Shown here: positions 1 to 32,000 of the stretch, in pieces
How positions within the stretch are numbered: position 1 is the first letter of the stretch
How the letters are laid out: the number at the start of each line of letters is the position of its first letter
Assembly: GCA_016699935.1 (NCBI GenBank)
Contig: CP064992.1
Span: 900,001-932,000 of the forward strand
Length of the DNA: 32,000 nucleotides
DNA from: Candidatus Saccharimonadota bacterium
GTDB lineage: Bacteria; Patescibacteriota; Saccharimonadia; Saccharimonadales; UBA4665
Direction: 5' to 3'
Position numbers and translations under genes: made by a program
The notes under the pieces: generated by a model
What the model saw: only the letters and a program-made list of their open reading frames with translations
Told to the model about the DNA's origin: nothing
Database searches by the model: none

Positions 1-49
1 CTCCGCCGACAATACCAATGGTAGGTTTTTTTGCCGCTCCCTGTTCCAT
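1..49 (-). CDS. First 16 codons of an ATP-grasp purine-biosynthesis enzyme (PurK/PurT-like); the gene continues beyond the left edge
   Basis: The reverse strand from the ATG at 47-49 reads MEQGAAKKPTIGIVGG. This is the start of the IGIxGGGQLG-type N-terminus typical of PurK/PurT. The gene is divergent from purC. Only a very short part is visible. Confidence 0.3.
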   Translation of the reverse strand, partial: MEQGAAKKPTIGIVGG

Positions 50-141
50 TACTTACAGCATACAGGAAATATGGGGGTCGCACAATGGGCGTAAAAATGA
101 AAGTGGTATGACAAATAGTATATAGTGTATTGTCCGACGGA

Positions 142-468
142 TGGCAGTTCTCGGACTGCCAAGCCGACCAACTTTGGGCAGCCAAAGTTGGACAAAGCTG
201 CCGGGGAGAATGCAAACGACCGGCTTACTTGAAATTTCTTTTGACCTGTTTGGTTCCTGCGAAACTCCCCGCCTTTGGCGGGGTCAAACATTCTCGTCAC
301 GCATGCAGTCAAAAGAAATTTCAAATCAGTCGTTATGCATCCCCGGGTTTCAGCGACCCAACCCCGATTGCTTCGAAGTGAGCACTCACTGCAGACCGAT
401 AATTACGAAGTTGTAGAAGCCGACAACATTCTGGCCGGGAGCCTCCGCATGGCCCCCACTAGTTACAT
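142..468 (+). repeat. Family A structured repeat, copy 1 (candidate ~330-nt ncRNA or non-autonomous element)
   Basis: Aligns end to end with 14001-14327. The first ~125 nt are identical apart from one T indel, and the rest differs by scattered substitutions. It contains nested inverted repeats, including a perfect 17-bp pair (229-245 TTGAAATTTCTTTTGAC with 308-324). A copy-specific GC hairpin, CCCCGCCTTTGGCGGGG, lies at 267-283. The track ORFs over this region are not kept in frame between the two copies. Confidence 0.8.
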
Positions 469-632
469 CGCTAACGCGATAATAATTAGCGGCCTTACGG
501 CCGCACTCTTATCTCATATCTCTTAACTCTTAACTCTATCTTGACTCTTCTCTTGACTCTTACCCCCATTTGGCTCGTTGCAAGTTGATTGTTTCTTGAT
601 CTTGCACGTTGATCTTTCTTGATTCGTGCCTC

Positions 633-661
633 ATGACTCTTGCCAGGTTTTTCTGTATACT
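633..661 (+). promoter_or_regulatory. Putative sigma70-type promoter of purC with leaderless geometry
   Basis: ATGACT (633-638), a 17-nt spacer, then TATACT (656-661), followed by 6 nt and the purC ATG at 668. No Shine-Dalgarno sequence lies in between. Confidence 0.35.
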
Positions 662-667
662 GGAAGC

Positions 668-1623
668 ATGAAACATATTCTTGAGGGGACGGATTTCAAG
701 CTGCCGGGTTGCCAGGCGGTTTTACCATGGCAAAGTGCGCGATGTCTATGACTTTGGCGACCGGCTTATGCTGGTGGCCAGTGACCGCTATAGCGCATTT
801 GACCGGATATTGGCAGGGGTGCCCAACAAAGGTGCGCTACTAACGGCAACGAGCCAGTGGTGGTTCGAGCAGACCGCTTCGATAGTGCCAAATCACATCA
901 TTTCTTACCCTGACCCAAATGTGGCATATTGTAAAAATACGAAGTTATCCCGCTAGAAATGGTGGTGCGAGGCTATATAACGGAGTTACCAACACCTCTC
1001 TGTGGCACACCTATTCGAACGGACAGCGCGATTACGGCACCTTTCAGCTTCCTGACGGGCTAAAAAAGAATGATAAACTACCCGAGCCAGTGCTGACCCC
1101 AACTACCAAGTTTGAGATACATGACCGCAATCTTACTCCGGCCGAAGCACTTACAGAAGGGCTTTTGAAGGATGAAGTTTGGCAACGTGTTAGTGACTAT
1201 GCCCTGCAACTTTTTACTTTTGGCCAGAAGGTGTCCGAAGCCAAAGGGTTGCTGCTGGTCGACACTAAGTACGAGTTTGGTCTGACGCCACAAGGTGAGA
1301 TTATTCTAATAGATGAAATACACACGCAAGATTCATCGCGCTATTGGCTGACAGAAAGCTACCAACAGCGGATTGACGAGGGTGTCGAACCAGACAATTA
1401 CGACAAAGAATATCTGCGGTTATGGTTCAAGGAGCGTTTCGACCCTTATGCAGATACGCCTGCACCAGAAGTACCAGCCGAGATCATCGAAGAGTTGGAG
1501 CGCCGATACCGGTTTGTTTACGAAAGTTTGGCTGGCCAGGCGTTTGAAGAACCCGATACAACGGACATTGTGAAGCGGATTGAAGCAAATGTACTGCGTA
1601 CACTGGGACAACATGAGAGTTAA
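668..1623 (+). CDS. purC: SAICAR synthetase (phosphoribosylaminoimidazole-succinocarboxamide synthase), frame-disrupted as sequenced
   Basis: The ATG at 668 (MKHILEGTDFKLPG) joins ORFs 681-956 and 919-1623. PurC hallmarks present: GKVRDVYD, LMLVASDRYSAFD, LLLVDTKYEFG and ILIDEIHTQDSSRYW. The motif IPLEMVVRGYIT is readable only in the third frame at 947-985. Three 1-nt frame corrections are needed (about 700-715, 947 and 985). Confidence 0.85.
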
Positions 1624-1708
1624 GAGTTATGAGATAAGAGATAAGATTTGTGCTTCGCACAGCGTATTCCCTATCTTACTCCTTAACTCTTATCTCTTAA
1701 CTCTAACC
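1622..1708 (+). terminator. Long imperfect hairpin right after the purC stop (possible terminator or structured spacer)
   Basis: AAGAGTTATGAGATAAGAGATAAGAT (1622-1647) is roughly complementary to ATCTTACTCCTTAACTCTTATCTCTTAACTCT (1673-1704). The loop holds an inner hairpin TGTGC-TTC-GCACA. There is no clear U-tract. Confidence 0.3.
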
Positions 1709-1923
1709 GCTAAGGAGCATGCATGAGCTTGCAGCCACTAGATTTACCTACCCCAACTAAAGAAGGAGAAATGAAAAAAATTACCCATTACCCTGTCGCC
1801 TGTCACCATACATTTACCATTATCCATTAGCCATGAATCCCGGGCCAATAGTGACAGGTTAATTGCGTATATTAGGCCACAGGCCACAGGTTACAAGCCA
1901 ATCTTCCCGGAGGGGAGCTTCTC

Positions 1924-3347
1924 ATGACTCTGCAACCACTAGATTTACCCACCCCAACTGACGACAACCGTTTCAATGCGGTTGATCCGCTCGATGGCCG
2001 CTATTACGACCCAGAGATTGCCAAATATCTTTCGGAACGGACTCGCATACTTACTCAGGCGCATAGAAGCTGCCCTGGCTTACGGCTTGGCGGAGTTTGG
2101 CCTTTGTAGCCAGGAAGTTGCCCAGCAGATAGATGCTGCCAGTCGCAAGATTCGTGGAAGATGTCGCAGAAGAAGAAAAGACTACGCGCCACGACGTAAA
2201 AGCCATCGTCAACACCATCAAAAAAAGATCTGCCAGAAACTGCCCAGCCCTATGTACATTTTGGCGCCACGTCTTATGATATAGTCTCGACAGCTATGAG
2301 TTTGCAGCTGCGAACCGCCGTGCACGATCTGCTTTTGCCTCGTTTGCAAGCTTTGCAAAAAACATTGGCCGAACTGGCCGAACGCTACGCCGACACTGTG
2401 CAAATAGGTCGAACTCACGGTCAACACGCCGTGCCAATCACTTTCGGTTATTTTCTAGCAACCTATGTGCAGCGTTTGGGTGAAAGCACTCGTTCGCTTG
2501 AGGTTTTGAGCGCTAAACTAAAAGGTAAATTCTCTGGGGCGGTTGGCACCTACAATGCCATCTCTGTTTTTGTGGACGACCCACTGGCGTTTGAAAAAAC
2601 CGTACTTGGCTATGTCGGCCTCGAACCAGCGCCAGCTGCCACACAGATTGTCCCGGCCGAAGGCTACATACGCTTGCTCGACGAGCTGGCCATTTCTGCT
2701 GGTGTCATGGCGAACCTATCGCACGACATGCGCAATTTGCAGCGCAGTGAGATTGGCGAAGTGCGTGAGAAGTTCGAGGAAGGCCAAACTGGCTCAAGTA
2801 CCATGGCGCACAAGCGTAACCCCTGGAATTTTGAAAACATCATCGGCATGTGGAAGCAAGTGACAGCGCAGATGGTCAATGCCAACCTAAACATATCGAG
2901 TGAACACCAGCGCGACCTGACCGATTCGTCCTCGGCCCGTTTCTACACAACGTCTTTTGCGCTCGTTGCCTCGATGGCGAAGCGTTTGAACGAGGTCATG
3001 AGCAAGATTGAAGTCGACGAAGAAGCCATGCAGTGCAACTTGTACCTGACGAAAGGTGCCATTGCCGCCGAACCGCTTTACCTGTTGCTCGAAAAGTACG
3101 GCCACACGACGGCGCATGAAGCATCCAAGGCGCTGGCTCACGAAGCAATGGAACGAAACGTCTCTCTGTATGAGGTAGCATCCCAGGCGGAATCGATCGC
3201 TCCCTACTGGTCCAAATTCACCGACGCCGAACGTGACCTAATCCGCTCCCCGAAACCCACTACACCGGTTTGGCCTCCCAGAAGGTCCACGAAGTTGTAA
3301 TAGAACAGCTAGAGTTTGACAATTATACAAATAGTAGTATAGTATAG
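1924..3347 (+). CDS. purB: Adenylosuccinate lyase, frame-disrupted as sequenced
   Basis: ORFs 1924-2109, 1976-2284 and 2296-3300, plus a shifted tail ending at TAG 3345-3347, concatenate to a PurB-type lyase. Motifs: PLDGRY, TRHDVKAIV, HFGATSYDIV, GRTHGQHAVP, the signature GSSTMAHKRNP, and a C-terminal ETHYTGLA. Four frame corrections are needed, one of them in the A7 tract at 2220-2226. Confidence 0.85.
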
Positions 3348-3352
3348 ATCAT

Positions 3353-3867
3353 ATGAGAAAACGTATTTTAACCTCAGCCGTTCTGTCTGTCGGGTTACTT
3401 TTGGGAGGCTGTAGCGAAACAAATCCAGAAACAAGGGTGACAGCTCAGCAACTTAAAGATAATGGATGCAAATCTGGAGAAAAATATCGTGTTGCCGGTA
3501 ATGTGGCGTTGCTAGGCAAAAATCGGAATGGATACCTTATCCAACAGTTGTGCCTGTCACAAAGTTGAATCGTATTATGATAGTGCGTCAAATACTACAA
3601 AAATGCGTACGGTCACAAGTACCGAGGTAAGGATTTCTATCACAGATGGTTGTCACTACTTACGATTTGCGCGGAGATGATGCAACTGATGCGGGTATCC
3701 GCGTCAAGGAAAAGGAGGGCGGATTATACGTACCGAATCTTCCGGTTGTTCCGGCATTTGATAGTACTCATACGGATAGTGTCGATGTCATCGGAGTCGC
3801 TACTCAAGACATGGCAAGGGGCCGCATTATCGCAGCCAATAGCATAGTCTCATCCGACTCGGAGTAG
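3353..3867 (+). CDS. Putative lipoprotein (fragments 3353-3568 and 3646-3867 probably belong to one gene)
   Basis: The N-terminus MRKRILTSAVLSVGLLLGGC has a signal peptide plus a lipobox Cys. The gap between the fragments is open in the other frames (…VESYYDSASNTTKMRTVTSTEVRISITDG…). Upstream lie TTGACA (3316-3321) and TATAGT (3338-3343). No recognisable domain. Confidence 0.5.
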
Positions 3868-4048
3868 TTCTACTTACGTTGCCCAATTTATCAGATCGCT
3901 ACAACTTCGAACGGTTGTATGAGCATATACGTGGAGCGTAATGTGCGAGTAAAGATAACTTCAGTCTGCTTTGTCAGGCTGGGCTATGTCAACTGTTACA
4001 ATAGCGAGTAGCGGTGGGTATTTATAGTTGCAATACTACTGGATAATG

Positions 4049-4077
4049 TTGAAAATATACTGTTCAATGTGTATAAT
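4049..4077 (+). promoter_or_regulatory. Near-consensus promoter with leaderless geometry for the Zn-ribbon gene
   Basis: TTGAAA (4049-4054), a 17-nt spacer, then TATAAT (4072-4077), followed by 6 nt and the ATG at 4084. Confidence 0.5.
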
Positions 4078-4083
4078 TCTAAT

Positions 4084-4467
4084 ATGGAATTTCCATCAGT
4101 AAAATTTAAACCCAGACGCGATAGTTACAGTCGAACTCGAGGTGGAAAATCTACTATACTGTACTTGTCTTGTAGTAACTGCAAAGAGCCAACGCTTGTT
4201 TACCAGAAAGATGGTCCGGGCAAGTTACTACGCTGTTATGCTGATCGTATACTTTGGCCTCCTGATTTGGTAGATAGGCTCGATGCGATTACTCCCGAGA
4301 CAATAAAAACAGTTGGGGTAATTGCCTGCGAAGGATGTATGCAGGTTATCGGAACCCCAACTGTCTATAGGCGAGAAGATCGTTCGGCATTTAGGGTTAT
4401 GCCGGGCTCCCTATACTCAGATGCTTCAATCGAGAGCGCTAAAGCTCGTTCAGTTGGCGAGACCTAA
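4084..4467 (+). CDS. Hypothetical Zn-ribbon protein (two CxxC pairs)
   Basis: ORF 4069-4467. The in-frame ATG at 4084 fits the promoter geometry. CSNC and CEGC pairs lie ~50 residues apart. I recognise no family. The 3' end overlaps the convergent kinase-like gene by 29 nt. Confidence 0.5.
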   Translation: MEFPSVKFKPRRDSYSRTRGGKSTILYLSCSNCKEPTLVYQKDGPGKLLRCYADRILWPPDLVDRLDAITPETIKTVGVIACEGCMQVIGTPTVYRREDRSAFRVMPGSLYSDASIESAKARSVGET

Positions 4468-5103
4468 CAGCATTGACCACTGATAAAATGTCATGTGCAG
4501 TGTCATGAGTGGCGTCTTGGGCATTTACGATGGTTATGTCAATATGCGGATCCATATAATCAGCCATAATAAGGGATGAAAGCTCTCGAAGCCCCTCCTC
4601 CATCCTCTGACTATGGTTTCTGCCAGCTATAGTTAGGCGGGATTTCCAAGCTTCGATCGAACACGGTCGAAGATAAATTTTCAGCAAATCGTAGGCTGGG
4701 CTTTGTAGAGCAGGTACACTTTTTAATGGAAAATCAAGTATCGGAACCAACCCCTGTTTCATGGGGCATAGAATTCCTTCAAAAGGAGTACCATATCTAA
4801 CACCATAGAGCCTATTAACGGTGACAAACGAACCATCTCTCTCTCTCTTCGATCGAACTCTGCTTCCGTCACGCTATCTTTATCTTTTTCTCCAGGGCGT
4901 AACTCTCGGGTGGTTACTGGTCGTACGTATTGGAATTGGGTCGTCCTACTTTGCTCTTGCATCGCTGCAATAACAGCCGATTTGCCGATTGCAGAGGGGC
5001 CGAGCAGTAATACGAATAATCGGTCAGGCCGGATATGACGCTGCTCTATCTCTTTGATTTGCTGCTCACGGACTTCAAAATTTGTACTACAATGATCAGT
5101 CAT
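4439..5103 (-). CDS. Guanylate-kinase-fold nucleoside-monophosphate kinase-like protein, frame-disrupted
   Basis: Motifs: P-loop LLLGPSAIGKS, VTTRELRPGEKD and, after one frame correction, DGSFVTVNRLYGVRYGTPFEG. The correction falls at the (CT)7 tract at 4836-4849. The ATG at 5101-5103 overlaps the stop of the upstream gene (AATGACTGA). Joins ORFs 4759-5184 and 4439-4762. Confidence 0.65.
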
Positions 5104-6004
5104 TAAAAGCAGCCTTAGCGAGTTCGATTGCAGTTCGAAGTTCATCGAAACTACGACGACTTGCGTCTTGCATAGTTTCTTCATCCCTTTTTTTGGGGTA
5201 TAAGATTGCCCTTGAAGCGCTTATCATAACGCCGTAGCCATGGCCATCCAAGCAAAGGGGTAAACTCCGCTCCAGACTACCACCCTGAGTACCGCCTCCG
5301 GCTAAAAGTATTGGTGTCTCATCTCCGATAGTATCTCGAATGTCTCGCAGGTTTTCTGGATGAGTTGCGCTGAGTACAGGTAAAATGTTTCCGTTTGTAT
5401 TCCATGTTGTCATACCTTCGCGCAATAGATGTCGCCATAGTGGTTGGCCATCAAATAGCTTAAGATCTTGTACCTCGCTGGCTGAAGGGTTAGAGGTATT
5501 GATGCATAGTACGACTAGTTTATTTTTCCACTCCGTGAACGGCTTAATAGCGTCCAAACCCATATAAGGATTGAGAAGGACGCCGTCTGCGTCAAGATTA
5601 CCAAAAATCTCGTCTGCAATAGCATTTGCCGTATGTCCGACATCCGCAAACTTTCCATCGCATATACGAACGACGTCAGGGTAGCTTTGTTTGAGGTAAG
5701 CAAATGTGTTAGCGAGTGCTTCTCGCCCGGCGCTTCCCTGAAAGAAATTTGAATTCACTTTATAATCTACGGCACTTGCGGCGGTTGCATCAATTATACG
5801 TTCATTAAACAAGGTTATGCCATCGCTCAAATGACCCTTGCCCCCCACTTCTTCCCATATTTCTTCTGGGATTTTACCCACTACAGGGTCTATGCCGACC
5901 CCGGCCATTGAATCAACTGATAACCATCTACGAATGATCTTTTCGATTCCGGGTGCTGCTGGTTGGTAGGGGTATAATTCTGGCATATGCTGTCTATTCA
6001 CCAT
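5096..6004 (-). CDS. OMP-decarboxylase family protein (type 2), paralog of the canonical pyrF at 11359
   Basis: Intact ORF. Motifs: VGIDP, YKVNSNFF, CDGKFADVGHT (the D-x-K-x-x-D catalytic motif), NPYMGLD, NTSNP and LAGGGTQGG. The likely start, ATG at 6002-6004, overlaps the upstream stop (GATGGTGAATAG). Confidence 0.7.
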   Translation of the reverse strand: MVNRQHMPELYPYQPAAPGIEKIIRRWLSVDSMAGVGIDPVVGKIPEEIWEEVGGKGHLSDGITLFNERIIDATAASAVDYKVNSNFFQGSAGREALANTFAYLKQSYPDVVRICDGKFADVGHTANAIADEIFGNLDADGVLLNPYMGLDAIKPFTEWKNKLVVLCINTSNPSASEVQDLKLFDGQPLWRHLLREGMTTWNTNGNILPVLSATHPENLRDIRDTIGDETPILLAGGGTQGGSLERSLPLCLDGHGYGVMISASRAILYPKKRDEETMQDASRRSFDELRTAIELAKAAFND

Positions 6005-7247
6005 CTGTAGCAAACTTTTCCCATGACGCATCGTTGTATAGCTCATGTCTGTGTTTTGCGGCAACGTGTTCACCTGCTCCACGTGAAGATGTCGTACCGG
6101 TAGGCCGTCTTACAACATTTATACCGCTCGATGCGATGCCACGTGCTTTACTTACATTGTCGGTTTGAAGGCTTATTCTCTCAATTCCAAGCGCGGTGAG
6201 AATCCTGCCCGCACCGGTATATGTCCTAATATCAAATGTATCCCCCAACAGTCTCTGCGCAGCAACTAATGTGTCGACTTTTTTTGGATTAGCCTTATTT
6301 GTTGCAACCGGGGTACCATTTTTATAGCCTTCAGTTTCCATTTTTGTAGCAGATCCGTAGCCCCTACCATCCTGTGCGGGAATATGGAGTATTATGCCCT
6401 CATCTTTATTAATGATCTGGCCCAGAGCAGTGTGGAGCTGTTCGCGACAATCACAGCCACGATCATCATATATCTGCCCGATATCGCAACCTGAGTCTAC
6501 TCTGACAATAAGGTCTTTTTTTGCCACTCTAACAATTGGTTTTGGTGAGAATAGTTCGTAAAATTTCCATGTGTCATCTGGTACGACTAGCCCATACGCG
6601 TAGACTGGGTGGCCGTTAAAAACAAATTTTTTTGCGTATACAGTTTCATAAATATCTGAGTCAGGGGGGTCCCTTTCGAGCGCGGCTAAAGCACTTATCT
6701 TTATATGCGCTTCGGGCTCTCGTAGTCCGATTGCGGTGACTAATCGATTGACCTCTTCCATCGTGTCGCCGTTCAATCCACTAGGACTTACTACCTGTGG
6801 GTAATAGGCCATGCCGGAAGAACAAGGACGTACCAAAACATGTTTTTTACCTCCACCAAATTGGCCCATGACACTTTCGTAGTTTGCATGGCCTGGGAGA
6901 GCTAGTTTATGACCCGCTTCATCTACTTCCAGTATTGTAACTGGGATATTCTGAGGATCTTCGTTGACTTCTTCAGGGTGCGTATTTACATAGATTATCT
7001 GAGAATATCGGTGCGAACCATCACTATCTATTGTCTCAACAGGTGACATCCATGCTGCCCCGCCGTCTACATCAAGGGGCCCGCCTAAAAATTGAGTAAC
7101 CATGCTGCTGGGATTGTTTCCTACGGTTTGGAGTAGGATAAGTTGCTCTAATGCTGAACGGTATCTTTCGCTTATTCGAGGCGCGCCCGCAGCACTAAAC
7201 CGCTCATATACTGATGGTGCTAATCCTGGTAAGAATACTTCACTCAT
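5994..7247 (-). CDS. GTP cyclohydrolase II-like protein with a long N-terminal domain (URC1-type architecture)
   Basis: Intact 417-aa ORF. The C-terminal ~170 aa match the RibA core: VRVDSGCDIGQIYDDRGCDC (a C-x10-C-x-C zinc triad), IPAQDGRGYG, FDIRTYTGAGRILTALGI and LQTDN. A ~240-aa N-terminal extension is present, as in URC1-like homologs. Confidence 0.7.
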   Translation of the reverse strand: MSEVFLPGLAPSVYERFSAAGAPRISERYRSALEQLILLQTVGNNPSSMVTQFLGGPLDVDGGAAWMSPVETIDSDGSHRYSQIIYVNTHPEEVNEDPQNIPVTILEVDEAGHKLALPGHANYESVMGQFGGGKKHVLVRPCSSGMAYYPQVVSPSGLNGDTMEEVNRLVTAIGLREPEAHIKISALAALERDPPDSDIYETVYAKKFVFNGHPVYAYGLVVPDDTWKFYELFSPKPIVRVAKKDLIVRVDSGCDIGQIYDDRGCDCREQLHTALGQIINKDEGIILHIPAQDGRGYGSATKMETEGYKNGTPVATNKANPKKVDTLVAAQRLLGDTFDIRTYTGAGRILTALGIERISLQTDNVSKARGIASSGINVVRRPTGTTSSRGAGEHVAAKHRHELYNDASWEKFATDGE

Positions 7248-7253
7248 ATTTAT

Positions 7254-7282
7254 ATGATAGCATAATAACGTAAATTATTCAA
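7254..7282 (-). promoter_or_regulatory. Internal promoter with leaderless geometry for the GTP-cyclohydrolase-II-like gene
   Basis: The minus strand reads TTGAAT (7282-7277), a 17-nt spacer, then TATCAT (7259-7254), followed by 6 nt (ATAAAT) and the ATG at 7247. Confidence 0.45.
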
Positions 7283-7299
7283 GTATTAGAAAATTATTA

Positions 7300-7932
7300 T
7301 CAAATAGCGTGGTTGTCATTAAATAACTTCACTATATTAACCTCATCACTATTGTGTAGATGACATGAGTCTAGAAAATGATAGTACATTCCTGCCGGTA
7401 AGCCAAGTCGTTTGGCAAGGTATGATTGTAGTGATACGAATTCGAGTAGATTCAGGAGAAGCTTATTGTAGGCATCCGAGGAATGGGCATGCACATGCAT
7501 CTCTAGCTTTCCATACCTGATACGCCCCCAAATAATTTGTGTGCAAGGTGAAATTTTCATATCTTGGTCAATCATTTTGTCCCATAGCGAAATTTGCGAC
7601 GCTCCTGTTGGGTATTCCGAATCCAGTGATCGTAAAAGTATTCAATTTGAGAATTTGGTTCATCAAACATGCGGTGGTGATATAGCTTTGTCCACTCATG
7701 CGTAACGAGAGACTCATTCTCGCCCGAATATATATAGTCGTTGATAATATCGAGATCCGTTTGACTCATTGGGAATCTTTTATCGGCTGGGATAACATCA
7801 GGATTATCAATCTGAATGCAAACTATTTCGTCACGCAGGTATTTACTGTTGCCTGTGTTTTCCTGTGGAGTACAGAGCTGTTAACGTATCAAACCAAGCC
7901 TGGTTAACATCGTTAGCAATAATTTGGAGCAT
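7300..7932 (-). CDS. Short thymidylate-synthase (ThyA) fold protein, frame-disrupted
   Basis: The ATG at 7930-7932 has the SD GGAAGGG. MLQIIANDVNQAWFDTLTALYSTG joins, after a shift near 7857-7860, to …ENTGNSKYLRDEIV…. This then joins ORFs 7572-7769 and 7300-7575. ThyA-like blocks: SQIEYFYDHW..RR, ISPC (the catalytic Cys context), HAHSSDAY, LLLNLLEF and FLDSCHLHNSD. Total length is ~210 aa, like short archaeal-type ThyA. Confidence 0.55.
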
Positions 7933-8017
7933 AATTATCCCTTCCAGCGCAGTATACATGATAACTGAGTATGAACGAAGTATTCTTGGGCGTTAGAATC
8001 TTGCGCCCGAAAGCGCC

Positions 8018-8916
8018 TTATATTTCCTTTTCTAGTATTTTATAAGTAGTGGCTGTGAGCACGCCTGCGCCGAGGGCTTGGGTGAGGGTGAGGCCTTGGG
8101 AGAGGAAGAGCCAGCCGATGAGGACGGCGCTGAGGGGCCAGGCTAGTTCTAGAACTGCCGCGCGGCTGGCGGCGACACGCTGGAGGCCGTAGTAATAGAT
8201 CAGCAGCGCCACTAGGCCAGTGCTACAGGTTATGGCTAGTAGGTAGAAAAACTGTGTTTGGGTGATTTGGCTGACTGCCCCGGCCGAGTGTGATGCGCCT
8301 ATGAAAAGAAGCGAAATTATGGCCGTCAAACCAAACCTGGCGGCAGTGACGTGCGGATACGAGGTGCCTTTCAGGGCGTATTTGGAAAAAGCGGTGCCTA
8401 TACCCCAGCAAGCAGCCGCCCCGACGGCGAACATTGCGGCTTTGAGTGTGCCCTGCCCTGTTGCTAGATTTACGTGAAGGTTCGGGAATGATACCAGGTA
8501 GGCACCGGCTAGTGCCAGCACTGTCAGTCAAGGAATCGAGCCGTTAATCTTTCACGCAACAGCAGTGTCGCGGTGGCGATAGCGAAAACGGGATTGAGCT
8601 GCTGCAGCAGAACTACCACCGAAAAATTGATGAAATTGATCTGCCCAAGCGCAGCTGTGTAAAGAGATGGTGCCAAGTGCACCGGATAGCAGCGCCACCA
8701 GCCCCATCGCCCACCACTGCTTGCGGGTGAGCTCACGGAACTTTGAGCGTGTCGACCACAAAAATGGCACCAGGAAGACGATGCCCAGTATATGCTCGTA
8801 GAAAACAATCACCGATGGCGGCAAGGTGTAGAGATGTCTCCGCAACAAGCCATCGACACTCCATAGTAGCGCGGCGATAACTACAGCCAACGCCCCCGCA
8901 TGTGCGAATTTTTCAT
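8018..8916 (-). CDS. EamA/DMT-family transporter, frame-disrupted
   Basis: ORFs 8552-8890, 8524-8808 and 8018-8521 concatenate to a ~10-TM hydrophobic protein with the duplicated EamA pattern (AALLWS…, AACWG…). The ATG at 8914-8916 has the SD AAAGGGA. One shift lies in the C5 tract at 8892-8896. Confidence 0.7.
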
Positions 8917-9119
8917 AGAAATTCCCTTTCTACTTCACTTAGAAGTAATCACCTTTCGGCGACTCCCGACTGTACGGTCGGCGCATGAGTCTCACATGCT
9001 CATCCCCGCTCGTGGCGGGGTCGACGGCTATAACGTCCGATTGGCGAATTTCACGCCACCCTGGTTAGTTTACAGCTTGTATTGTATCACAGTGAGGCGT
9101 TGAAAAAACATTGTTTACC

Positions 9120-10225
9120 ATTATTTGTTATGTATGTATACTCTTCCGTAGTAACTCACCACCTTTGCAACCTAAAGGTAGGCGTCCTAAACTGTTATTA
9201 CCACATAACAATGAAAGGAGCCTACCATGGCTTATTCTACCAACCCTAACTTACCAAAAGCGAGAGCAATTGCCATGCAGTTGCTCATCCGTGAAAAGCT
9301 ACCACTACAGGTGGTAGCGAACCGTTGCGGTGTACACCGCAGTACAGTCTGGCGCTGGAAACAGAAATGGGAGGCGCTCAATGAGAACGTTCAGCTTACC
9401 AACGATAACCGACCAACCAGGAGTGCCGGCAATGTATTTAGGCAAGCAGCCCTCAAGTGGCTGGTTCCCACCATTAGCTCCAGGCCATGTACCAGTCCTC
9501 GTGCTGTTGCTCCTTATATTGTTGCCCGAGTACTAGAGCTTCGGGCTCAACTTAAGCGCTGTGCTGAGGTTGTTTGGTACCACATCGCCCGCACGGATGG
9601 CTTACACGTAAGCCTGAGTAGTGTGCGCCGCATATTGCGGCGTTACCACTGCTTTGACGGTGCTCGGAAGAAACGGGTGCGTCCAGATAATCCAAGGCGT
9701 CCCCACGTGACTAGGCCTGGTGAGCTGGTTGAAACGGACACCATTCACTATATTTGCCCATTAACCAAGAGCAGACGGTATGTCTATACCGTCATAGATT
9801 TGTATACCCGTATGGCCTACGTCGAGATCCATCCTCGCATTCTGCCTGGCTTGGCTGCACGTGTGGTGCTACATGCCAGGAATGAGTTTGGCTTTGACTT
9901 CCATATGGTGCAGGCTGACAATGGTCCGGAGTTTAGCCATTACTTTGAGCAAGTGCTCAGAAGAAATGTTATGTCTACCCGACATACCAGACTGGGGAGA
10001 CCTAATGACAATGCACACATAGAACGCTTTAACCGCACCGTCCAGGAAGAATGTCTTGGAAGCTCAATATCCTACAAGATAACCACCAAGCACATACAAA
10101 CAAAACTAGACGATTACCTTGAATATTACAACTTCAAGCGAGTACACTTGAGTTTACAGTGCAAGACTCCTGCTGAAATGTTGCAAGGTCTTGAGTTCTC
10201 TACGCTCTTCAGCACATATGCAAGT
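9120..10225 (+). mobile_element. Insertion sequence with one DDE(rve) transposase gene; the ends are approximate
   Basis: Imperfect inverted repeats: CGTAGTAACTCACCACCTTTGCAAC (9137-9161) against the reverse complement of 10180-10204 (CGTAGAGAACTCAAGACCTTGCAAC). About 21 of 25 positions match, with two 1-nt indels. Weaker similarity extends outward (TATGT…). Exact termini and the target duplication are not resolved. Confidence 0.55.
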
Positions 10226-10270
10226 TCTGGAAGTACAAGGGCTAAATCCCCAATTATTAAGCTTTATTAA
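9227..10270 (+). CDS. DDE transposase with integrase-core (rve) domain and N-terminal HTH (IS481/IS3-superfamily-like)
   Basis: Intact 347-aa ORF with SD AAAGGAG. An HTH-like segment (VANRCGVHRSTVWRWKQKW) is followed by the DDE blocks ETDTIHY, VQADNGPEF and RPNDNAHIERFNRTVQEE, then YNFKRVHLSL. The ORF reads through the right inverted repeat. Confidence 0.85.
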   Translation: MAYSTNPNLPKARAIAMQLLIREKLPLQVVANRCGVHRSTVWRWKQKWEALNENVQLTNDNRPTRSAGNVFRQAALKWLVPTISSRPCTSPRAVAPYIVARVLELRAQLKRCAEVVWYHIARTDGLHVSLSSVRRILRRYHCFDGARKKRVRPDNPRRPHVTRPGELVETDTIHYICPLTKSRRYVYTVIDLYTRMAYVEIHPRILPGLAARVVLHARNEFGFDFHMVQADNGPEFSHYFEQVLRRNVMSTRHTRLGRPNDNAHIERFNRTVQEECLGSSISYKITTKHIQTKLDDYLEYYNFKRVHLSLQCKTPAEMLQGLEFSTLFSTYASSGSTRAKSPIIKLY

Positions 10271-10275
10271 TCCTT

Positions 10276-11329
10276 ATGGTGCCAGTATTGCATTGGGAGG
10301 TAGCAAACAGATTCTGGAAACCACTCGACATCCCTGGCCATGGTTCTTTTGCCGGCTTAGAAAAGATGCTATTTGTTATGGCTCGGTTGGGCAGGTTAAC
10401 AGCAGACAATACTGGAATCGTTGACGAGCTTGGTATCTCCGAAGATAGAACAGCGGCCTGTCTCTCTGCCTCAGACTATGTTTCTGGGCTGGTAGTAAGT
10501 GAAAATATAAAACGATTAGATGTTATGAAAAACGGGCACCCAGAGCTTGCCGAGTTACTTGGTAATGACCCTAGCAAGAATTTATTTGCCCTCGCAAATA
10601 TAAATGCAGACTACGCTCACTCTGGGCAAGAGAGATTCTGAAATTAAACTAGGGTACATCATCCACATTAGAGCCCTACAAGCCTACGGTGCACTTACCA
10701 TCAGAGGTGTTTTGCAATCAGGAGAACTTCCAAAAGATTATTCATTAGGTTTAGCATTAAGATTATTTGCTGAAGCAGCCAGCCATGATGGCACTGAGAA
10801 AGCGTTAGATCAAAAGGAGCTTTGGCGTTTTGCAACTCCTGATATCATGGCTCCGCCTGATTTTACATTACTAGCAAAACAGCTTGGGATGGAAGAGGCC
10901 TCAGCTAATAACCTACAAATAGATGCTTCAGGGCTAATAGTTTTACCTGGTATTAAACCAGTCGATTTTGACGAAGCTAGCTGGTACCAACAAGAATACA
11001 TAGGCGGTATGAGTTCATCGGCAAAAGTGGTTAAGAGCTTTGACATGGCGGATAACAAAAATAACCCCAAGAAAATCAACCCCAAGCAAGATGACACTGT
11101 AAAGCAGCTAGAAAGAATAGAATATAAAAATAGAATGTATGAAACTGGATTGCGTAACATGCCAGGTTTGTTATTACCAGGGTCATTTCACCGCAGACTC
11201 GCTGAAGCGATAATTTCTATAGATCCTGAAGAGCCGCGACATTTTTTCCAAGAACATTGGCGCTCTACTGTTGGCGATATAATTCGTATATTGCGATTTG
11301 TACTAGAAATTGACGCGAGTACCAGCTAG
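10276..11329 (+). CDS. Hypothetical protein (ORFs 10276-10641 and 10604-11329 joined by one frame correction)
   Basis: The two ORFs overlap around 10604-10641 and are in the same orientation. No motif I recognise. The region is visibly AT-richer than the flanking pyr genes and abuts the IS. Confidence 0.4.
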
Positions 11330-11358
11330 ACTGTAGGAAGTAACTGGAGGGGTTCCAA

Positions 11359-12174
11359 GTGAAGTTTATAGATAAGTTGCGGGCGTCTGCGGTGAAGAAT
11401 GACTCGCTGGTGTGTGTCGGGCTGGATAGCGACGTGGCGAAGCTGCCAGCTGGAGTCGACCAACTTAGTTTCAATAAGGCAATTGTAGATGCCACGCACG
11501 ACTTGGTGTGTGGGTACAAACCAAATACAGCTTTTTATGAGGCCAGAGGTGCCGAGGGCATACAAGTCCTGAAAGATACATGCGATTACATACGGGCGAA
11601 AGCTCCCGATGTGCTTATCATACTTGACGCCAAGCGTGCTGACATAGGCAATACTAACGCCGGCTATGTGCAGTTTGCCTACGACTACCTGGGCGCCGAT
11701 GCCATCACTCTGCACCCTTACCTAGGCCGTGAGGCGCTAGAGCCATTCCTAGCCCGCGAGGATAAAGGCGCGATTGTGCTGTGCCGGACATCGAACCCTG
11801 GTGCCGGCGAATTCCAAGACCAGTACGTCGACGGCCATAAACTGTACGAGTATGTCGCCAAAATGGTTGCTGGTGATTGGAATGGCAGCGGCAACTGTAT
11901 GCTGGTGGTCGGTGCCACCTACCCTGCCGAAGCGGCAGCGGTCCGACAGATCGTAGGTGATGATGTGTGGTTTTTGGTGCCAGGCGTGGGTGCCCAAGGT
12001 GGCGATGTGCAAAAAACCATGGAAGCCGCCCAAAACAGCCGCGGTGACGGCCTGATAATTAGCAGCTCCCGTGATATCATCTTTGCCAGCTCCGGCACCG
12101 ACTTCGCCGCTGCAGCCCGAAATAGCACAGAATTACTACGAAGTGAAATTAACACCTATAGAAAGGGTAAATGA
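11359..12174 (+). CDS. pyrF: Orotidine 5'-phosphate decarboxylase (type 2)
   Basis: Intact ORF with a GTG start after the SD GGAGGGG. Motifs: CVGLD, YKPNTAFYE, ILDAKRADIGNT, LHPYLG, CRTSNPG and VPGVGAQGG. Confidence 0.9.
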   Translation: MKFIDKLRASAVKNDSLVCVGLDSDVAKLPAGVDQLSFNKAIVDATHDLVCGYKPNTAFYEARGAEGIQVLKDTCDYIRAKAPDVLIILDAKRADIGNTNAGYVQFAYDYLGADAITLHPYLGREALEPFLAREDKGAIVLCRTSNPGAGEFQDQYVDGHKLYEYVAKMVAGDWNGSGNCMLVVGATYPAEAAAVRQIVGDDVWFLVPGVGAQGGDVQKTMEAAQNSRGDGLIISSSRDIIFASSGTDFAAAARNSTELLRSEINTYRKGK

Positions 12175-12175
12175 A

Positions 12176-12791
12176 GTGAAAGTACTTGCAGAACTAGAGA
12201 AAATCGGTGCGGTATTCACAAATAAACATTTTGTCTATACCAGTGGCAAGCACGGCACTGGCTACATAAACATGGATATGATGTTCCCTCATACGTCGTT
12301 GGTTGCCGAAATATGCAAAGAGCTAGCAGCACCCTTTGTCGGAGAGTTCGATACAGTTGTAGCACCCGCCACGGGCGGTATTGTCCTAGCAGTGTTGACT
12401 GCGCGCGAAACTGCGACAAAAGGTGTTTGGGCGGATAAGGGCGGTGAGAGTGGTTTTTGGTTTGAGCGTGCTGGGTTTGCTGCGCAAGTTAACGGTAAAC
12501 GCGTGTTGGTTGTCGAAGACTCGGTTACAACTGGTGGGTCGGTAGAAAGGTATGCCGCGAAATCGAAAAGCTGGTGGTACGATAATTGGCGTAAGCGTAA
12601 TCTGCAATCGTGGTGGTGTGACTGCTGAAGTGCTTAAAGTACCAGGTCTGTATGCGCTCGCAGAGGTTTCTTTTAGCTCATATGAGCCTGCCGATTGTCC
12701 AGAATGTAAGGCTCTGGTTCCGATAGTTGAAGATATGGGGCATGGAGATGATTATAAAAAGAGCATCTGGACTATGCGGGTGGGTACGTAA
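12176..12791 (+). CDS. pyrE: Orotate phosphoribosyltransferase, frame-disrupted
   Basis: The GTG at 12176 lies 1 nt after the pyrF stop. Motifs: FVYTSGKHGTGYINMD and the PRPP-binding loop RVLVVEDSVTTGGS. After a shift near 12545-12560 the protein continues as …KAGGTIIGVSVICNRGG (ORF 12552-12791). Confidence 0.75.
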
Positions 12792-12807
12792 AATTGCAGA
12801 GTAGTTA

Positions 12808-13897
12808 ATGCTGTACGATCCTAGTAAGACGTTTGAGGAAAATGTGGTGAATGGGCCGTTTGATTTGCCTGACCCAACCCGGCTGCCTTTGCAGGGAGAC
12901 TCCCTGCAAGACGAGGCGCAGTTTATGTTCCTCGGATTTCCTATTAACTTTCCGTTTGGGATTGCGGCTGGTTCCCTGCCGACCTCTCGCCATACCAATG
13001 CGGCCTTTGAGCTTGGCTACGACGTGGTGGTTTATAAAACCCAGCGAGCGCACGATTTCCCGTGCAACCCATATCCCAACGTTTTACCGCTACAGGTTGC
13101 AGGAGATTTAACACTCGAAAAACTGAAAGAGCCACTTGTTGTCACTGCTGATTATACAAGCGATCTGTCAAAACTCAACATTACGAATTCTTTTGGCGTG
13201 CCCTCGCCTGACCCGGCGGTATGGACGGCCGACTTGCCTGCCGCTCTGGCTGGTGCCGGGAAAGGCCAGCTGCTCATCATGAGTGTGGTCGGCACTATAC
13301 GTGAGGGCTATGGGCCAGAAGAATATTATGATGATTTTGCAACTGCAGCGCGGCTAGCCAAACTGGCTGGGGCGAAAGCGGTCGAGATCAATCTGTCTTG
13401 CCCAAACGTAGCAAGCGAAGGTGTGATTTGCTATAACCACGATGCAGTAGTCGAAATATGCAAGCGTACCAAAGCGGTGCTCGGCAACACGCCACTGATT
13501 ATCAAAATCGGCTATTTCACTCCGGATCAACAAAACACCCTTGAGGAAATAGTCCGGGATATCACGCCGTATGTGGCGGCCATAAGCGCCATCAATACGC
13601 TGCAGGGTTCGATTTGTGAATGATGATGGTGAGCAAGCCTTGCCAGGCGTGGGTCGGCTAAAAAGCGGGGTGTGTGGTGCCGGGATAAAATGGGCGGGTG
13701 TCGATATGGTGCGGCGGCTCGATGCACTGCGTAAACGCGAGGGGTATGGGTACGAAATAATCGGTGTCGGTGGTGTGATGATACCGGCCGACTTTGCCGA
13801 CTATCGTGCAGCTGGAGCAGATATTGTCCAGGCTGTCACTGCGCCCATGTGGAATCCCCTGCTCGCCCAAGAAATCAAAGCTATGCAACTCCAGTGA
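12808..13897 (+). CDS. pyrD: Dihydroorotate dehydrogenase family protein, frame-disrupted
   Basis: Motifs: FPFGIAAG, VVYKT, NSFGVPSP, EINLSCPN and AISAINT. After a shift near 13615 the protein continues as …GVCGAGIKWAG…IGVGGV (ORF 13616-13897). It lies in an operon with pyrF and pyrE. Confidence 0.7.
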
Positions 13898-13906
13898 CGT
13901 AACTTA

Positions 13907-13926
13907 CATTGTTGTCATTCCCGCGC
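13907..13926. repeat. REP-like GC hairpin ATTCCCGC-GCAG-GCGGGAAT
   Basis: A perfect 8-bp stem sits 10 nt after the pyrD stop. A related hairpin lies at 14326-14344. It could act as a transcript-end stabiliser or terminator stem, but there is no U-tract. Confidence 0.6.
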
Positions 13927-14000
13927 AGGCGGGAATCCATGCACTTCCCCACGTTTCTATGTATGCCAAACTTTAGTGTATCATTTAGCCTCACCCCCAC

Positions 14001-14327
14001 TGGCAGTTCTCGGACTGCCAAGCCGACCAACTTTTGGGCAGCCAAAGTTGGACAAAGCTGCCGGGGAGAATGCAAACGACCGGCTTACTTGAAATTTCTT
14101 TTGACCTGTTTGGTTCCTGCGAAACTCCTCATTACTATTCGTCAAACATTCTCGTCACGCAAGCAGTCCAAAAGAAATTTCAAATCAGTCGTTCTGCGTC
14201 CCCGGTTTTCAGCGACCCAACCCCGACTGCTTCGAAGTGAGCACTCACTGCAGACCGCTAGCAGAGAAGTTGTAGAAGCCGACAACATCCGAGCCAGAAG
14301 CCTCCGCATGGCCAGAATTAGTTATAT
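14001..14327 (+). repeat. Family A structured repeat, copy 2 (candidate ncRNA)
   Basis: Second copy of 142-468, in the same orientation. Local hairpins lie at 14002-14019 and 14027-14051. Nested long-range helices pair 14061-14074 with 14195-14205, 14089-14105 with 14166-14183, and 14107-14112 with 14143-14148. It lies between the convergent ends of pyrD and htpX. Confidence 0.8.
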
Positions 14328-14344
14328 TCCGCCTGTGGCGGAAT
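14326..14344. repeat. REP-like GC hairpin ATTCCGCC-TGT-GGCGGAAT at the 3' edge of family A copy 2
   Basis: A perfect 8-bp stem followed by GGGTTT. It resembles the hairpin at 13907-13926. Confidence 0.55.
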
Positions 14345-14410
14345 GGGTTTAAGTGGCTGGTGGCTTCGAACATGAGCCGATATCTAACGCCGAAGGCTTA
14401 TGAAAACCAA

Positions 14411-14441
14411 AAATATTTCCGGGTTGATTTCGGAAATATTT
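14411..14441. terminator. Bidirectional intrinsic-terminator-like hairpin
   Basis: An 11-bp stem, AAATATTTCCG / CGGAAATATTT, with a 9-nt loop. It is flanked by an A-run upstream and a T-run downstream, and sits between family A copy 2 and the end of htpX. Confidence 0.5.
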
Positions 14442-14536
14442 TTATAATTTTCAGGAAAGAGCAGCCAGAGTCGAATAAGCGAGCGCAGCGAGTTGTGAGA
14501 CCCTGAGCGATGAGAGAACCTATCTCGGTTCTCTCA

Positions 14537-15385
14537 TTACCGGAATTGACGCAGGCGCTCGATGCGTGCGGCTGTGCTAGGATGGGTCGAAAACAGGTTT
14601 GAAAGTCCGCGCATGCTAAACATGTTTGTGAACATCAGGTGTGCTGTAGCTTGGTCGTTCGGGCGGGGTTGCAAACCAGCCATGTTCGGTTTGAAATCCT
14701 CGAGTTTCTGCAAGGCGCTCGCCAGGTCGCCACCGTGACCTATGAGGTGCGCACCGTGTTCATCAGCGCCAAACTCTCGGCTGCGCGATACGGCCATTTG
14801 GATAAGCATGGCGGCAAATGGTGCCAGGATGAGCATAGCTATGCTGCCAGCCCAGTTGTTGCCTTCTTCGTCGCTACCGCCAAAGAGTGAACCGCCCCAA
14901 AACGCCATTTCGGCCAAGATTGAGATGGCACCGCCGACGGCTGCAGCGATGGTAGAAACCAGCATGTCGTAGTTCTTCACATGGCCGAGTTCATGGGCTA
15001 TGACGGCGCGGAGCTCGCGCTCGTTTAAGATTTCGGTGATGCCTCTCGTCACTGCCACGACGGCATGTTTGGGACTGCGACCAGTCGCAAAGGCATTTGG
15101 TATGGGCGAGTCAACAAAATAGAGTTTGGGCATAGGCAGGTTGTCTTTTACGGTCAGTTCTTTTACTGCCTTTTCGACGTGGGGATATGCTTTGACATCA
15201 AGTGGCACGGCCCGTTGCATCTTCAGCACCATGCTGCCACTGAACCAGTACATGCCAAAATTCATGACAGTTGCGAGCAAGAGCGCGATGATTGCCCCGC
15301 TCCGTCCGCCGAGCATATAGCCAACTGCCAGGAACAGCCCAGTCAGAGCACCTAGTAGTAGTGTTGTTTTTGCGAATGATTTCAT
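14537..15385 (-). CDS. htpX: Zinc metalloprotease HtpX (peptidase M48)
   Basis: The ATG at 15383-15385 has the SD AAGGAGGG. N-terminal TM helices are present. Motifs: HELGHVKNYD (HExxH) and a C-terminal SREFGADEHGA. The longer track ORF reaching 15616 is upstream read-through. Confidence 0.9.
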   Translation of the reverse strand: MKSFAKTTLLLGALTGLFLAVGYMLGGRSGAIIALLLATVMNFGMYWFSGSMVLKMQRAVPLDVKAYPHVEKAVKELTVKDNLPMPKLYFVDSPIPNAFATGRSPKHAVVAVTRGITEILNERELRAVIAHELGHVKNYDMLVSTIAAAVGGAISILAEMAFWGGSLFGGSDEEGNNWAGSIAMLILAPFAAMLIQMAVSRSREFGADEHGAHLIGHGGDLASALQKLEDFKPNMAGLQPRPNDQATAHLMFTNMFSMRGLSNLFSTHPSTAARIERLRQFR

Positions 15386-15458
15386 GCGTGAGCCCTCCTT
15401 TCGGCCAAGTGTGAGTAGTACCCTATATTTTCTCACAGATTTCATGCAATATCTAGGA

Positions 15459-15487
15459 TTGTAATATCTTGAACTAACTTGTATCAT
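15459..15487 (+). promoter_or_regulatory. Promoter of purA with leaderless geometry
   Basis: TTGTAA (15459-15464), a 17-nt spacer, then TATCAT (15482-15487), followed by 6 nt and the in-frame GTG at 15494. Confidence 0.45.
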
Positions 15488-15493
15488 ACCCAG

Positions 15494-16786
15494 GTGAAAA
15501 TCATAGGTGTTTTTGGGCAACAGCGTGGCGACGAGGGCAAAGGCCGTGTGGTCGATATGCTGGCCGAATCGTGCGACATGGTTGCTCGGTTTAACGGTGG
15601 TAGTAATGCTGGCCATACAGTAGTCCTACCCGATGGCCGTGAACTGGCCTTGCACATTGTGCCTTCGGGTATTGCTCACGAAAAAGCGGTCAACATCATT
15701 GGTAATGGCACCATCGTCGACCCAATCCGTTTCAGCGAAGAAATTGCGTCTATTGAAAGCCTCGGCATTACCGTGACACCCGAAAAGCTCAAGGTTAGTT
15801 CTTCGGCGCATTTGGTTCTGCCCCACTACAAAGTACTGGAAGAAATTCGCGAACTTGGGCGAAGTGCTCAAGGCTCGACCAAGGCAGGTATTGCCGATAC
15901 CTACGCTGCTAAGGCACAACGGTCTGGTGTCCGGGTCGAGCGGCTACTCGGTAGTCACGATGCTCTACTACAGGTCGTACGTGATGGCTTGAACTCGGTA
16001 CAAATGGAGCGAAAAAAGCATGGTTTGCCCCCTGTAGATATCGAAAATGAAGTGAAAATATACAGCGCAGCCATAGTAAAGTTGCAGCCTTTTGTGACCG
16101 ATACCTCAGTGTATGTAAACGAGCATTTAGCGGCGGGCGAGACGCTGCTGGCCGAGGGCGCGCAAGCTTTCTTACTTGACATAGATCACGGTATGTACCC
16201 ATACGTCACCTCTTCTTCGACGACGGCTGGTGGTGTGGCGACTGGCCTGGGTATAGCCCCAACTACGCTCGATCGGTCAATTGGCATAGTCAAAGCTGTG
16301 CAATCACATGTCGGTGGCGGACCGTTCGTGACCGAAATTCATGATGAAAAGCTGCTAGATGTTTTGCACGGCGATATGACGACCATAGACGCCGAAAAGG
16401 GTACCACAACTGGTCGTGTGCGTCGACTAGGTTATCTTGACATCACTGGTATACGCCGGGCAGATATGGTGAATGGTACGACAGAACTCGCCATTACCAA
16501 GCTCGATTGGGTACCACGCTATGGCAAAACTATCAAAGTCTGCACCTCGTACACCTATCGCGGTCAGACTCTTTCTATGGCACCAGATTCAGCCTGGGCG
16601 CTGGAAAAGTGCGAGCCAGTGTATGAGGAACTTTCCGCCTGGGATGAGGATATAACAGAGGTGCGATCTTTCTCGGAACTACCTACTGCTGCCCAAAAAT
16701 ACATTGAAGCTATCGAGAAATGGACGGGCTTACCCGTCACCTATATTGGCGTTGGCCCTCGCCGCGACCAAGTCATCATCCGCTAG
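15494..16786 (+). CDS. purA: Adenylosuccinate synthetase
   Basis: Intact ORF. Motifs: GQQRGDEGKGRVVD (P-loop GDEGKG), NGGSNAGHTV, GSTKAGI, GTTTGRVRR and GVGPRRDQ. The start could be GTG 15494 or TTG 15479. Confidence 0.9.
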   Translation: MKIIGVFGQQRGDEGKGRVVDMLAESCDMVARFNGGSNAGHTVVLPDGRELALHIVPSGIAHEKAVNIIGNGTIVDPIRFSEEIASIESLGITVTPEKLKVSSSAHLVLPHYKVLEEIRELGRSAQGSTKAGIADTYAAKAQRSGVRVERLLGSHDALLQVVRDGLNSVQMERKKHGLPPVDIENEVKIYSAAIVKLQPFVTDTSVYVNEHLAAGETLLAEGAQAFLLDIDHGMYPYVTSSSTTAGGVATGLGIAPTTLDRSIGIVKAVQSHVGGGPFVTEIHDEKLLDVLHGDMTTIDAEKGTTTGRVRRLGYLDITGIRRADMVNGTTELAITKLDWVPRYGKTIKVCTSYTYRGQTLSMAPDSAWALEKCEPVYEELSAWDEDITEVRSFSELPTAAQKYIEAIEKWTGLPVTYIGVGPRRDQVIIR

Positions 16787-17587
16787 TACGTTGTGTTAAA
16801 GCATTTTATAAGGTTTGCAAGGTTTTTTGGAACGTCGCTACATGTCAATTGGTTGATTGAATGGATGGGAAGGATTTTGGCGCTGGTGCTGGTAAGGAAG
16901 GCGGCTTCGTAGTCTTCGAGTGAGTTGAGCGGAATGGGCTGATGGACGATGTCGAAGCCTTGTTCACTGGCCAGTTTGAGAACATGGTCGCGGGTGACGC
17001 CAAGCAGGATGTCTGCTTCAGGCGGTGAGTAGATAGTATTGCCCTTTAGCATAAAGAAATTGCTGCGAGTTCCCTCGGTGATTTCGCCGCGGCGGTCGAT
17101 GAGCAGTGCGTCGTGCGCGCCTTTAGATTGAGCTGCCCGATAAGCTACATAGCTCGGGAGCATATTGAGAGTCTTCGCGTGTGGGTAGGTTCGTTCATAC
17201 TCGTAGGTGGTGCAGTGGCAACCGGTTTTGTACAGTTTCCTCGACGAAGTAAGGTGCGAGGCACAGGACGTATAGCTCGGCATCGGCCGCGGTTTTGCCG
17301 CCGATGAGCAGAATCTTGATATTGCATGTTTCCACTTCATTTGCCGCGATTATATCTGTTATGTAGTGCTCAATTTCACCTGGTTTGTAGGGGTGCTCGA
17401 GGCAGATAGCCTGCGCCGAAAGCTCAAGTCGGCGGCAATGCTCGCTTACAAAGTGTGCTTTGCTATGCGAAACGCGGATGGTTTCGTACACGCCATAACC
17501 GTATGAATATTCGATACTGGCGAGTGGTACAACTGCTTGCTCAGCTGGTAAAATATGGCCATTCTTTGAAAAATATGCGTAACTCAT
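16783..17587 (-). CDS. Class IV (branched-chain / D-amino-acid) aminotransferase-fold protein, frame-disrupted
   Basis: The ATG at 17585-17587 gives MSYAYFSKNGHILPAEQAVVPL…YGYGVYETIRV. After a shift around 17200-17340 the protein continues as …LNMLPSYVAYRAAQSKGAHDALLIDRRGEITEGTRSNFF…LLGVTR. Its end overlaps the purA stop. Confidence 0.65.
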
Positions 17588-17637
17588 GTACCTATAGCGT
17601 AGCTCAGAAAGGTACAATCACCAAAACTACTCTACCC

Positions 17638-17807
17638 CACGAGTTTCGCACCAGCCAGCCTGCCGTCCAGCGAAACTGGCCGCACCGCTGTCTTCTCCAA
17701 ACTCCTGCACATTTTTCCTCTAGTACTCTCTTCACCGTACTAAAGTACTGCTCGTTCCGTGCTTCGAGGAGACAATGCTTTATGAGCGTGTGAATGCGAA
17801 ACTCGTG
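17638..17807. ncRNA. Family B structured element, compact copy (candidate ~170-nt ncRNA; strand unresolved)
   Basis: A 13-bp closing stem pairs CACGAGTTTCGCA (17638-17650) with TGCGAAACTCGTG (17795-17807). Inner helices pair 17710-17713 with 17774-17777, 17717-17720 with 17766-17769, and 17721-17726 with 17737-17742. It shares three near-identical blocks with 21407-21649. Confidence 0.55.
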
Positions 17808-17842
17808 TACTCTAATATGATTGTGAGTATCGTGTCGTTGCG

Positions 17843-18136
17843 TTACGGTTCTCGCTGATGGTTTACGACAGAAGTCAAAAACAGGTGAACTACATTACCA
17901 GCAAATCCCGAAGACGGGGCATGAAGGCATTTGAGCCCAGGAGACGAGTTTACCTCCAGAATTTGGGCGGTCTCAAATGAGTCGACCAGGTAGTCAACAG
18001 CGGCAAATTCGAGCTTTAGTATATGGGCAATATCGGTTGATCTGGTCACCAACGTATAATCCCACGCTGGTTCTGGAACCGAAACGTGTCGCAAAGACCT
18101 GTCATATTCGACAGAATTACCATACTGGCTGCAACT
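17843..18136 (-). pseudogene. C-terminal remnant of an ATP-grasp (RimK/Ddl-like) enzyme
   Basis: The open frame encodes …LKLEFAAVDYLVDSFETAQILEVNSSPGL…, the Mg/ATP-binding end of ATP-grasp folds. There is no room for the N-terminal ~200 aa before the next gene. Confidence 0.4.
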
Positions 18137-18191
18137 CTATTTCAAGTGCAGATCGGTACTGAACTCTTGTTTTTGTGAATAGCTGGAGCTA

Positions 18192-18491
18192 TTAACGGCG
18201 CTGGAAGCCACCACGAAAGCTATTGCCATTGTCTGGGCGGCTTTCGCGTGGTTTTGCTACGTTAACAACGATCATGCGTCCTTCAAAATCTTTGCCATCA
18301 AGGGCGGCGATGGCTGCTTGGGCGGCTGCATCGTCTTCCATTTCGACAAAAGCAAAGCCTTTTGAGCGGCCACTGTCTCGGTCCATGATAACTTGTGCGC
18401 TGACGACGGTGCCGTACTGAGCAAAGAGAGTTGTCAAAGAAGCGTCGGTCGAATCATACGATAGTTTGCCGACAAATAATTTTACTGCCAT
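18192..18491 (-). CDS. RRM-domain RNA-binding protein with a Gly/Arg-rich tail
   Basis: Intact 99-aa ORF. RNP-2 is LFVGKL and RNP-1 is KGFAFVEM. The C-terminal tail is RGGFQRR. Confidence 0.9.
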   Translation of the reverse strand: MAVKLFVGKLSYDSTDASLTTLFAQYGTVVSAQVIMDRDSGRSKGFAFVEMEDDAAAQAAIAALDGKDFEGRMIVVNVAKPRESRPDNGNSFRGGFQRR

Positions 18492-18684
18492 TGGTATTGA
18501 GCCTTTCTATGAGCTGATATTATGCGAGACATTGTCTACTCTTGTAGCCGAGTATAGAATGGCTGTTGCTGTAAGCTCACTGTACGCTGGGATAAAGTCT
18601 AGAATAACTTGCGAATCATATTGTACCACAGATAGTAGAAATTACCTATAAAAAGCTGGCAGTGCCTGTTTTAAGGTGAGAGTT

Positions 18685-18858
18685 TTAGCGGCGGCGAGTC
18701 ATTAGGCGGAGGTTTGAGAGGTAGTGCTGCGGGTCGGTGGTTGGGTGTGTCCGCAGGTATTCGAGATGTTTCTCGACAAACGGTATGACGTGGTTGGGGT
18801 AAAGCTCGCTGTTTGGACTATACCCCGCCTCGGTTATATAGGTTGTGTCTGATGCCAT
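18685..18858 (-). CDS. Small hypothetical protein (57 aa)
   Basis: The ATG at 18856-18858 lies downstream of the helicase stop. The sequence is MASDTTYITEAGYSPNSELYPNHVIPFVEKHLEYLRTHPTTDPQHYLSNLRLMTRRR. No family assigned. Confidence 0.4.
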   Translation of the reverse strand: MASDTTYITEAGYSPNSELYPNHVIPFVEKHLEYLRTHPTTDPQHYLSNLRLMTRRR

Positions 18859-18934
18859 GCTTTTTAGCGCTTGAACGAATGCAAGGCCTTCTGGGCTGGC
18901 AAAAAGGCGATGTTTTTGGCTGCTGCACTCATGG

Positions 18935-20166
18935 TTATGATTCCACAAAAGTTAATGCGTATCCGATACGCCCTGCTCGACCTGAGCGCCCGATACGGTG
19001 AATATAGTCATCGTAGGTCTGTGGTTGGGTGTAATTGATGACATGGGAGATATCGGTAACGTCGAGGCCACGTGCCGCAACATCGGTGGCAACGAGGATG
19101 TTCACGTCGCCTCTTTTGAAACTGGCAAGTGCGTGCGCTCGTTTTGCTTGGCTTTTGCCCCCGTGTATGCTGGCAACCTTGAAACCGCGCAGTCCGAGTT
19201 CCTTTTCGAGCCGTTCTACTCCGCGTTGAGTTGCTTCAAAGATGATGGCTTTTTCGGTGTCCGGATGAATAAGCAGGTCGTGGAGTTTGCCTTCTTTGTC
19301 GGCTTTACCGCTGAAGCGTATAACGTCCTGGTGGACATTTTCACTCGTATCGTTTGTCTTGACGGTAACAAGTTCTGCGTGAGGCGAAAATGTACGGATC
19401 AGTGCATCGACGCGGGCATCCATGGTTGCCGAAAAGTAAAAGGACTGGCGTATCGGGGCTACGTGCTCCAGCAGCAGTCGGACGTCGGCCACGAAACCCA
19501 TATCGAGCATGCGGTCAACTTCGTCGAACACGACAAGGTTAAACTGCGAAAGCTGCAATGTGCCACGGTCGAGGTGGTCTTTTATGCGACCGGGTGTGCC
19601 GATAACGAGCCGTGGTCGTGCGCGTAGTTCACGAAGCTGTGGACCATATGCCATTCCCTGAGTATAAGTGCGCTCGCAATGTTGCTGCCTTGAGCCATAC
19701 TTCGACACTCAGAAGCTATTTGTTGTGCAAGTTCACGCGTGGGAGCGACTATCAGGGCGCGGCTAGTGTTGTCGTTGAGAATCCGGTGCAAAATTGGTAG
19801 CGCAAAGGCAGCGGTTTTACCCGTACCGGTTCCGGCTATGCCGATAACGTCTTTACCGAGTAGTCCAAGCGCAATTGTTTGATCCTGTATGGGCGTGGGC
19901 GTTACGTAGCCCTTACGGTCGATGTTTTGCTGCAACCTTTTATCGAGGGTAAAGTCAGAAAAACTATGCTTTGTTTGGTATGATTCGCTGTCGGTTGGCG
20001 TGGCAACGCGAACAAACCTCTCGGGGTTTATGTATTGGCCACGACCACGCGGTTTGCGCTGCGGTCTTGGTTTGCTATAGGAGAACGGCTGCCTTTGTAG
20101 GCAAAGCCGCGTCGGGTTGATGTGGGCATAAAAATAAGTCCTTCGTGTGTAGCTTGGTTTATACAA
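18935..20166 (-). CDS. DEAD-box ATP-dependent RNA helicase, frame-disrupted
   Basis: Motifs: Q-motif region FSDFTLDKRLQQNI…PTPIQ, motif I AGTGTGKT, PTRELA, then after a shift near 19590-19700 TPGR, DEVD (a DEAD variant), SAT, and HRIGRSGRAG. The N-terminus is Arg/Lys-rich. The start is uncertain: TTG 20166, or ATG 20129 with a further shift. Confidence 0.85.
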
Positions 20167-20380
20167 ACAGATTGCTATGAATCCTGAGAGTAATAACTAC
20201 GTAACCACTTCCGGACTCTTGATAGTGTGCTGTCGTTCATACTGAACACAGCAGATAACAATTCCCTAACATCTTAGCATAAATAGAATCAAACTGCAAA
20301 TCAGTTCTAGAAATTGTTTTCTCATAGCGCATATGCTATTATGAAAATAGAACAGATTTTGTGTGAAAAGAAAAACTATA

Positions 20381-20512
20381 ATGAATAATGATTGTCTTCT
20401 TGCAAACACAGGCTCACCCCAACAATTGTATATGGTGGTAGCTTCTTGTCTGGTGCTACTTGCGCTTGTGACTGTTTTCTGGCGACGGAAAAAGTGTATC
20501 AACTCGGACTGA
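20381..20512 (+). other. 43-codon ORF consisting only of a sortase-type sorting signal (orphan, or fused to the next gene by a frame error)
   Basis: MNNDCL-LANTG-SPQQLYMVVASCLVLLALVTVF-WRRKK gives an LPXTG-like motif, a hydrophobic helix and a basic tail. No upstream body exists in any frame. The A5 tract at 20489-20493 separates it from the adhesin-like frame. Confidence 0.3.
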
Positions 20513-21311
20513 CGGCATTCTTACTAGCTTTTACATGGTTACTCAGCCCTCTTGTGTTGGCACCAGTCTATGCAGAGGGTACTTCCGCGGTCTGCTCGCC
20601 ACCTCGCTCAACGCCAGATGCAACCAGTGGCGTACTAGGTGCTTCGCAAACTATCAATGTCCTAGCTAACGACTCGCCTACGGTCGGCCATAGCTTTGTA
20701 GCTTCAAGTTTACGGCTTCGCCTTGTCGGTAACCCGCGCGCTGGTTCTGTGCTTGGAGCGAACAGCATGACTGTAACCGTTCCGGGTGAAGGGACGTATA
20801 CGGCGCTCAATACTGGGTTTATTGTGTTCACGCCCGAACCTGTTTTTGTTGGTACGACACTAGGCGTCGCTTATACGATAACAGACACGGTTGGTGCCAC
20901 GACAAGCAACACTTATACTCCTACCGTGTCTGGTGCGCCCGTCGCAACTTGTAGCGACCCAGCTAGTGAAACACGCGTACTCGCTCCTCTTCTTATTAGT
21001 TATATTAATGGGGTCGATGAATACATCTACGACGACTGGCTCGCTATGAGCGGAAATAGTCCGCTACTTGACCCGCTACTACTCGACCTTAACCCAGCCG
21101 AATCGGGCACGCAAACGACGCTATCATATCCGCTTGAGGGTTGGACAGCGAATTATAACCCCTCAACCGACAAGCTAACTCTTTCCGTGACAGACTGGAT
21201 CGTTTTCTACACCACAGTCGACAGGGTGTTTTGTTCACGTATAGCCTTACTCCCGCTCCAGGATGCACCCAGCCGGCTGCCGCCGATGCCACCATTATTC
21301 TAGTCGGATAA
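20494..21311 (+). CDS. Secreted adhesin-like protein with an Ig/cadherin-like repeat, frame-disrupted near the C-terminus
   Basis: A signal-like segment LGLTAFLLAFTWLLSPLVLAPVYA is followed by EG. Block: INVLANDSP…VTVPGEGTYTALNTGFIVFTPEPVFVG…AYTITDTVG. A shifted tail, …FTYSLTPAPGCTQPAAADATIILVG, ends at 21311. The start is uncertain (GTG 20494 or TTG 20392). Confidence 0.55.
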
Positions 21312-21406
21312 TTCTTCTATGCTGCAAATGTTTTTAAATGAGTTATATTCGTTGTCAGTAATTGGCATCTGACCAAATAGCTGCCCAAAATCCCTCCATT
21401 GTCTTT

Positions 21407-21649
21407 AACACGCCTTTCGCACCAGCCAGCTTGCTTCCGGCACAGCCGGAACTCTGCTGGCTTCTCCAAACTCCTGCACATGTTTCCTCTTTAGTACATC
21501 GGCTTTGCCTCTTTTCTCGCTGCTCAGAAAGAAAATGTAAAACCTTTTCTTTCCTGTGCGGCTGCGACACCAGTCGCTGTACCTTAGTACAGCTCATTCT
21601 GTGCTTCGAGGAGAACATGCACATGAGCTCAAAGTGCTAATTGCGTGTT
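21407..21649. ncRNA. Family B structured element, expanded copy (candidate ncRNA; strand unresolved)
   Basis: Closing helix: AACACGC (21407-21413) and GCAC (21418-21421) pair with GTGC (21634-21637) and GCGTGTT (21643-21649). It carries the conserved blocks TTTCGCACCAGCCAGC, CTTCTCCAAACTCCTGCACAT and AGTACNGCTCRTTCYGTGCTTCGAGGAGA. A ~100-nt apical insertion includes the hairpin GAAAGAAAA/TTTTCTTTC. Confidence 0.55.
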
Positions 21650-21894
21650 TAATAGTATGGTCTTGTGCAATTATTCTTGGTAAGAAAAGAGAATACTGAC
21701 GAAACCGTCACATAATGCAACGAGTGTAGCTATTCCGATATCGAGTAGTAATCGATTAGTTAGAATACAGCGAAACTGAAAAATCCTTGAAAAGCTCATT
21801 GTATATCGCTTTGACCTACCTGTAGGCCCGTGCAAATCTATTTCTAGCTCCGGACGAAGCTAGAATGAAAAACTAAATAATCTGTTACTAAATA

Positions 21895-22369
21895 CTACTC
21901 AGCGTTACTTTCAAAGTTTTGTACTTTCCAGTTGTCATCTTGTTTGACCAGGTTGACAGTGAGTGTGTATGTTTTGGCATCACTACCTTTTATTTCGTAC
22001 ACAACCTTACCTGTCGTGGCCTTGCCAGTTTCTGAGGTGACGCTTTTGTCTTTCATTTTTTCCTCTGTATTCAAAATCGGTGCTATACGCTGCACCATTG
22101 CATCGAACTCTTCACTCGTGACTGTTTCTTTGGCCTCTTTGCTAAAAAGCCCATATGCTTGGCCAGAATCTTTGGCTTGCATGGCATTGATGAACTTATT
22201 GCTGGCAGTCACGGCTCCTTGAGTGGCTTGGTTGGCAAAAATCATTAGTAGGACGAAAACACCAGCCACAGCTAAAGCTGCAATCAGCAATTTCTTTTTA
22301 AAGGCATCTTTGTTTTAGTGGCTACTGTTGCCACTGACTGTGTTTCTGCTGCTGTTTGGATTTGGTCAT
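21895..22369 (-). CDS. Membrane-anchored small protein (N-terminal TM helix plus an exported alpha/beta domain), frame-disrupted
   Basis: The ATG at 22367-22369 has the SD AAGGAGG and gives MDDQIQTAAETQ…KMPLK. After a shift in the T5/A5 tract at 22295-22299 it joins ORF 21895-22290 (LLIAALAVAGVFVLLMIF…). No family assigned. Confidence 0.55.
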
Positions 22370-22511
22370 CCATAGTACTTGCCTCCTTAGTGTTACATCT
22401 TTGTATTACGCCTTTTGAAGGTAAAAGTAAAGATGAAATTTAAAGCGAGTTAGTACTCTTCTTGCTTCTCGAAGGTAAATGAATCGAAAATTATGGCTTA
22501 AGCGAAAAGAC

Positions 22512-24584
22512 TTAGGGTGTAACGTAGTTGTTATCGAAAGTTCGACTGTAGATGGTGCTGCTTGGTGCGCAGGTATAGGTTTCGCTGCTGATGCTTGGGC
22601 CACATATAATACTGTAGTTTAGTGAACGAGTTGTGGCATTGTAATCTAGCGTGCTGAAACCAAGATGCTTGGCGCGGAAAACTGAACCAGCCACGGGTGT
22701 TTGGAAATTTATCAGCCCCTGCCCACCACCACCATTGACAACATGTGAGACGCCATGAAAGCTATCGATTGTTTCCATATTGTGACGATGCTGGGCAATA
22801 TTGAGAACGTATTTACCACCGGTGACTGAACCAGATCCGTACAGGTCACCGAGTGTAGAAAACGCTGTGTTATAACCAGCTGGTGCTGTCCAACCAGTGC
22901 TGCTGAGGACGGGGTGATGACCATAAGTGACGATGTAATCGATAGCATCGTCAGTCTGCGCTTGGGCCATCAGTGAGCCGGCTTTAATTTGCCAGTCTGC
23001 AATTGCACCGTCCCAGGTCGACGGATAGCTAATGAATAATACTTTTCCAGCTTTGAACCAGCCCCAATCTTTGCCCTGACAAGTGTTGACTGTGCTGCCT
23101 AATTCACTACCACAACCAGGGTTTGAAGTATTGGTTGCTGTGTCGCTCGGCACTGTTTGAGCGTTTGGAATGAACGAGCGACCTTTATAGTTTGCCAGGG
23201 TATCGCGTGGTGTACCGGTTGGCGCATTCGCAGTCGGCTTGCCGTACTCGTGGTTACCCCAAACCGGCATAAAAGCGGCTTTATTTGAGAAAGGCTCGAT
23301 GTCTTTGTAATACTGGTGGACTGCTGGTACGCCACACTCATTGGCAATCGCAATGTCTCCGCCGTGAATCATGAAATTGGCGTTTTGATCCAATACAAGT
23401 TGGTTTAGTTGCGCCTGGTAGCTGCGGCATGTTGAGGCGATGGTATCGCCTACGCTAACAACTTTGAAGCTATCAGTGTCGGAAGGAACAGTCGAAAAAG
23501 TATGGTCGACTCCATCGACACCGATTTTGTAGTGATAGGTAGTCCCTGTTGATAGGCCAGACAGCACAGCTTCGCGGAATGGTCCAGCTATGTCAACAGG
23601 TGTGATCGCAGAATTGACAGCTGTAACCGCGCTACCATAGTTTGTATCTAGCCCATAATAAATTGTTTCATCACCGCCGCGCCAGCTAAAGACAACACTA
23701 TCAGCAGTGTTTCCAAAAGCGTATTTAATTTCATCGGCAGTTGGTGCGGGTGGAGGCGTTGAGTCGACGGCTACTTCCTGATCCAGGCAGTTAGTCACTG
23801 CTAGGGCATCTACAGATTTGCAGTAGCTTAATTTTACGAGTTTGCCGATGAATTGGTCGGTGTTTTTAGTTTGTGTTGGTAATGGGTATTTGTTGCCAGC
23901 CGTAAGATAATTTGTTGAGCGAATCAGCCCGGTATCAGGGATGTTAAAAGTATTTGTTGTCGTTTGATTGCCGTTGATAGTATCTACTAAAACTGTTTGC
24001 ATAGTGAACGGCGCGCTAGCACCCACATCTGCACCTTTTACGCACGTCAAGCGGTATGTGCTGCCATCGACGAGAGCCTGAGAGCCGCGAACAGCCAATG
24101 TACCAGTGGGTGTTAGGGCACCAGCTATACGACATTCGGGATATGTTTTGCTCGAAACGCATTTACTGAGCTGAAGTTTTACCTGTGAAGTGCCTGCTGC
24201 GAAAATACCTATTTGACTGATATTCTCAGAATCGGGCTGGCAAGTGTCGCGGTAGACGAAAAGTGCGGAAGCGCCAACAGCCTGGTTGGATGAAACGTTG
24301 ATGGTGTCGCCAGAAGCTGGTTTGGCATAAGAGCTAGACTGAGTATTTGTGGTATTGCCAGTAAAATTGGTACCGCTATTATCAGAAGTCCAACTACCTA
24401 CAAACGATAAATTGACACTGGAATTCGCAGTAGCGAGATTCTGAGTAGTACCAGTTACGGAACGAAAGTCATAGGTATAAAGACTATCGGGGCTGGCTGC
24501 CTGAGCACTAGATATGATGGCTGGTAATATGCCGACTACAAGAGCTGTTACTAGGAACAAAAAACTTCTTACTCTATGATGCAT
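22512..24584 (-). CDS. Secreted purple-acid-phosphatase-like metallophosphoesterase with a ~300-aa N-terminal beta-rich domain
   Basis: The ATG at 24582-24584 has the SD AAGGGAG and opens a signal peptide MHHRVRSFLFLVTALVVGILPAIISSAQA. Metallophosphatase motifs: VVSVGD, HGGDIA, VWGNHEY, TYGHHPV and AQHRH. These are preceded by a PAP-type N-domain (TTYHYKIG). Intact over 690 aa. Confidence 0.75.
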   Translation of the reverse strand: MHHRVRSFLFLVTALVVGILPAIISSAQAASPDSLYTYDFRSVTGTTQNLATANSSVNLSFVGSWTSDNSGTNFTGNTTNTQSSSYAKPASGDTINVSSNQAVGASALFVYRDTCQPDSENISQIGIFAAGTSQVKLQLSKCVSSKTYPECRIAGALTPTGTLAVRGSQALVDGSTYRLTCVKGADVGASAPFTMQTVLVDTINGNQTTTNTFNIPDTGLIRSTNYLTAGNKYPLPTQTKNTDQFIGKLVKLSYCKSVDALAVTNCLDQEVAVDSTPPPAPTADEIKYAFGNTADSVVFSWRGGDETIYYGLDTNYGSAVTAVNSAITPVDIAGPFREAVLSGLSTGTTYHYKIGVDGVDHTFSTVPSDTDSFKVVSVGDTIASTCRSYQAQLNQLVLDQNANFMIHGGDIAIANECGVPAVHQYYKDIEPFSNKAAFMPVWGNHEYGKPTANAPTGTPRDTLANYKGRSFIPNAQTVPSDTATNTSNPGCGSELGSTVNTCQGKDWGWFKAGKVLFISYPSTWDGAIADWQIKAGSLMAQAQTDDAIDYIVTYGHHPVLSSTGWTAPAGYNTAFSTLGDLYGSGSVTGGKYVLNIAQHRHNMETIDSFHGVSHVVNGGGGQGLINFQTPVAGSVFRAKHLGFSTLDYNATTRSLNYSIICGPSISSETYTCAPSSTIYSRTFDNNYVTP

Positions 24585-24657
24585 TTTGACTCCCTTTTTA
24601 TCCAACTTTAAAAATTGCATATAAAATAACCATAGCACAAAAAATAAAAAAAACAAG

Positions 24658-24686
24658 TTGCAAAAAACATCAAAAAGTGCTATCAT
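24658..24686 (+). promoter_or_regulatory. Promoter for the 24719 gene in an AT-rich divergent intergenic region
   Basis: TTGCAA (24658-24663), a 17-nt spacer, then TATCAT (24681-24686). A ~30-nt leader with the SD GAGGAA precedes the ATG at 24719. Confidence 0.4.
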
Positions 24687-24718
24687 AGCATTAAGTAATA
24701 AATGTTGAGGAATTTTTT

Positions 24719-26033
24719 ATGAAAAGTTTTAGTACAAATTCACTTCGTTTAAGTACCATCTTAGCTTTATTTTATTTACTACTTCCTGGAATAGCATTTG
24801 CCGGGACAACTGCGCAACCTATTGAGGGTGTAAGGGTAAACGGCCCTCTTTGCTACAGTAATAGTACGGTGTCAGTAAGAGCTTTTACTGTTGATAGTAA
24901 AAAAAATTCGTGCTGTTAGCGTTAATGGCACAAGCAATACATTTGCTCAGCCAAGGCTAATAAATGCAAATACCGCTGAACTTTTTAGTGGTCAAAGTCG
25001 ACCCGATGGAAAGGTTTTTGTTTCAGTAACCCTTGAAGACGGTGCGATAAGTACAGCAGAGCGAAATTGCAACACTAACAAAGCAGTTGTTAATGATCAA
25101 CTGTCATGTTCGAAGTCGATAAAGGCCAGTGTTTTTACTGGTCAACAAGCAGCTCCATACAATTTAAGTGCAACAGTTAATGGCTTGCCCGCCCAGAGTA
25201 TGTATTATAATCCGTCAACCGGTATGCAGATGAGTGGCTTAAGCCATCAAATAACGTCTCAAAACGCTGGTTTAGCTGAACTTTCAGTTTCCGGTGATAT
25301 TTACACGGATCGTTGGGTGCGATACTTTGTCGATGGCCGTCAAGTTGCCCAAATGAAATGCAGTAAAACTGTACCTCCGGCATCATATACGATTGCCATT
25401 GAAAATGGTTTTCAAACTGTTAAAAAAGGTGAAATGTCAGAAATAATTACTGCTTCATCATCAAACGGGCCGCTAGTTAATTGGACTGTAACTTCTAAAA
25501 GTCAAAATCATGAAATAGATATTCTGGACACCAGCTCACTTAGTGGCGTTTCTTCTGTAACATTTCGTGTGCGTATAAATGATAGTGCTAAGCGTAACAG
25601 TGCTTACTCGTTTGCTGTACAGGCAAGCCCAGTCGATGGAAGCTCACAACCAGCTTTTGCAAGTGGTTCAGTTTTTGTTCCACTCGATCTACACATTCGT
25701 GAATCAGTAGAGCAAGCAGCAATTTTTGGTAAAGACTCAACCTTGATAGTAACTACTCAACTAGTAAACTTGAATAATGAAGTATCAAACGAAGCCGCAA
25801 GTTGGACTGCTCGGTTTGTCGATGTACCAACTGTGGGCAATATATCTGTAGCGTTTACGAGTTCAAATGAAAATGTCTCCGCTGCTATTCTCCAGGTCAT
25901 GTGTGATGAATTTGTACCCGTCGGAAGCTACAATATTGAAGTTGTAGCGACACTACATGATGGTACGGTGTTGAGCCGTATGGTAGAAATACAAGTAATT
26001 CTTGACCCTACAATCCCCCCGGTAGAAGAATAG
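24719..26033 (+). CDS. Secreted hypothetical protein, frame-disrupted in an A8 tract
   Basis: The signal peptide is MKSFSTNSLRLSTILALFYLLLPGIAFA. ORFs 24719-24919 and 24891-26033 join across the A8 tract at 24899-24906. The protein is Ser/Thr/Asn-rich and beta-like. No family assigned. Confidence 0.6.
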
Positions 26034-26204
26034 AACTAACTAACGAATTCGTAGGTTTGCTTGCTAAGCATTACAGTATCGGCGCGTTGCAGTTTTGGCC
26101 ACCGCGTATTTGATGAATCGGTTGGAAAGCGTTGCAAGAAATCATAAACGGTGGTGTATGCTAGATGCCTAAGGACAACAATATATCAAAATATTTTAAA
26201 AAAA

Positions 26205-27032
26205 CTAACGTTTGACGTAGACGGTTGTTGGGTAGGTGCCACTAAAAACGAGTGAGCCGGGCTGCAGTTTGGCTGACTGGACTTCGAGATGTTGGGTGCG
26301 GGCAATCGAGTTTGAAGTGCCGGTACTTAGCACACGGCTAGCAATGTCTTGCGGCACATTATAACGGCCAATTTGGATTTGCTGCAAGCGGAAACTGAGC
26401 TGGTCGTTTTGGACTGATCCAGTAGCTTTTATGTATACGGCGGCATTATTGGCGAATCGTTTGCCCCAGCTAGCTGCCTTGTCGACATCGCTTTGGCTGT
26501 AGCCTACCCCACCGATGAAATTGACTACTTCGCTGGCGTAGGTAGCATTGAGATTGCCAGAAATCTCCACTACGTCGTTACCCAGCCGTACTTGGACGTT
26601 TTTGAGCGGCATCCATAACCAGCCTAGGTCATTGATGGCGGCCGTTATTTCCGATTGTGTCAGGTTCAGTCCTTCGACTGTTTTGGGGTCAGCAAAGATG
26701 GTTTTTTTGCCCGGTTTGGTGGGGTTATCTGGAGCTGACGTAAAATCGTTCAGTACGACAGCGGTTTTTTGTTTGTAACTAGCAAGGTCGGCGGCGCTGT
26801 AGCGGACGCCAAGGTCACGCGGTTTTGTTGCCCCCATGAGTGTCGATAGACCGGGTACAAAACCGTACCAACCGGCTACTAGAAGTGGCACTAGTAACAA
26901 GACGAAAACAATTAGACCAAAAACTTTCAGTTTGCGATGTTTTTTGATGGATTTGTTTGGATGGTTTGCTCGACTGGCATCACTTTTTATGGGGGTGTCA
27001 TTTGATTTAGTCTGATCTGTTTCTACTGCCAC
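26205..27032 (-). CDS. Membrane-anchored hypothetical protein (basic N-terminus, one TM helix, exported domain)
   Basis: Intact ORF with a GTG start after the SD AAGGAG. The TM helix is VFGLIVFVLLLVPLLVAGWYGFV. No family assigned. Confidence 0.6.
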   Translation of the reverse strand: MAVETDQTKSNDTPIKSDASRANHPNKSIKKHRKLKVFGLIVFVLLLVPLLVAGWYGFVPGLSTLMGATKPRDLGVRYSAADLASYKQKTAVVLNDFTSAPDNPTKPGKKTIFADPKTVEGLNLTQSEITAAINDLGWLWMPLKNVQVRLGNDVVEISGNLNATYASEVVNFIGGVGYSQSDVDKAASWGKRFANNAAVYIKATGSVQNDQLSFRLQQIQIGRYNVPQDIASRVLSTGTSNSIARTQHLEVQSAKLQPGSLVFSGTYPTTVYVKR

Positions 27033-27090
27033 TTTGCCTTCTCCTTTTTAAGTAAATTATTCTACCAACTAGTGCTTAAGTATCGATTTT

Positions 27091-28065
27091 TTACTTAAAC
27101 TCAACTGGTTTTCGTGCTGCCAATTGCCAGGTACCGCCCGCTACTTTCATAAGGCCGTCGACTCGGTATGAGCCGGTTTTGTCAGGGGCATTGACAAATG
27201 ACATCGACATTTCGACTCCCCGAGTATTATCGGATGTCGGTGAGCTGTTGTAGTCAGCTATTGTGCTGATGGCTGTACTTTTATTGGACGTGGTGTTACA
27301 GACTTCGAGGTACATTTCTACTCCCGGTATGGTCTGATCGCTAGCGCCAGCCACTATGAAGTAGACAGTTTCGGCGGGCTTACTTGTGGCCGTAAAATCA
27401 GCTAGTCGGAATGATGATTTATTACTATCAGGACGAACTTCTCCTACAGCAACATCTCTGTAGGCTGAACTAATCAACTTTGCGTTGTAGCCGGCGGGTA
27501 CGGTTGGCGACTGTTTGGCTGGGAATGTGCAGTCATGGACTTCTTTGTACGACTTGCTACTGGTAACTGCAGTACTACCCGCATTTGGATTATTGCCCGA
27601 ACTTTTAGTACTAGATGAAGTTGTTTGAGTGGTCTCCTTAGTGGTGGTTTCGGTTTGTGTAATTAGCACAATGAATAAAGAAATGACCACTAGCCCAATT
27701 AGCAACGGTACTAACGGTAAACCAACCGCTGGGCGTTTTATCTTATACCATCGCCAGACTACATATGAAAATACGACCCAAATAAGGGCTATTAACCAGC
27801 CGATTTTACTCGTCAGTGCCAGCAGGCAAAAAAGAACTGTGCAAATCGCACTTGCGGTAAAATACTTTTTGCTAACTACTGTCGCAGCTTGCGTGCTAGG
27901 CGTGGTTGTTTGTTTGGGTTCATGCGGCGTTTGTGGCGGGCTGGTAAAGCCAGTCATGTCGTCGTTTTGAAACTCGATCGGCCGGTCGGTAGCCGAGGTG
28001 TACGTGGCCTTGACGCTGCCTACCTTTAAGACGCCTGCTTTTTTGAGAGAATTGGTAAACTTCAT
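27091..28065 (-). CDS. Membrane protein with three TM helices, a Thr/Ser-rich linker and a C-terminal exported domain
   Basis: The ATG at 28063-28065 has the SD AAGGAGG. Hydrophobic segments: AICTVLFCLLAL, WLIALIWVVFSYVVW and LPLVPLLIGLVVISLFIVLI. The linker is TETTTKETTQTTSSSTKSS. No family assigned. Confidence 0.6.
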   Translation of the reverse strand: MKFTNSLKKAGVLKVGSVKATYTSATDRPIEFQNDDMTGFTSPPQTPHEPKQTTTPSTQAATVVSKKYFTASAICTVLFCLLALTSKIGWLIALIWVVFSYVVWRWYKIKRPAVGLPLVPLLIGLVVISLFIVLITQTETTTKETTQTTSSSTKSSGNNPNAGSTAVTSSKSYKEVHDCTFPAKQSPTVPAGYNAKLISSAYRDVAVGEVRPDSNKSSFRLADFTATSKPAETVYFIVAGASDQTIPGVEMYLEVCNTTSNKSTAISTIADYNSSPTSDNTRGVEMSMSFVNAPDKTGSYRVDGLMKVAGGTWQLAARKPVEFK

Positions 28066-28185
28066 CGTTACCTCCTTGCATCTCATACTATATGCCTGGC
28101 TGGGTAGTCTGTAATGTGATATTCGACACATTACAAGCAAGTATTCGTCAGCTAAGACGCCTGCTAGATTATGCTAGCGATGAAA

Positions 28186-29664
28186 TTACAGCGGGAATAA
28201 ACCAAGCCGGCGATGGTTTTCGCCCATGATGCCATCGGCGTCACCACCAACCCATAGCCCTGCCCCAGCGCCTTGCGATGCAGGGCTGACGTACATACCG
28301 GCCCAGCCGTAACCACGACCGGTTGAAGTGCCTTGATTAAATGAAGCAACCGCAGAACCGGTTGAGGCATTGATAGCACCAATACCGTAATGTGTTTGCG
28401 GTGCATATGCAGCTGAAGTTTGTTTTACCCCAGCTCGATAGACAGTAAAGTTCAAGTTTCTAAAATGGCCACCTGTATAGATGTAGTTAGTTGTTGCTCG
28501 ACACGATAGAAATGTGTCATTGTCTGTGTAGTTTACCCAATCTGGTGTGGCATTAGTACTGTTACTATTTGGCCACAAACTAATCGAGTCACGTAAGCTA
28601 GGGTAGACTGACGTTCCGCCACCGCCCGTAGTGCAAAGCACAAAAGACGAGCCTGTTGGGTTCCAGTCGACGTCTCGCATACACATCGAAAGTTGTGGTA
28701 AACAGGGTGAAGTTCCTGGTGCTGTAGTTGAGTTCGGTAACACAGTCGAAAAATTCATGATGTTAGCCGGGTACCATGGGGCGAGAGTCGTAGAGGTTGT
28801 GCCAAGATCAATCATGGCAATCTGCAGACGCGTGCTAGCATTTACTTTTCGAAAGTTACCAATGAATACTGCTCGTGTCCCCTGGGGGTTAATGGCTATT
28901 TTTCTACACGGAGTGCGCCGGAACTATACGTAGAAATTGTAGGATCAATGATTGTTTCAGTTATTGCTAAGTTGATATAGGAGGTTCGAGCACCAGTTAG
29001 GGGTGGATGGCCATCAGTGCTGAGCCGTTGACTTTTGTACCATTGACTTCAATATGTGTGGCATCGCTAGCTACAAAAAGTCGTCCGTTTAACATCTTGA
29101 GATCGTAAACGGTCGCTGGCCTATTAACACCTAGCGTTAGTCTGGGGTTGAAACTGGTATCACGAGTATTCGTTACGAGATTCCATTTGACGATGCCAGT
29201 CACGGGTGCGCCGCCAACAGACGTGAATCGTCCGCCAATGTATAGTGACTTGCCATCACTTGATGTTTCGAGAGCGTAGACTTCACCGCTTTCACGGGTG
29301 CCGTCTTTGCCTAGCAGTTGCGGTTTAAACGCAGTATCAATGACACCAGTACCAGGGTTGAAACGGAAGATATTGGAAAAGACGTTATCGGTAGGAAAAT
29401 TCGGTTGTTTAACAATATTTACGATGCCGCCAGCATACATATAGTTGCCGACCCGCAATAGCTCGTTGACGGCTTTGGGGTCAGAGGTGTCGCCGCCGGC
29501 TTTGGCGGTACCGATAACATTTGGTGTGTAGTCGGCTGGGTTGGTATTGGCCAGTGGTATATCTGGTGCCGCAAAACTTGCATTGGCAGCAGGCTCATTG
29601 TTAGCCCAGCTAACGTAGCAAAAATAAGTAGGTTTGCTGTCAATTTGGTGATGGATTTATTCAT
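28186..29664 (-). CDS. Secreted beta-propeller repeat protein, heavily frame-disrupted
   Basis: The signal peptide is MNKSITKLTANLLIFATLAGL. ORFs 29419-29664, 28997-29458 and 28186-28815, plus bridging frames (…LTGARTSYINLAITETIID…, …IAINPQGTRAVFIGNFRKVN…), give one ~490-aa protein. It carries repeated blade-like units (FNPGTGVIDTAFKP…LYIGGRFTSVGG). At least four frame corrections are needed. Confidence 0.6.
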
Positions 29665-29894
29665 TGATAAGTCCTTTAGGTTATGTAGATTGTTATTCCC
29701 CTACCCCTCTGTCAACTGCTTGTATTATAGTAAAAATTACGTAGTATGTAAATATTCTGTTTTGACAATAAGATAATATGGCGCAAAAGCTTCATCATTG
29801 CCAAATTTGACCGATTAGTGGCTGGAGCTTTTCATTATTTTCTGCCTAATCATACATGCCAGCTACAAAAAGTTGTTTCTGTTAGACTAAAATT

Positions 29895-30481
29895 ATGAAA
29901 GAAACTTTAGCCGTCATCGCTGCGCTCTTGGCGGTTGTAGGTAACATATCGTACCTGCGCGATACCGTCAGCCGCAAAATTTCACCCCATCCCTATACCT
30001 GGCTGGTGTGGTCGGTCGTGACCGGTATAACGCTAGTGGGGCAAATTACCAAAGGCGCTGGTGTAGGTGCCTTGCCGACGGCTGTGGCCGAATGTTTTAC
30101 GGTGGCAGTTTTTATTTTTCGCTGCGCCACGGCTTTGCCAATATTGTTCGTAGCGACAACTACTATCTTGCGGCAGCCCTGCTCGGCCTCATACCGTGGG
30201 CTATCACCCATGACCCGACATTTTCGGTAATTATCGCCGTTGCTATCGACCTGACGGCCTCGACCATGACCATCCGCAAAACCTGGCGCAAACCGGCTTC
30301 GGAAACACCGGTGCTGTACGGCGCTAATGTGCTTCGCCACATTTTGACGCTGTTTTCGCTGCAATCTTACAATATCGCCACTACCCTGCACTCTATCGCC
30401 ATGCTAGCCACAAACACCACCATGACCAGCATAATTGTCCTAAAGAAACCCCGCACCATAGCTGGGAAAAACAAGCCATGA
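29895..30481 (+). CDS. Small polytopic membrane protein, frame-disrupted
   Basis: ORFs 29895-30230 and 30008-30481 join near 30110-30125, in a T-rich run. Five to six hydrophobic helices are present. Upstream lies TAGACT, then 6 nt, then the ATG. No family assigned. Confidence 0.5.
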
Positions 30482-30582
30482 AGGAGCTATGATTTTGTGT
30501 GGGATGGGGTGAAAAACAGGGGTGGGTTTAACCGCATTTGGTAAAAAGCTGCTGCTGGGGAGCGGGAAATGTGCCGATGTGT

Positions 30583-30965
30583 CTACGCTTTATCTAAATA
30601 ACCGCGATAACGTCTCGGGTCTTCGCGGTTTTTGTCGTTTTTGGCATAGAGCTCAACAAACAGTATTTCATTCTCGGTCTTGACTGCTATGAATATGATG
30701 CGGACTTTATCACTACGACCGAGGGCGGCGACATCGAGGCGCATTTTGATAACCTCTACACGTACATCTGTATGTATGATTGCTGCTGTCTTTCGGGCGA
30801 AAACTCACGGCGATACTCGGCAAGATCGACGTCATCCGACAGCTGTGCATAGAGCGGCAAAATGTACTGCTTTGCAGCTTGCACATCGCTAGGTATCGAT
30901 CGCCATTTCTTGGCAAGTCGTTTTACATCTTTTGCAAACTCTGGCGATTCCTCAAAGTTCATCAC
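30583..30965 (-). CDS. RelE/ParE-superfamily toxin-like protein, frame-disrupted
   Basis: MMNFEESPEFAKDVKRLAKKW… (ORF 30756-30965) continues after a shift near 30760-30775 as …VRVEVIKMRLDVAALGRSDKVRIIFIAVKTENEILFVELYAKNDKNRED, with the stop at 30583-30585. The start overlaps the upstream antitoxin-like gene by 14 nt. Confidence 0.5.
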
Positions 30966-31731
30966 TCGGTTCCGTCACGGCTGTTTTGCTCGTCCGATAG
31001 AATACTCCACGGTATGCGATAGGCTTACCATCTTTTGCTGCGAGCCACGGTGTATCAAAATGTGAAAGTTCCGATAGCTCACTAGCAGTTTTGTCGCTCA
31101 ATCTAGCTAACGTTTCGTCGATGTGTAGTAATTCGTTTGCACTTAGTTTACGTAGGTCGACACTTTTATGTGGCAAATACTTTTTTGGGTATTCTTGAAG
31201 TATTTTGTCTCGACTACTTCTAACTCGTCCTTTTGTTTCATAGCTTCGACAACGCTCACAAAATCGCGAGTTGGCGTTGGGCCGAAGTGGTTGCGGACAT
31301 AGGTAAGGCCGGTAATGGATTGGCCAGTTTTTCGTAATAATCGAAGTCGATGAAGTACAACAGTTTGTAGAGCACCGTCTCGCCGACATTTGGTTTGGCG
31401 CCGACTTTTCCTAGTACATACAGCAAAACCTCACGTAGCTTTTCGGGATTTGTCTGTGGGTCGATATCACGCGGAATGATTTCTTCAGTCGTTTCAGCGA
31501 AACTATACGGAGCTGCCGGTTCATTTGCCACACTAGCAGTGCCGTCTATAAGCTCGCTCGGCGCAATCTGATAGTACTCGGCTAGCGCCTGCATCTCATC
31601 GAGGTTAGGCGGTCGCCTGTCTGCCTCAAACTCGCGTAGGTGGCACGAGCAATGCCGATAGCATCGGCTATCGTCTGCTGGCTCGCTCCAGCATTCACTC
31701 GCAATCGCTTGATTGTAGTAGTAAAGCTCAT
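30952..31731 (-). CDS. XRE-type HTH fused to a Panacea (DUF4065/SocA-like) domain; putative antitoxin, frame-disrupted
   Basis: The ATG at 31729-31731 gives MSFTTTIKRLRVNAGASQQTIADAIGIARATYA (the HTH). The protein then reads …PPNLDEMQALAEYYQIAPSELI and LYKLLYFIDFDYYEK-TGQSITGLTYVRNHFGPTP (the Panacea core). Three frame corrections are needed: ~31620, an A5 tract near 31335 and an A6 tract near 31178. Confidence 0.6.
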
Positions 31732-31846
31732 AATCTTTCCCCGCCCGATCATGGTTTATATTACCATAATGTTACCACGTGCTACAAAACTAGTCAATAC
31801 TATTGCTACAGTTCTAGTCAGTCCTATAGAACACGGCTAAGAAGTC

Positions 31847-32000
31847 GTGACTGTACAAGGCGCTAAACTAACAGTTTCCATCATGGACGGCAAAGTCTAC
31901 CTGACCGACGCCAAGGGCGGCAAAGTTATGGTAGAAGCAGCCGATGTCAAAGCAGACAACGCACCCTCTAGGTTGAATAGCTTCGGCTCCTATGCTTCGG
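31847..32000 (+). CDS. Start of an unassigned ORF running off the right edge
   Basis: The frame from GTG 31847 stays open for 51 codons to the window end (VTVQGAKLTVSIMDGKVYLTDAKGGKVMVEAADVKADNA…). It is divergent from the TA pair. No confident family. Confidence 0.3.
   Translation, partial: MTVQGAKLTVSIMDGKVYLTDAKGGKVMVEAADVKADNAPSRLNSFGSYAS

Follow-up and report, generated by a model that had tools for sequence, protein, structure and literature searches.

The four minus-strand nucleotide-enzyme genes described here form a dedicated, co-transcribed-looking set and not a chance adjacency, because many genomes repeat their order amid different flanks and because in some the enzymes are fused to one another. 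A small convergent gene (c2) belongs with them as a fifth member. The core of this module, a cyclohydrolase-like zinc enzyme, an orotidine monophosphate (OMP) decarboxylase paralogue, a guanylate-kinase-like enzyme and c2, is held together across very distant host-dependent lineages. This is a five-gene set that recurs among host-dependent, small-genome bacteria and archaea and that is sometimes compressed into one fused protein. As to its function, we tentatively favor a conserved, autonomous pathway of pyrimidine nucleotides in which a pyrimidine-NTP cyclohydrolase is either the last or the first step, a reading to which we give a little less than an even chance. The searchable literature yielded no description of the module or of this enzyme combination, in agreement with the initial annotation, which knew of no such pathway.

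The locus

The window, that is, the whole 32,000-nucleotide stretch of Candidatus Saccharibacteria DNA analysed, carries all four enzyme genes where the initial annotation had placed them, as ORF calls and translations show (Table 1), and Pfam profiles match each of the families it had assigned. The motifs it had quoted are likewise present in the translations: C254-x10-C265-x-C267 and DGRGYG in the cyclohydrolase-like protein, CDGKFADVGHT, NPYMG, TSNP and GGGTQGG in the decarboxylase, SPC, HSSD and DSCHLH in the ThyA-like protein, and, for the claimed P-loop and TTRxxRPGE of the kinase, GPSAIGKS and TTRELRPGE.

Table 1. Features of the module and its putative promoters, in window coordinates
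Feature	Position	Strand	Size and basis
ThyA-like gene (short)	7300-7932	-	211 aa after repair; Pfam Thymidylat_synt
GTP-cyclohydrolase-II-like zinc enzyme, two-domain	5994-7247	-	417 aa, intact; Pfam PF00925
Type-2 OMP decarboxylase paralogue	5096-6004	-	296-302 aa; Pfam OMPdecase
Guanylate-kinase-like NMP kinase	4439-5102	-	~221 aa after repair; Pfam Guanylate_kin
c2, small four-cysteine protein	4084-4467 (ORF from GTG 4069)	+	127-132 aa; ORF listing and relatives
Promoter-like site TTGAAA-17-TATAAT	4049-4077	+	just 5' of c2; 11/12 consensus matches only
Promoter-like site TTGAAT-17-TATCAT with TG	7254-7282	-	consensus match only

The start/stop overlaps from which translational coupling of the last three genes had been proposed are also present, at 6004/5994 and 5102/5096: the decarboxylase ATG at 6004 (MVNRQHMPELY...) overlaps the cyclohydrolase-like TAG (5996-5994) by 11 nt, and the kinase ATG at 5102 (MTDHCS...) overlaps the decarboxylase TGA (5098-5096). 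The mechanically called decarboxylase ORF begins at GTG 6082; the tabulated length corresponds to ATG 5986 or 6004. The ThyA-like and cyclohydrolase-like genes are 52 nt apart, with one promoter-like site in between. The c2 gene is convergent with the kinase gene and overlaps its 3' end; its start is likely ATG 4084 (MEFPSVKFK...), in which case an mRNA from the upstream promoter-like site would be near-leaderless. An IS transposase also lies near the module in the window.

The decarboxylase is indeed an extra copy in this genome, as initially claimed, since a second, canonical type-2 pyrF (PF00215, E 2.8e-32) lies at 11359-12174, followed by pyrE and pyrD; this group of three stands 3.4 kb from the module, and its pyrF about 5 kb from the paralogue. 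A transporter adjoining the module is controlled by an FMN riboswitch, which suggests that riboflavin is imported and thus argues that the module does not serve riboflavin synthesis.

This copy of the module is frameshifted. Two shifts fall in the ThyA-like gene, near 7857-7863 (GGAAAAC) and near 7625, and one in the kinase gene, within an (AG)n run at 4836-4849. These are probably assembly errors, because each of the three falls in a short repeat or a base run, the orthologues in other genomes are unbroken, and further genes of the window are broken up as well. For example, purB and an EamA transporter look split (the halves of both were inspected), as does the pyrD region, and the aminotransferase and helicase regions show adjacent or overlapping same-strand ORFs with a split-like appearance. 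The copy in this window could be genuinely inactivated, and three frameshifts in two of four genes with an IS transposase close by are what a decaying pseudogene remnant, with truly broken ThyA-like and kinase genes, might look like; we consider this improbable, however, given the similar splitting of purB and other genes, the base runs and dinucleotide repeat at the shift sites, and frames that are free of further stops and align over their full length to orthologues at ~62-65% local identity.

Recurrence, partners and fusions

Co-localisation of these families in other genomes, on which the initial annotation had staked its reading beforehand, recurs far beyond chance. The four core genes are found together in Saccharibacteria, other Patescibacteria, DPANN archaea, Dependentiae, Chlamydiae and other metagenome-assembled genomes. 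Among the 45 loci whose flanks reach at least 2.5 kb in both directions, 28 contain the decarboxylase, 29 the kinase, 36 c2 and 25 all three, and some NMP kinase is present in 36. L001, L002 and L003, whose flanks differ, all preserve the order ThyA-like, cyclohydrolase-like, decarboxylase, kinase, c2, and so do ~15 Saccharibacteria-type loci. The conserved core comprises three of the four enzymes noted initially and c2, which had been missed; the ThyA-like gene, present in 14 of the 45 loci (Saccharibacteria and some others), is an accessory, as is an NTPase_1 protein. Modules carry one or two c2 copies, and three c2 proteins chosen arbitrarily were all located within a module.

Fusions follow the order cyclohydrolase-like, decarboxylase, kinase. 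All three enzyme domains occupy one chain in P0288 (782 aa) and two are fused in P0259 (551 aa); decarboxylase-kinase fusions occur at L031, L054 and L072, and the cyclohydrolase-like enzyme joined to the decarboxylase is also seen. Where the guanylate-kinase-like gene is missing, the cyclohydrolase-like gene is often accompanied by a Cytidylate_kin, ADK-type, PyrH-like AA_kinase or uridine kinase gene, and further by PfkB and ROK kinases and a nearby CTP-synthase-like gene. At L040 and L062 the module closes a carA-carB-pyrE-pyrD-pyrB-pyrC cluster, and does so too at L037, where the locus is truncated within the decarboxylase gene (gene names at all three were read by eye).

This distribution bears on the natural-product and defence alternatives that had been raised initially, in which the genes would constitute a nucleoside natural-product cluster or a nucleotide-depleting anti-phage system. 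At L001 the module does adjoin an SMC-like ATPase and a type IIL restriction-modification gene, and its variable flanks and lower GC3 (below) would suit such a role. Most loci, however, lie outside defence islands, PADLOC matched none of the four enzymes scanned (c2 excluded), and the module occurs mainly in very small, reduced symbiont genomes that presumably have no other secondary metabolism, in Parcubacteria even inside a pyr operon. We accordingly set both alternatives aside as very improbable.

The enzymes

The cyclohydrolase-like protein, 100% identical to IPL68_05900 of Candidatus Saccharibacteria, matches GTP_cyclohydro2 (PF00925) at residues 245-381 of 417 (E 4.1e-20), behind an N-terminal domain of ~190-240 aa; GTP_CH_N was detected in none of 29 family members. 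The label "URC1-type" initially given to it fits this architecture of an N-terminal domain followed by a GTP cyclohydrolase II domain; the sequence, by contrast, is closer to RibA, with HMM scores for the family of 58-70 bits against RibA-type enzymes versus 16 bits against the UTP cyclohydrolase 7eev. In Foldseek comparisons, its AF2 model (pLDDT 89.4) shows the GTP cyclohydrolase II fold, giving a target-normalised TM of 0.82 with RibA 2bz0, and aligns with 7eev over ~345 columns at an rmsd of 12. Invariant in the family are the zinc triad, an Arg equivalent to RibA R128 and a TDNxxK motif, with R-x-D-S-G-C and HIPxQDGRG as family signatures. CxCR is shared with UTP cyclohydrolase, but beside the zinc site the family has DSGC where RibA and UTP cyclohydrolase have HSEC or HDEC, and Tyr105 of those enzymes gives way to Glu in the long and to Leu in the short forms; the chemistry may therefore differ from theirs. 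With RibA and UTP cyclohydrolase as the other two branches, the family forms a third, which has kept the zinc site.

The decarboxylase matches Pfam OMPdecase (E 6e-12) and scores 155.6 bits against NCBIfam TIGR02127 (pyrF_sub2), above the cut-off of 110.6. The motifs GxDP, YK, DxKxxD...T, NPYMG, TSN, GxQGG and SSR persist throughout the module family, and all its catalytic and uracil-binding motifs are intact. The repaired kinase matches Guanylate_kin (E 8.5e-10); an orthologue scored 65.6 bits against TIGR03263, below the cut-off of 160, and 54.8 bits against PhnN, and intact orthologues elsewhere span 205-215 aa. Aligned to solved Gmk, the kinase keeps TTRxxRxGE, but a 3-aa deletion takes out the GxxY segment, and it is not a normal guanylate kinase, because the guanine-contacting Glu and Asp have become Val and Pro.

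The repaired ThyA-like protein scores 27.1 bits against Thymidylat_synt (cut-off 24.3; E 2.9e-6), and TIGR03283 (thy_syn_methano) matches an intact orthologue from end to end, at 61 bits, below the cut-off of 174. The catalytic Cys and the equivalent of E. coli N177 are kept. In the Saccharibacteria clade the equivalents of Arg126/127 and Arg166, three of the four phosphate-binding arginines of ThyA, are absent, and the substrate is therefore uncertain. The small protein of the window, which has no match in Pfam, belongs to the c2 family counted above. Its 1579 relatives share the invariant residues R24, C35, C38, Y45, Q46, K47, D48, G51, R55, Y57, R60, C87, C90 and R105, and weak but recurrent matches to Yippee-Mis18, RIG-I_C-RD and beta-tent, along with an AF2 model of pLDDT 90.4, mark it as a zinc protein, probably of beta-tent fold.

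One might suppose that these are simply housekeeping thyA, ribA, pyrF and gmk genes lying side by side, since each protein has a Pfam and NCBIfam match to its housekeeping family and the decarboxylase exceeds the pyrF equivalog cut-off. We find this scarcely credible: the window has its canonical pyrF elsewhere, riboflavin seems to be imported, the kinase lacks the guanine-binding residues, the cyclohydrolase-like, kinase and ThyA-like proteins score far below their equivalog cut-offs, and the module is conserved, fused and accompanied by c2.

A proposed pyrimidine-nucleotide pathway

The initial annotation inferred a dedicated route acting on a modified pyrimidine nucleotide. The dedicated set, with its recurrent order and fusions, and the pyrimidine theme both stand, the latter supported by the TIGR02127 score, the OMP decarboxylase motifs, the pyr clusters, the pyrF-pyrE-pyrD group of the window included, and the pyrimidine-type kinase partners; no result shows the nucleotide to be modified. 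In the pathway we favor, the decarboxylase would convert OMP to UMP, a step proposed because its catalytic and uracil-binding motifs are all intact, and the adjacent or fused kinase, having lost its guanine-binding residues, would convert UMP to UDP. The triphosphate would form next, UDP to UTP requiring an enzyme outside the module core, and the cyclohydrolase-like enzyme would bind a pyrimidine NTP (UTP or CTP), release pyrophosphate and attack the base hydrolytically via a zinc-bound water, as the characterised RibA and UTP cyclohydrolase do. The kinases, leading in a cascade to the NTP, would thus feed the cyclohydrolase on the model of the yeast URC pathway, where uridine kinase and UPRT supply URC1. 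In this scheme c2 may be a nucleotide- or phosphate-binding partner, and the ThyA-like protein would act at C5 of a uracil nucleotide. In symbionts that feed on nucleic acids, the pathway may serve to reclaim ribose phosphate from pyrimidine nucleotides in excess; alternatively, the ring-opened product may itself be needed by the cell. A UTP-consuming route is nonetheless hard to reconcile with a module that closes a de novo pyr operon, and equally with the intracellular lineages in which all three enzymes and one c2 copy have signal-peptide-like N-termini, where plentiful host UTP would make the decarboxylase needless.

A salvage scheme centred on UMP is a lesser possibility, though not a negligible one. 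The cyclohydrolase-like enzyme would be the producer, turning another pyrimidine NTP into UMP (or dUMP) and pyrophosphate, whether by hydrolytically deaminating CTP or dCTP or by acting on a host NTP that is damaged or modified; a parallel supply of UMP would come from the decarboxylase and, in certain genomes, from uridine kinase, the module kinase would make UDP, and the ThyA-like protein would form a deoxy branch to dTMP. A uracil or cytosine mononucleotide is the substrate or product of each partner, the fused order places the kinase last, RibA-type enzymes yield an NMP-level product and pyrophosphate, long forms have an acidic residue at the RibA Tyr105 position, and the ThyA-like protein keeps the uracil-specifying Asn. 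Short forms have Leu at that position, however, so the Glu is not conserved; a dCMP deaminase gene adjoining the module at L071 already provides C to U conversion; the neighbouring nucleoside kinases and NTPase_1/AAA_28 proteins equally fit a cascade towards the triphosphate; and we know of no deaminase in the GTP cyclohydrolase II family.

Synthesis of an unusual nucleotide we regard as rather unlikely. Here an abundant NTP would be hydrolysed by the cyclohydrolase-like enzyme, decarboxylated and re-phosphorylated, with C5 methylation or hydroxymethylation by the ThyA-like protein in some lineages, to give a non-canonical NDP or NTP that serves as a nucleic-acid modification, a cofactor or, in the exported versions, a host-directed effector. 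Gene and domain order suit three strictly consecutive steps, and the signal-peptide-like N-termini, the second, canonical pyrF and the odd phosphate-site residues of the ThyA-like protein are in keeping with such a product. Yet we found no hydrolysis of a standard NTP that would give a 6-carboxy-uridylate-like substrate for a decarboxylase that keeps all its OMP-binding motifs, the module has no glycosylase, transferase or polymerase partners, and the cyclohydrolase-like family was not found in viral contigs.

Base composition

The stretch had been described initially as AT-richer than its surroundings. The difference is real at third codon positions, with a GC3 of 0.36-0.42 in module genes versus 0.46-0.61 in the pur and pyr neighbours, but it is modest, and the same AT-richness is seen in a few further ORFs of the window. 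From the GC3 and the variable flanks, it is plausible that the module is acquired DNA.

Genes of the window

The module considered here comprises genes for a ThyA-like protein, a GTP-cyclohydrolase-II-like (below, cyclohydrolase-like) enzyme, a type-2 OMP decarboxylase, a guanylate-kinase-like (GK-like) kinase and c2, a small four-cysteine protein that the initial annotation had overlooked. The four enzyme families named in that annotation are each confirmed by Pfam, its quoted motifs are all present in the window translations, and the start/stop overlaps that it described are in place (ATG 6004 over TAG 5996-5994; ATG 5102 over TGA 5098-5096). Between the ThyA-like and cyclohydrolase-like genes lie 52 AT-rich nt that include a promoter-like site. 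IPL68_05900 of a Candidatus Saccharibacteria MAG matches the cyclohydrolase-like protein at 100% identity.

Features of the module and its surroundings in the window
Feature	Position	Strand	Remark
purC and purB	919-3300		
Small ORF between purB and c2	3353-3568	+	Lipoprotein-type signal MRKRILTSAVLSVGLLLGGCSE; no match in Pfam search
c2 ORF	4069/4084-4467	+	Convergent with kinase gene, overlaps its 3' end; no match in Pfam search
Guanylate-kinase-like gene	4439-5102	-	Pfam family match
OMP-decarboxylase-like gene	5096-6004	-	Pfam family match
GTP-cyclohydrolase-II-like gene	5994-7247	-	417 aa; Pfam family match
ThyA-like gene	7300-7932	-	Pfam family match
EamA-family transporter gene	8018-8890	-	Split into two pieces
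FMN riboswitch (RF00050)	8944-9072	-	Upstream of EamA gene
IS-type transposase (rve integrase core and HTH)	9227-10270	+	Between transporter and pyrF-pyrE-pyrD
Two AT-rich ORFs without annotation	10276-11329		Following IS-type transposase
pyrF-pyrE-pyrD cluster	11359-14352	+	Canonical type-2 pyrF at 11359-12174
purA	15479-16786		

Two frame corrections are needed in the ThyA-like gene, near 7857-7863 (GGAAAAC) and near 7625, and one in the kinase gene, inside the (AG)n run at 4836-4849; once repaired, both proteins can be aligned from end to end with orthologues that are intact. Elsewhere in the window, purB and the EamA transporter gene are each clearly in two pieces, and the pyrD, class-IV aminotransferase and DEAD-box helicase regions show apparent splits into adjacent or overlapping same-strand ORFs (examples of spans with two or three ORFs each: purB, 1976-3300; EamA, 8018-8890; pyrD, 12808-14352; and 16783-17617 and 18935-20166). 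Genes broken in this manner are typical of uncorrected indel errors in long-read assemblies. Because other window genes look split likewise, we read the frameshifts in the ThyA-like and kinase genes as probable assembly indel errors, and consider it very unlikely that this genome holds a locally decayed copy of the module.

The second pyrF reported previously is indeed a canonical type-2 gene beside pyrE and pyrD, the three lying 3.4 kb upstream of the ThyA-like gene, which makes the decarboxylase of the module an additional copy in this genome. A separate canonical pyrF also makes it scarcely credible that these are housekeeping genes that merely happen to be adjacent. With pyrF-pyrE-pyrD, purC, purB and purA all present, de novo nucleotide synthesis is at least partly encoded in this Saccharibacterium, which is unusual for the group.

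The region had also been described as AT-richer than its flanks, which was taken to suggest acquired DNA. The compositional part of that claim stands, with GC3 of 0.36-0.42 in module genes against 0.46-0.61 in purB, pyrF, pyrD, purA and others, and an IS transposase does lie 1.3 kb upstream of the ThyA-like gene; two further window ORFs have GC3 equally low. Together, low GC3, the transposase and variable flanks fit mobility or transfer of the module, and do not amount to proof.

A conserved and sometimes fused gene set

In Saccharibacteria, the contexts of three homologues keep one gene order, namely ThyA-like protein (209 aa), cyclohydrolase-like enzyme (403 aa), decarboxylase (295 aa), kinase (212 aa) and a convergent c2, with every gene intact and unrelated flanks. 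A single-protein query against genome contigs gave no matches; an alignment-based scan with one genome per species recovered 58 loci (loci are cited by number, L001 and so on). These lie in Saccharibacteria, Shapirobacteria, Parcubacteria-type and Peribacteria genomes, in Nanobdellota, Woesearchaeota and Micrarchaeota, and in Dependentiae/Babeliaceae, Chlamydiae and Holosporales; the remainder are from several MAGs of proteobacteria and a small number of other sources.

The proposal that these genes form a dedicated set, made from the window alone, is borne out elsewhere: of all loci retrieved, 45 have flanks of 2.5 kb or more on each side of the cyclohydrolase-like gene, and in 25 of these the decarboxylase, GK-like kinase and c2 occur together within 4 kb. 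Within the same distance, c2 is present in 36 loci, as is some NMP kinase (GK-like in 29), the decarboxylase in 28, the ThyA-like gene in 14, and a pair of c2 copies in 9. Three c2 proteins picked solely for their long contigs all proved to lie inside the module.

The association extends to protein fusions. Decarboxylase and kinase are a single protein in L031, L054 and L072, and a search of 1.84 billion representative proteins returned P0259 (551 aa), which joins cyclohydrolase-like and decarboxylase domains, and P0288 (782 aa), which contains all three enzyme domains in gene order. These natural fusions are strong evidence that the three enzymes serve one pathway. In being fused to a neighbouring step in some organisms, the decarboxylase is reminiscent of the bifunctional UMP synthase, although the partner here is an NMP kinase or cyclohydrolase-like domain, not OPRT. 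That the three enzymes catalyse three consecutive steps toward a non-canonical nucleotide is, in our estimation, quite unlikely.

Neighbouring genes point to pyrimidines. A carA-carB-pyrE-pyrD-pyrB-pyrC cluster is followed at its end by the complete module in L040 and L062, and the same carA-to-pyrC cluster occurs in L037, where the locus stops inside the decarboxylase gene (gene names in all three read by eye from the sequences). Where the GK-like kinase is absent, other genes stand next to the cyclohydrolase-like gene. Five loci have a cytidylate kinase, Holosporales a zinc-lid enzyme of the adenylate-kinase type, L069 a PyrH-like gene of the amino-acid-kinase family, and L019 both a uridine kinase and a PfkB kinase; elsewhere the neighbours are P-loop proteins of the AAA_28 and NTPase_1 families or a fusion of ROK and NTPase_1, and some loci also have a CTP-synthase-like gene nearby. 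The Holosporales-type variant (L022, L026, L027, L030 and L032) has neither decarboxylase nor c2, and its partners are the ROK-NTPase_1 fusion, the zinc-lid enzyme and a second NTPase_1. Overall, the module enzymes are shown to belong together, with uracil and cytosine nucleotides as their theme.

A divergent NTPase_1 (THEP1-like) gene, whose product has a SWIM-like CxC...CxH motif at its C-terminus, lies upstream of the module in many Saccharibacteria (L001, 4467-5312), with equivalents in L004-L007, L009, L011, L012 and L016; in L004 it stands beside a lone cyclohydrolase-like gene. In L068, FolC-like and DHFR genes (614-2354) lie ~5 kb upstream of a cyclohydrolase-decarboxylase-kinase module without a ThyA-like gene.

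Decarboxylase, kinase and ThyA-like protein

Judged by its motifs, the decarboxylase looks fully competent. Like PyrF, it exceeds the cut-off of the type-2 equivalog TIGR02127 (155.6 bits against 110.6); the window protein contains GIDP, YKVN, CDGKFADVGHT, NPYMG, NTSNP, GGGTQGG and SASR, and every catalytic, uracil- and phosphate-binding motif is kept across the aligned module family, putatively exported versions included. It is unlike an ordinary PyrF in being a second copy in this genome, and in having a signal-peptide-like N-terminus in intracellular lineages.

The kinase belongs to the fold family of Gmk and PhnN, and keeps the P-loop (GPSAIGKS) and the NMP-phosphate motif TTRxxRxGE (TTRELRPGE). 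Unlike Gmk, it has Val and Pro in place of the guanine-recognising Glu and Asp when compared with the solved guanylate kinase 4f4j (yeast E69 and D100), and alignment to solved guanylate kinases reveals a 3-aa deletion that takes out the GxxY segment; on the curated guanylate kinase model it reaches 65.6 bits, against a cut-off of 160.45. The GK-like kinase is thus predicted to be a re-specified NMP kinase. PhnN, a ribose 1,5-bisphosphate phosphokinase, is of the same kinase superfamily as Gmk; a PhnN-like, PRPP-forming activity is unlikely here, since the Gmk-type NMP motif is kept.

The ThyA-like protein (~200-210 aa) aligns end to end with the short archaeal-type thymidylate synthases of TIGR03283 and, like them, retains, at the positions of E. 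coli C146 and N177, the catalytic cysteine (in SPC) and the uracil-specifying Asn, both of which align with B. subtilis ThyA 1BKO. In the family alignment (n=22) the Asn is present in every sequence and the Cys in 21, the exception being L042. It differs from TIGR03283 enzymes in its low score (61.2 bits against a cut-off of 174.55) and, in the Saccharibacteria clade, in its phosphate site: VGEAQ stands in place of SSRRH and (N/H)SSD in place of RSxD, so that the equivalents of Arg126, Arg127 and Arg166, three of the four phosphate-binding arginines, are absent. In ThyA these three residues hold the dUMP phosphate; Parcubacteria and DPANN versions retain two of them.

A putative third branch of the GTP cyclohydrolase II superfamily

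RibA, or GTP cyclohydrolase II (GCH II), is the first enzyme of riboflavin synthesis. A confident AF2 model of the cyclohydrolase-like protein (pLDDT 89.4) superposes through its C-terminal half on RibA 2bz0 with a target-normalised TM of 0.82 (Foldseek), and the zinc triad C254-x10-C265-x-C267 (RibA Cys54, Cys65 and Cys67) is invariant in 29 of 29 family sequences. An Arg equivalent to RibA R128 and a TDNxxK motif, corresponding to the TNNxxK phosphate motif of RibA, are also conserved. Unlike RibA, the family has Asp for His51 and Gly for Glu53, such that the HSEC around the first zinc cysteine reads DSGC throughout, within a family-specific R-x-D-S-G-C; HIPxQDGRG is a second such motif. Where RibA has Tyr105, long forms have Glu and short forms Leu, there is an 11-aa insert, and the long forms have an extra N-terminal domain. 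Scores on the RibA subfamily model NF001591 (68.3 bits) and on TIGR00505 (61.7 bits) fall under the respective cut-offs of 148 and 205.85.

URC1/UrcA, the other characterised relative, belongs to the URC pyrimidine-degradation pathway, and works with URC4 and UPRT in free-living organisms for which pyrimidines are a source of nitrogen. The solved UTP cyclohydrolase (7EEV and 7EJ3) is this enzyme, according to Zhang et al. (ACS Catal 2021;11:8895) as cited in PMC12507026. The label "URC1-type" given to the window protein is apt for the two-domain layout, with an N-terminal domain of ~200 aa before the GCH II zinc domain; the cysteine triad followed by Arg (CxCR), the pyrimidine context and, by analogy, a presumed reliance on kinases that lift a uracil nucleotide to the triphosphate are likewise shared. 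GTP_CH_N (PF12471) was found in none of the 29 members with Pfam at E up to 5. By sequence the label does not hold: the family profile, which gives 58-70 bits to RibA-type chains, gives 16.4 bits (E 0.031) to 7eev and 7ej3. The whole chain does align with them, though loosely (Foldseek; for 7eev, ~345 columns, rmsd 12 and 16% identity). Unlike URC1/UrcA, the family has DSGC for HDEC and no Tyr at the RibA-Y105 position, its partners are the decarboxylase, the GK-like kinase and c2, and it is found in reduced symbionts. From fold, profile distances and family-specific motifs, we treat the cyclohydrolase-like family as a putative third branch of the GCH II superfamily.

A further difference from RibA lies in the surroundings. 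No rib genes were found among the recurrent gene clusters of the loci, where singleton neighbours are mostly without annotation, and in the window an FMN riboswitch precedes a transporter gene. A search for riboswitches as a clue to the ligand gave a sole match in the window, an FMN element (RF00050, full model; 59.3 bits, below the gathering score of 66.2; E 6.9e-12) directly 5' of the neighbouring EamA-family transporter gene, and found none in 19 related loci. Element and transporter are likely to constitute an FMN-controlled importer of riboflavin. On the same strand, 85 nt separate the transporter gene from the start of the module downstream, and this interval has no clear terminator.

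Possible export in intracellular lineages

Signal-peptide-like N-termini, in which a basic residue or two precede a hydrophobic stretch, are found on several proteins in loci of Dependentiae, Chlamydiae, Babeliaceae, Holosporales and related proteobacteria, with AxA-like cleavage sites in several cases. These proteins include the cyclohydrolase-like enzyme, the decarboxylase, the GK-like or ADK-like kinase and the upstream c2 copy, which has a long low-complexity linker as well; no such N-terminus is present on the second copy of c2 or, in L029, on the ThyA-like protein. The loci concerned are L021, L023, L024, L028, L029, L031 and L033 with the module, and L022, L026, L027, L030 and L032 with the Holosporales variant. 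For the cyclohydrolase-like enzyme and decarboxylase, maximal N-terminal hydropathy over 11 residues is 1.8-3.0 in intracellular lineages, leaving out two cyclohydrolase-like ORFs cut off by the locus end, and 0.3-1.9 in Saccharibacteria-type and short-form loci. This pattern suggests that the pathway acts outside the cytoplasm in intracellular lineages. Reading of the sequences near the putatively exported versions found no nucleotide transporters, and the neighbours are unrelated.

A candidate pathway for pyrimidine nucleotides

We favour, at a little under an even chance, a route in which OMP would be converted to UMP by the decarboxylase and UMP to UDP by the kinase, with nucleoside kinases contributing in other lineages. 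After formation of the triphosphate, the cyclohydrolase-like enzyme would release PPi and hydrolyse the pyrimidine ring, steps proposed by analogy with both characterised relatives and the URC pathway; c2 may be a nucleotide- or phosphate-binding partner. Two difficulties weigh against this route. The module is placed behind a de novo operon in some genomes, and an exported decarboxylase would be pointless were host UTP the substrate. The main alternative, that the cyclohydrolase-like enzyme instead produces UMP or dUMP from another pyrimidine NTP, strikes us as unlikely. One version of it, with Glu306 of the long forms as a deaminase-type catalytic base (CTP to UMP), was demoted to a rival of the ring-hydrolysis route, as short forms have Leu there.

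A defence system or a natural-product cluster, both raised in the initial annotation, would be most surprising. A PADLOC scan covering the four enzymes returned 0 matches, and we reject the anti-phage role on this basis. Phage origin or DNA hypermodification is likewise rejected, with no cyclohydrolase-like relatives in viral contigs; these contigs yielded three c2 matches, one inside a Patescibacteria-like cyclohydrolase-c2-Cmk cluster.

The earlier remark that no described pathway with this combination is known agrees with our full-text literature searches (on the combination, the family in Saccharibacteria/Patescibacteria, and UTP cyclohydrolase), which found no account of the module. Its components are all assignable to known superfamilies, and there is a real, though less than even, chance that they make up a new pathway. 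In the fullest and equally tentative form of this idea, an undescribed pyrimidine-nucleotide pathway of host-dependent prokaryotes may combine a third functional class of GCH II with a new beta-tent zinc family, and be exported onto host nucleotides in intracellular Dependentiae, Chlamydiae and Holosporales-like bacteria.

Host nucleotides sustain Patescibacteria, DPANN archaea and intracellular bacteria, and how these organisms process them is only partly understood. One such host-dependent bacterium feeds on host RNA (2026 preprint, doi 10.64898/2026.06.21.733656). The module is a concrete, testable candidate for a missing piece of this symbiont nucleotide metabolism, because it is tightly conserved, sometimes fused and in some lineages putatively exported, and joins a decarboxylase, a re-specified kinase, an uncharacterised cyclohydrolase branch and an unannotated zinc family of ~1,600 members. 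Solving it would give a function to the third GCH II branch and to a protein family without a Pfam entry, and would mend the routine misannotation of its genes as ribA, pyrF and gmk, labels that lead to the capacity of reduced genomes for riboflavin and de novo pyrimidine synthesis being overestimated.

The c2 family

When the ORFs of related loci were clustered, the window c2 ORF fell in the family that accompanies the cyclohydrolase-like gene more faithfully than any other. The proteins are ~105-130 aa long, with two invariant CxxC pairs ~50 residues apart and further invariant residues R24, Y45-Q46-K47-D48, G51, R55, Y57, R60 and R105. A profile search returned 1579 members, none with a consistent Pfam domain. 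The AF2 model (pLDDT 90.4) is mostly beta-strand and has no significant match in the PDB (Foldseek; best probability ~0.2); weak fold matches recur on cereblon-CULT and YPEL5, with a target-normalised TM of 0.48-0.55 to cereblon isoform 4 at a probability of only ~0.2. Weak Pfam matches point the same way, to Yippee-Mis18 in 27 of 51 members (best E 0.0011), to RIG-I_C-RD in 23 of 51 (best E 1.4e-4, the best of any Pfam) and to a plant beta-tent family in 18 of 51. Because weak profile and fold matches recur, a beta-tent zinc fold is likely for c2, though not proven. In its CxxC pairs and beta-rich structure c2 resembles the beta-tent domains of Yippee/Mis18, cereblon CULT and the RIG-I C-terminal domain; it differs from them in a set of invariant Arg, Lys, Tyr, Gln and Asp residues of its own. 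Among these domains, ligands are uridine and cyclic imides for CULT and 5'-triphosphates for the RIG-I C-terminal domain. We rejected c2 as a replacement for PyrE, since Parcubacteria operons hold a putative pyrE (read by eye) alongside two c2 copies.

On contigs classed as viral, c2 homologues stand alone in L064 (7848-8336) and L066 (~8001-8120), one of the two a giant-virus MAG, with no other module genes near them. No tRNA gene was found in the window at 3000-4069; a few hundred bases beyond c2, one is present in three Saccharibacteria-type loci and one Shapirobacteria locus (L002, 9773-9844; L009, 11554-11625; L010, 4085-4156; L020, 5345-5418).

What the first reader, a model, noticed from the sequence alone, without database searches (positions are those of the whole stretch)
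14001..14327. Family A: ~327-nt element with conserved nested helices, present twice (candidate novel structured RNA)
Seen: 14001-14327 and 142-468 align over their full length in the same orientation. The 5' ~125 nt are identical except for one T indel, and the 3' ~200 nt differ by scattered substitutions. Both copies keep two 5' hairpins (GGCAGT/ACTGCC and CCAACTTT/AAAGTTGG). Both also keep a ~145-nt arm made of three nested helices: CCGGGGA..TGCA with TGCR-TCCCCGG, a 17-bp TTGAAATTTCTTTTGAC helix, and TGTTTG/CAAACA. One substitution turns an A-U pair into a G-U wobble on the plus strand only (TGCA/TGCA in copy 1, TGCA/TGCG in copy 2). That weakly favours a plus-strand RNA. The apex of the arm is the one hypervariable site: a GC hairpin in copy 1 and an unrelated 14 nt in copy 2. 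Both copies are preceded by the octamer TAGTGTAT (a -10-like sequence) and followed by GC hairpins. The genomic contexts differ (a divergent promoter region versus convergent gene ends), so a cis-regulatory leader is unlikely. ORFs across the element are not conserved in frame. Inference: an sRNA gene family or a non-autonomous mobile element with an RNA-like fold. I cannot match it to RNase P, tmRNA, SRP, 6S, group I/II introns or omega/tracr-like RNAs from memory.
Basis: partly seen in the sequence, partly recalled or inferred. Interest (0 to 1): 0.7.

Follow-up and report, generated by a model that had tools for sequence, protein, structure and literature searches.

The report
Structured intergenic repeat family in Saccharibacteria
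The two copies are real members of a previously undescribed family of 290-450-nt, hairpin-rich non-coding elements found several times per genome in a small group of Saccharibacteria, with folds kept by compensatory mutations but a function that is still unknown.

Summary
The repeat is real: 142-468 and 14001-14327 align over 329 nt at 90% identity (E 4e-123). No Rfam family matches. The host is a Saccharimonadales bacterium (candidate phyla radiation).

I found about ten further variants in related metagenome genomes. Seven lie at the same pyrD/M48-peptidase intergenic site as copy 14001.

Sequence diverges strongly among them, but one architecture persists:
- two 5' hairpins (P1, P2)
- a long closing helix (P3a/P3) around a bubble with an apical hairpin (P4)
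- a conserved tail
- two 3' hairpins (T1, T2)
- usually a G-poor pyrimidine tract

P1, P2, P4 and T1 show many double, pair-preserving changes; P3a/P3 shows a few.

Its "3' conserved part" is the old 3' strand of P3. The unit also runs further 3' than reported, to T1 (14344) and T2 (504).

I found no terminal inverted repeats, no conserved ORF, and no transposase, reverse transcriptase or nuclease next to any copy.

Best reading: a multi-copy, recombining, structured RNA element transcribed on the + strand at gene 3' ends. Rivals are a trans-acting RNA and a mobile element recognised as folded DNA. The family is new and its function is unproven.

The parts
14001..14020 (+). P1 hairpin of copy 14001 (TGGCAGT-TCTCGG-ACTGCCA)
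   Evidence: Fold. It is a 7-bp helix, and 4 of its 7 pairs show double changes across 6 variants.
14027..14051 (+). P2 hairpin of copy 14001 (CCAACTTTTGG-GCAG-CCAAAGTTGG; one bulged T that may be a homopolymer error)
   Evidence: In P2, 10 of 13 pairs show double changes and 100% of cells are paired.
14061..14205 (+). Long arm of the window type. The 5' strand is homologous to the family's P3 5' strand. The 3' strand (14166-14205) is a lineage-specific new partner. The arm encloses the conserved core GAAACTCCTC (14121-14130) and TTCGTCAAACA (14138-14148).
   Evidence: There are 45 pairs, no compensatory change among 3 sequences, and 5 G-U pairs on the + strand.
14206..14265 (+). Window-type-specific segment with small hairpins (GTGAGCACTCAC)
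   Evidence: This segment has no counterpart in the compact or MBR-type variants.
14266..14325 (+). '3' module': the ancestral P3 3' strand GAAGTTGTAGAAGCCGACAACATCCGAGCCAGAAG, followed by the tail CCTCCGCATGGCC..TAGTTATAT
   Evidence: This is the only part found by sequence search in other genomes. In other variants it pairs with CTCTTGGCAGAACTGTTGTTCGTTTCTACAAC.
14326..14344 (+). T1 hairpin of copy 14001 (ATTCCGCC-TGT-GGCGGAAT). There is no T2 in this copy.
   Evidence: T1 has four different sequences at the same place across variants, with 6 of 8 pairs changed on both sides.
142..191 (+). P1 (142-161), linker AGCCGA, and P2 (168-191) of copy 142
201..346 (+). Long arm of copy 142, with the P4-like GC hairpin CCCCGCC-TTT-GGCGGGG at its apex (267-283)
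407..466 (+). 3' module and tail of copy 142
467..504 (+). T1 (467-480, ATCGC-TAAC-GCGAT) and T2 (489-504, GCGGCC-TTAC-GGCCGC) of copy 142
   Evidence: T2 is the only such hairpin in 32 kb. The same T1 and T2 occur in L013, L019 and L021.
505..600 (+). G-poor pyrimidine tract of ~7-nt repeats after T2 (C 25, G 7 in the first 80 nt)
   Evidence: In MBR-type copies this tract is part of the repeated unit.

Best explanation
Both window copies belong to a lineage-specific family of modular non-coding elements, 290-450 nt long, in Saccharimonadales.

Shown:
- There are several copies per genome, always intergenic.
- Where the upstream gene is known, the element starts just after its stop codon and points the same way.
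- Variants share almost no sequence apart from a 3' module, but they keep the same helices through pair-preserving changes: P1, P2, P3a/P3, P4 and T1.
- Whole hairpins are gained, lost and swapped between variants.
- Copies within one genome resemble each other more than they resemble copies at the same site in other genomes.

Inferred:
- The element is transcribed on the + strand, mostly by read-through from the upstream gene.
- It folds into a stable multi-helix RNA that ends in the T1/T2 hairpins and a G-poor, C-rich tract.
- It therefore acts in cis as a module that forms, protects or insulates the transcript's 3' end.
- It multiplies and is homogenised by recombination and gene conversion between copies, not by classical transposition.

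The window type is a derived form. An insertion after the core created a new, perfectly complementary partner for the P3 5' strand, and this freed the old 3' strand.
For: Family and shared site:
- Searches recovered the variants.
- The element lies between or next to pyrD and the M48 peptidase gene in the window, L001, L006, L012, L013, L015/16 and L019/20. It lies after pyrD in L031.
- The site is empty in L003 and L025/26.

Structure:
- P1 and P2 are 97% paired, 14 of 20 pairs show double changes, and 0 of 500 shuffles reach this.
- P4 and T1 are 96% paired, with 15 of 21 double changes and 0 of 500 shuffles.
- P3a and P3 are 93% paired, with 5 double changes and 3-7 of 500 shuffles.
- Folding z-scores run from -4 to -11.

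Strand:
- About 14 G-U pairs fall on the + strand, against about 5 A-C juxtapositions in conserved helices.
- The T1 and T2 hairpins are followed by G-poor tracts, with C 36-46 and G 4-11 per 80 nt in seven of thirteen tracts.
- MBR-type units begin at the stop codon of the upstream gene, leaving no room for a promoter.

Multi-copy state and homogenisation:
- There are 2 copies in this 32-kb window, with 125 nt identical between them.
- At least 6 copies occur in MAG_MBR_AS.10.
- Contigs of short-read assemblies break inside the element in L001, L010, L021, L017/18 and L030.

No coding or mobility genes were found at any copy, and there are no terminal inverted repeats.
Against: - There are no transcription data, so the strand, the ends and even expression itself are inferred.
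- The whole-element free energy is lower on the - strand in all 8 variants. The shuffled controls are lower there too, so this is largely a composition effect.
- T1 and T2 lack a following U-run, so they are not canonical intrinsic terminators. Three tracts (L019-21) are not C-rich.
- The structural alignments were made by hand and fitted to the hairpins. An automatic MAFFT/RNAalifold run recovers only P1, P3a and T2, and weakly.
- Some 'covariation' may be replacement of one hairpin by an unrelated one, rather than stepwise compensation.
- A simple 3'-end module would not obviously need such an elaborate, conserved architecture.
- Copies decay often (L012 disrupted by a gene, L013 lacking the 3' module, copy 14001 lacking T2). 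This fits a dispensable or selfish element as well as a functional one.
Confidence: 0.42

Rival explanations
1. The family is a set of trans-acting structured RNA genes, each transcribed from its own promoter. The RNA could be a protein-binding scaffold. It could also be a 6S-like RNA-polymerase decoy, because P3a/P3, the bubble and P4 together give a ~190-nt closing-helix/bubble/apical-hairpin shape.
For: - Covariation occurs in every helix.
- Conserved unpaired sequence islands sit in the bubble and tail (CGACAACUCCUC, UUCGUCAAACAAGUCUCGUUGCC, CCUCCRCAUGGCC).
- The element has been kept at one site across genomes that differ by 9-14% in PurA protein sequence.
- A sigma-70-like promoter (ATGAAA-18-TATAGT) ends 15 nt before P1 of copy 142.
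- Genomes of about 1 Mb carry little junk DNA.
Against: - No promoter is found before copy 14001.
- MBR-type units start at the stop codon of the upstream gene.
- Six or more divergent copies per genome, whole-hairpin insertions in the 'bubble', and frequent truncation (L012, L013) are unusual for an RNP or 6S RNA.
- No Rfam 6S or other hit appears even at E<=5-10.
Confidence: 0.27
2. The family is a non-autonomous mobile DNA element that is recognised as folded single-stranded DNA, as happens for IS200/IS605-type PATE/REP elements or integron attC sites. A recombinase encoded elsewhere in the genome would move it. Selection for transposition competence would keep the hairpins.
For: - The element is present, absent or partial at one and the same site.
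- It is multi-copy and its copies are homogenised within a genome.
- It sits in a fixed orientation immediately after gene ends.
- Genes are sometimes found between copies or inside a disrupted copy: an MBL gene between two copies in L005, and a 205-aa gene inside the L012 copy.
- Structure conserved without sequence conservation is also the hallmark of attC sites (established knowledge).
Against: - There are no terminal inverted repeats.
- The 5' and 3' terminal hairpins are unlike each other.
- No RYYYAAC/GTTRRRY core sites are present.
- No transposase, TnpB, IntI or reverse transcriptase lies near any of about 12 copies.
- Most loci hold the element at the same ancestral site rather than at new sites.
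- The G-U bias points to RNA, although G-T pairs are also tolerated in folded DNA.
- At 290-450 nt, the element is far larger than attC or REP units.
Confidence: 0.22
3. The element is a highly structured mRNA for a small peptide, of the type I toxin kind. AGGAG-N7-ATG in the 3' module starts a mini-ORF (MAxxSYI...), and its ribosome-binding site and start codon are sequestered by P3/P3a.
For: - AGGAG/GGGAG followed 7 nt later by ATG is present in copy 142, the MBR-type copies, L001, L012 and L031; copy 14001 keeps the ATG but has AGAAG in place of the ribosome-binding motif.
- Codons 5-7 vary only at the third position (AGC/AGT, TAT/TAC, ATC/ATT).
- P3 and P3a pair with these signals.
Against: - The start codon is AGG in L019/20 and AGT in L015.
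- ORF length runs from 5 aa (L012) to over 40 aa, and the ORF tail is simply the translation of the T1/T2 hairpins.
- ATGGCC is explained by pairing with GGCCA, and the pair covaries to GGCAC/GTGCC in L015.
- No called protein in 5.8 billion matches the window ORF.
Confidence: 0.03
4. It is a plain segmental duplication or chance similarity with no selected structure.
For: The two window copies alone show no compensatory change. The arm shows only one-sided changes.
Against: The repeat E-value is 4e-123. Divergent homologues in at least six other genomes keep the helices through double changes.
Confidence: 0.02

Closest known systems
Structured intergenic repeats of bacteria (pneumococcal BOX, enterobacterial ERIC, Neisseria Correia elements)
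   Same: They are multi-copy and strictly intergenic, often lie just after genes, and are built from modules that come and go. They form stable hairpins when co-transcribed and are homogenised within genomes.
   Different: There is no sequence relationship. This family is 2-4 times larger and has a multi-branch fold with two 5' hairpins and two 3' hairpins. It has no terminal inverted repeats. Its helices are kept by compensatory change between genomes, which is not a described feature of those repeats.
Large bacterial structured RNAs of unknown function in Rfam (OLE, ROOL, GOLLD, HEARO, raiA)
   Same: It has several hundred nucleotides, many covarying helices, conserved unpaired islands, and no assigned function.
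   Different: No Rfam model matches at gathering or permissive thresholds. It is multi-copy and rapidly rearranging. Its distribution, as far as I could search, is narrow: only a few Saccharimonadales genomes.
6S RNA
   Same: In the compact variants, the P3a/P3 closing helix, the large bubble with conserved strands and the P4 apical hairpin span about 190 nt.
   Different: It is multi-copy. Hairpins are inserted into the bubble. Extra 5' (P1, P2) and 3' (T1, T2) hairpins are present. No 6S model hit was found.
Integron attC sites, and IS200/IS605-derived PATE or omega-RNA-bearing ends
   Same: Structure is conserved while sequence varies. The element has a fixed orientation right after gene 3' ends, and it shows presence/absence polymorphism.
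   Different: There are no core sites, no integrase, TnpA or TnpB nearby, and no guide-like variable end. T1 follows directly after the tail and is itself a conserved hairpin. The element is also much longer.

Membership tests
Any Rfam 15 family | Covariance-model score at or above the family's gathering threshold | tested here: not met
   There were 0 hits in the 32-kb window. The best sub-threshold hit is a plant miRNA precursor at 26 bits against a threshold of 117, which is a generic long-hairpin match. Nothing was found for the L019 and L005 variants.
MITE (miniature inverted-repeat transposable element) | Terminal inverted repeats at the two ends of the unit | tested here: not met
   The only inverted repeats are internal helices. 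The 5' end (P1) and 3' end (T2) are unrelated.
MITE (miniature inverted-repeat transposable element) | Target-site duplication flanking the insertion | tested here: inconclusive
   Empty sites (L003, L025) are too diverged to align the flanks base by base. No direct repeat flanks copies 142 or 14001.
IS200/IS605 PATE or TnpB omega RNA | TnpA or TnpB encoded in or next to the element, or a guide-like variable segment at the RNA's end | tested here: not met
   No such domains occur in the window or in 12 loci (and the Pfam columns). The 3' end is a conserved hairpin, not a variable guide.
IS200/IS605 PATE or TnpB omega RNA | Similar subterminal hairpins at the left and right ends, bound by one transposase | tested here: not met
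   P1 (GGCAGT/ACTGCC), T1 and T2 (GCGGCC/GGCCGC) are unlike one another.
Integron attC | R''/R' core sites (RYYYAAC ... GTTRRRY), length of 57-141 nt, and an IntI integrase | tested here: not met
   The nearest motifs, CTACAAC and GTTGTAG, do not fit the consensus. The unit is 290-450 nt. No integrase lies in any locus.
Retron non-coding RNA | A reverse transcriptase gene directly downstream | tested here: not met
   The downstream genes are M48 peptidase (convergent), purC, a clpB-like gene, trehalase and an MBL hydrolase.
6S RNA | Match to 6S models, and one or two copies per genome | tested here: not met
   No 6S hit appears at E<=5-10. One MAG carries at least 6 copies.
6S RNA | Binding of RNA polymerase holoenzyme and synthesis of product RNA from the bubble | not testable with these tools
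   This needs biochemistry or RNA-seq.
Type I toxin mRNA or small-ORF gene | A conserved ORF with a start codon in all members | tested here: not met
   The ATG is replaced by AGG (L019) and AGT (L015). ORF length runs from 5 to over 40 aa. The protein search found nothing.
Structured non-coding RNA (generic) | Helices maintained by compensatory substitutions across homologues | tested here: met
   The alignments were hand-made and fitted to the structure, and the number of sequences is small.
Structured non-coding RNA (generic) | Transcription with defined ends | not testable with these tools
   No expression data are available. Promoter scans are weak.

The most novel reading that the evidence does not exclude
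This is a new class of large structured RNA specific to a lineage of ultra-small, host-dependent CPR bacteria. It would have a dedicated molecular role, for example as the RNA subunit of an unknown RNP, a polymerase or ribosome decoy, or the RNA form of a mobile element that spreads by a structure-dependent mechanism not yet described. The six or more copies per ~1-Mb genome would then be under selection individually.
Probability: 0.25. Interest if true: 0.75.

Novelty: new variant of a known kind. Interest (0 to 1): 0.55.

Why it matters
Saccharibacteria have genomes of about 1 Mb with very little non-coding DNA, and almost nothing is known about their regulatory RNAs. A 300-450-nt element kept in several copies per genome, with six helices preserved by compensatory change, is either a functional RNA class awaiting a function or an unusually elaborate selfish repeat in a streamlined genome.

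Either answer would say something about how these reduced genomes are organised. It also has a practical side: the element is where short-read assemblies of these organisms break. The family definition given here (architecture, conserved islands and a working covariance model for the 5' domain) makes a genome-wide census and a metatranscriptome check straightforward.

Tried and rejected
Searches that found no relatives:
- Rfam at gathering and permissive thresholds on three variants: nothing.
- Plasmid collection, blastn: nothing.
- Genome collection with a 20-mer from the window-type middle: nothing.
- Tolerant 3'-module pattern: 4 true loci in one MAG plus 3 chance hits. In metagenome contigs, only a chance hit inside a coding region.
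- Three viral-contig scans: only 18-21-nt chance matches.
- Covariance model of the P1-P2 domain over 192 kb of fetched loci: only the seven known copies.
- Literature searches: no description of such an element in Saccharibacteria or CPR.

Protein-based routes:
- Exact look-up of the window's M48 peptidase: not on record.
- Translating the element's open frame and searching 5.8 billion proteins: nothing for the window type. The same trick with an MBR-type frame gave two useful loci, L030 and L031.

Ideas considered and rejected:
- Protein-coding or mini-ORF reading: the start codon is not conserved.
- DGR template/variable repeat pair: the substitutions between copies are not adenine-specific.
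- Retron, omega RNA, bridge RNA, attC and 6S: the membership tests failed.
- The IS481-like transposase at 9227-10270 as a partner: its ends show no relation to the element.

Inconclusive tests:
- Automatic alignment with RNAalifold was too poor to test the hairpins, so I used hand alignments.
- Strand choice by whole-element free energy was uninformative once composition was controlled.

Full report
**1. The observation**

Window 142-468 and 14001-14327 are co-linear direct repeats. The two regions with their ~40-50-nt flanks (100-520 and 13960-14380) align at 89% mean column identity. blastn gives 89.7% over 329 nt with E 3.6e-123, and a 96-nt block is identical.

Both copies fold better than dinucleotide shuffles, with z -3.3 and -5.6 on the + strand.

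Both 1-nt indels sit in homopolymer runs. Many genes in this window are split by frameshifts: pyrD at 12808-13897, the class IV aminotransferase at 16783-17617 and the DEAD helicase at 18935-20166. The indels may therefore be assembly errors, and the 'ORFs not conserved in frame' argument is weaker than it looks. The coding reading fails on other grounds, given below.

**2. Host and homologues**

PurA (15509-16786) is 86-91% identical to proteins of Candidatus Saccharimonadales / Saccharibacteria MAGs.

A 20-mer from the middle of the element found nothing among 185,579 species genomes. A tolerant pattern from the last ~60 nt found four loci in one Saccharimonadales MAG (MAG_MBR_AS.10: L005, L006, L008, L010) plus three chance hits. 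The metagenome scan and three viral scans gave only chance hits.

I then fetched the neighbourhood of purA homologues from relatives. I also searched with a spurious open frame of the MBR-type element.

Related elements occupy the same pyrD -> | <- M48-peptidase gap as copy 14001 in L001, L006, L012, L013, L015/16 and L019/20. One follows pyrD in L031. The gap is only 30-37 nt and empty in L003 (a complete 1.2-Mb genome) and L025/26, and it holds other genes in L022/23.

Other copies lie next to an MBL-fold hydrolase gene and a gene of unknown function near mraZ (L005), before a ClpB-like gene (L010), and facing a CTP-transferase gene (L030).

MAG_MBR_AS.10 has at least six copies. Several short-read contigs start or stop inside the element (L001, L010, L017/18, L021, L030), as expected for a repeat.

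**3. Anatomy of the family**

Sequence similarity between the window copies and the other variants is confined to three places:
- the ~60-nt '3' module'
- two short islands, AACTCCTCAT and CTATTCGTCAAACA
- P1 in L019

The folds nevertheless share one plan, from 5' to 3':
- P1: 7 bp, with loop UYUCGN
- linker GSCGAC
- P2: 10-13 bp
- an A-rich joiner containing GGCCA
- P3: a long helix, CUCUUGG.../...CCAGGAG, 25-35 bp
- a bubble with conserved strands, CGACAACUCCUC and UUCGUCAAACAAGUCUCGUUGCC
- P4: an apical hairpin, with apex GCC-ACC-GGC
- a variable number of extra hairpins
- the P3 3' strand
- a tail, CCUCCRCAUGGCC...UAGYUAYAU, whose UGGCC pairs with the earlier GGCCA (P3a)
- T1: a hairpin with four different sequences at one fixed place
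- T2: a nearly invariant GCGGCC-UUCG/UUAC-GGCCGC
- usually a G-poor pyrimidine tract of ~7-nt repeats

That tract has C 36-46 and G 4-11 per 80 nt in seven of thirteen cases, is C/U-rich and G-poor in copy 142, L005a, L008 and L015, and is not C-rich in L019-21. T2 occurs only once in the 32-kb window, so it belongs to the element and is not a general terminator. In the MBR MAG the repeated unit runs from the stop codon of the upstream gene to about 60 nt beyond T2.

**4. Covariation**

These counts use hand-made, register-fixed alignments:

| Helices | Cells paired | Pairs with changes on both sides | Shuffles reaching this (of 500) | Paired in slid controls |
|---|---|---|---|---|
| P1 + P2 | 97% | 14 of 20 | 0 | 40-59% |
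| P4 + T1 | 96% | 15 of 21 | 0 | not used |
| P3a + P3 (four variants) | 93% | 5 | 3-7 | not used |

One P3a change is GGCCA/UGGCC to GGCAC/GUGCC.

There are three caveats. The alignments are fitted to the hairpins. The sequences are few and related. Some differences may be wholesale hairpin replacement rather than stepwise compensation. An automatic MAFFT + RNAalifold run mis-aligns the hairpins and recovers only P1, P3a and T2.

Even so, a hairpin of the same size at the same position in every variant, with unrelated stem sequences, is strong evidence that the structure is what is being kept.

**5. What the window copies are**

It shows no compensatory change, only two one-sided changes to G-U.

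Its 5' strand (CTGCCGGGGAGAATG..CGGCTT..) resembles the P3 5' strand of other variants and the reverse complement of the window's own 3' module. The conserved core and the P4 position sit at its apex. In copy 142 the P4 position holds a GC hairpin. In copy 14001 it holds the bare core, which matches the MBR-type sequence 14/14.

The simplest reading is that an insertion after the core supplied a new, near-perfect partner (14166-14205 and 308-346) for the P3 5' strand. This left the ancestral 3' strand (the '3' module') unpaired. L013 has since lost that module, precisely between GACC.. and AGTTACATCGC.

Copy 142 keeps T1 and T2 as in L013, L019 and L021. Copy 14001 keeps a different T1 and has no T2. 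The 125-nt identical 5' half beside an 87%-identical 3' half looks like a gene-conversion tract.

**6. Strand**

In conserved helices I count about 14 G-U pairs on the + strand (P1 has 1, P3 has 6-7, P4 has 1-2, the arm has 5). Against these are about 5 A-C juxtapositions that would be G-U on the - strand.

Whole-element minimum free energy is lower on the - strand in all eight variants. The shuffles are lower there too, so z-scores are similar. The + strand is C>G and A>U.

Co-orientation with the upstream gene, the position of T1/T2 and the C-rich tract downstream all fit + strand transcription. Promoter evidence is weak: one 9/12 sigma-70-like site before copy 142 and none before copy 14001.

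**7. What it is not**

- **A known RNA family.** No Rfam family matches.
- **A classical transposable element.** There are no terminal inverted repeats.
- **An element with a partner enzyme nearby.** No reverse transcriptase, TnpA/TnpB, IscB, integrase or Cas gene lies near any copy. The window's only transposase is IS481-like, at 9227-10270, and is unrelated.
- **A small-peptide gene.** The tempting AGGAG-N7-ATG mini-ORF (MAxxSYI) has synonymous-looking third-position changes. But the ATG is AGG in L019 and AGT in L015, the ORF is 5 aa in L012, and its tail merely translates T1/T2. ATGGCC is also accounted for by P3a pairing. No predicted protein matches the window frame.
- **A DGR pair.** Substitutions between the copies are not adenine-specific.

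**8. Mechanism**

What is shown: a multi-copy, intergenic, modular element whose hairpins are under selection, which recombines between copies, and which is frequently truncated or lost at a given site.

What I infer as most likely (0.42): it is transcribed on the + strand, largely by read-through from the upstream gene. It acts in cis as a folded 3'-end module, with exonuclease-blocking hairpins T1 and T2 and a C-rich, G-poor tract that looks like a Rho loading site. Its copies spread and are homogenised by recombination.

This puts it closest in behaviour to BOX, ERIC or Correia repeats. It differs from them in being larger, in lacking terminal inverted repeats, and in showing real between-genome covariation.

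The rivals are:
- a trans-acting RNA family, possibly with a 6S-like closing-helix/bubble/hairpin core (0.27)
- a non-autonomous mobile element recognised as folded single-stranded DNA (0.22)
- a small-peptide mRNA (0.03)
- meaningless duplication (0.02)

No expression data were available, so strand, ends and function remain inferences.

**9. Novelty and score**

The family is not in Rfam, and I found no description in the searchable literature. It is a new family within the broad, known kind of structured intergenic repeats and non-coding RNAs, with unusual size and architecture. It comes from a poorly studied, genome-reduced phylum.

Its known distribution is narrow (a handful of MAGs) and its function is unproven, so I score interest at 0.55.

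Noticed in passing
window 12808-13897, 16783-17617, 18935-20166, 919-3300: Many housekeeping genes are split into two overlapping ORFs or truncated: pyrD, the class IV aminotransferase, the DEAD-box helicase, and purC/purB. This suggests homopolymer indel errors from a long-read assembly, or widespread pseudogenes.
   Followed up: partly
window 505-600, 1616-1712; L005 100-165; L008, L001, L006, L031 after T2: Low-complexity tracts of ~7-nt pyrimidine-rich repeats (CTCTTAA/CTCATGA/CTTGACT, or CCACCNT in other genomes) follow the elements. They also precede the start codons of purC and purB. One copy, at 1616-1646, is inverted relative to 507-537. Some units resemble -35 boxes (TTGACT) or boxA (CGCTCTTA).
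   Followed up: partly
window 1722-1763 and 1923-1964: The first ~42 nt of the adenylosuccinate lyase gene (ATGA..CTGCARCCACTAGATTTACC..) occur twice, 201 nt apart at 83% identity, with an unrelated ~160-nt insert between them. This may be an insertion with a long duplication at the gene's 5' end.
   Followed up: no
window 17638-17778 and 21409-21620: A second repeat family: three co-linear blocks of 26-47 nt at 79-94% identity, 3.8 kb apart. It is unrelated to the element studied here.
   Followed up: no
window 13914-13942; L013 ~1150-1175; L019 ~3579-3606: A hairpin just after the pyrD stop codon has conserved flanks (GTCAT...CCATGC) and different stem sequences in three genomes: TCCCGCGCAGGCGGGA, TCCCGAGCAATCGGGA and CCTGAACTTGTTTCAGG. 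It is probably the pyrD terminator. It is not part of the repeat, because it is absent before copy 142.
   Followed up: partly
window 14409-14443: A perfect 15-bp AT-rich hairpin is flanked by A-runs and T-runs (AAAAATATTTCCGGG-TTGAT-TTCGGAAATATTTTT). It looks like a bidirectional intrinsic terminator between the element and the convergent M48 peptidase gene.
   Followed up: no
window 9227-10270: An IS481-like transposase (HTH_23 + rve + rve_3) lies between the two element copies. No clear terminal inverted repeats were found around it.
   Followed up: partly
L012 4116-4733; L022 1978-3955: In some relatives the pyrD/M48 gap has acquired extra genes with no Pfam match. One is a 205-aa protein with a signal-peptide-like N-terminus that sits inside a disrupted element. 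Elsewhere there are two genes of 246 and 377 aa. The site seems to be a hotspot for gene gain.
   Followed up: partly
window 5096-6082 (-) and 11359-12174 (+): There are two OMP-decarboxylase-family genes in the same 32-kb window, amid an unusual concentration of purine and pyrimidine biosynthesis genes (purC, purB, purA, pyrF, pyrE, pyrD, and a GTP cyclohydrolase II-like gene).
   Followed up: no

Follow-up and report, generated by a model that had tools for sequence, protein, structure and literature searches.

Family B, one copy of which occupies positions 17638–17807 of the window (here, the whole 32,000-nt stretch of DNA that was analysed), is with a probability of about 0.9 a non-autonomous MITE (miniature inverted-repeat transposable element) that derives from an ISAba11-like insertion sequence (IS) of the IS701 family resident in this Saccharibacteria clade. 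The element carries no transposase of its own and its insertions are polymorphic between relatives. Both the designation as a MITE and the choice of an autonomous partner are based on the IS-like ends of the element, the 5-bp duplications flanking it, an empty site, and its absence in relatives. An earlier note on this DNA had instead described a stem-closed structured RNA loosely resembling 6S RNA, a reading that is not supported in view of the lack of an Rfam match, the IS ends, the duplications, the empty site and the absence of strand bias.

The two window copies and the wider family

Copy c1 is the short form of the element (170 bp, 17638–17807, plus strand; nhmmer E=1e-45 against the family profile) and was aligned with the seven other copies. 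The 13-bp closing stem described earlier is present, with 17638–17650 (CACGAGTTTCGCA) being the exact reverse complement of 17795–17807, and its true extent is 14 positions, 17638–17651 with 17794–17807; the innermost position is a C/A mismatch in c1 and a C-G pair in the other seven copies. These 14-mers are the terminal inverted repeats of the element (both listed on the plus strand): the left one, CACGAGTTTCGCAC, was identical (14/14) to both IS ends in contig L124 (1417–2488) and agreed at 12/14 positions with the IS in L014, while the right one, ATGCGAAACTCGTG, agreed at 13/14 positions with the L124 right end GTGCGAAACTCGTG. The 5-mers on either side, TACCC (17633–17637) and TACTC (17808–17812, read from the sequence), were the same at 4/5 positions and form an imperfect target-site duplication. 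Inside the repeats, a subterminal nested hairpin (17653–17693, plus strand; helices 2 and 3 of the consensus) aligned with the reverse complement of IS right ends. Its outer stem, AGCCAGC/GCTGTCT, is paired at 6/7 positions in c1, the 3' strand being GCTGGCT in most copies, and its apex is CCAG[CGAAA]CTGG. It is followed by an internal palindromic module, TGCA..TTTTTCCTC / GAGGAGACAATGC, built around the hairpin CCGTAC..GTACTG (17706–17780, plus strand; consensus helices 4–6).

The second copy reported for the window was confirmed at 21409–21647 (c2, plus strand, 239 bp; nhmmer E=2e-41, pairwise and family alignments) and represents the long form, with an internal insertion of about 72 nt, mainly at 21498–21569 (plus strand), that forms an extra arm with its own hairpin of variable sequence and was also found in copy c6 (L033). 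Its plus-strand terminal inverted repeats, CACGCCTTTCGCAC (21409–21422) and GTGCTAATTGCGTG (21634–21647), matched the IS repeat CACGCATTTCGCAC of L014 at 13/14 positions and the IS right end GTGCGAAATGCGTG at 12/14 positions, respectively, and are flanked by perfect copies of the target-site duplication TTTAA at 21404–21408 and 21648–21652. Of the three blocks said to be common to the two copies, TTTCGCACCAGCCAGC (17644 and 21415) and CTTCTCCAAACTCCTGCACAT (17692 and 21461) were exact, each occurring exactly twice in the window vs. 0–0.3 times expected, and the third was recovered with 3 mismatches in 29 positions. The genomic contexts were also as described, with c1 beside the start of an aminotransferase gene and c2 between convergent genes; c1 lies 50 nt upstream of the ATG of a class IV aminotransferase gene (17588, minus strand).

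Several neighbouring features of the window were recorded. In comparison with their orthologues, several window genes are interrupted (regions 16783–17617, 18935–20166 and 17843–18094): the genes for a DEAD-box helicase and for the class IV aminotransferase each appear as two overlapping ORFs, and an ATP-grasp gene encoding 275 aa in L012 was represented by an 83-aa C-terminal remnant adjoining c1. These interruptions reflect either pseudogenisation or assembly indel errors. A different repeat of about 330 nt, family A, was located at 142–468 and 14001–14327 (87–100% identical, with internal inverted repeats). The 10-mer that the earlier note found in both families, GAGTTTCGCA / TGCGAAACTC, occurs four times in the window vs. 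0.12 expected, two of these occurrences being in family A, where the core of the terminal inverted repeat, GAGTTTCGCA, lies on the minus strand at 258–267 and 14118–14127; the segment after it differs between the two copies (CCGCCTTTGGCGGGG vs. TCATTACTATTCG). Family A had no Rfam match and may represent a further IS-related or composite element. Elsewhere, at 494–560 and 1616–1711, long repeats of a motif of the CTCTTATCTC/TTAACTCT type (31 nt, 94% complementary), in both inverted and direct orientation, flank an ORF at 919–1623.

Eight copies of family B were found in all, corresponding to seven independent insertions (c7 and c8 are orthologous), with lengths of 168–244 bp in two length forms. 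The six copies beyond the window were on metagenome contigs, most of them short, of soil, sludge and other origin. Relatives were compared at loci syntenic for purA, the window adenylosuccinate synthetase gene (15479–16786), whose product had its best matches, at 87–90% identity, among proteins assigned to Ca. Saccharibacteria or Saccharimonadales, which places the window in a Ca. Saccharibacteria (TM7)-like genome. A gapped pattern scan of metagenome contigs yielded three copies (L024, L030 and L033), its 17 other matches being chance hits in GC-rich coding DNA, and a MITE-internal ORF used as bait led through a single protein cluster, P0121, to the orthologous copies c7 and c8 (L043 and L044). 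Searching the window and every locus examined with the family profile added no copies to these eight. A scan of GTDB genomes with the exact 19-mer TCTCCAAACTCCTGCACAT gave 11 matches, which all fell within protein-coding genes, lacked the other two searched blocks in their vicinity and were attributed to chance; the 19-mer was too strict, as most copies differ there. Likewise, none of the 79 matches to GCACCAGCCAGCYTGC in viral contigs fitted the family profile, and all were attributed to chance.

The interior of the element was 76–92% identical between genomes, exceeding the surrounding intergenic DNA. Block variants were distributed in a mosaic, with the two window copies sharing CTCCAAAC and the L016 and L033 copies sharing one apical hairpin despite their different length forms, which suggests recombination or conversion between copies. 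A coding role for the element was considered and rejected: a minus-strand ORF (MCIFSSKH...) was open in c2, c4 and c5 and broken in c1, c3 and c6, plus-strand frames differed between blocks, and no reading frame was conserved across copies. In L043, a public 135-aa gene call (3088–3495, P0121) joins this minus-strand ORF to the beginning of a genuine KGG-repeat stress-protein gene; the fusion is an annotation artefact caused by the element.

Terminal repeats, target sites and the partner insertion sequence

A sensitive BLAST comparison at the purA-syntenic locus of genome CP064993.1 (L014) matched c2 to both sides of a transposase gene. The IS at this position (17554–18638) starts with CACGCATTTCGCAC, which is identical to the left end of c5, and ends with GTGCGAAATGCGTG; its ends agreed at 13/14 positions with c2 and at 12/14 with c1. 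Its 328-aa product was assigned to NCBIfam model NF049921 'IS701 family transposase' with 335.5 bits (cut-off 250), also matched the Pfam families DDE_Tnp_1 (PF01609) and DDE_5 (PF13546), and the partner transposase shared 30% identity over 97% of its length with annotated ISAba11 transposases. Further IS members were reached via transposase homology in L124, L125 and L126. The L124 IS (1,072 bp) has the ends CACGAGTTTCGCAC / GTGCGAAACTCGTG, as in c1 and c7, and the terminal repeats of the element matched the IS copies in L014, L125 and L126 at 12–14 of 14 positions. Across the eight MITE copies, terminal pairing extended over 14 positions in every copy, with 93.8% of cells paired. No transposase homologue was detected in the window by tblastn with the IS transposase, and no full-length IS was seen within its 32 kb. 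The IS copies showed target-site duplications of varying quality: perfect in L124 (GTAAG/GTAAG), TCTAA(A) in L125 when one base of boundary shift was allowed, 4/5 in L014 and then only with one boundary moved by a base, and none at the flanks of the L126 IS.

The similarity to the IS extends unequally into the element. Its first approximately 60 nt are a diverged copy of the IS right end and align with it in reverse-complement orientation; this stretch contains the hairpin CCAGCG(C)AAGCTGG, whose IS counterpart falls within the last codons of the transposase. At the other side, the last approximately 19 nt of the element matched the IS left end, with no similarity further in. The middle approximately 90 nt consist of palindromic-module filler not traced to either IS end.

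The left ends of the IS copies themselves (L014 17554–17640, L124 1417–1500, L125 9916–10000 and L126 1747–1830) carry a nested stem, CCTGC...GCAGG, with a perfect apical hairpin that varies by IS variant (GCAGGGC-GTTA-GCCCTGC vs. AGCATGAC-ATTA-GTCATGCT), and the 3' strand of the outer stem bears AGGA directly upstream of the transposase ATG. A terminal-repeat-like site, ATCCGCGTTTCGCAT, was moreover noticed in the aminotransferase coding region at 17465–17479 of the window (minus strand), where it agreed at 11/15 positions with the 15-mer ACACGCATTTCGCAC, and in the orthologues of L015 (8018–8031) and L016 (8772–8785), with 12/14 positions shared with the 14-mer CACGNNTTTCGCAC.

Perfect 5-bp repeats abutted the CACG...CGTG ends in c2 (TTTAA), c3 in L016 (TACTA) and c7/c8 in L043 and L044 (CCAAA). 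Counted by independent insertion (n=7), three had a perfect duplication, c1 matched at 4/5 (TACCC/TACTC) and three had none; for any one copy, a perfect 5-mer match would arise by chance with a probability of 1/1024. The copies with no 5-bp duplication at their flanks, c4, c5 and c6, are all located on short metagenome contigs, and for c4 and c5 (approximately 2x coverage) chimeric joins at a repeat are a possible reason for the missing duplication. An empty site was identified for c3: L015 reads ...GCAG TACTA TACTGGTATG, and L016 reads ...ACGA TACTA [element] TACTA TAGTGCTATG. No element was found at the c1 site in L012 or L014. In L012, the closest relative (purA 90%), the aminotransferase and ATP-grasp genes are separated by 43 nt with no element between them. 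Copy c3 in L016 (purA 87%) also precedes this aminotransferase gene, but has the opposite orientation to c1 and a different insertion point; it lies on the strand of the gene and ends 13 nt short of the ATG. Two other traces were considered at this locus. A 7-bp duplication TACTCTA at c1 was rejected, its left copy being parted from the element end by CCC, which the uninterrupted L012 sequence has as well, and the reading of GCTATG-CCCCGTCCGT-GCTATG in L012 as an excision footprint was left as unsupported.

In the mechanism that we propose, a transposase supplied in trans by a full-length IS, residing elsewhere in the genome or in a past genome, would excise or copy the element by way of its two 14-bp ends, the predicted binding and cleavage sites of the IS transposase, and insertion would occur into short, mostly A+T-rich 5-bp targets that are duplicated in the process. 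The closing stem would exist because both ends must match one transposase, and the compensatory change in it would reflect terminal repeats that drifted together or were drawn from IS variants (of the CACGAG vs. CACGCA type). The internal hairpins, whose shape was kept and whose sequence was not, would mirror the subterminal hairpins of the parent IS and most likely represent a cis feature of the element DNA or of read-through transcripts rather than a free-standing RNA gene.

Folding, covariation and alternative readings

The window copies folded far below their shuffled counterparts (z −4.2 to −7.9), equally on both strands, and the consensus fold energies were −64.4 kcal/mol for the plus strand vs. 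−68.2 kcal/mol for the minus strand. In the consensus of the eight copies, 51 pairs were formed with 95.1% of cells paired, and eight pairs were changed on both sides, exceeding the shuffle controls (0–2 of 500); the covariation score was 0.131, compared with 0.072 for shuffles (0/500) and no more than 0.057 for slid controls. The compensatory change noted earlier between CATT/AATG in c1 (17710–17713 with 17774–17777) and CATGT/ACATG in c2 is correct in the register used for it; in the RNAalifold register, which is shifted by one bulge, the same position is mismatched in both window copies. The 5' hairpin that was reported to keep its shape with a changed sequence does so even more widely across the family, with three unrelated sequences forming perfect hairpins at one position among the eight copies: CCAG[CGAAR]CTGG, TTCCGGC[ACA]GCCGGAA and CAGATGC[GGA]GCATCTG. 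Pure neutral decay does not explain hairpin changes on both sides of eight pairs. The earlier note had named a failure of the helices to covary among homologues as evidence against its RNA, and they do covary. Such covariation does not constitute evidence for an RNA here, since it is expected of MITE terminal repeats and internal palindromes, and no strand bias accompanied it: single-side transitions yielding G.U pairs numbered approximately 5–6 on the plus strand vs. 8–9 on the minus strand. A strand assignment based on two 'invariant U.G' pairs was discarded, as these depend on the RNAalifold register and one of them is a bulged G in the other register.

A duplicated free-standing small RNA gene (6S-like, Y-RNA-like or another sRNA), with the closing stem as an RNA helix, would fit the strong predicted folds, the arrangement of closing stem, internal loops and hairpins, and the covariation, but we regard it as very improbable. 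Rfam gave no match at gathering thresholds in the whole window and no 6S or related family at E≤10 around both copies (17400–22000), where the only matches at E≤10 were to eukaryotic miRNA and scaRNA models (E 0.22 and 6.8) and were attributed to chance; a tRNA and tmRNA scan was negative, and neither a promoter nor a terminator was found in or beside the two window copies. Further arguments against an RNA gene are the identity of the ends with IS terminal repeats, the duplicated target sites, the empty site seen in a relative, the lack of the c1 insertion in L012, the nearest relative, and the inversion of the L016 copy. A retron msr-msd, suggested by the paired ends and internal hairpins, was also set aside, as no reverse transcriptase was seen among the neighbours scanned and the IS match explains the ends. 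Even less credible is a role as a leader or riboswitch acting in cis on the class IV aminotransferase gene, although the window and L016 lineages both have a copy immediately upstream of it: the two copies lie in opposite orientations at different nucleotides, no element accompanies the orthologues in L012, L014 and L015, and other copies are situated between convergent genes or beside unrelated MarR and KGG-repeat genes. The argument of the earlier note against a gene-specific leader thus holds, given the absence from orthologous loci, the inversion in L016 and the unrelated contexts of the other copies.

Two further readings accept the MITE and concern its interior. In one, which we consider improbable, though less so than an RNA gene, the interior was selected as a structured RNA or cis-regulatory module (an SD-sequestering helix, an RNase target or a read-through insulator) and spread by transposition. 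The paired fraction of cells, the double-sided pair changes and the excess of covariation over the controls speak in its favour, as do the three unrelated sequences that make a perfect hairpin at the same position and the placement of the L016 element so close to the aminotransferase ATG on the same strand; in addition, the helix TTTTTCCTC/GAGGAGAAA would occlude an SD-like GGAG that precedes an ATG, and the left-end stem of the parent IS, with AGGA in its 3' strand just upstream of the transposase ATG, is analogous. This is opposed by the lack of strand asymmetry in G.U-giving transitions, the equally good folding of both strands, the missing promoter and terminator, and the orientation to neighbouring genes, which differs between copies; the sample is, moreover, small and includes the orthologous pair c7 and c8. 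Somewhat less unlikely, though still doubtful, is that the hairpin modules were kept by selection since the IS group needs a subterminal stem-loop, either for transposition or for insulating or sequestering translation signals. This structural requirement is suggested by hairpins that are free in sequence and conserved in structure at the same position of the MITE, with analogous ones at both ends of the parent IS. We tentatively consider the subterminal stem-loops a putative cis feature of this IS group that was inherited or re-created by the MITE; in the IS, their role may lie in transposition itself, in the control of transposase translation or in protecting the latter from read-through.

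Relation to known elements and significance

Bacterial MITEs derived from DDE insertion sequences include the Correia elements of Neisseria, derivatives of IS630, IS5 and IS4, and MIC231 of Bacillus. Like these, the MITE family described here is small (168–244 bp), lacks coding capacity and is intergenic in either orientation, has ends equal to those of a full-length IS and a target-site duplication of fixed length, folds back on both strands and shows insertion polymorphism between relatives. It differs from known MITEs in its partner, an ISAba11-like IS701-family element, in its host, a Saccharibacteria (CPR) lineage, and in its interior, which is not a simple fusion of IS ends and consists of modular hairpins with sequences swapped between copies.

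The partner IS resembles ISAba11 (1,101 bp) in its length of approximately 1.07–1.09 kb and in encoding a DDE transposase of approximately 323–328 aa within the same NCBIfam model family. ISAba11 insertions are accompanied by a 'characteristic 5-bp direct repeat', TATAG and ATTTA (PMC7885321), comparable to the 5-bp duplication GTAAG and the A+T-rich sites of the partner IS. In contrast to ISAba11, which belongs to Acinetobacter, the partner IS is only distantly similar and its terminal repeat is specific to Saccharibacteria elements, and the window element is a non-autonomous derivative rather than an IS. With 6S RNA, c1 shares a size in the range of approximately 170–190 nt, ends paired in a long closing helix, and internal loops; unlike 6S RNA, family B is multicopy and mobile, with target duplications, no conserved locus, no strand preference and no Rfam 6S match. 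No report of MITEs in Saccharibacteria or Patescibacteria, or of MITEs tied to ISAba11, was found in the literature searched, which does not prove novelty; we consider the family to be a previously undescribed one of a well-known kind.

The assignment eliminates what had looked like a new structured RNA and illustrates that the terminal repeats of a MITE, together with its internal palindromes, can be mistaken for RNA helices that covary. It is also a caution for gene callers, as one public contig carries a gene call in which a MITE-internal ORF is joined to a genuine gene. The remaining interest lies in the hairpins, which conserve structure and not sequence, and in the repeated insertion beside the same gene. 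If the IS group does need its subterminal stem-loops, each insertion would bring a portable RNA/DNA structural module (an SD-sequestering helix and hairpins) beside host genes in a reduced CPR genome. For the Saccharibacteria, which have very small genomes and whose mobile non-coding DNA is little described, the analysis documents an active or recently active pair of an IS701/ISAba11-like IS and its MITE, with insertions directly upstream of genes and one aminotransferase gene hit twice independently, and provides a family usable as markers for strain-level comparison.
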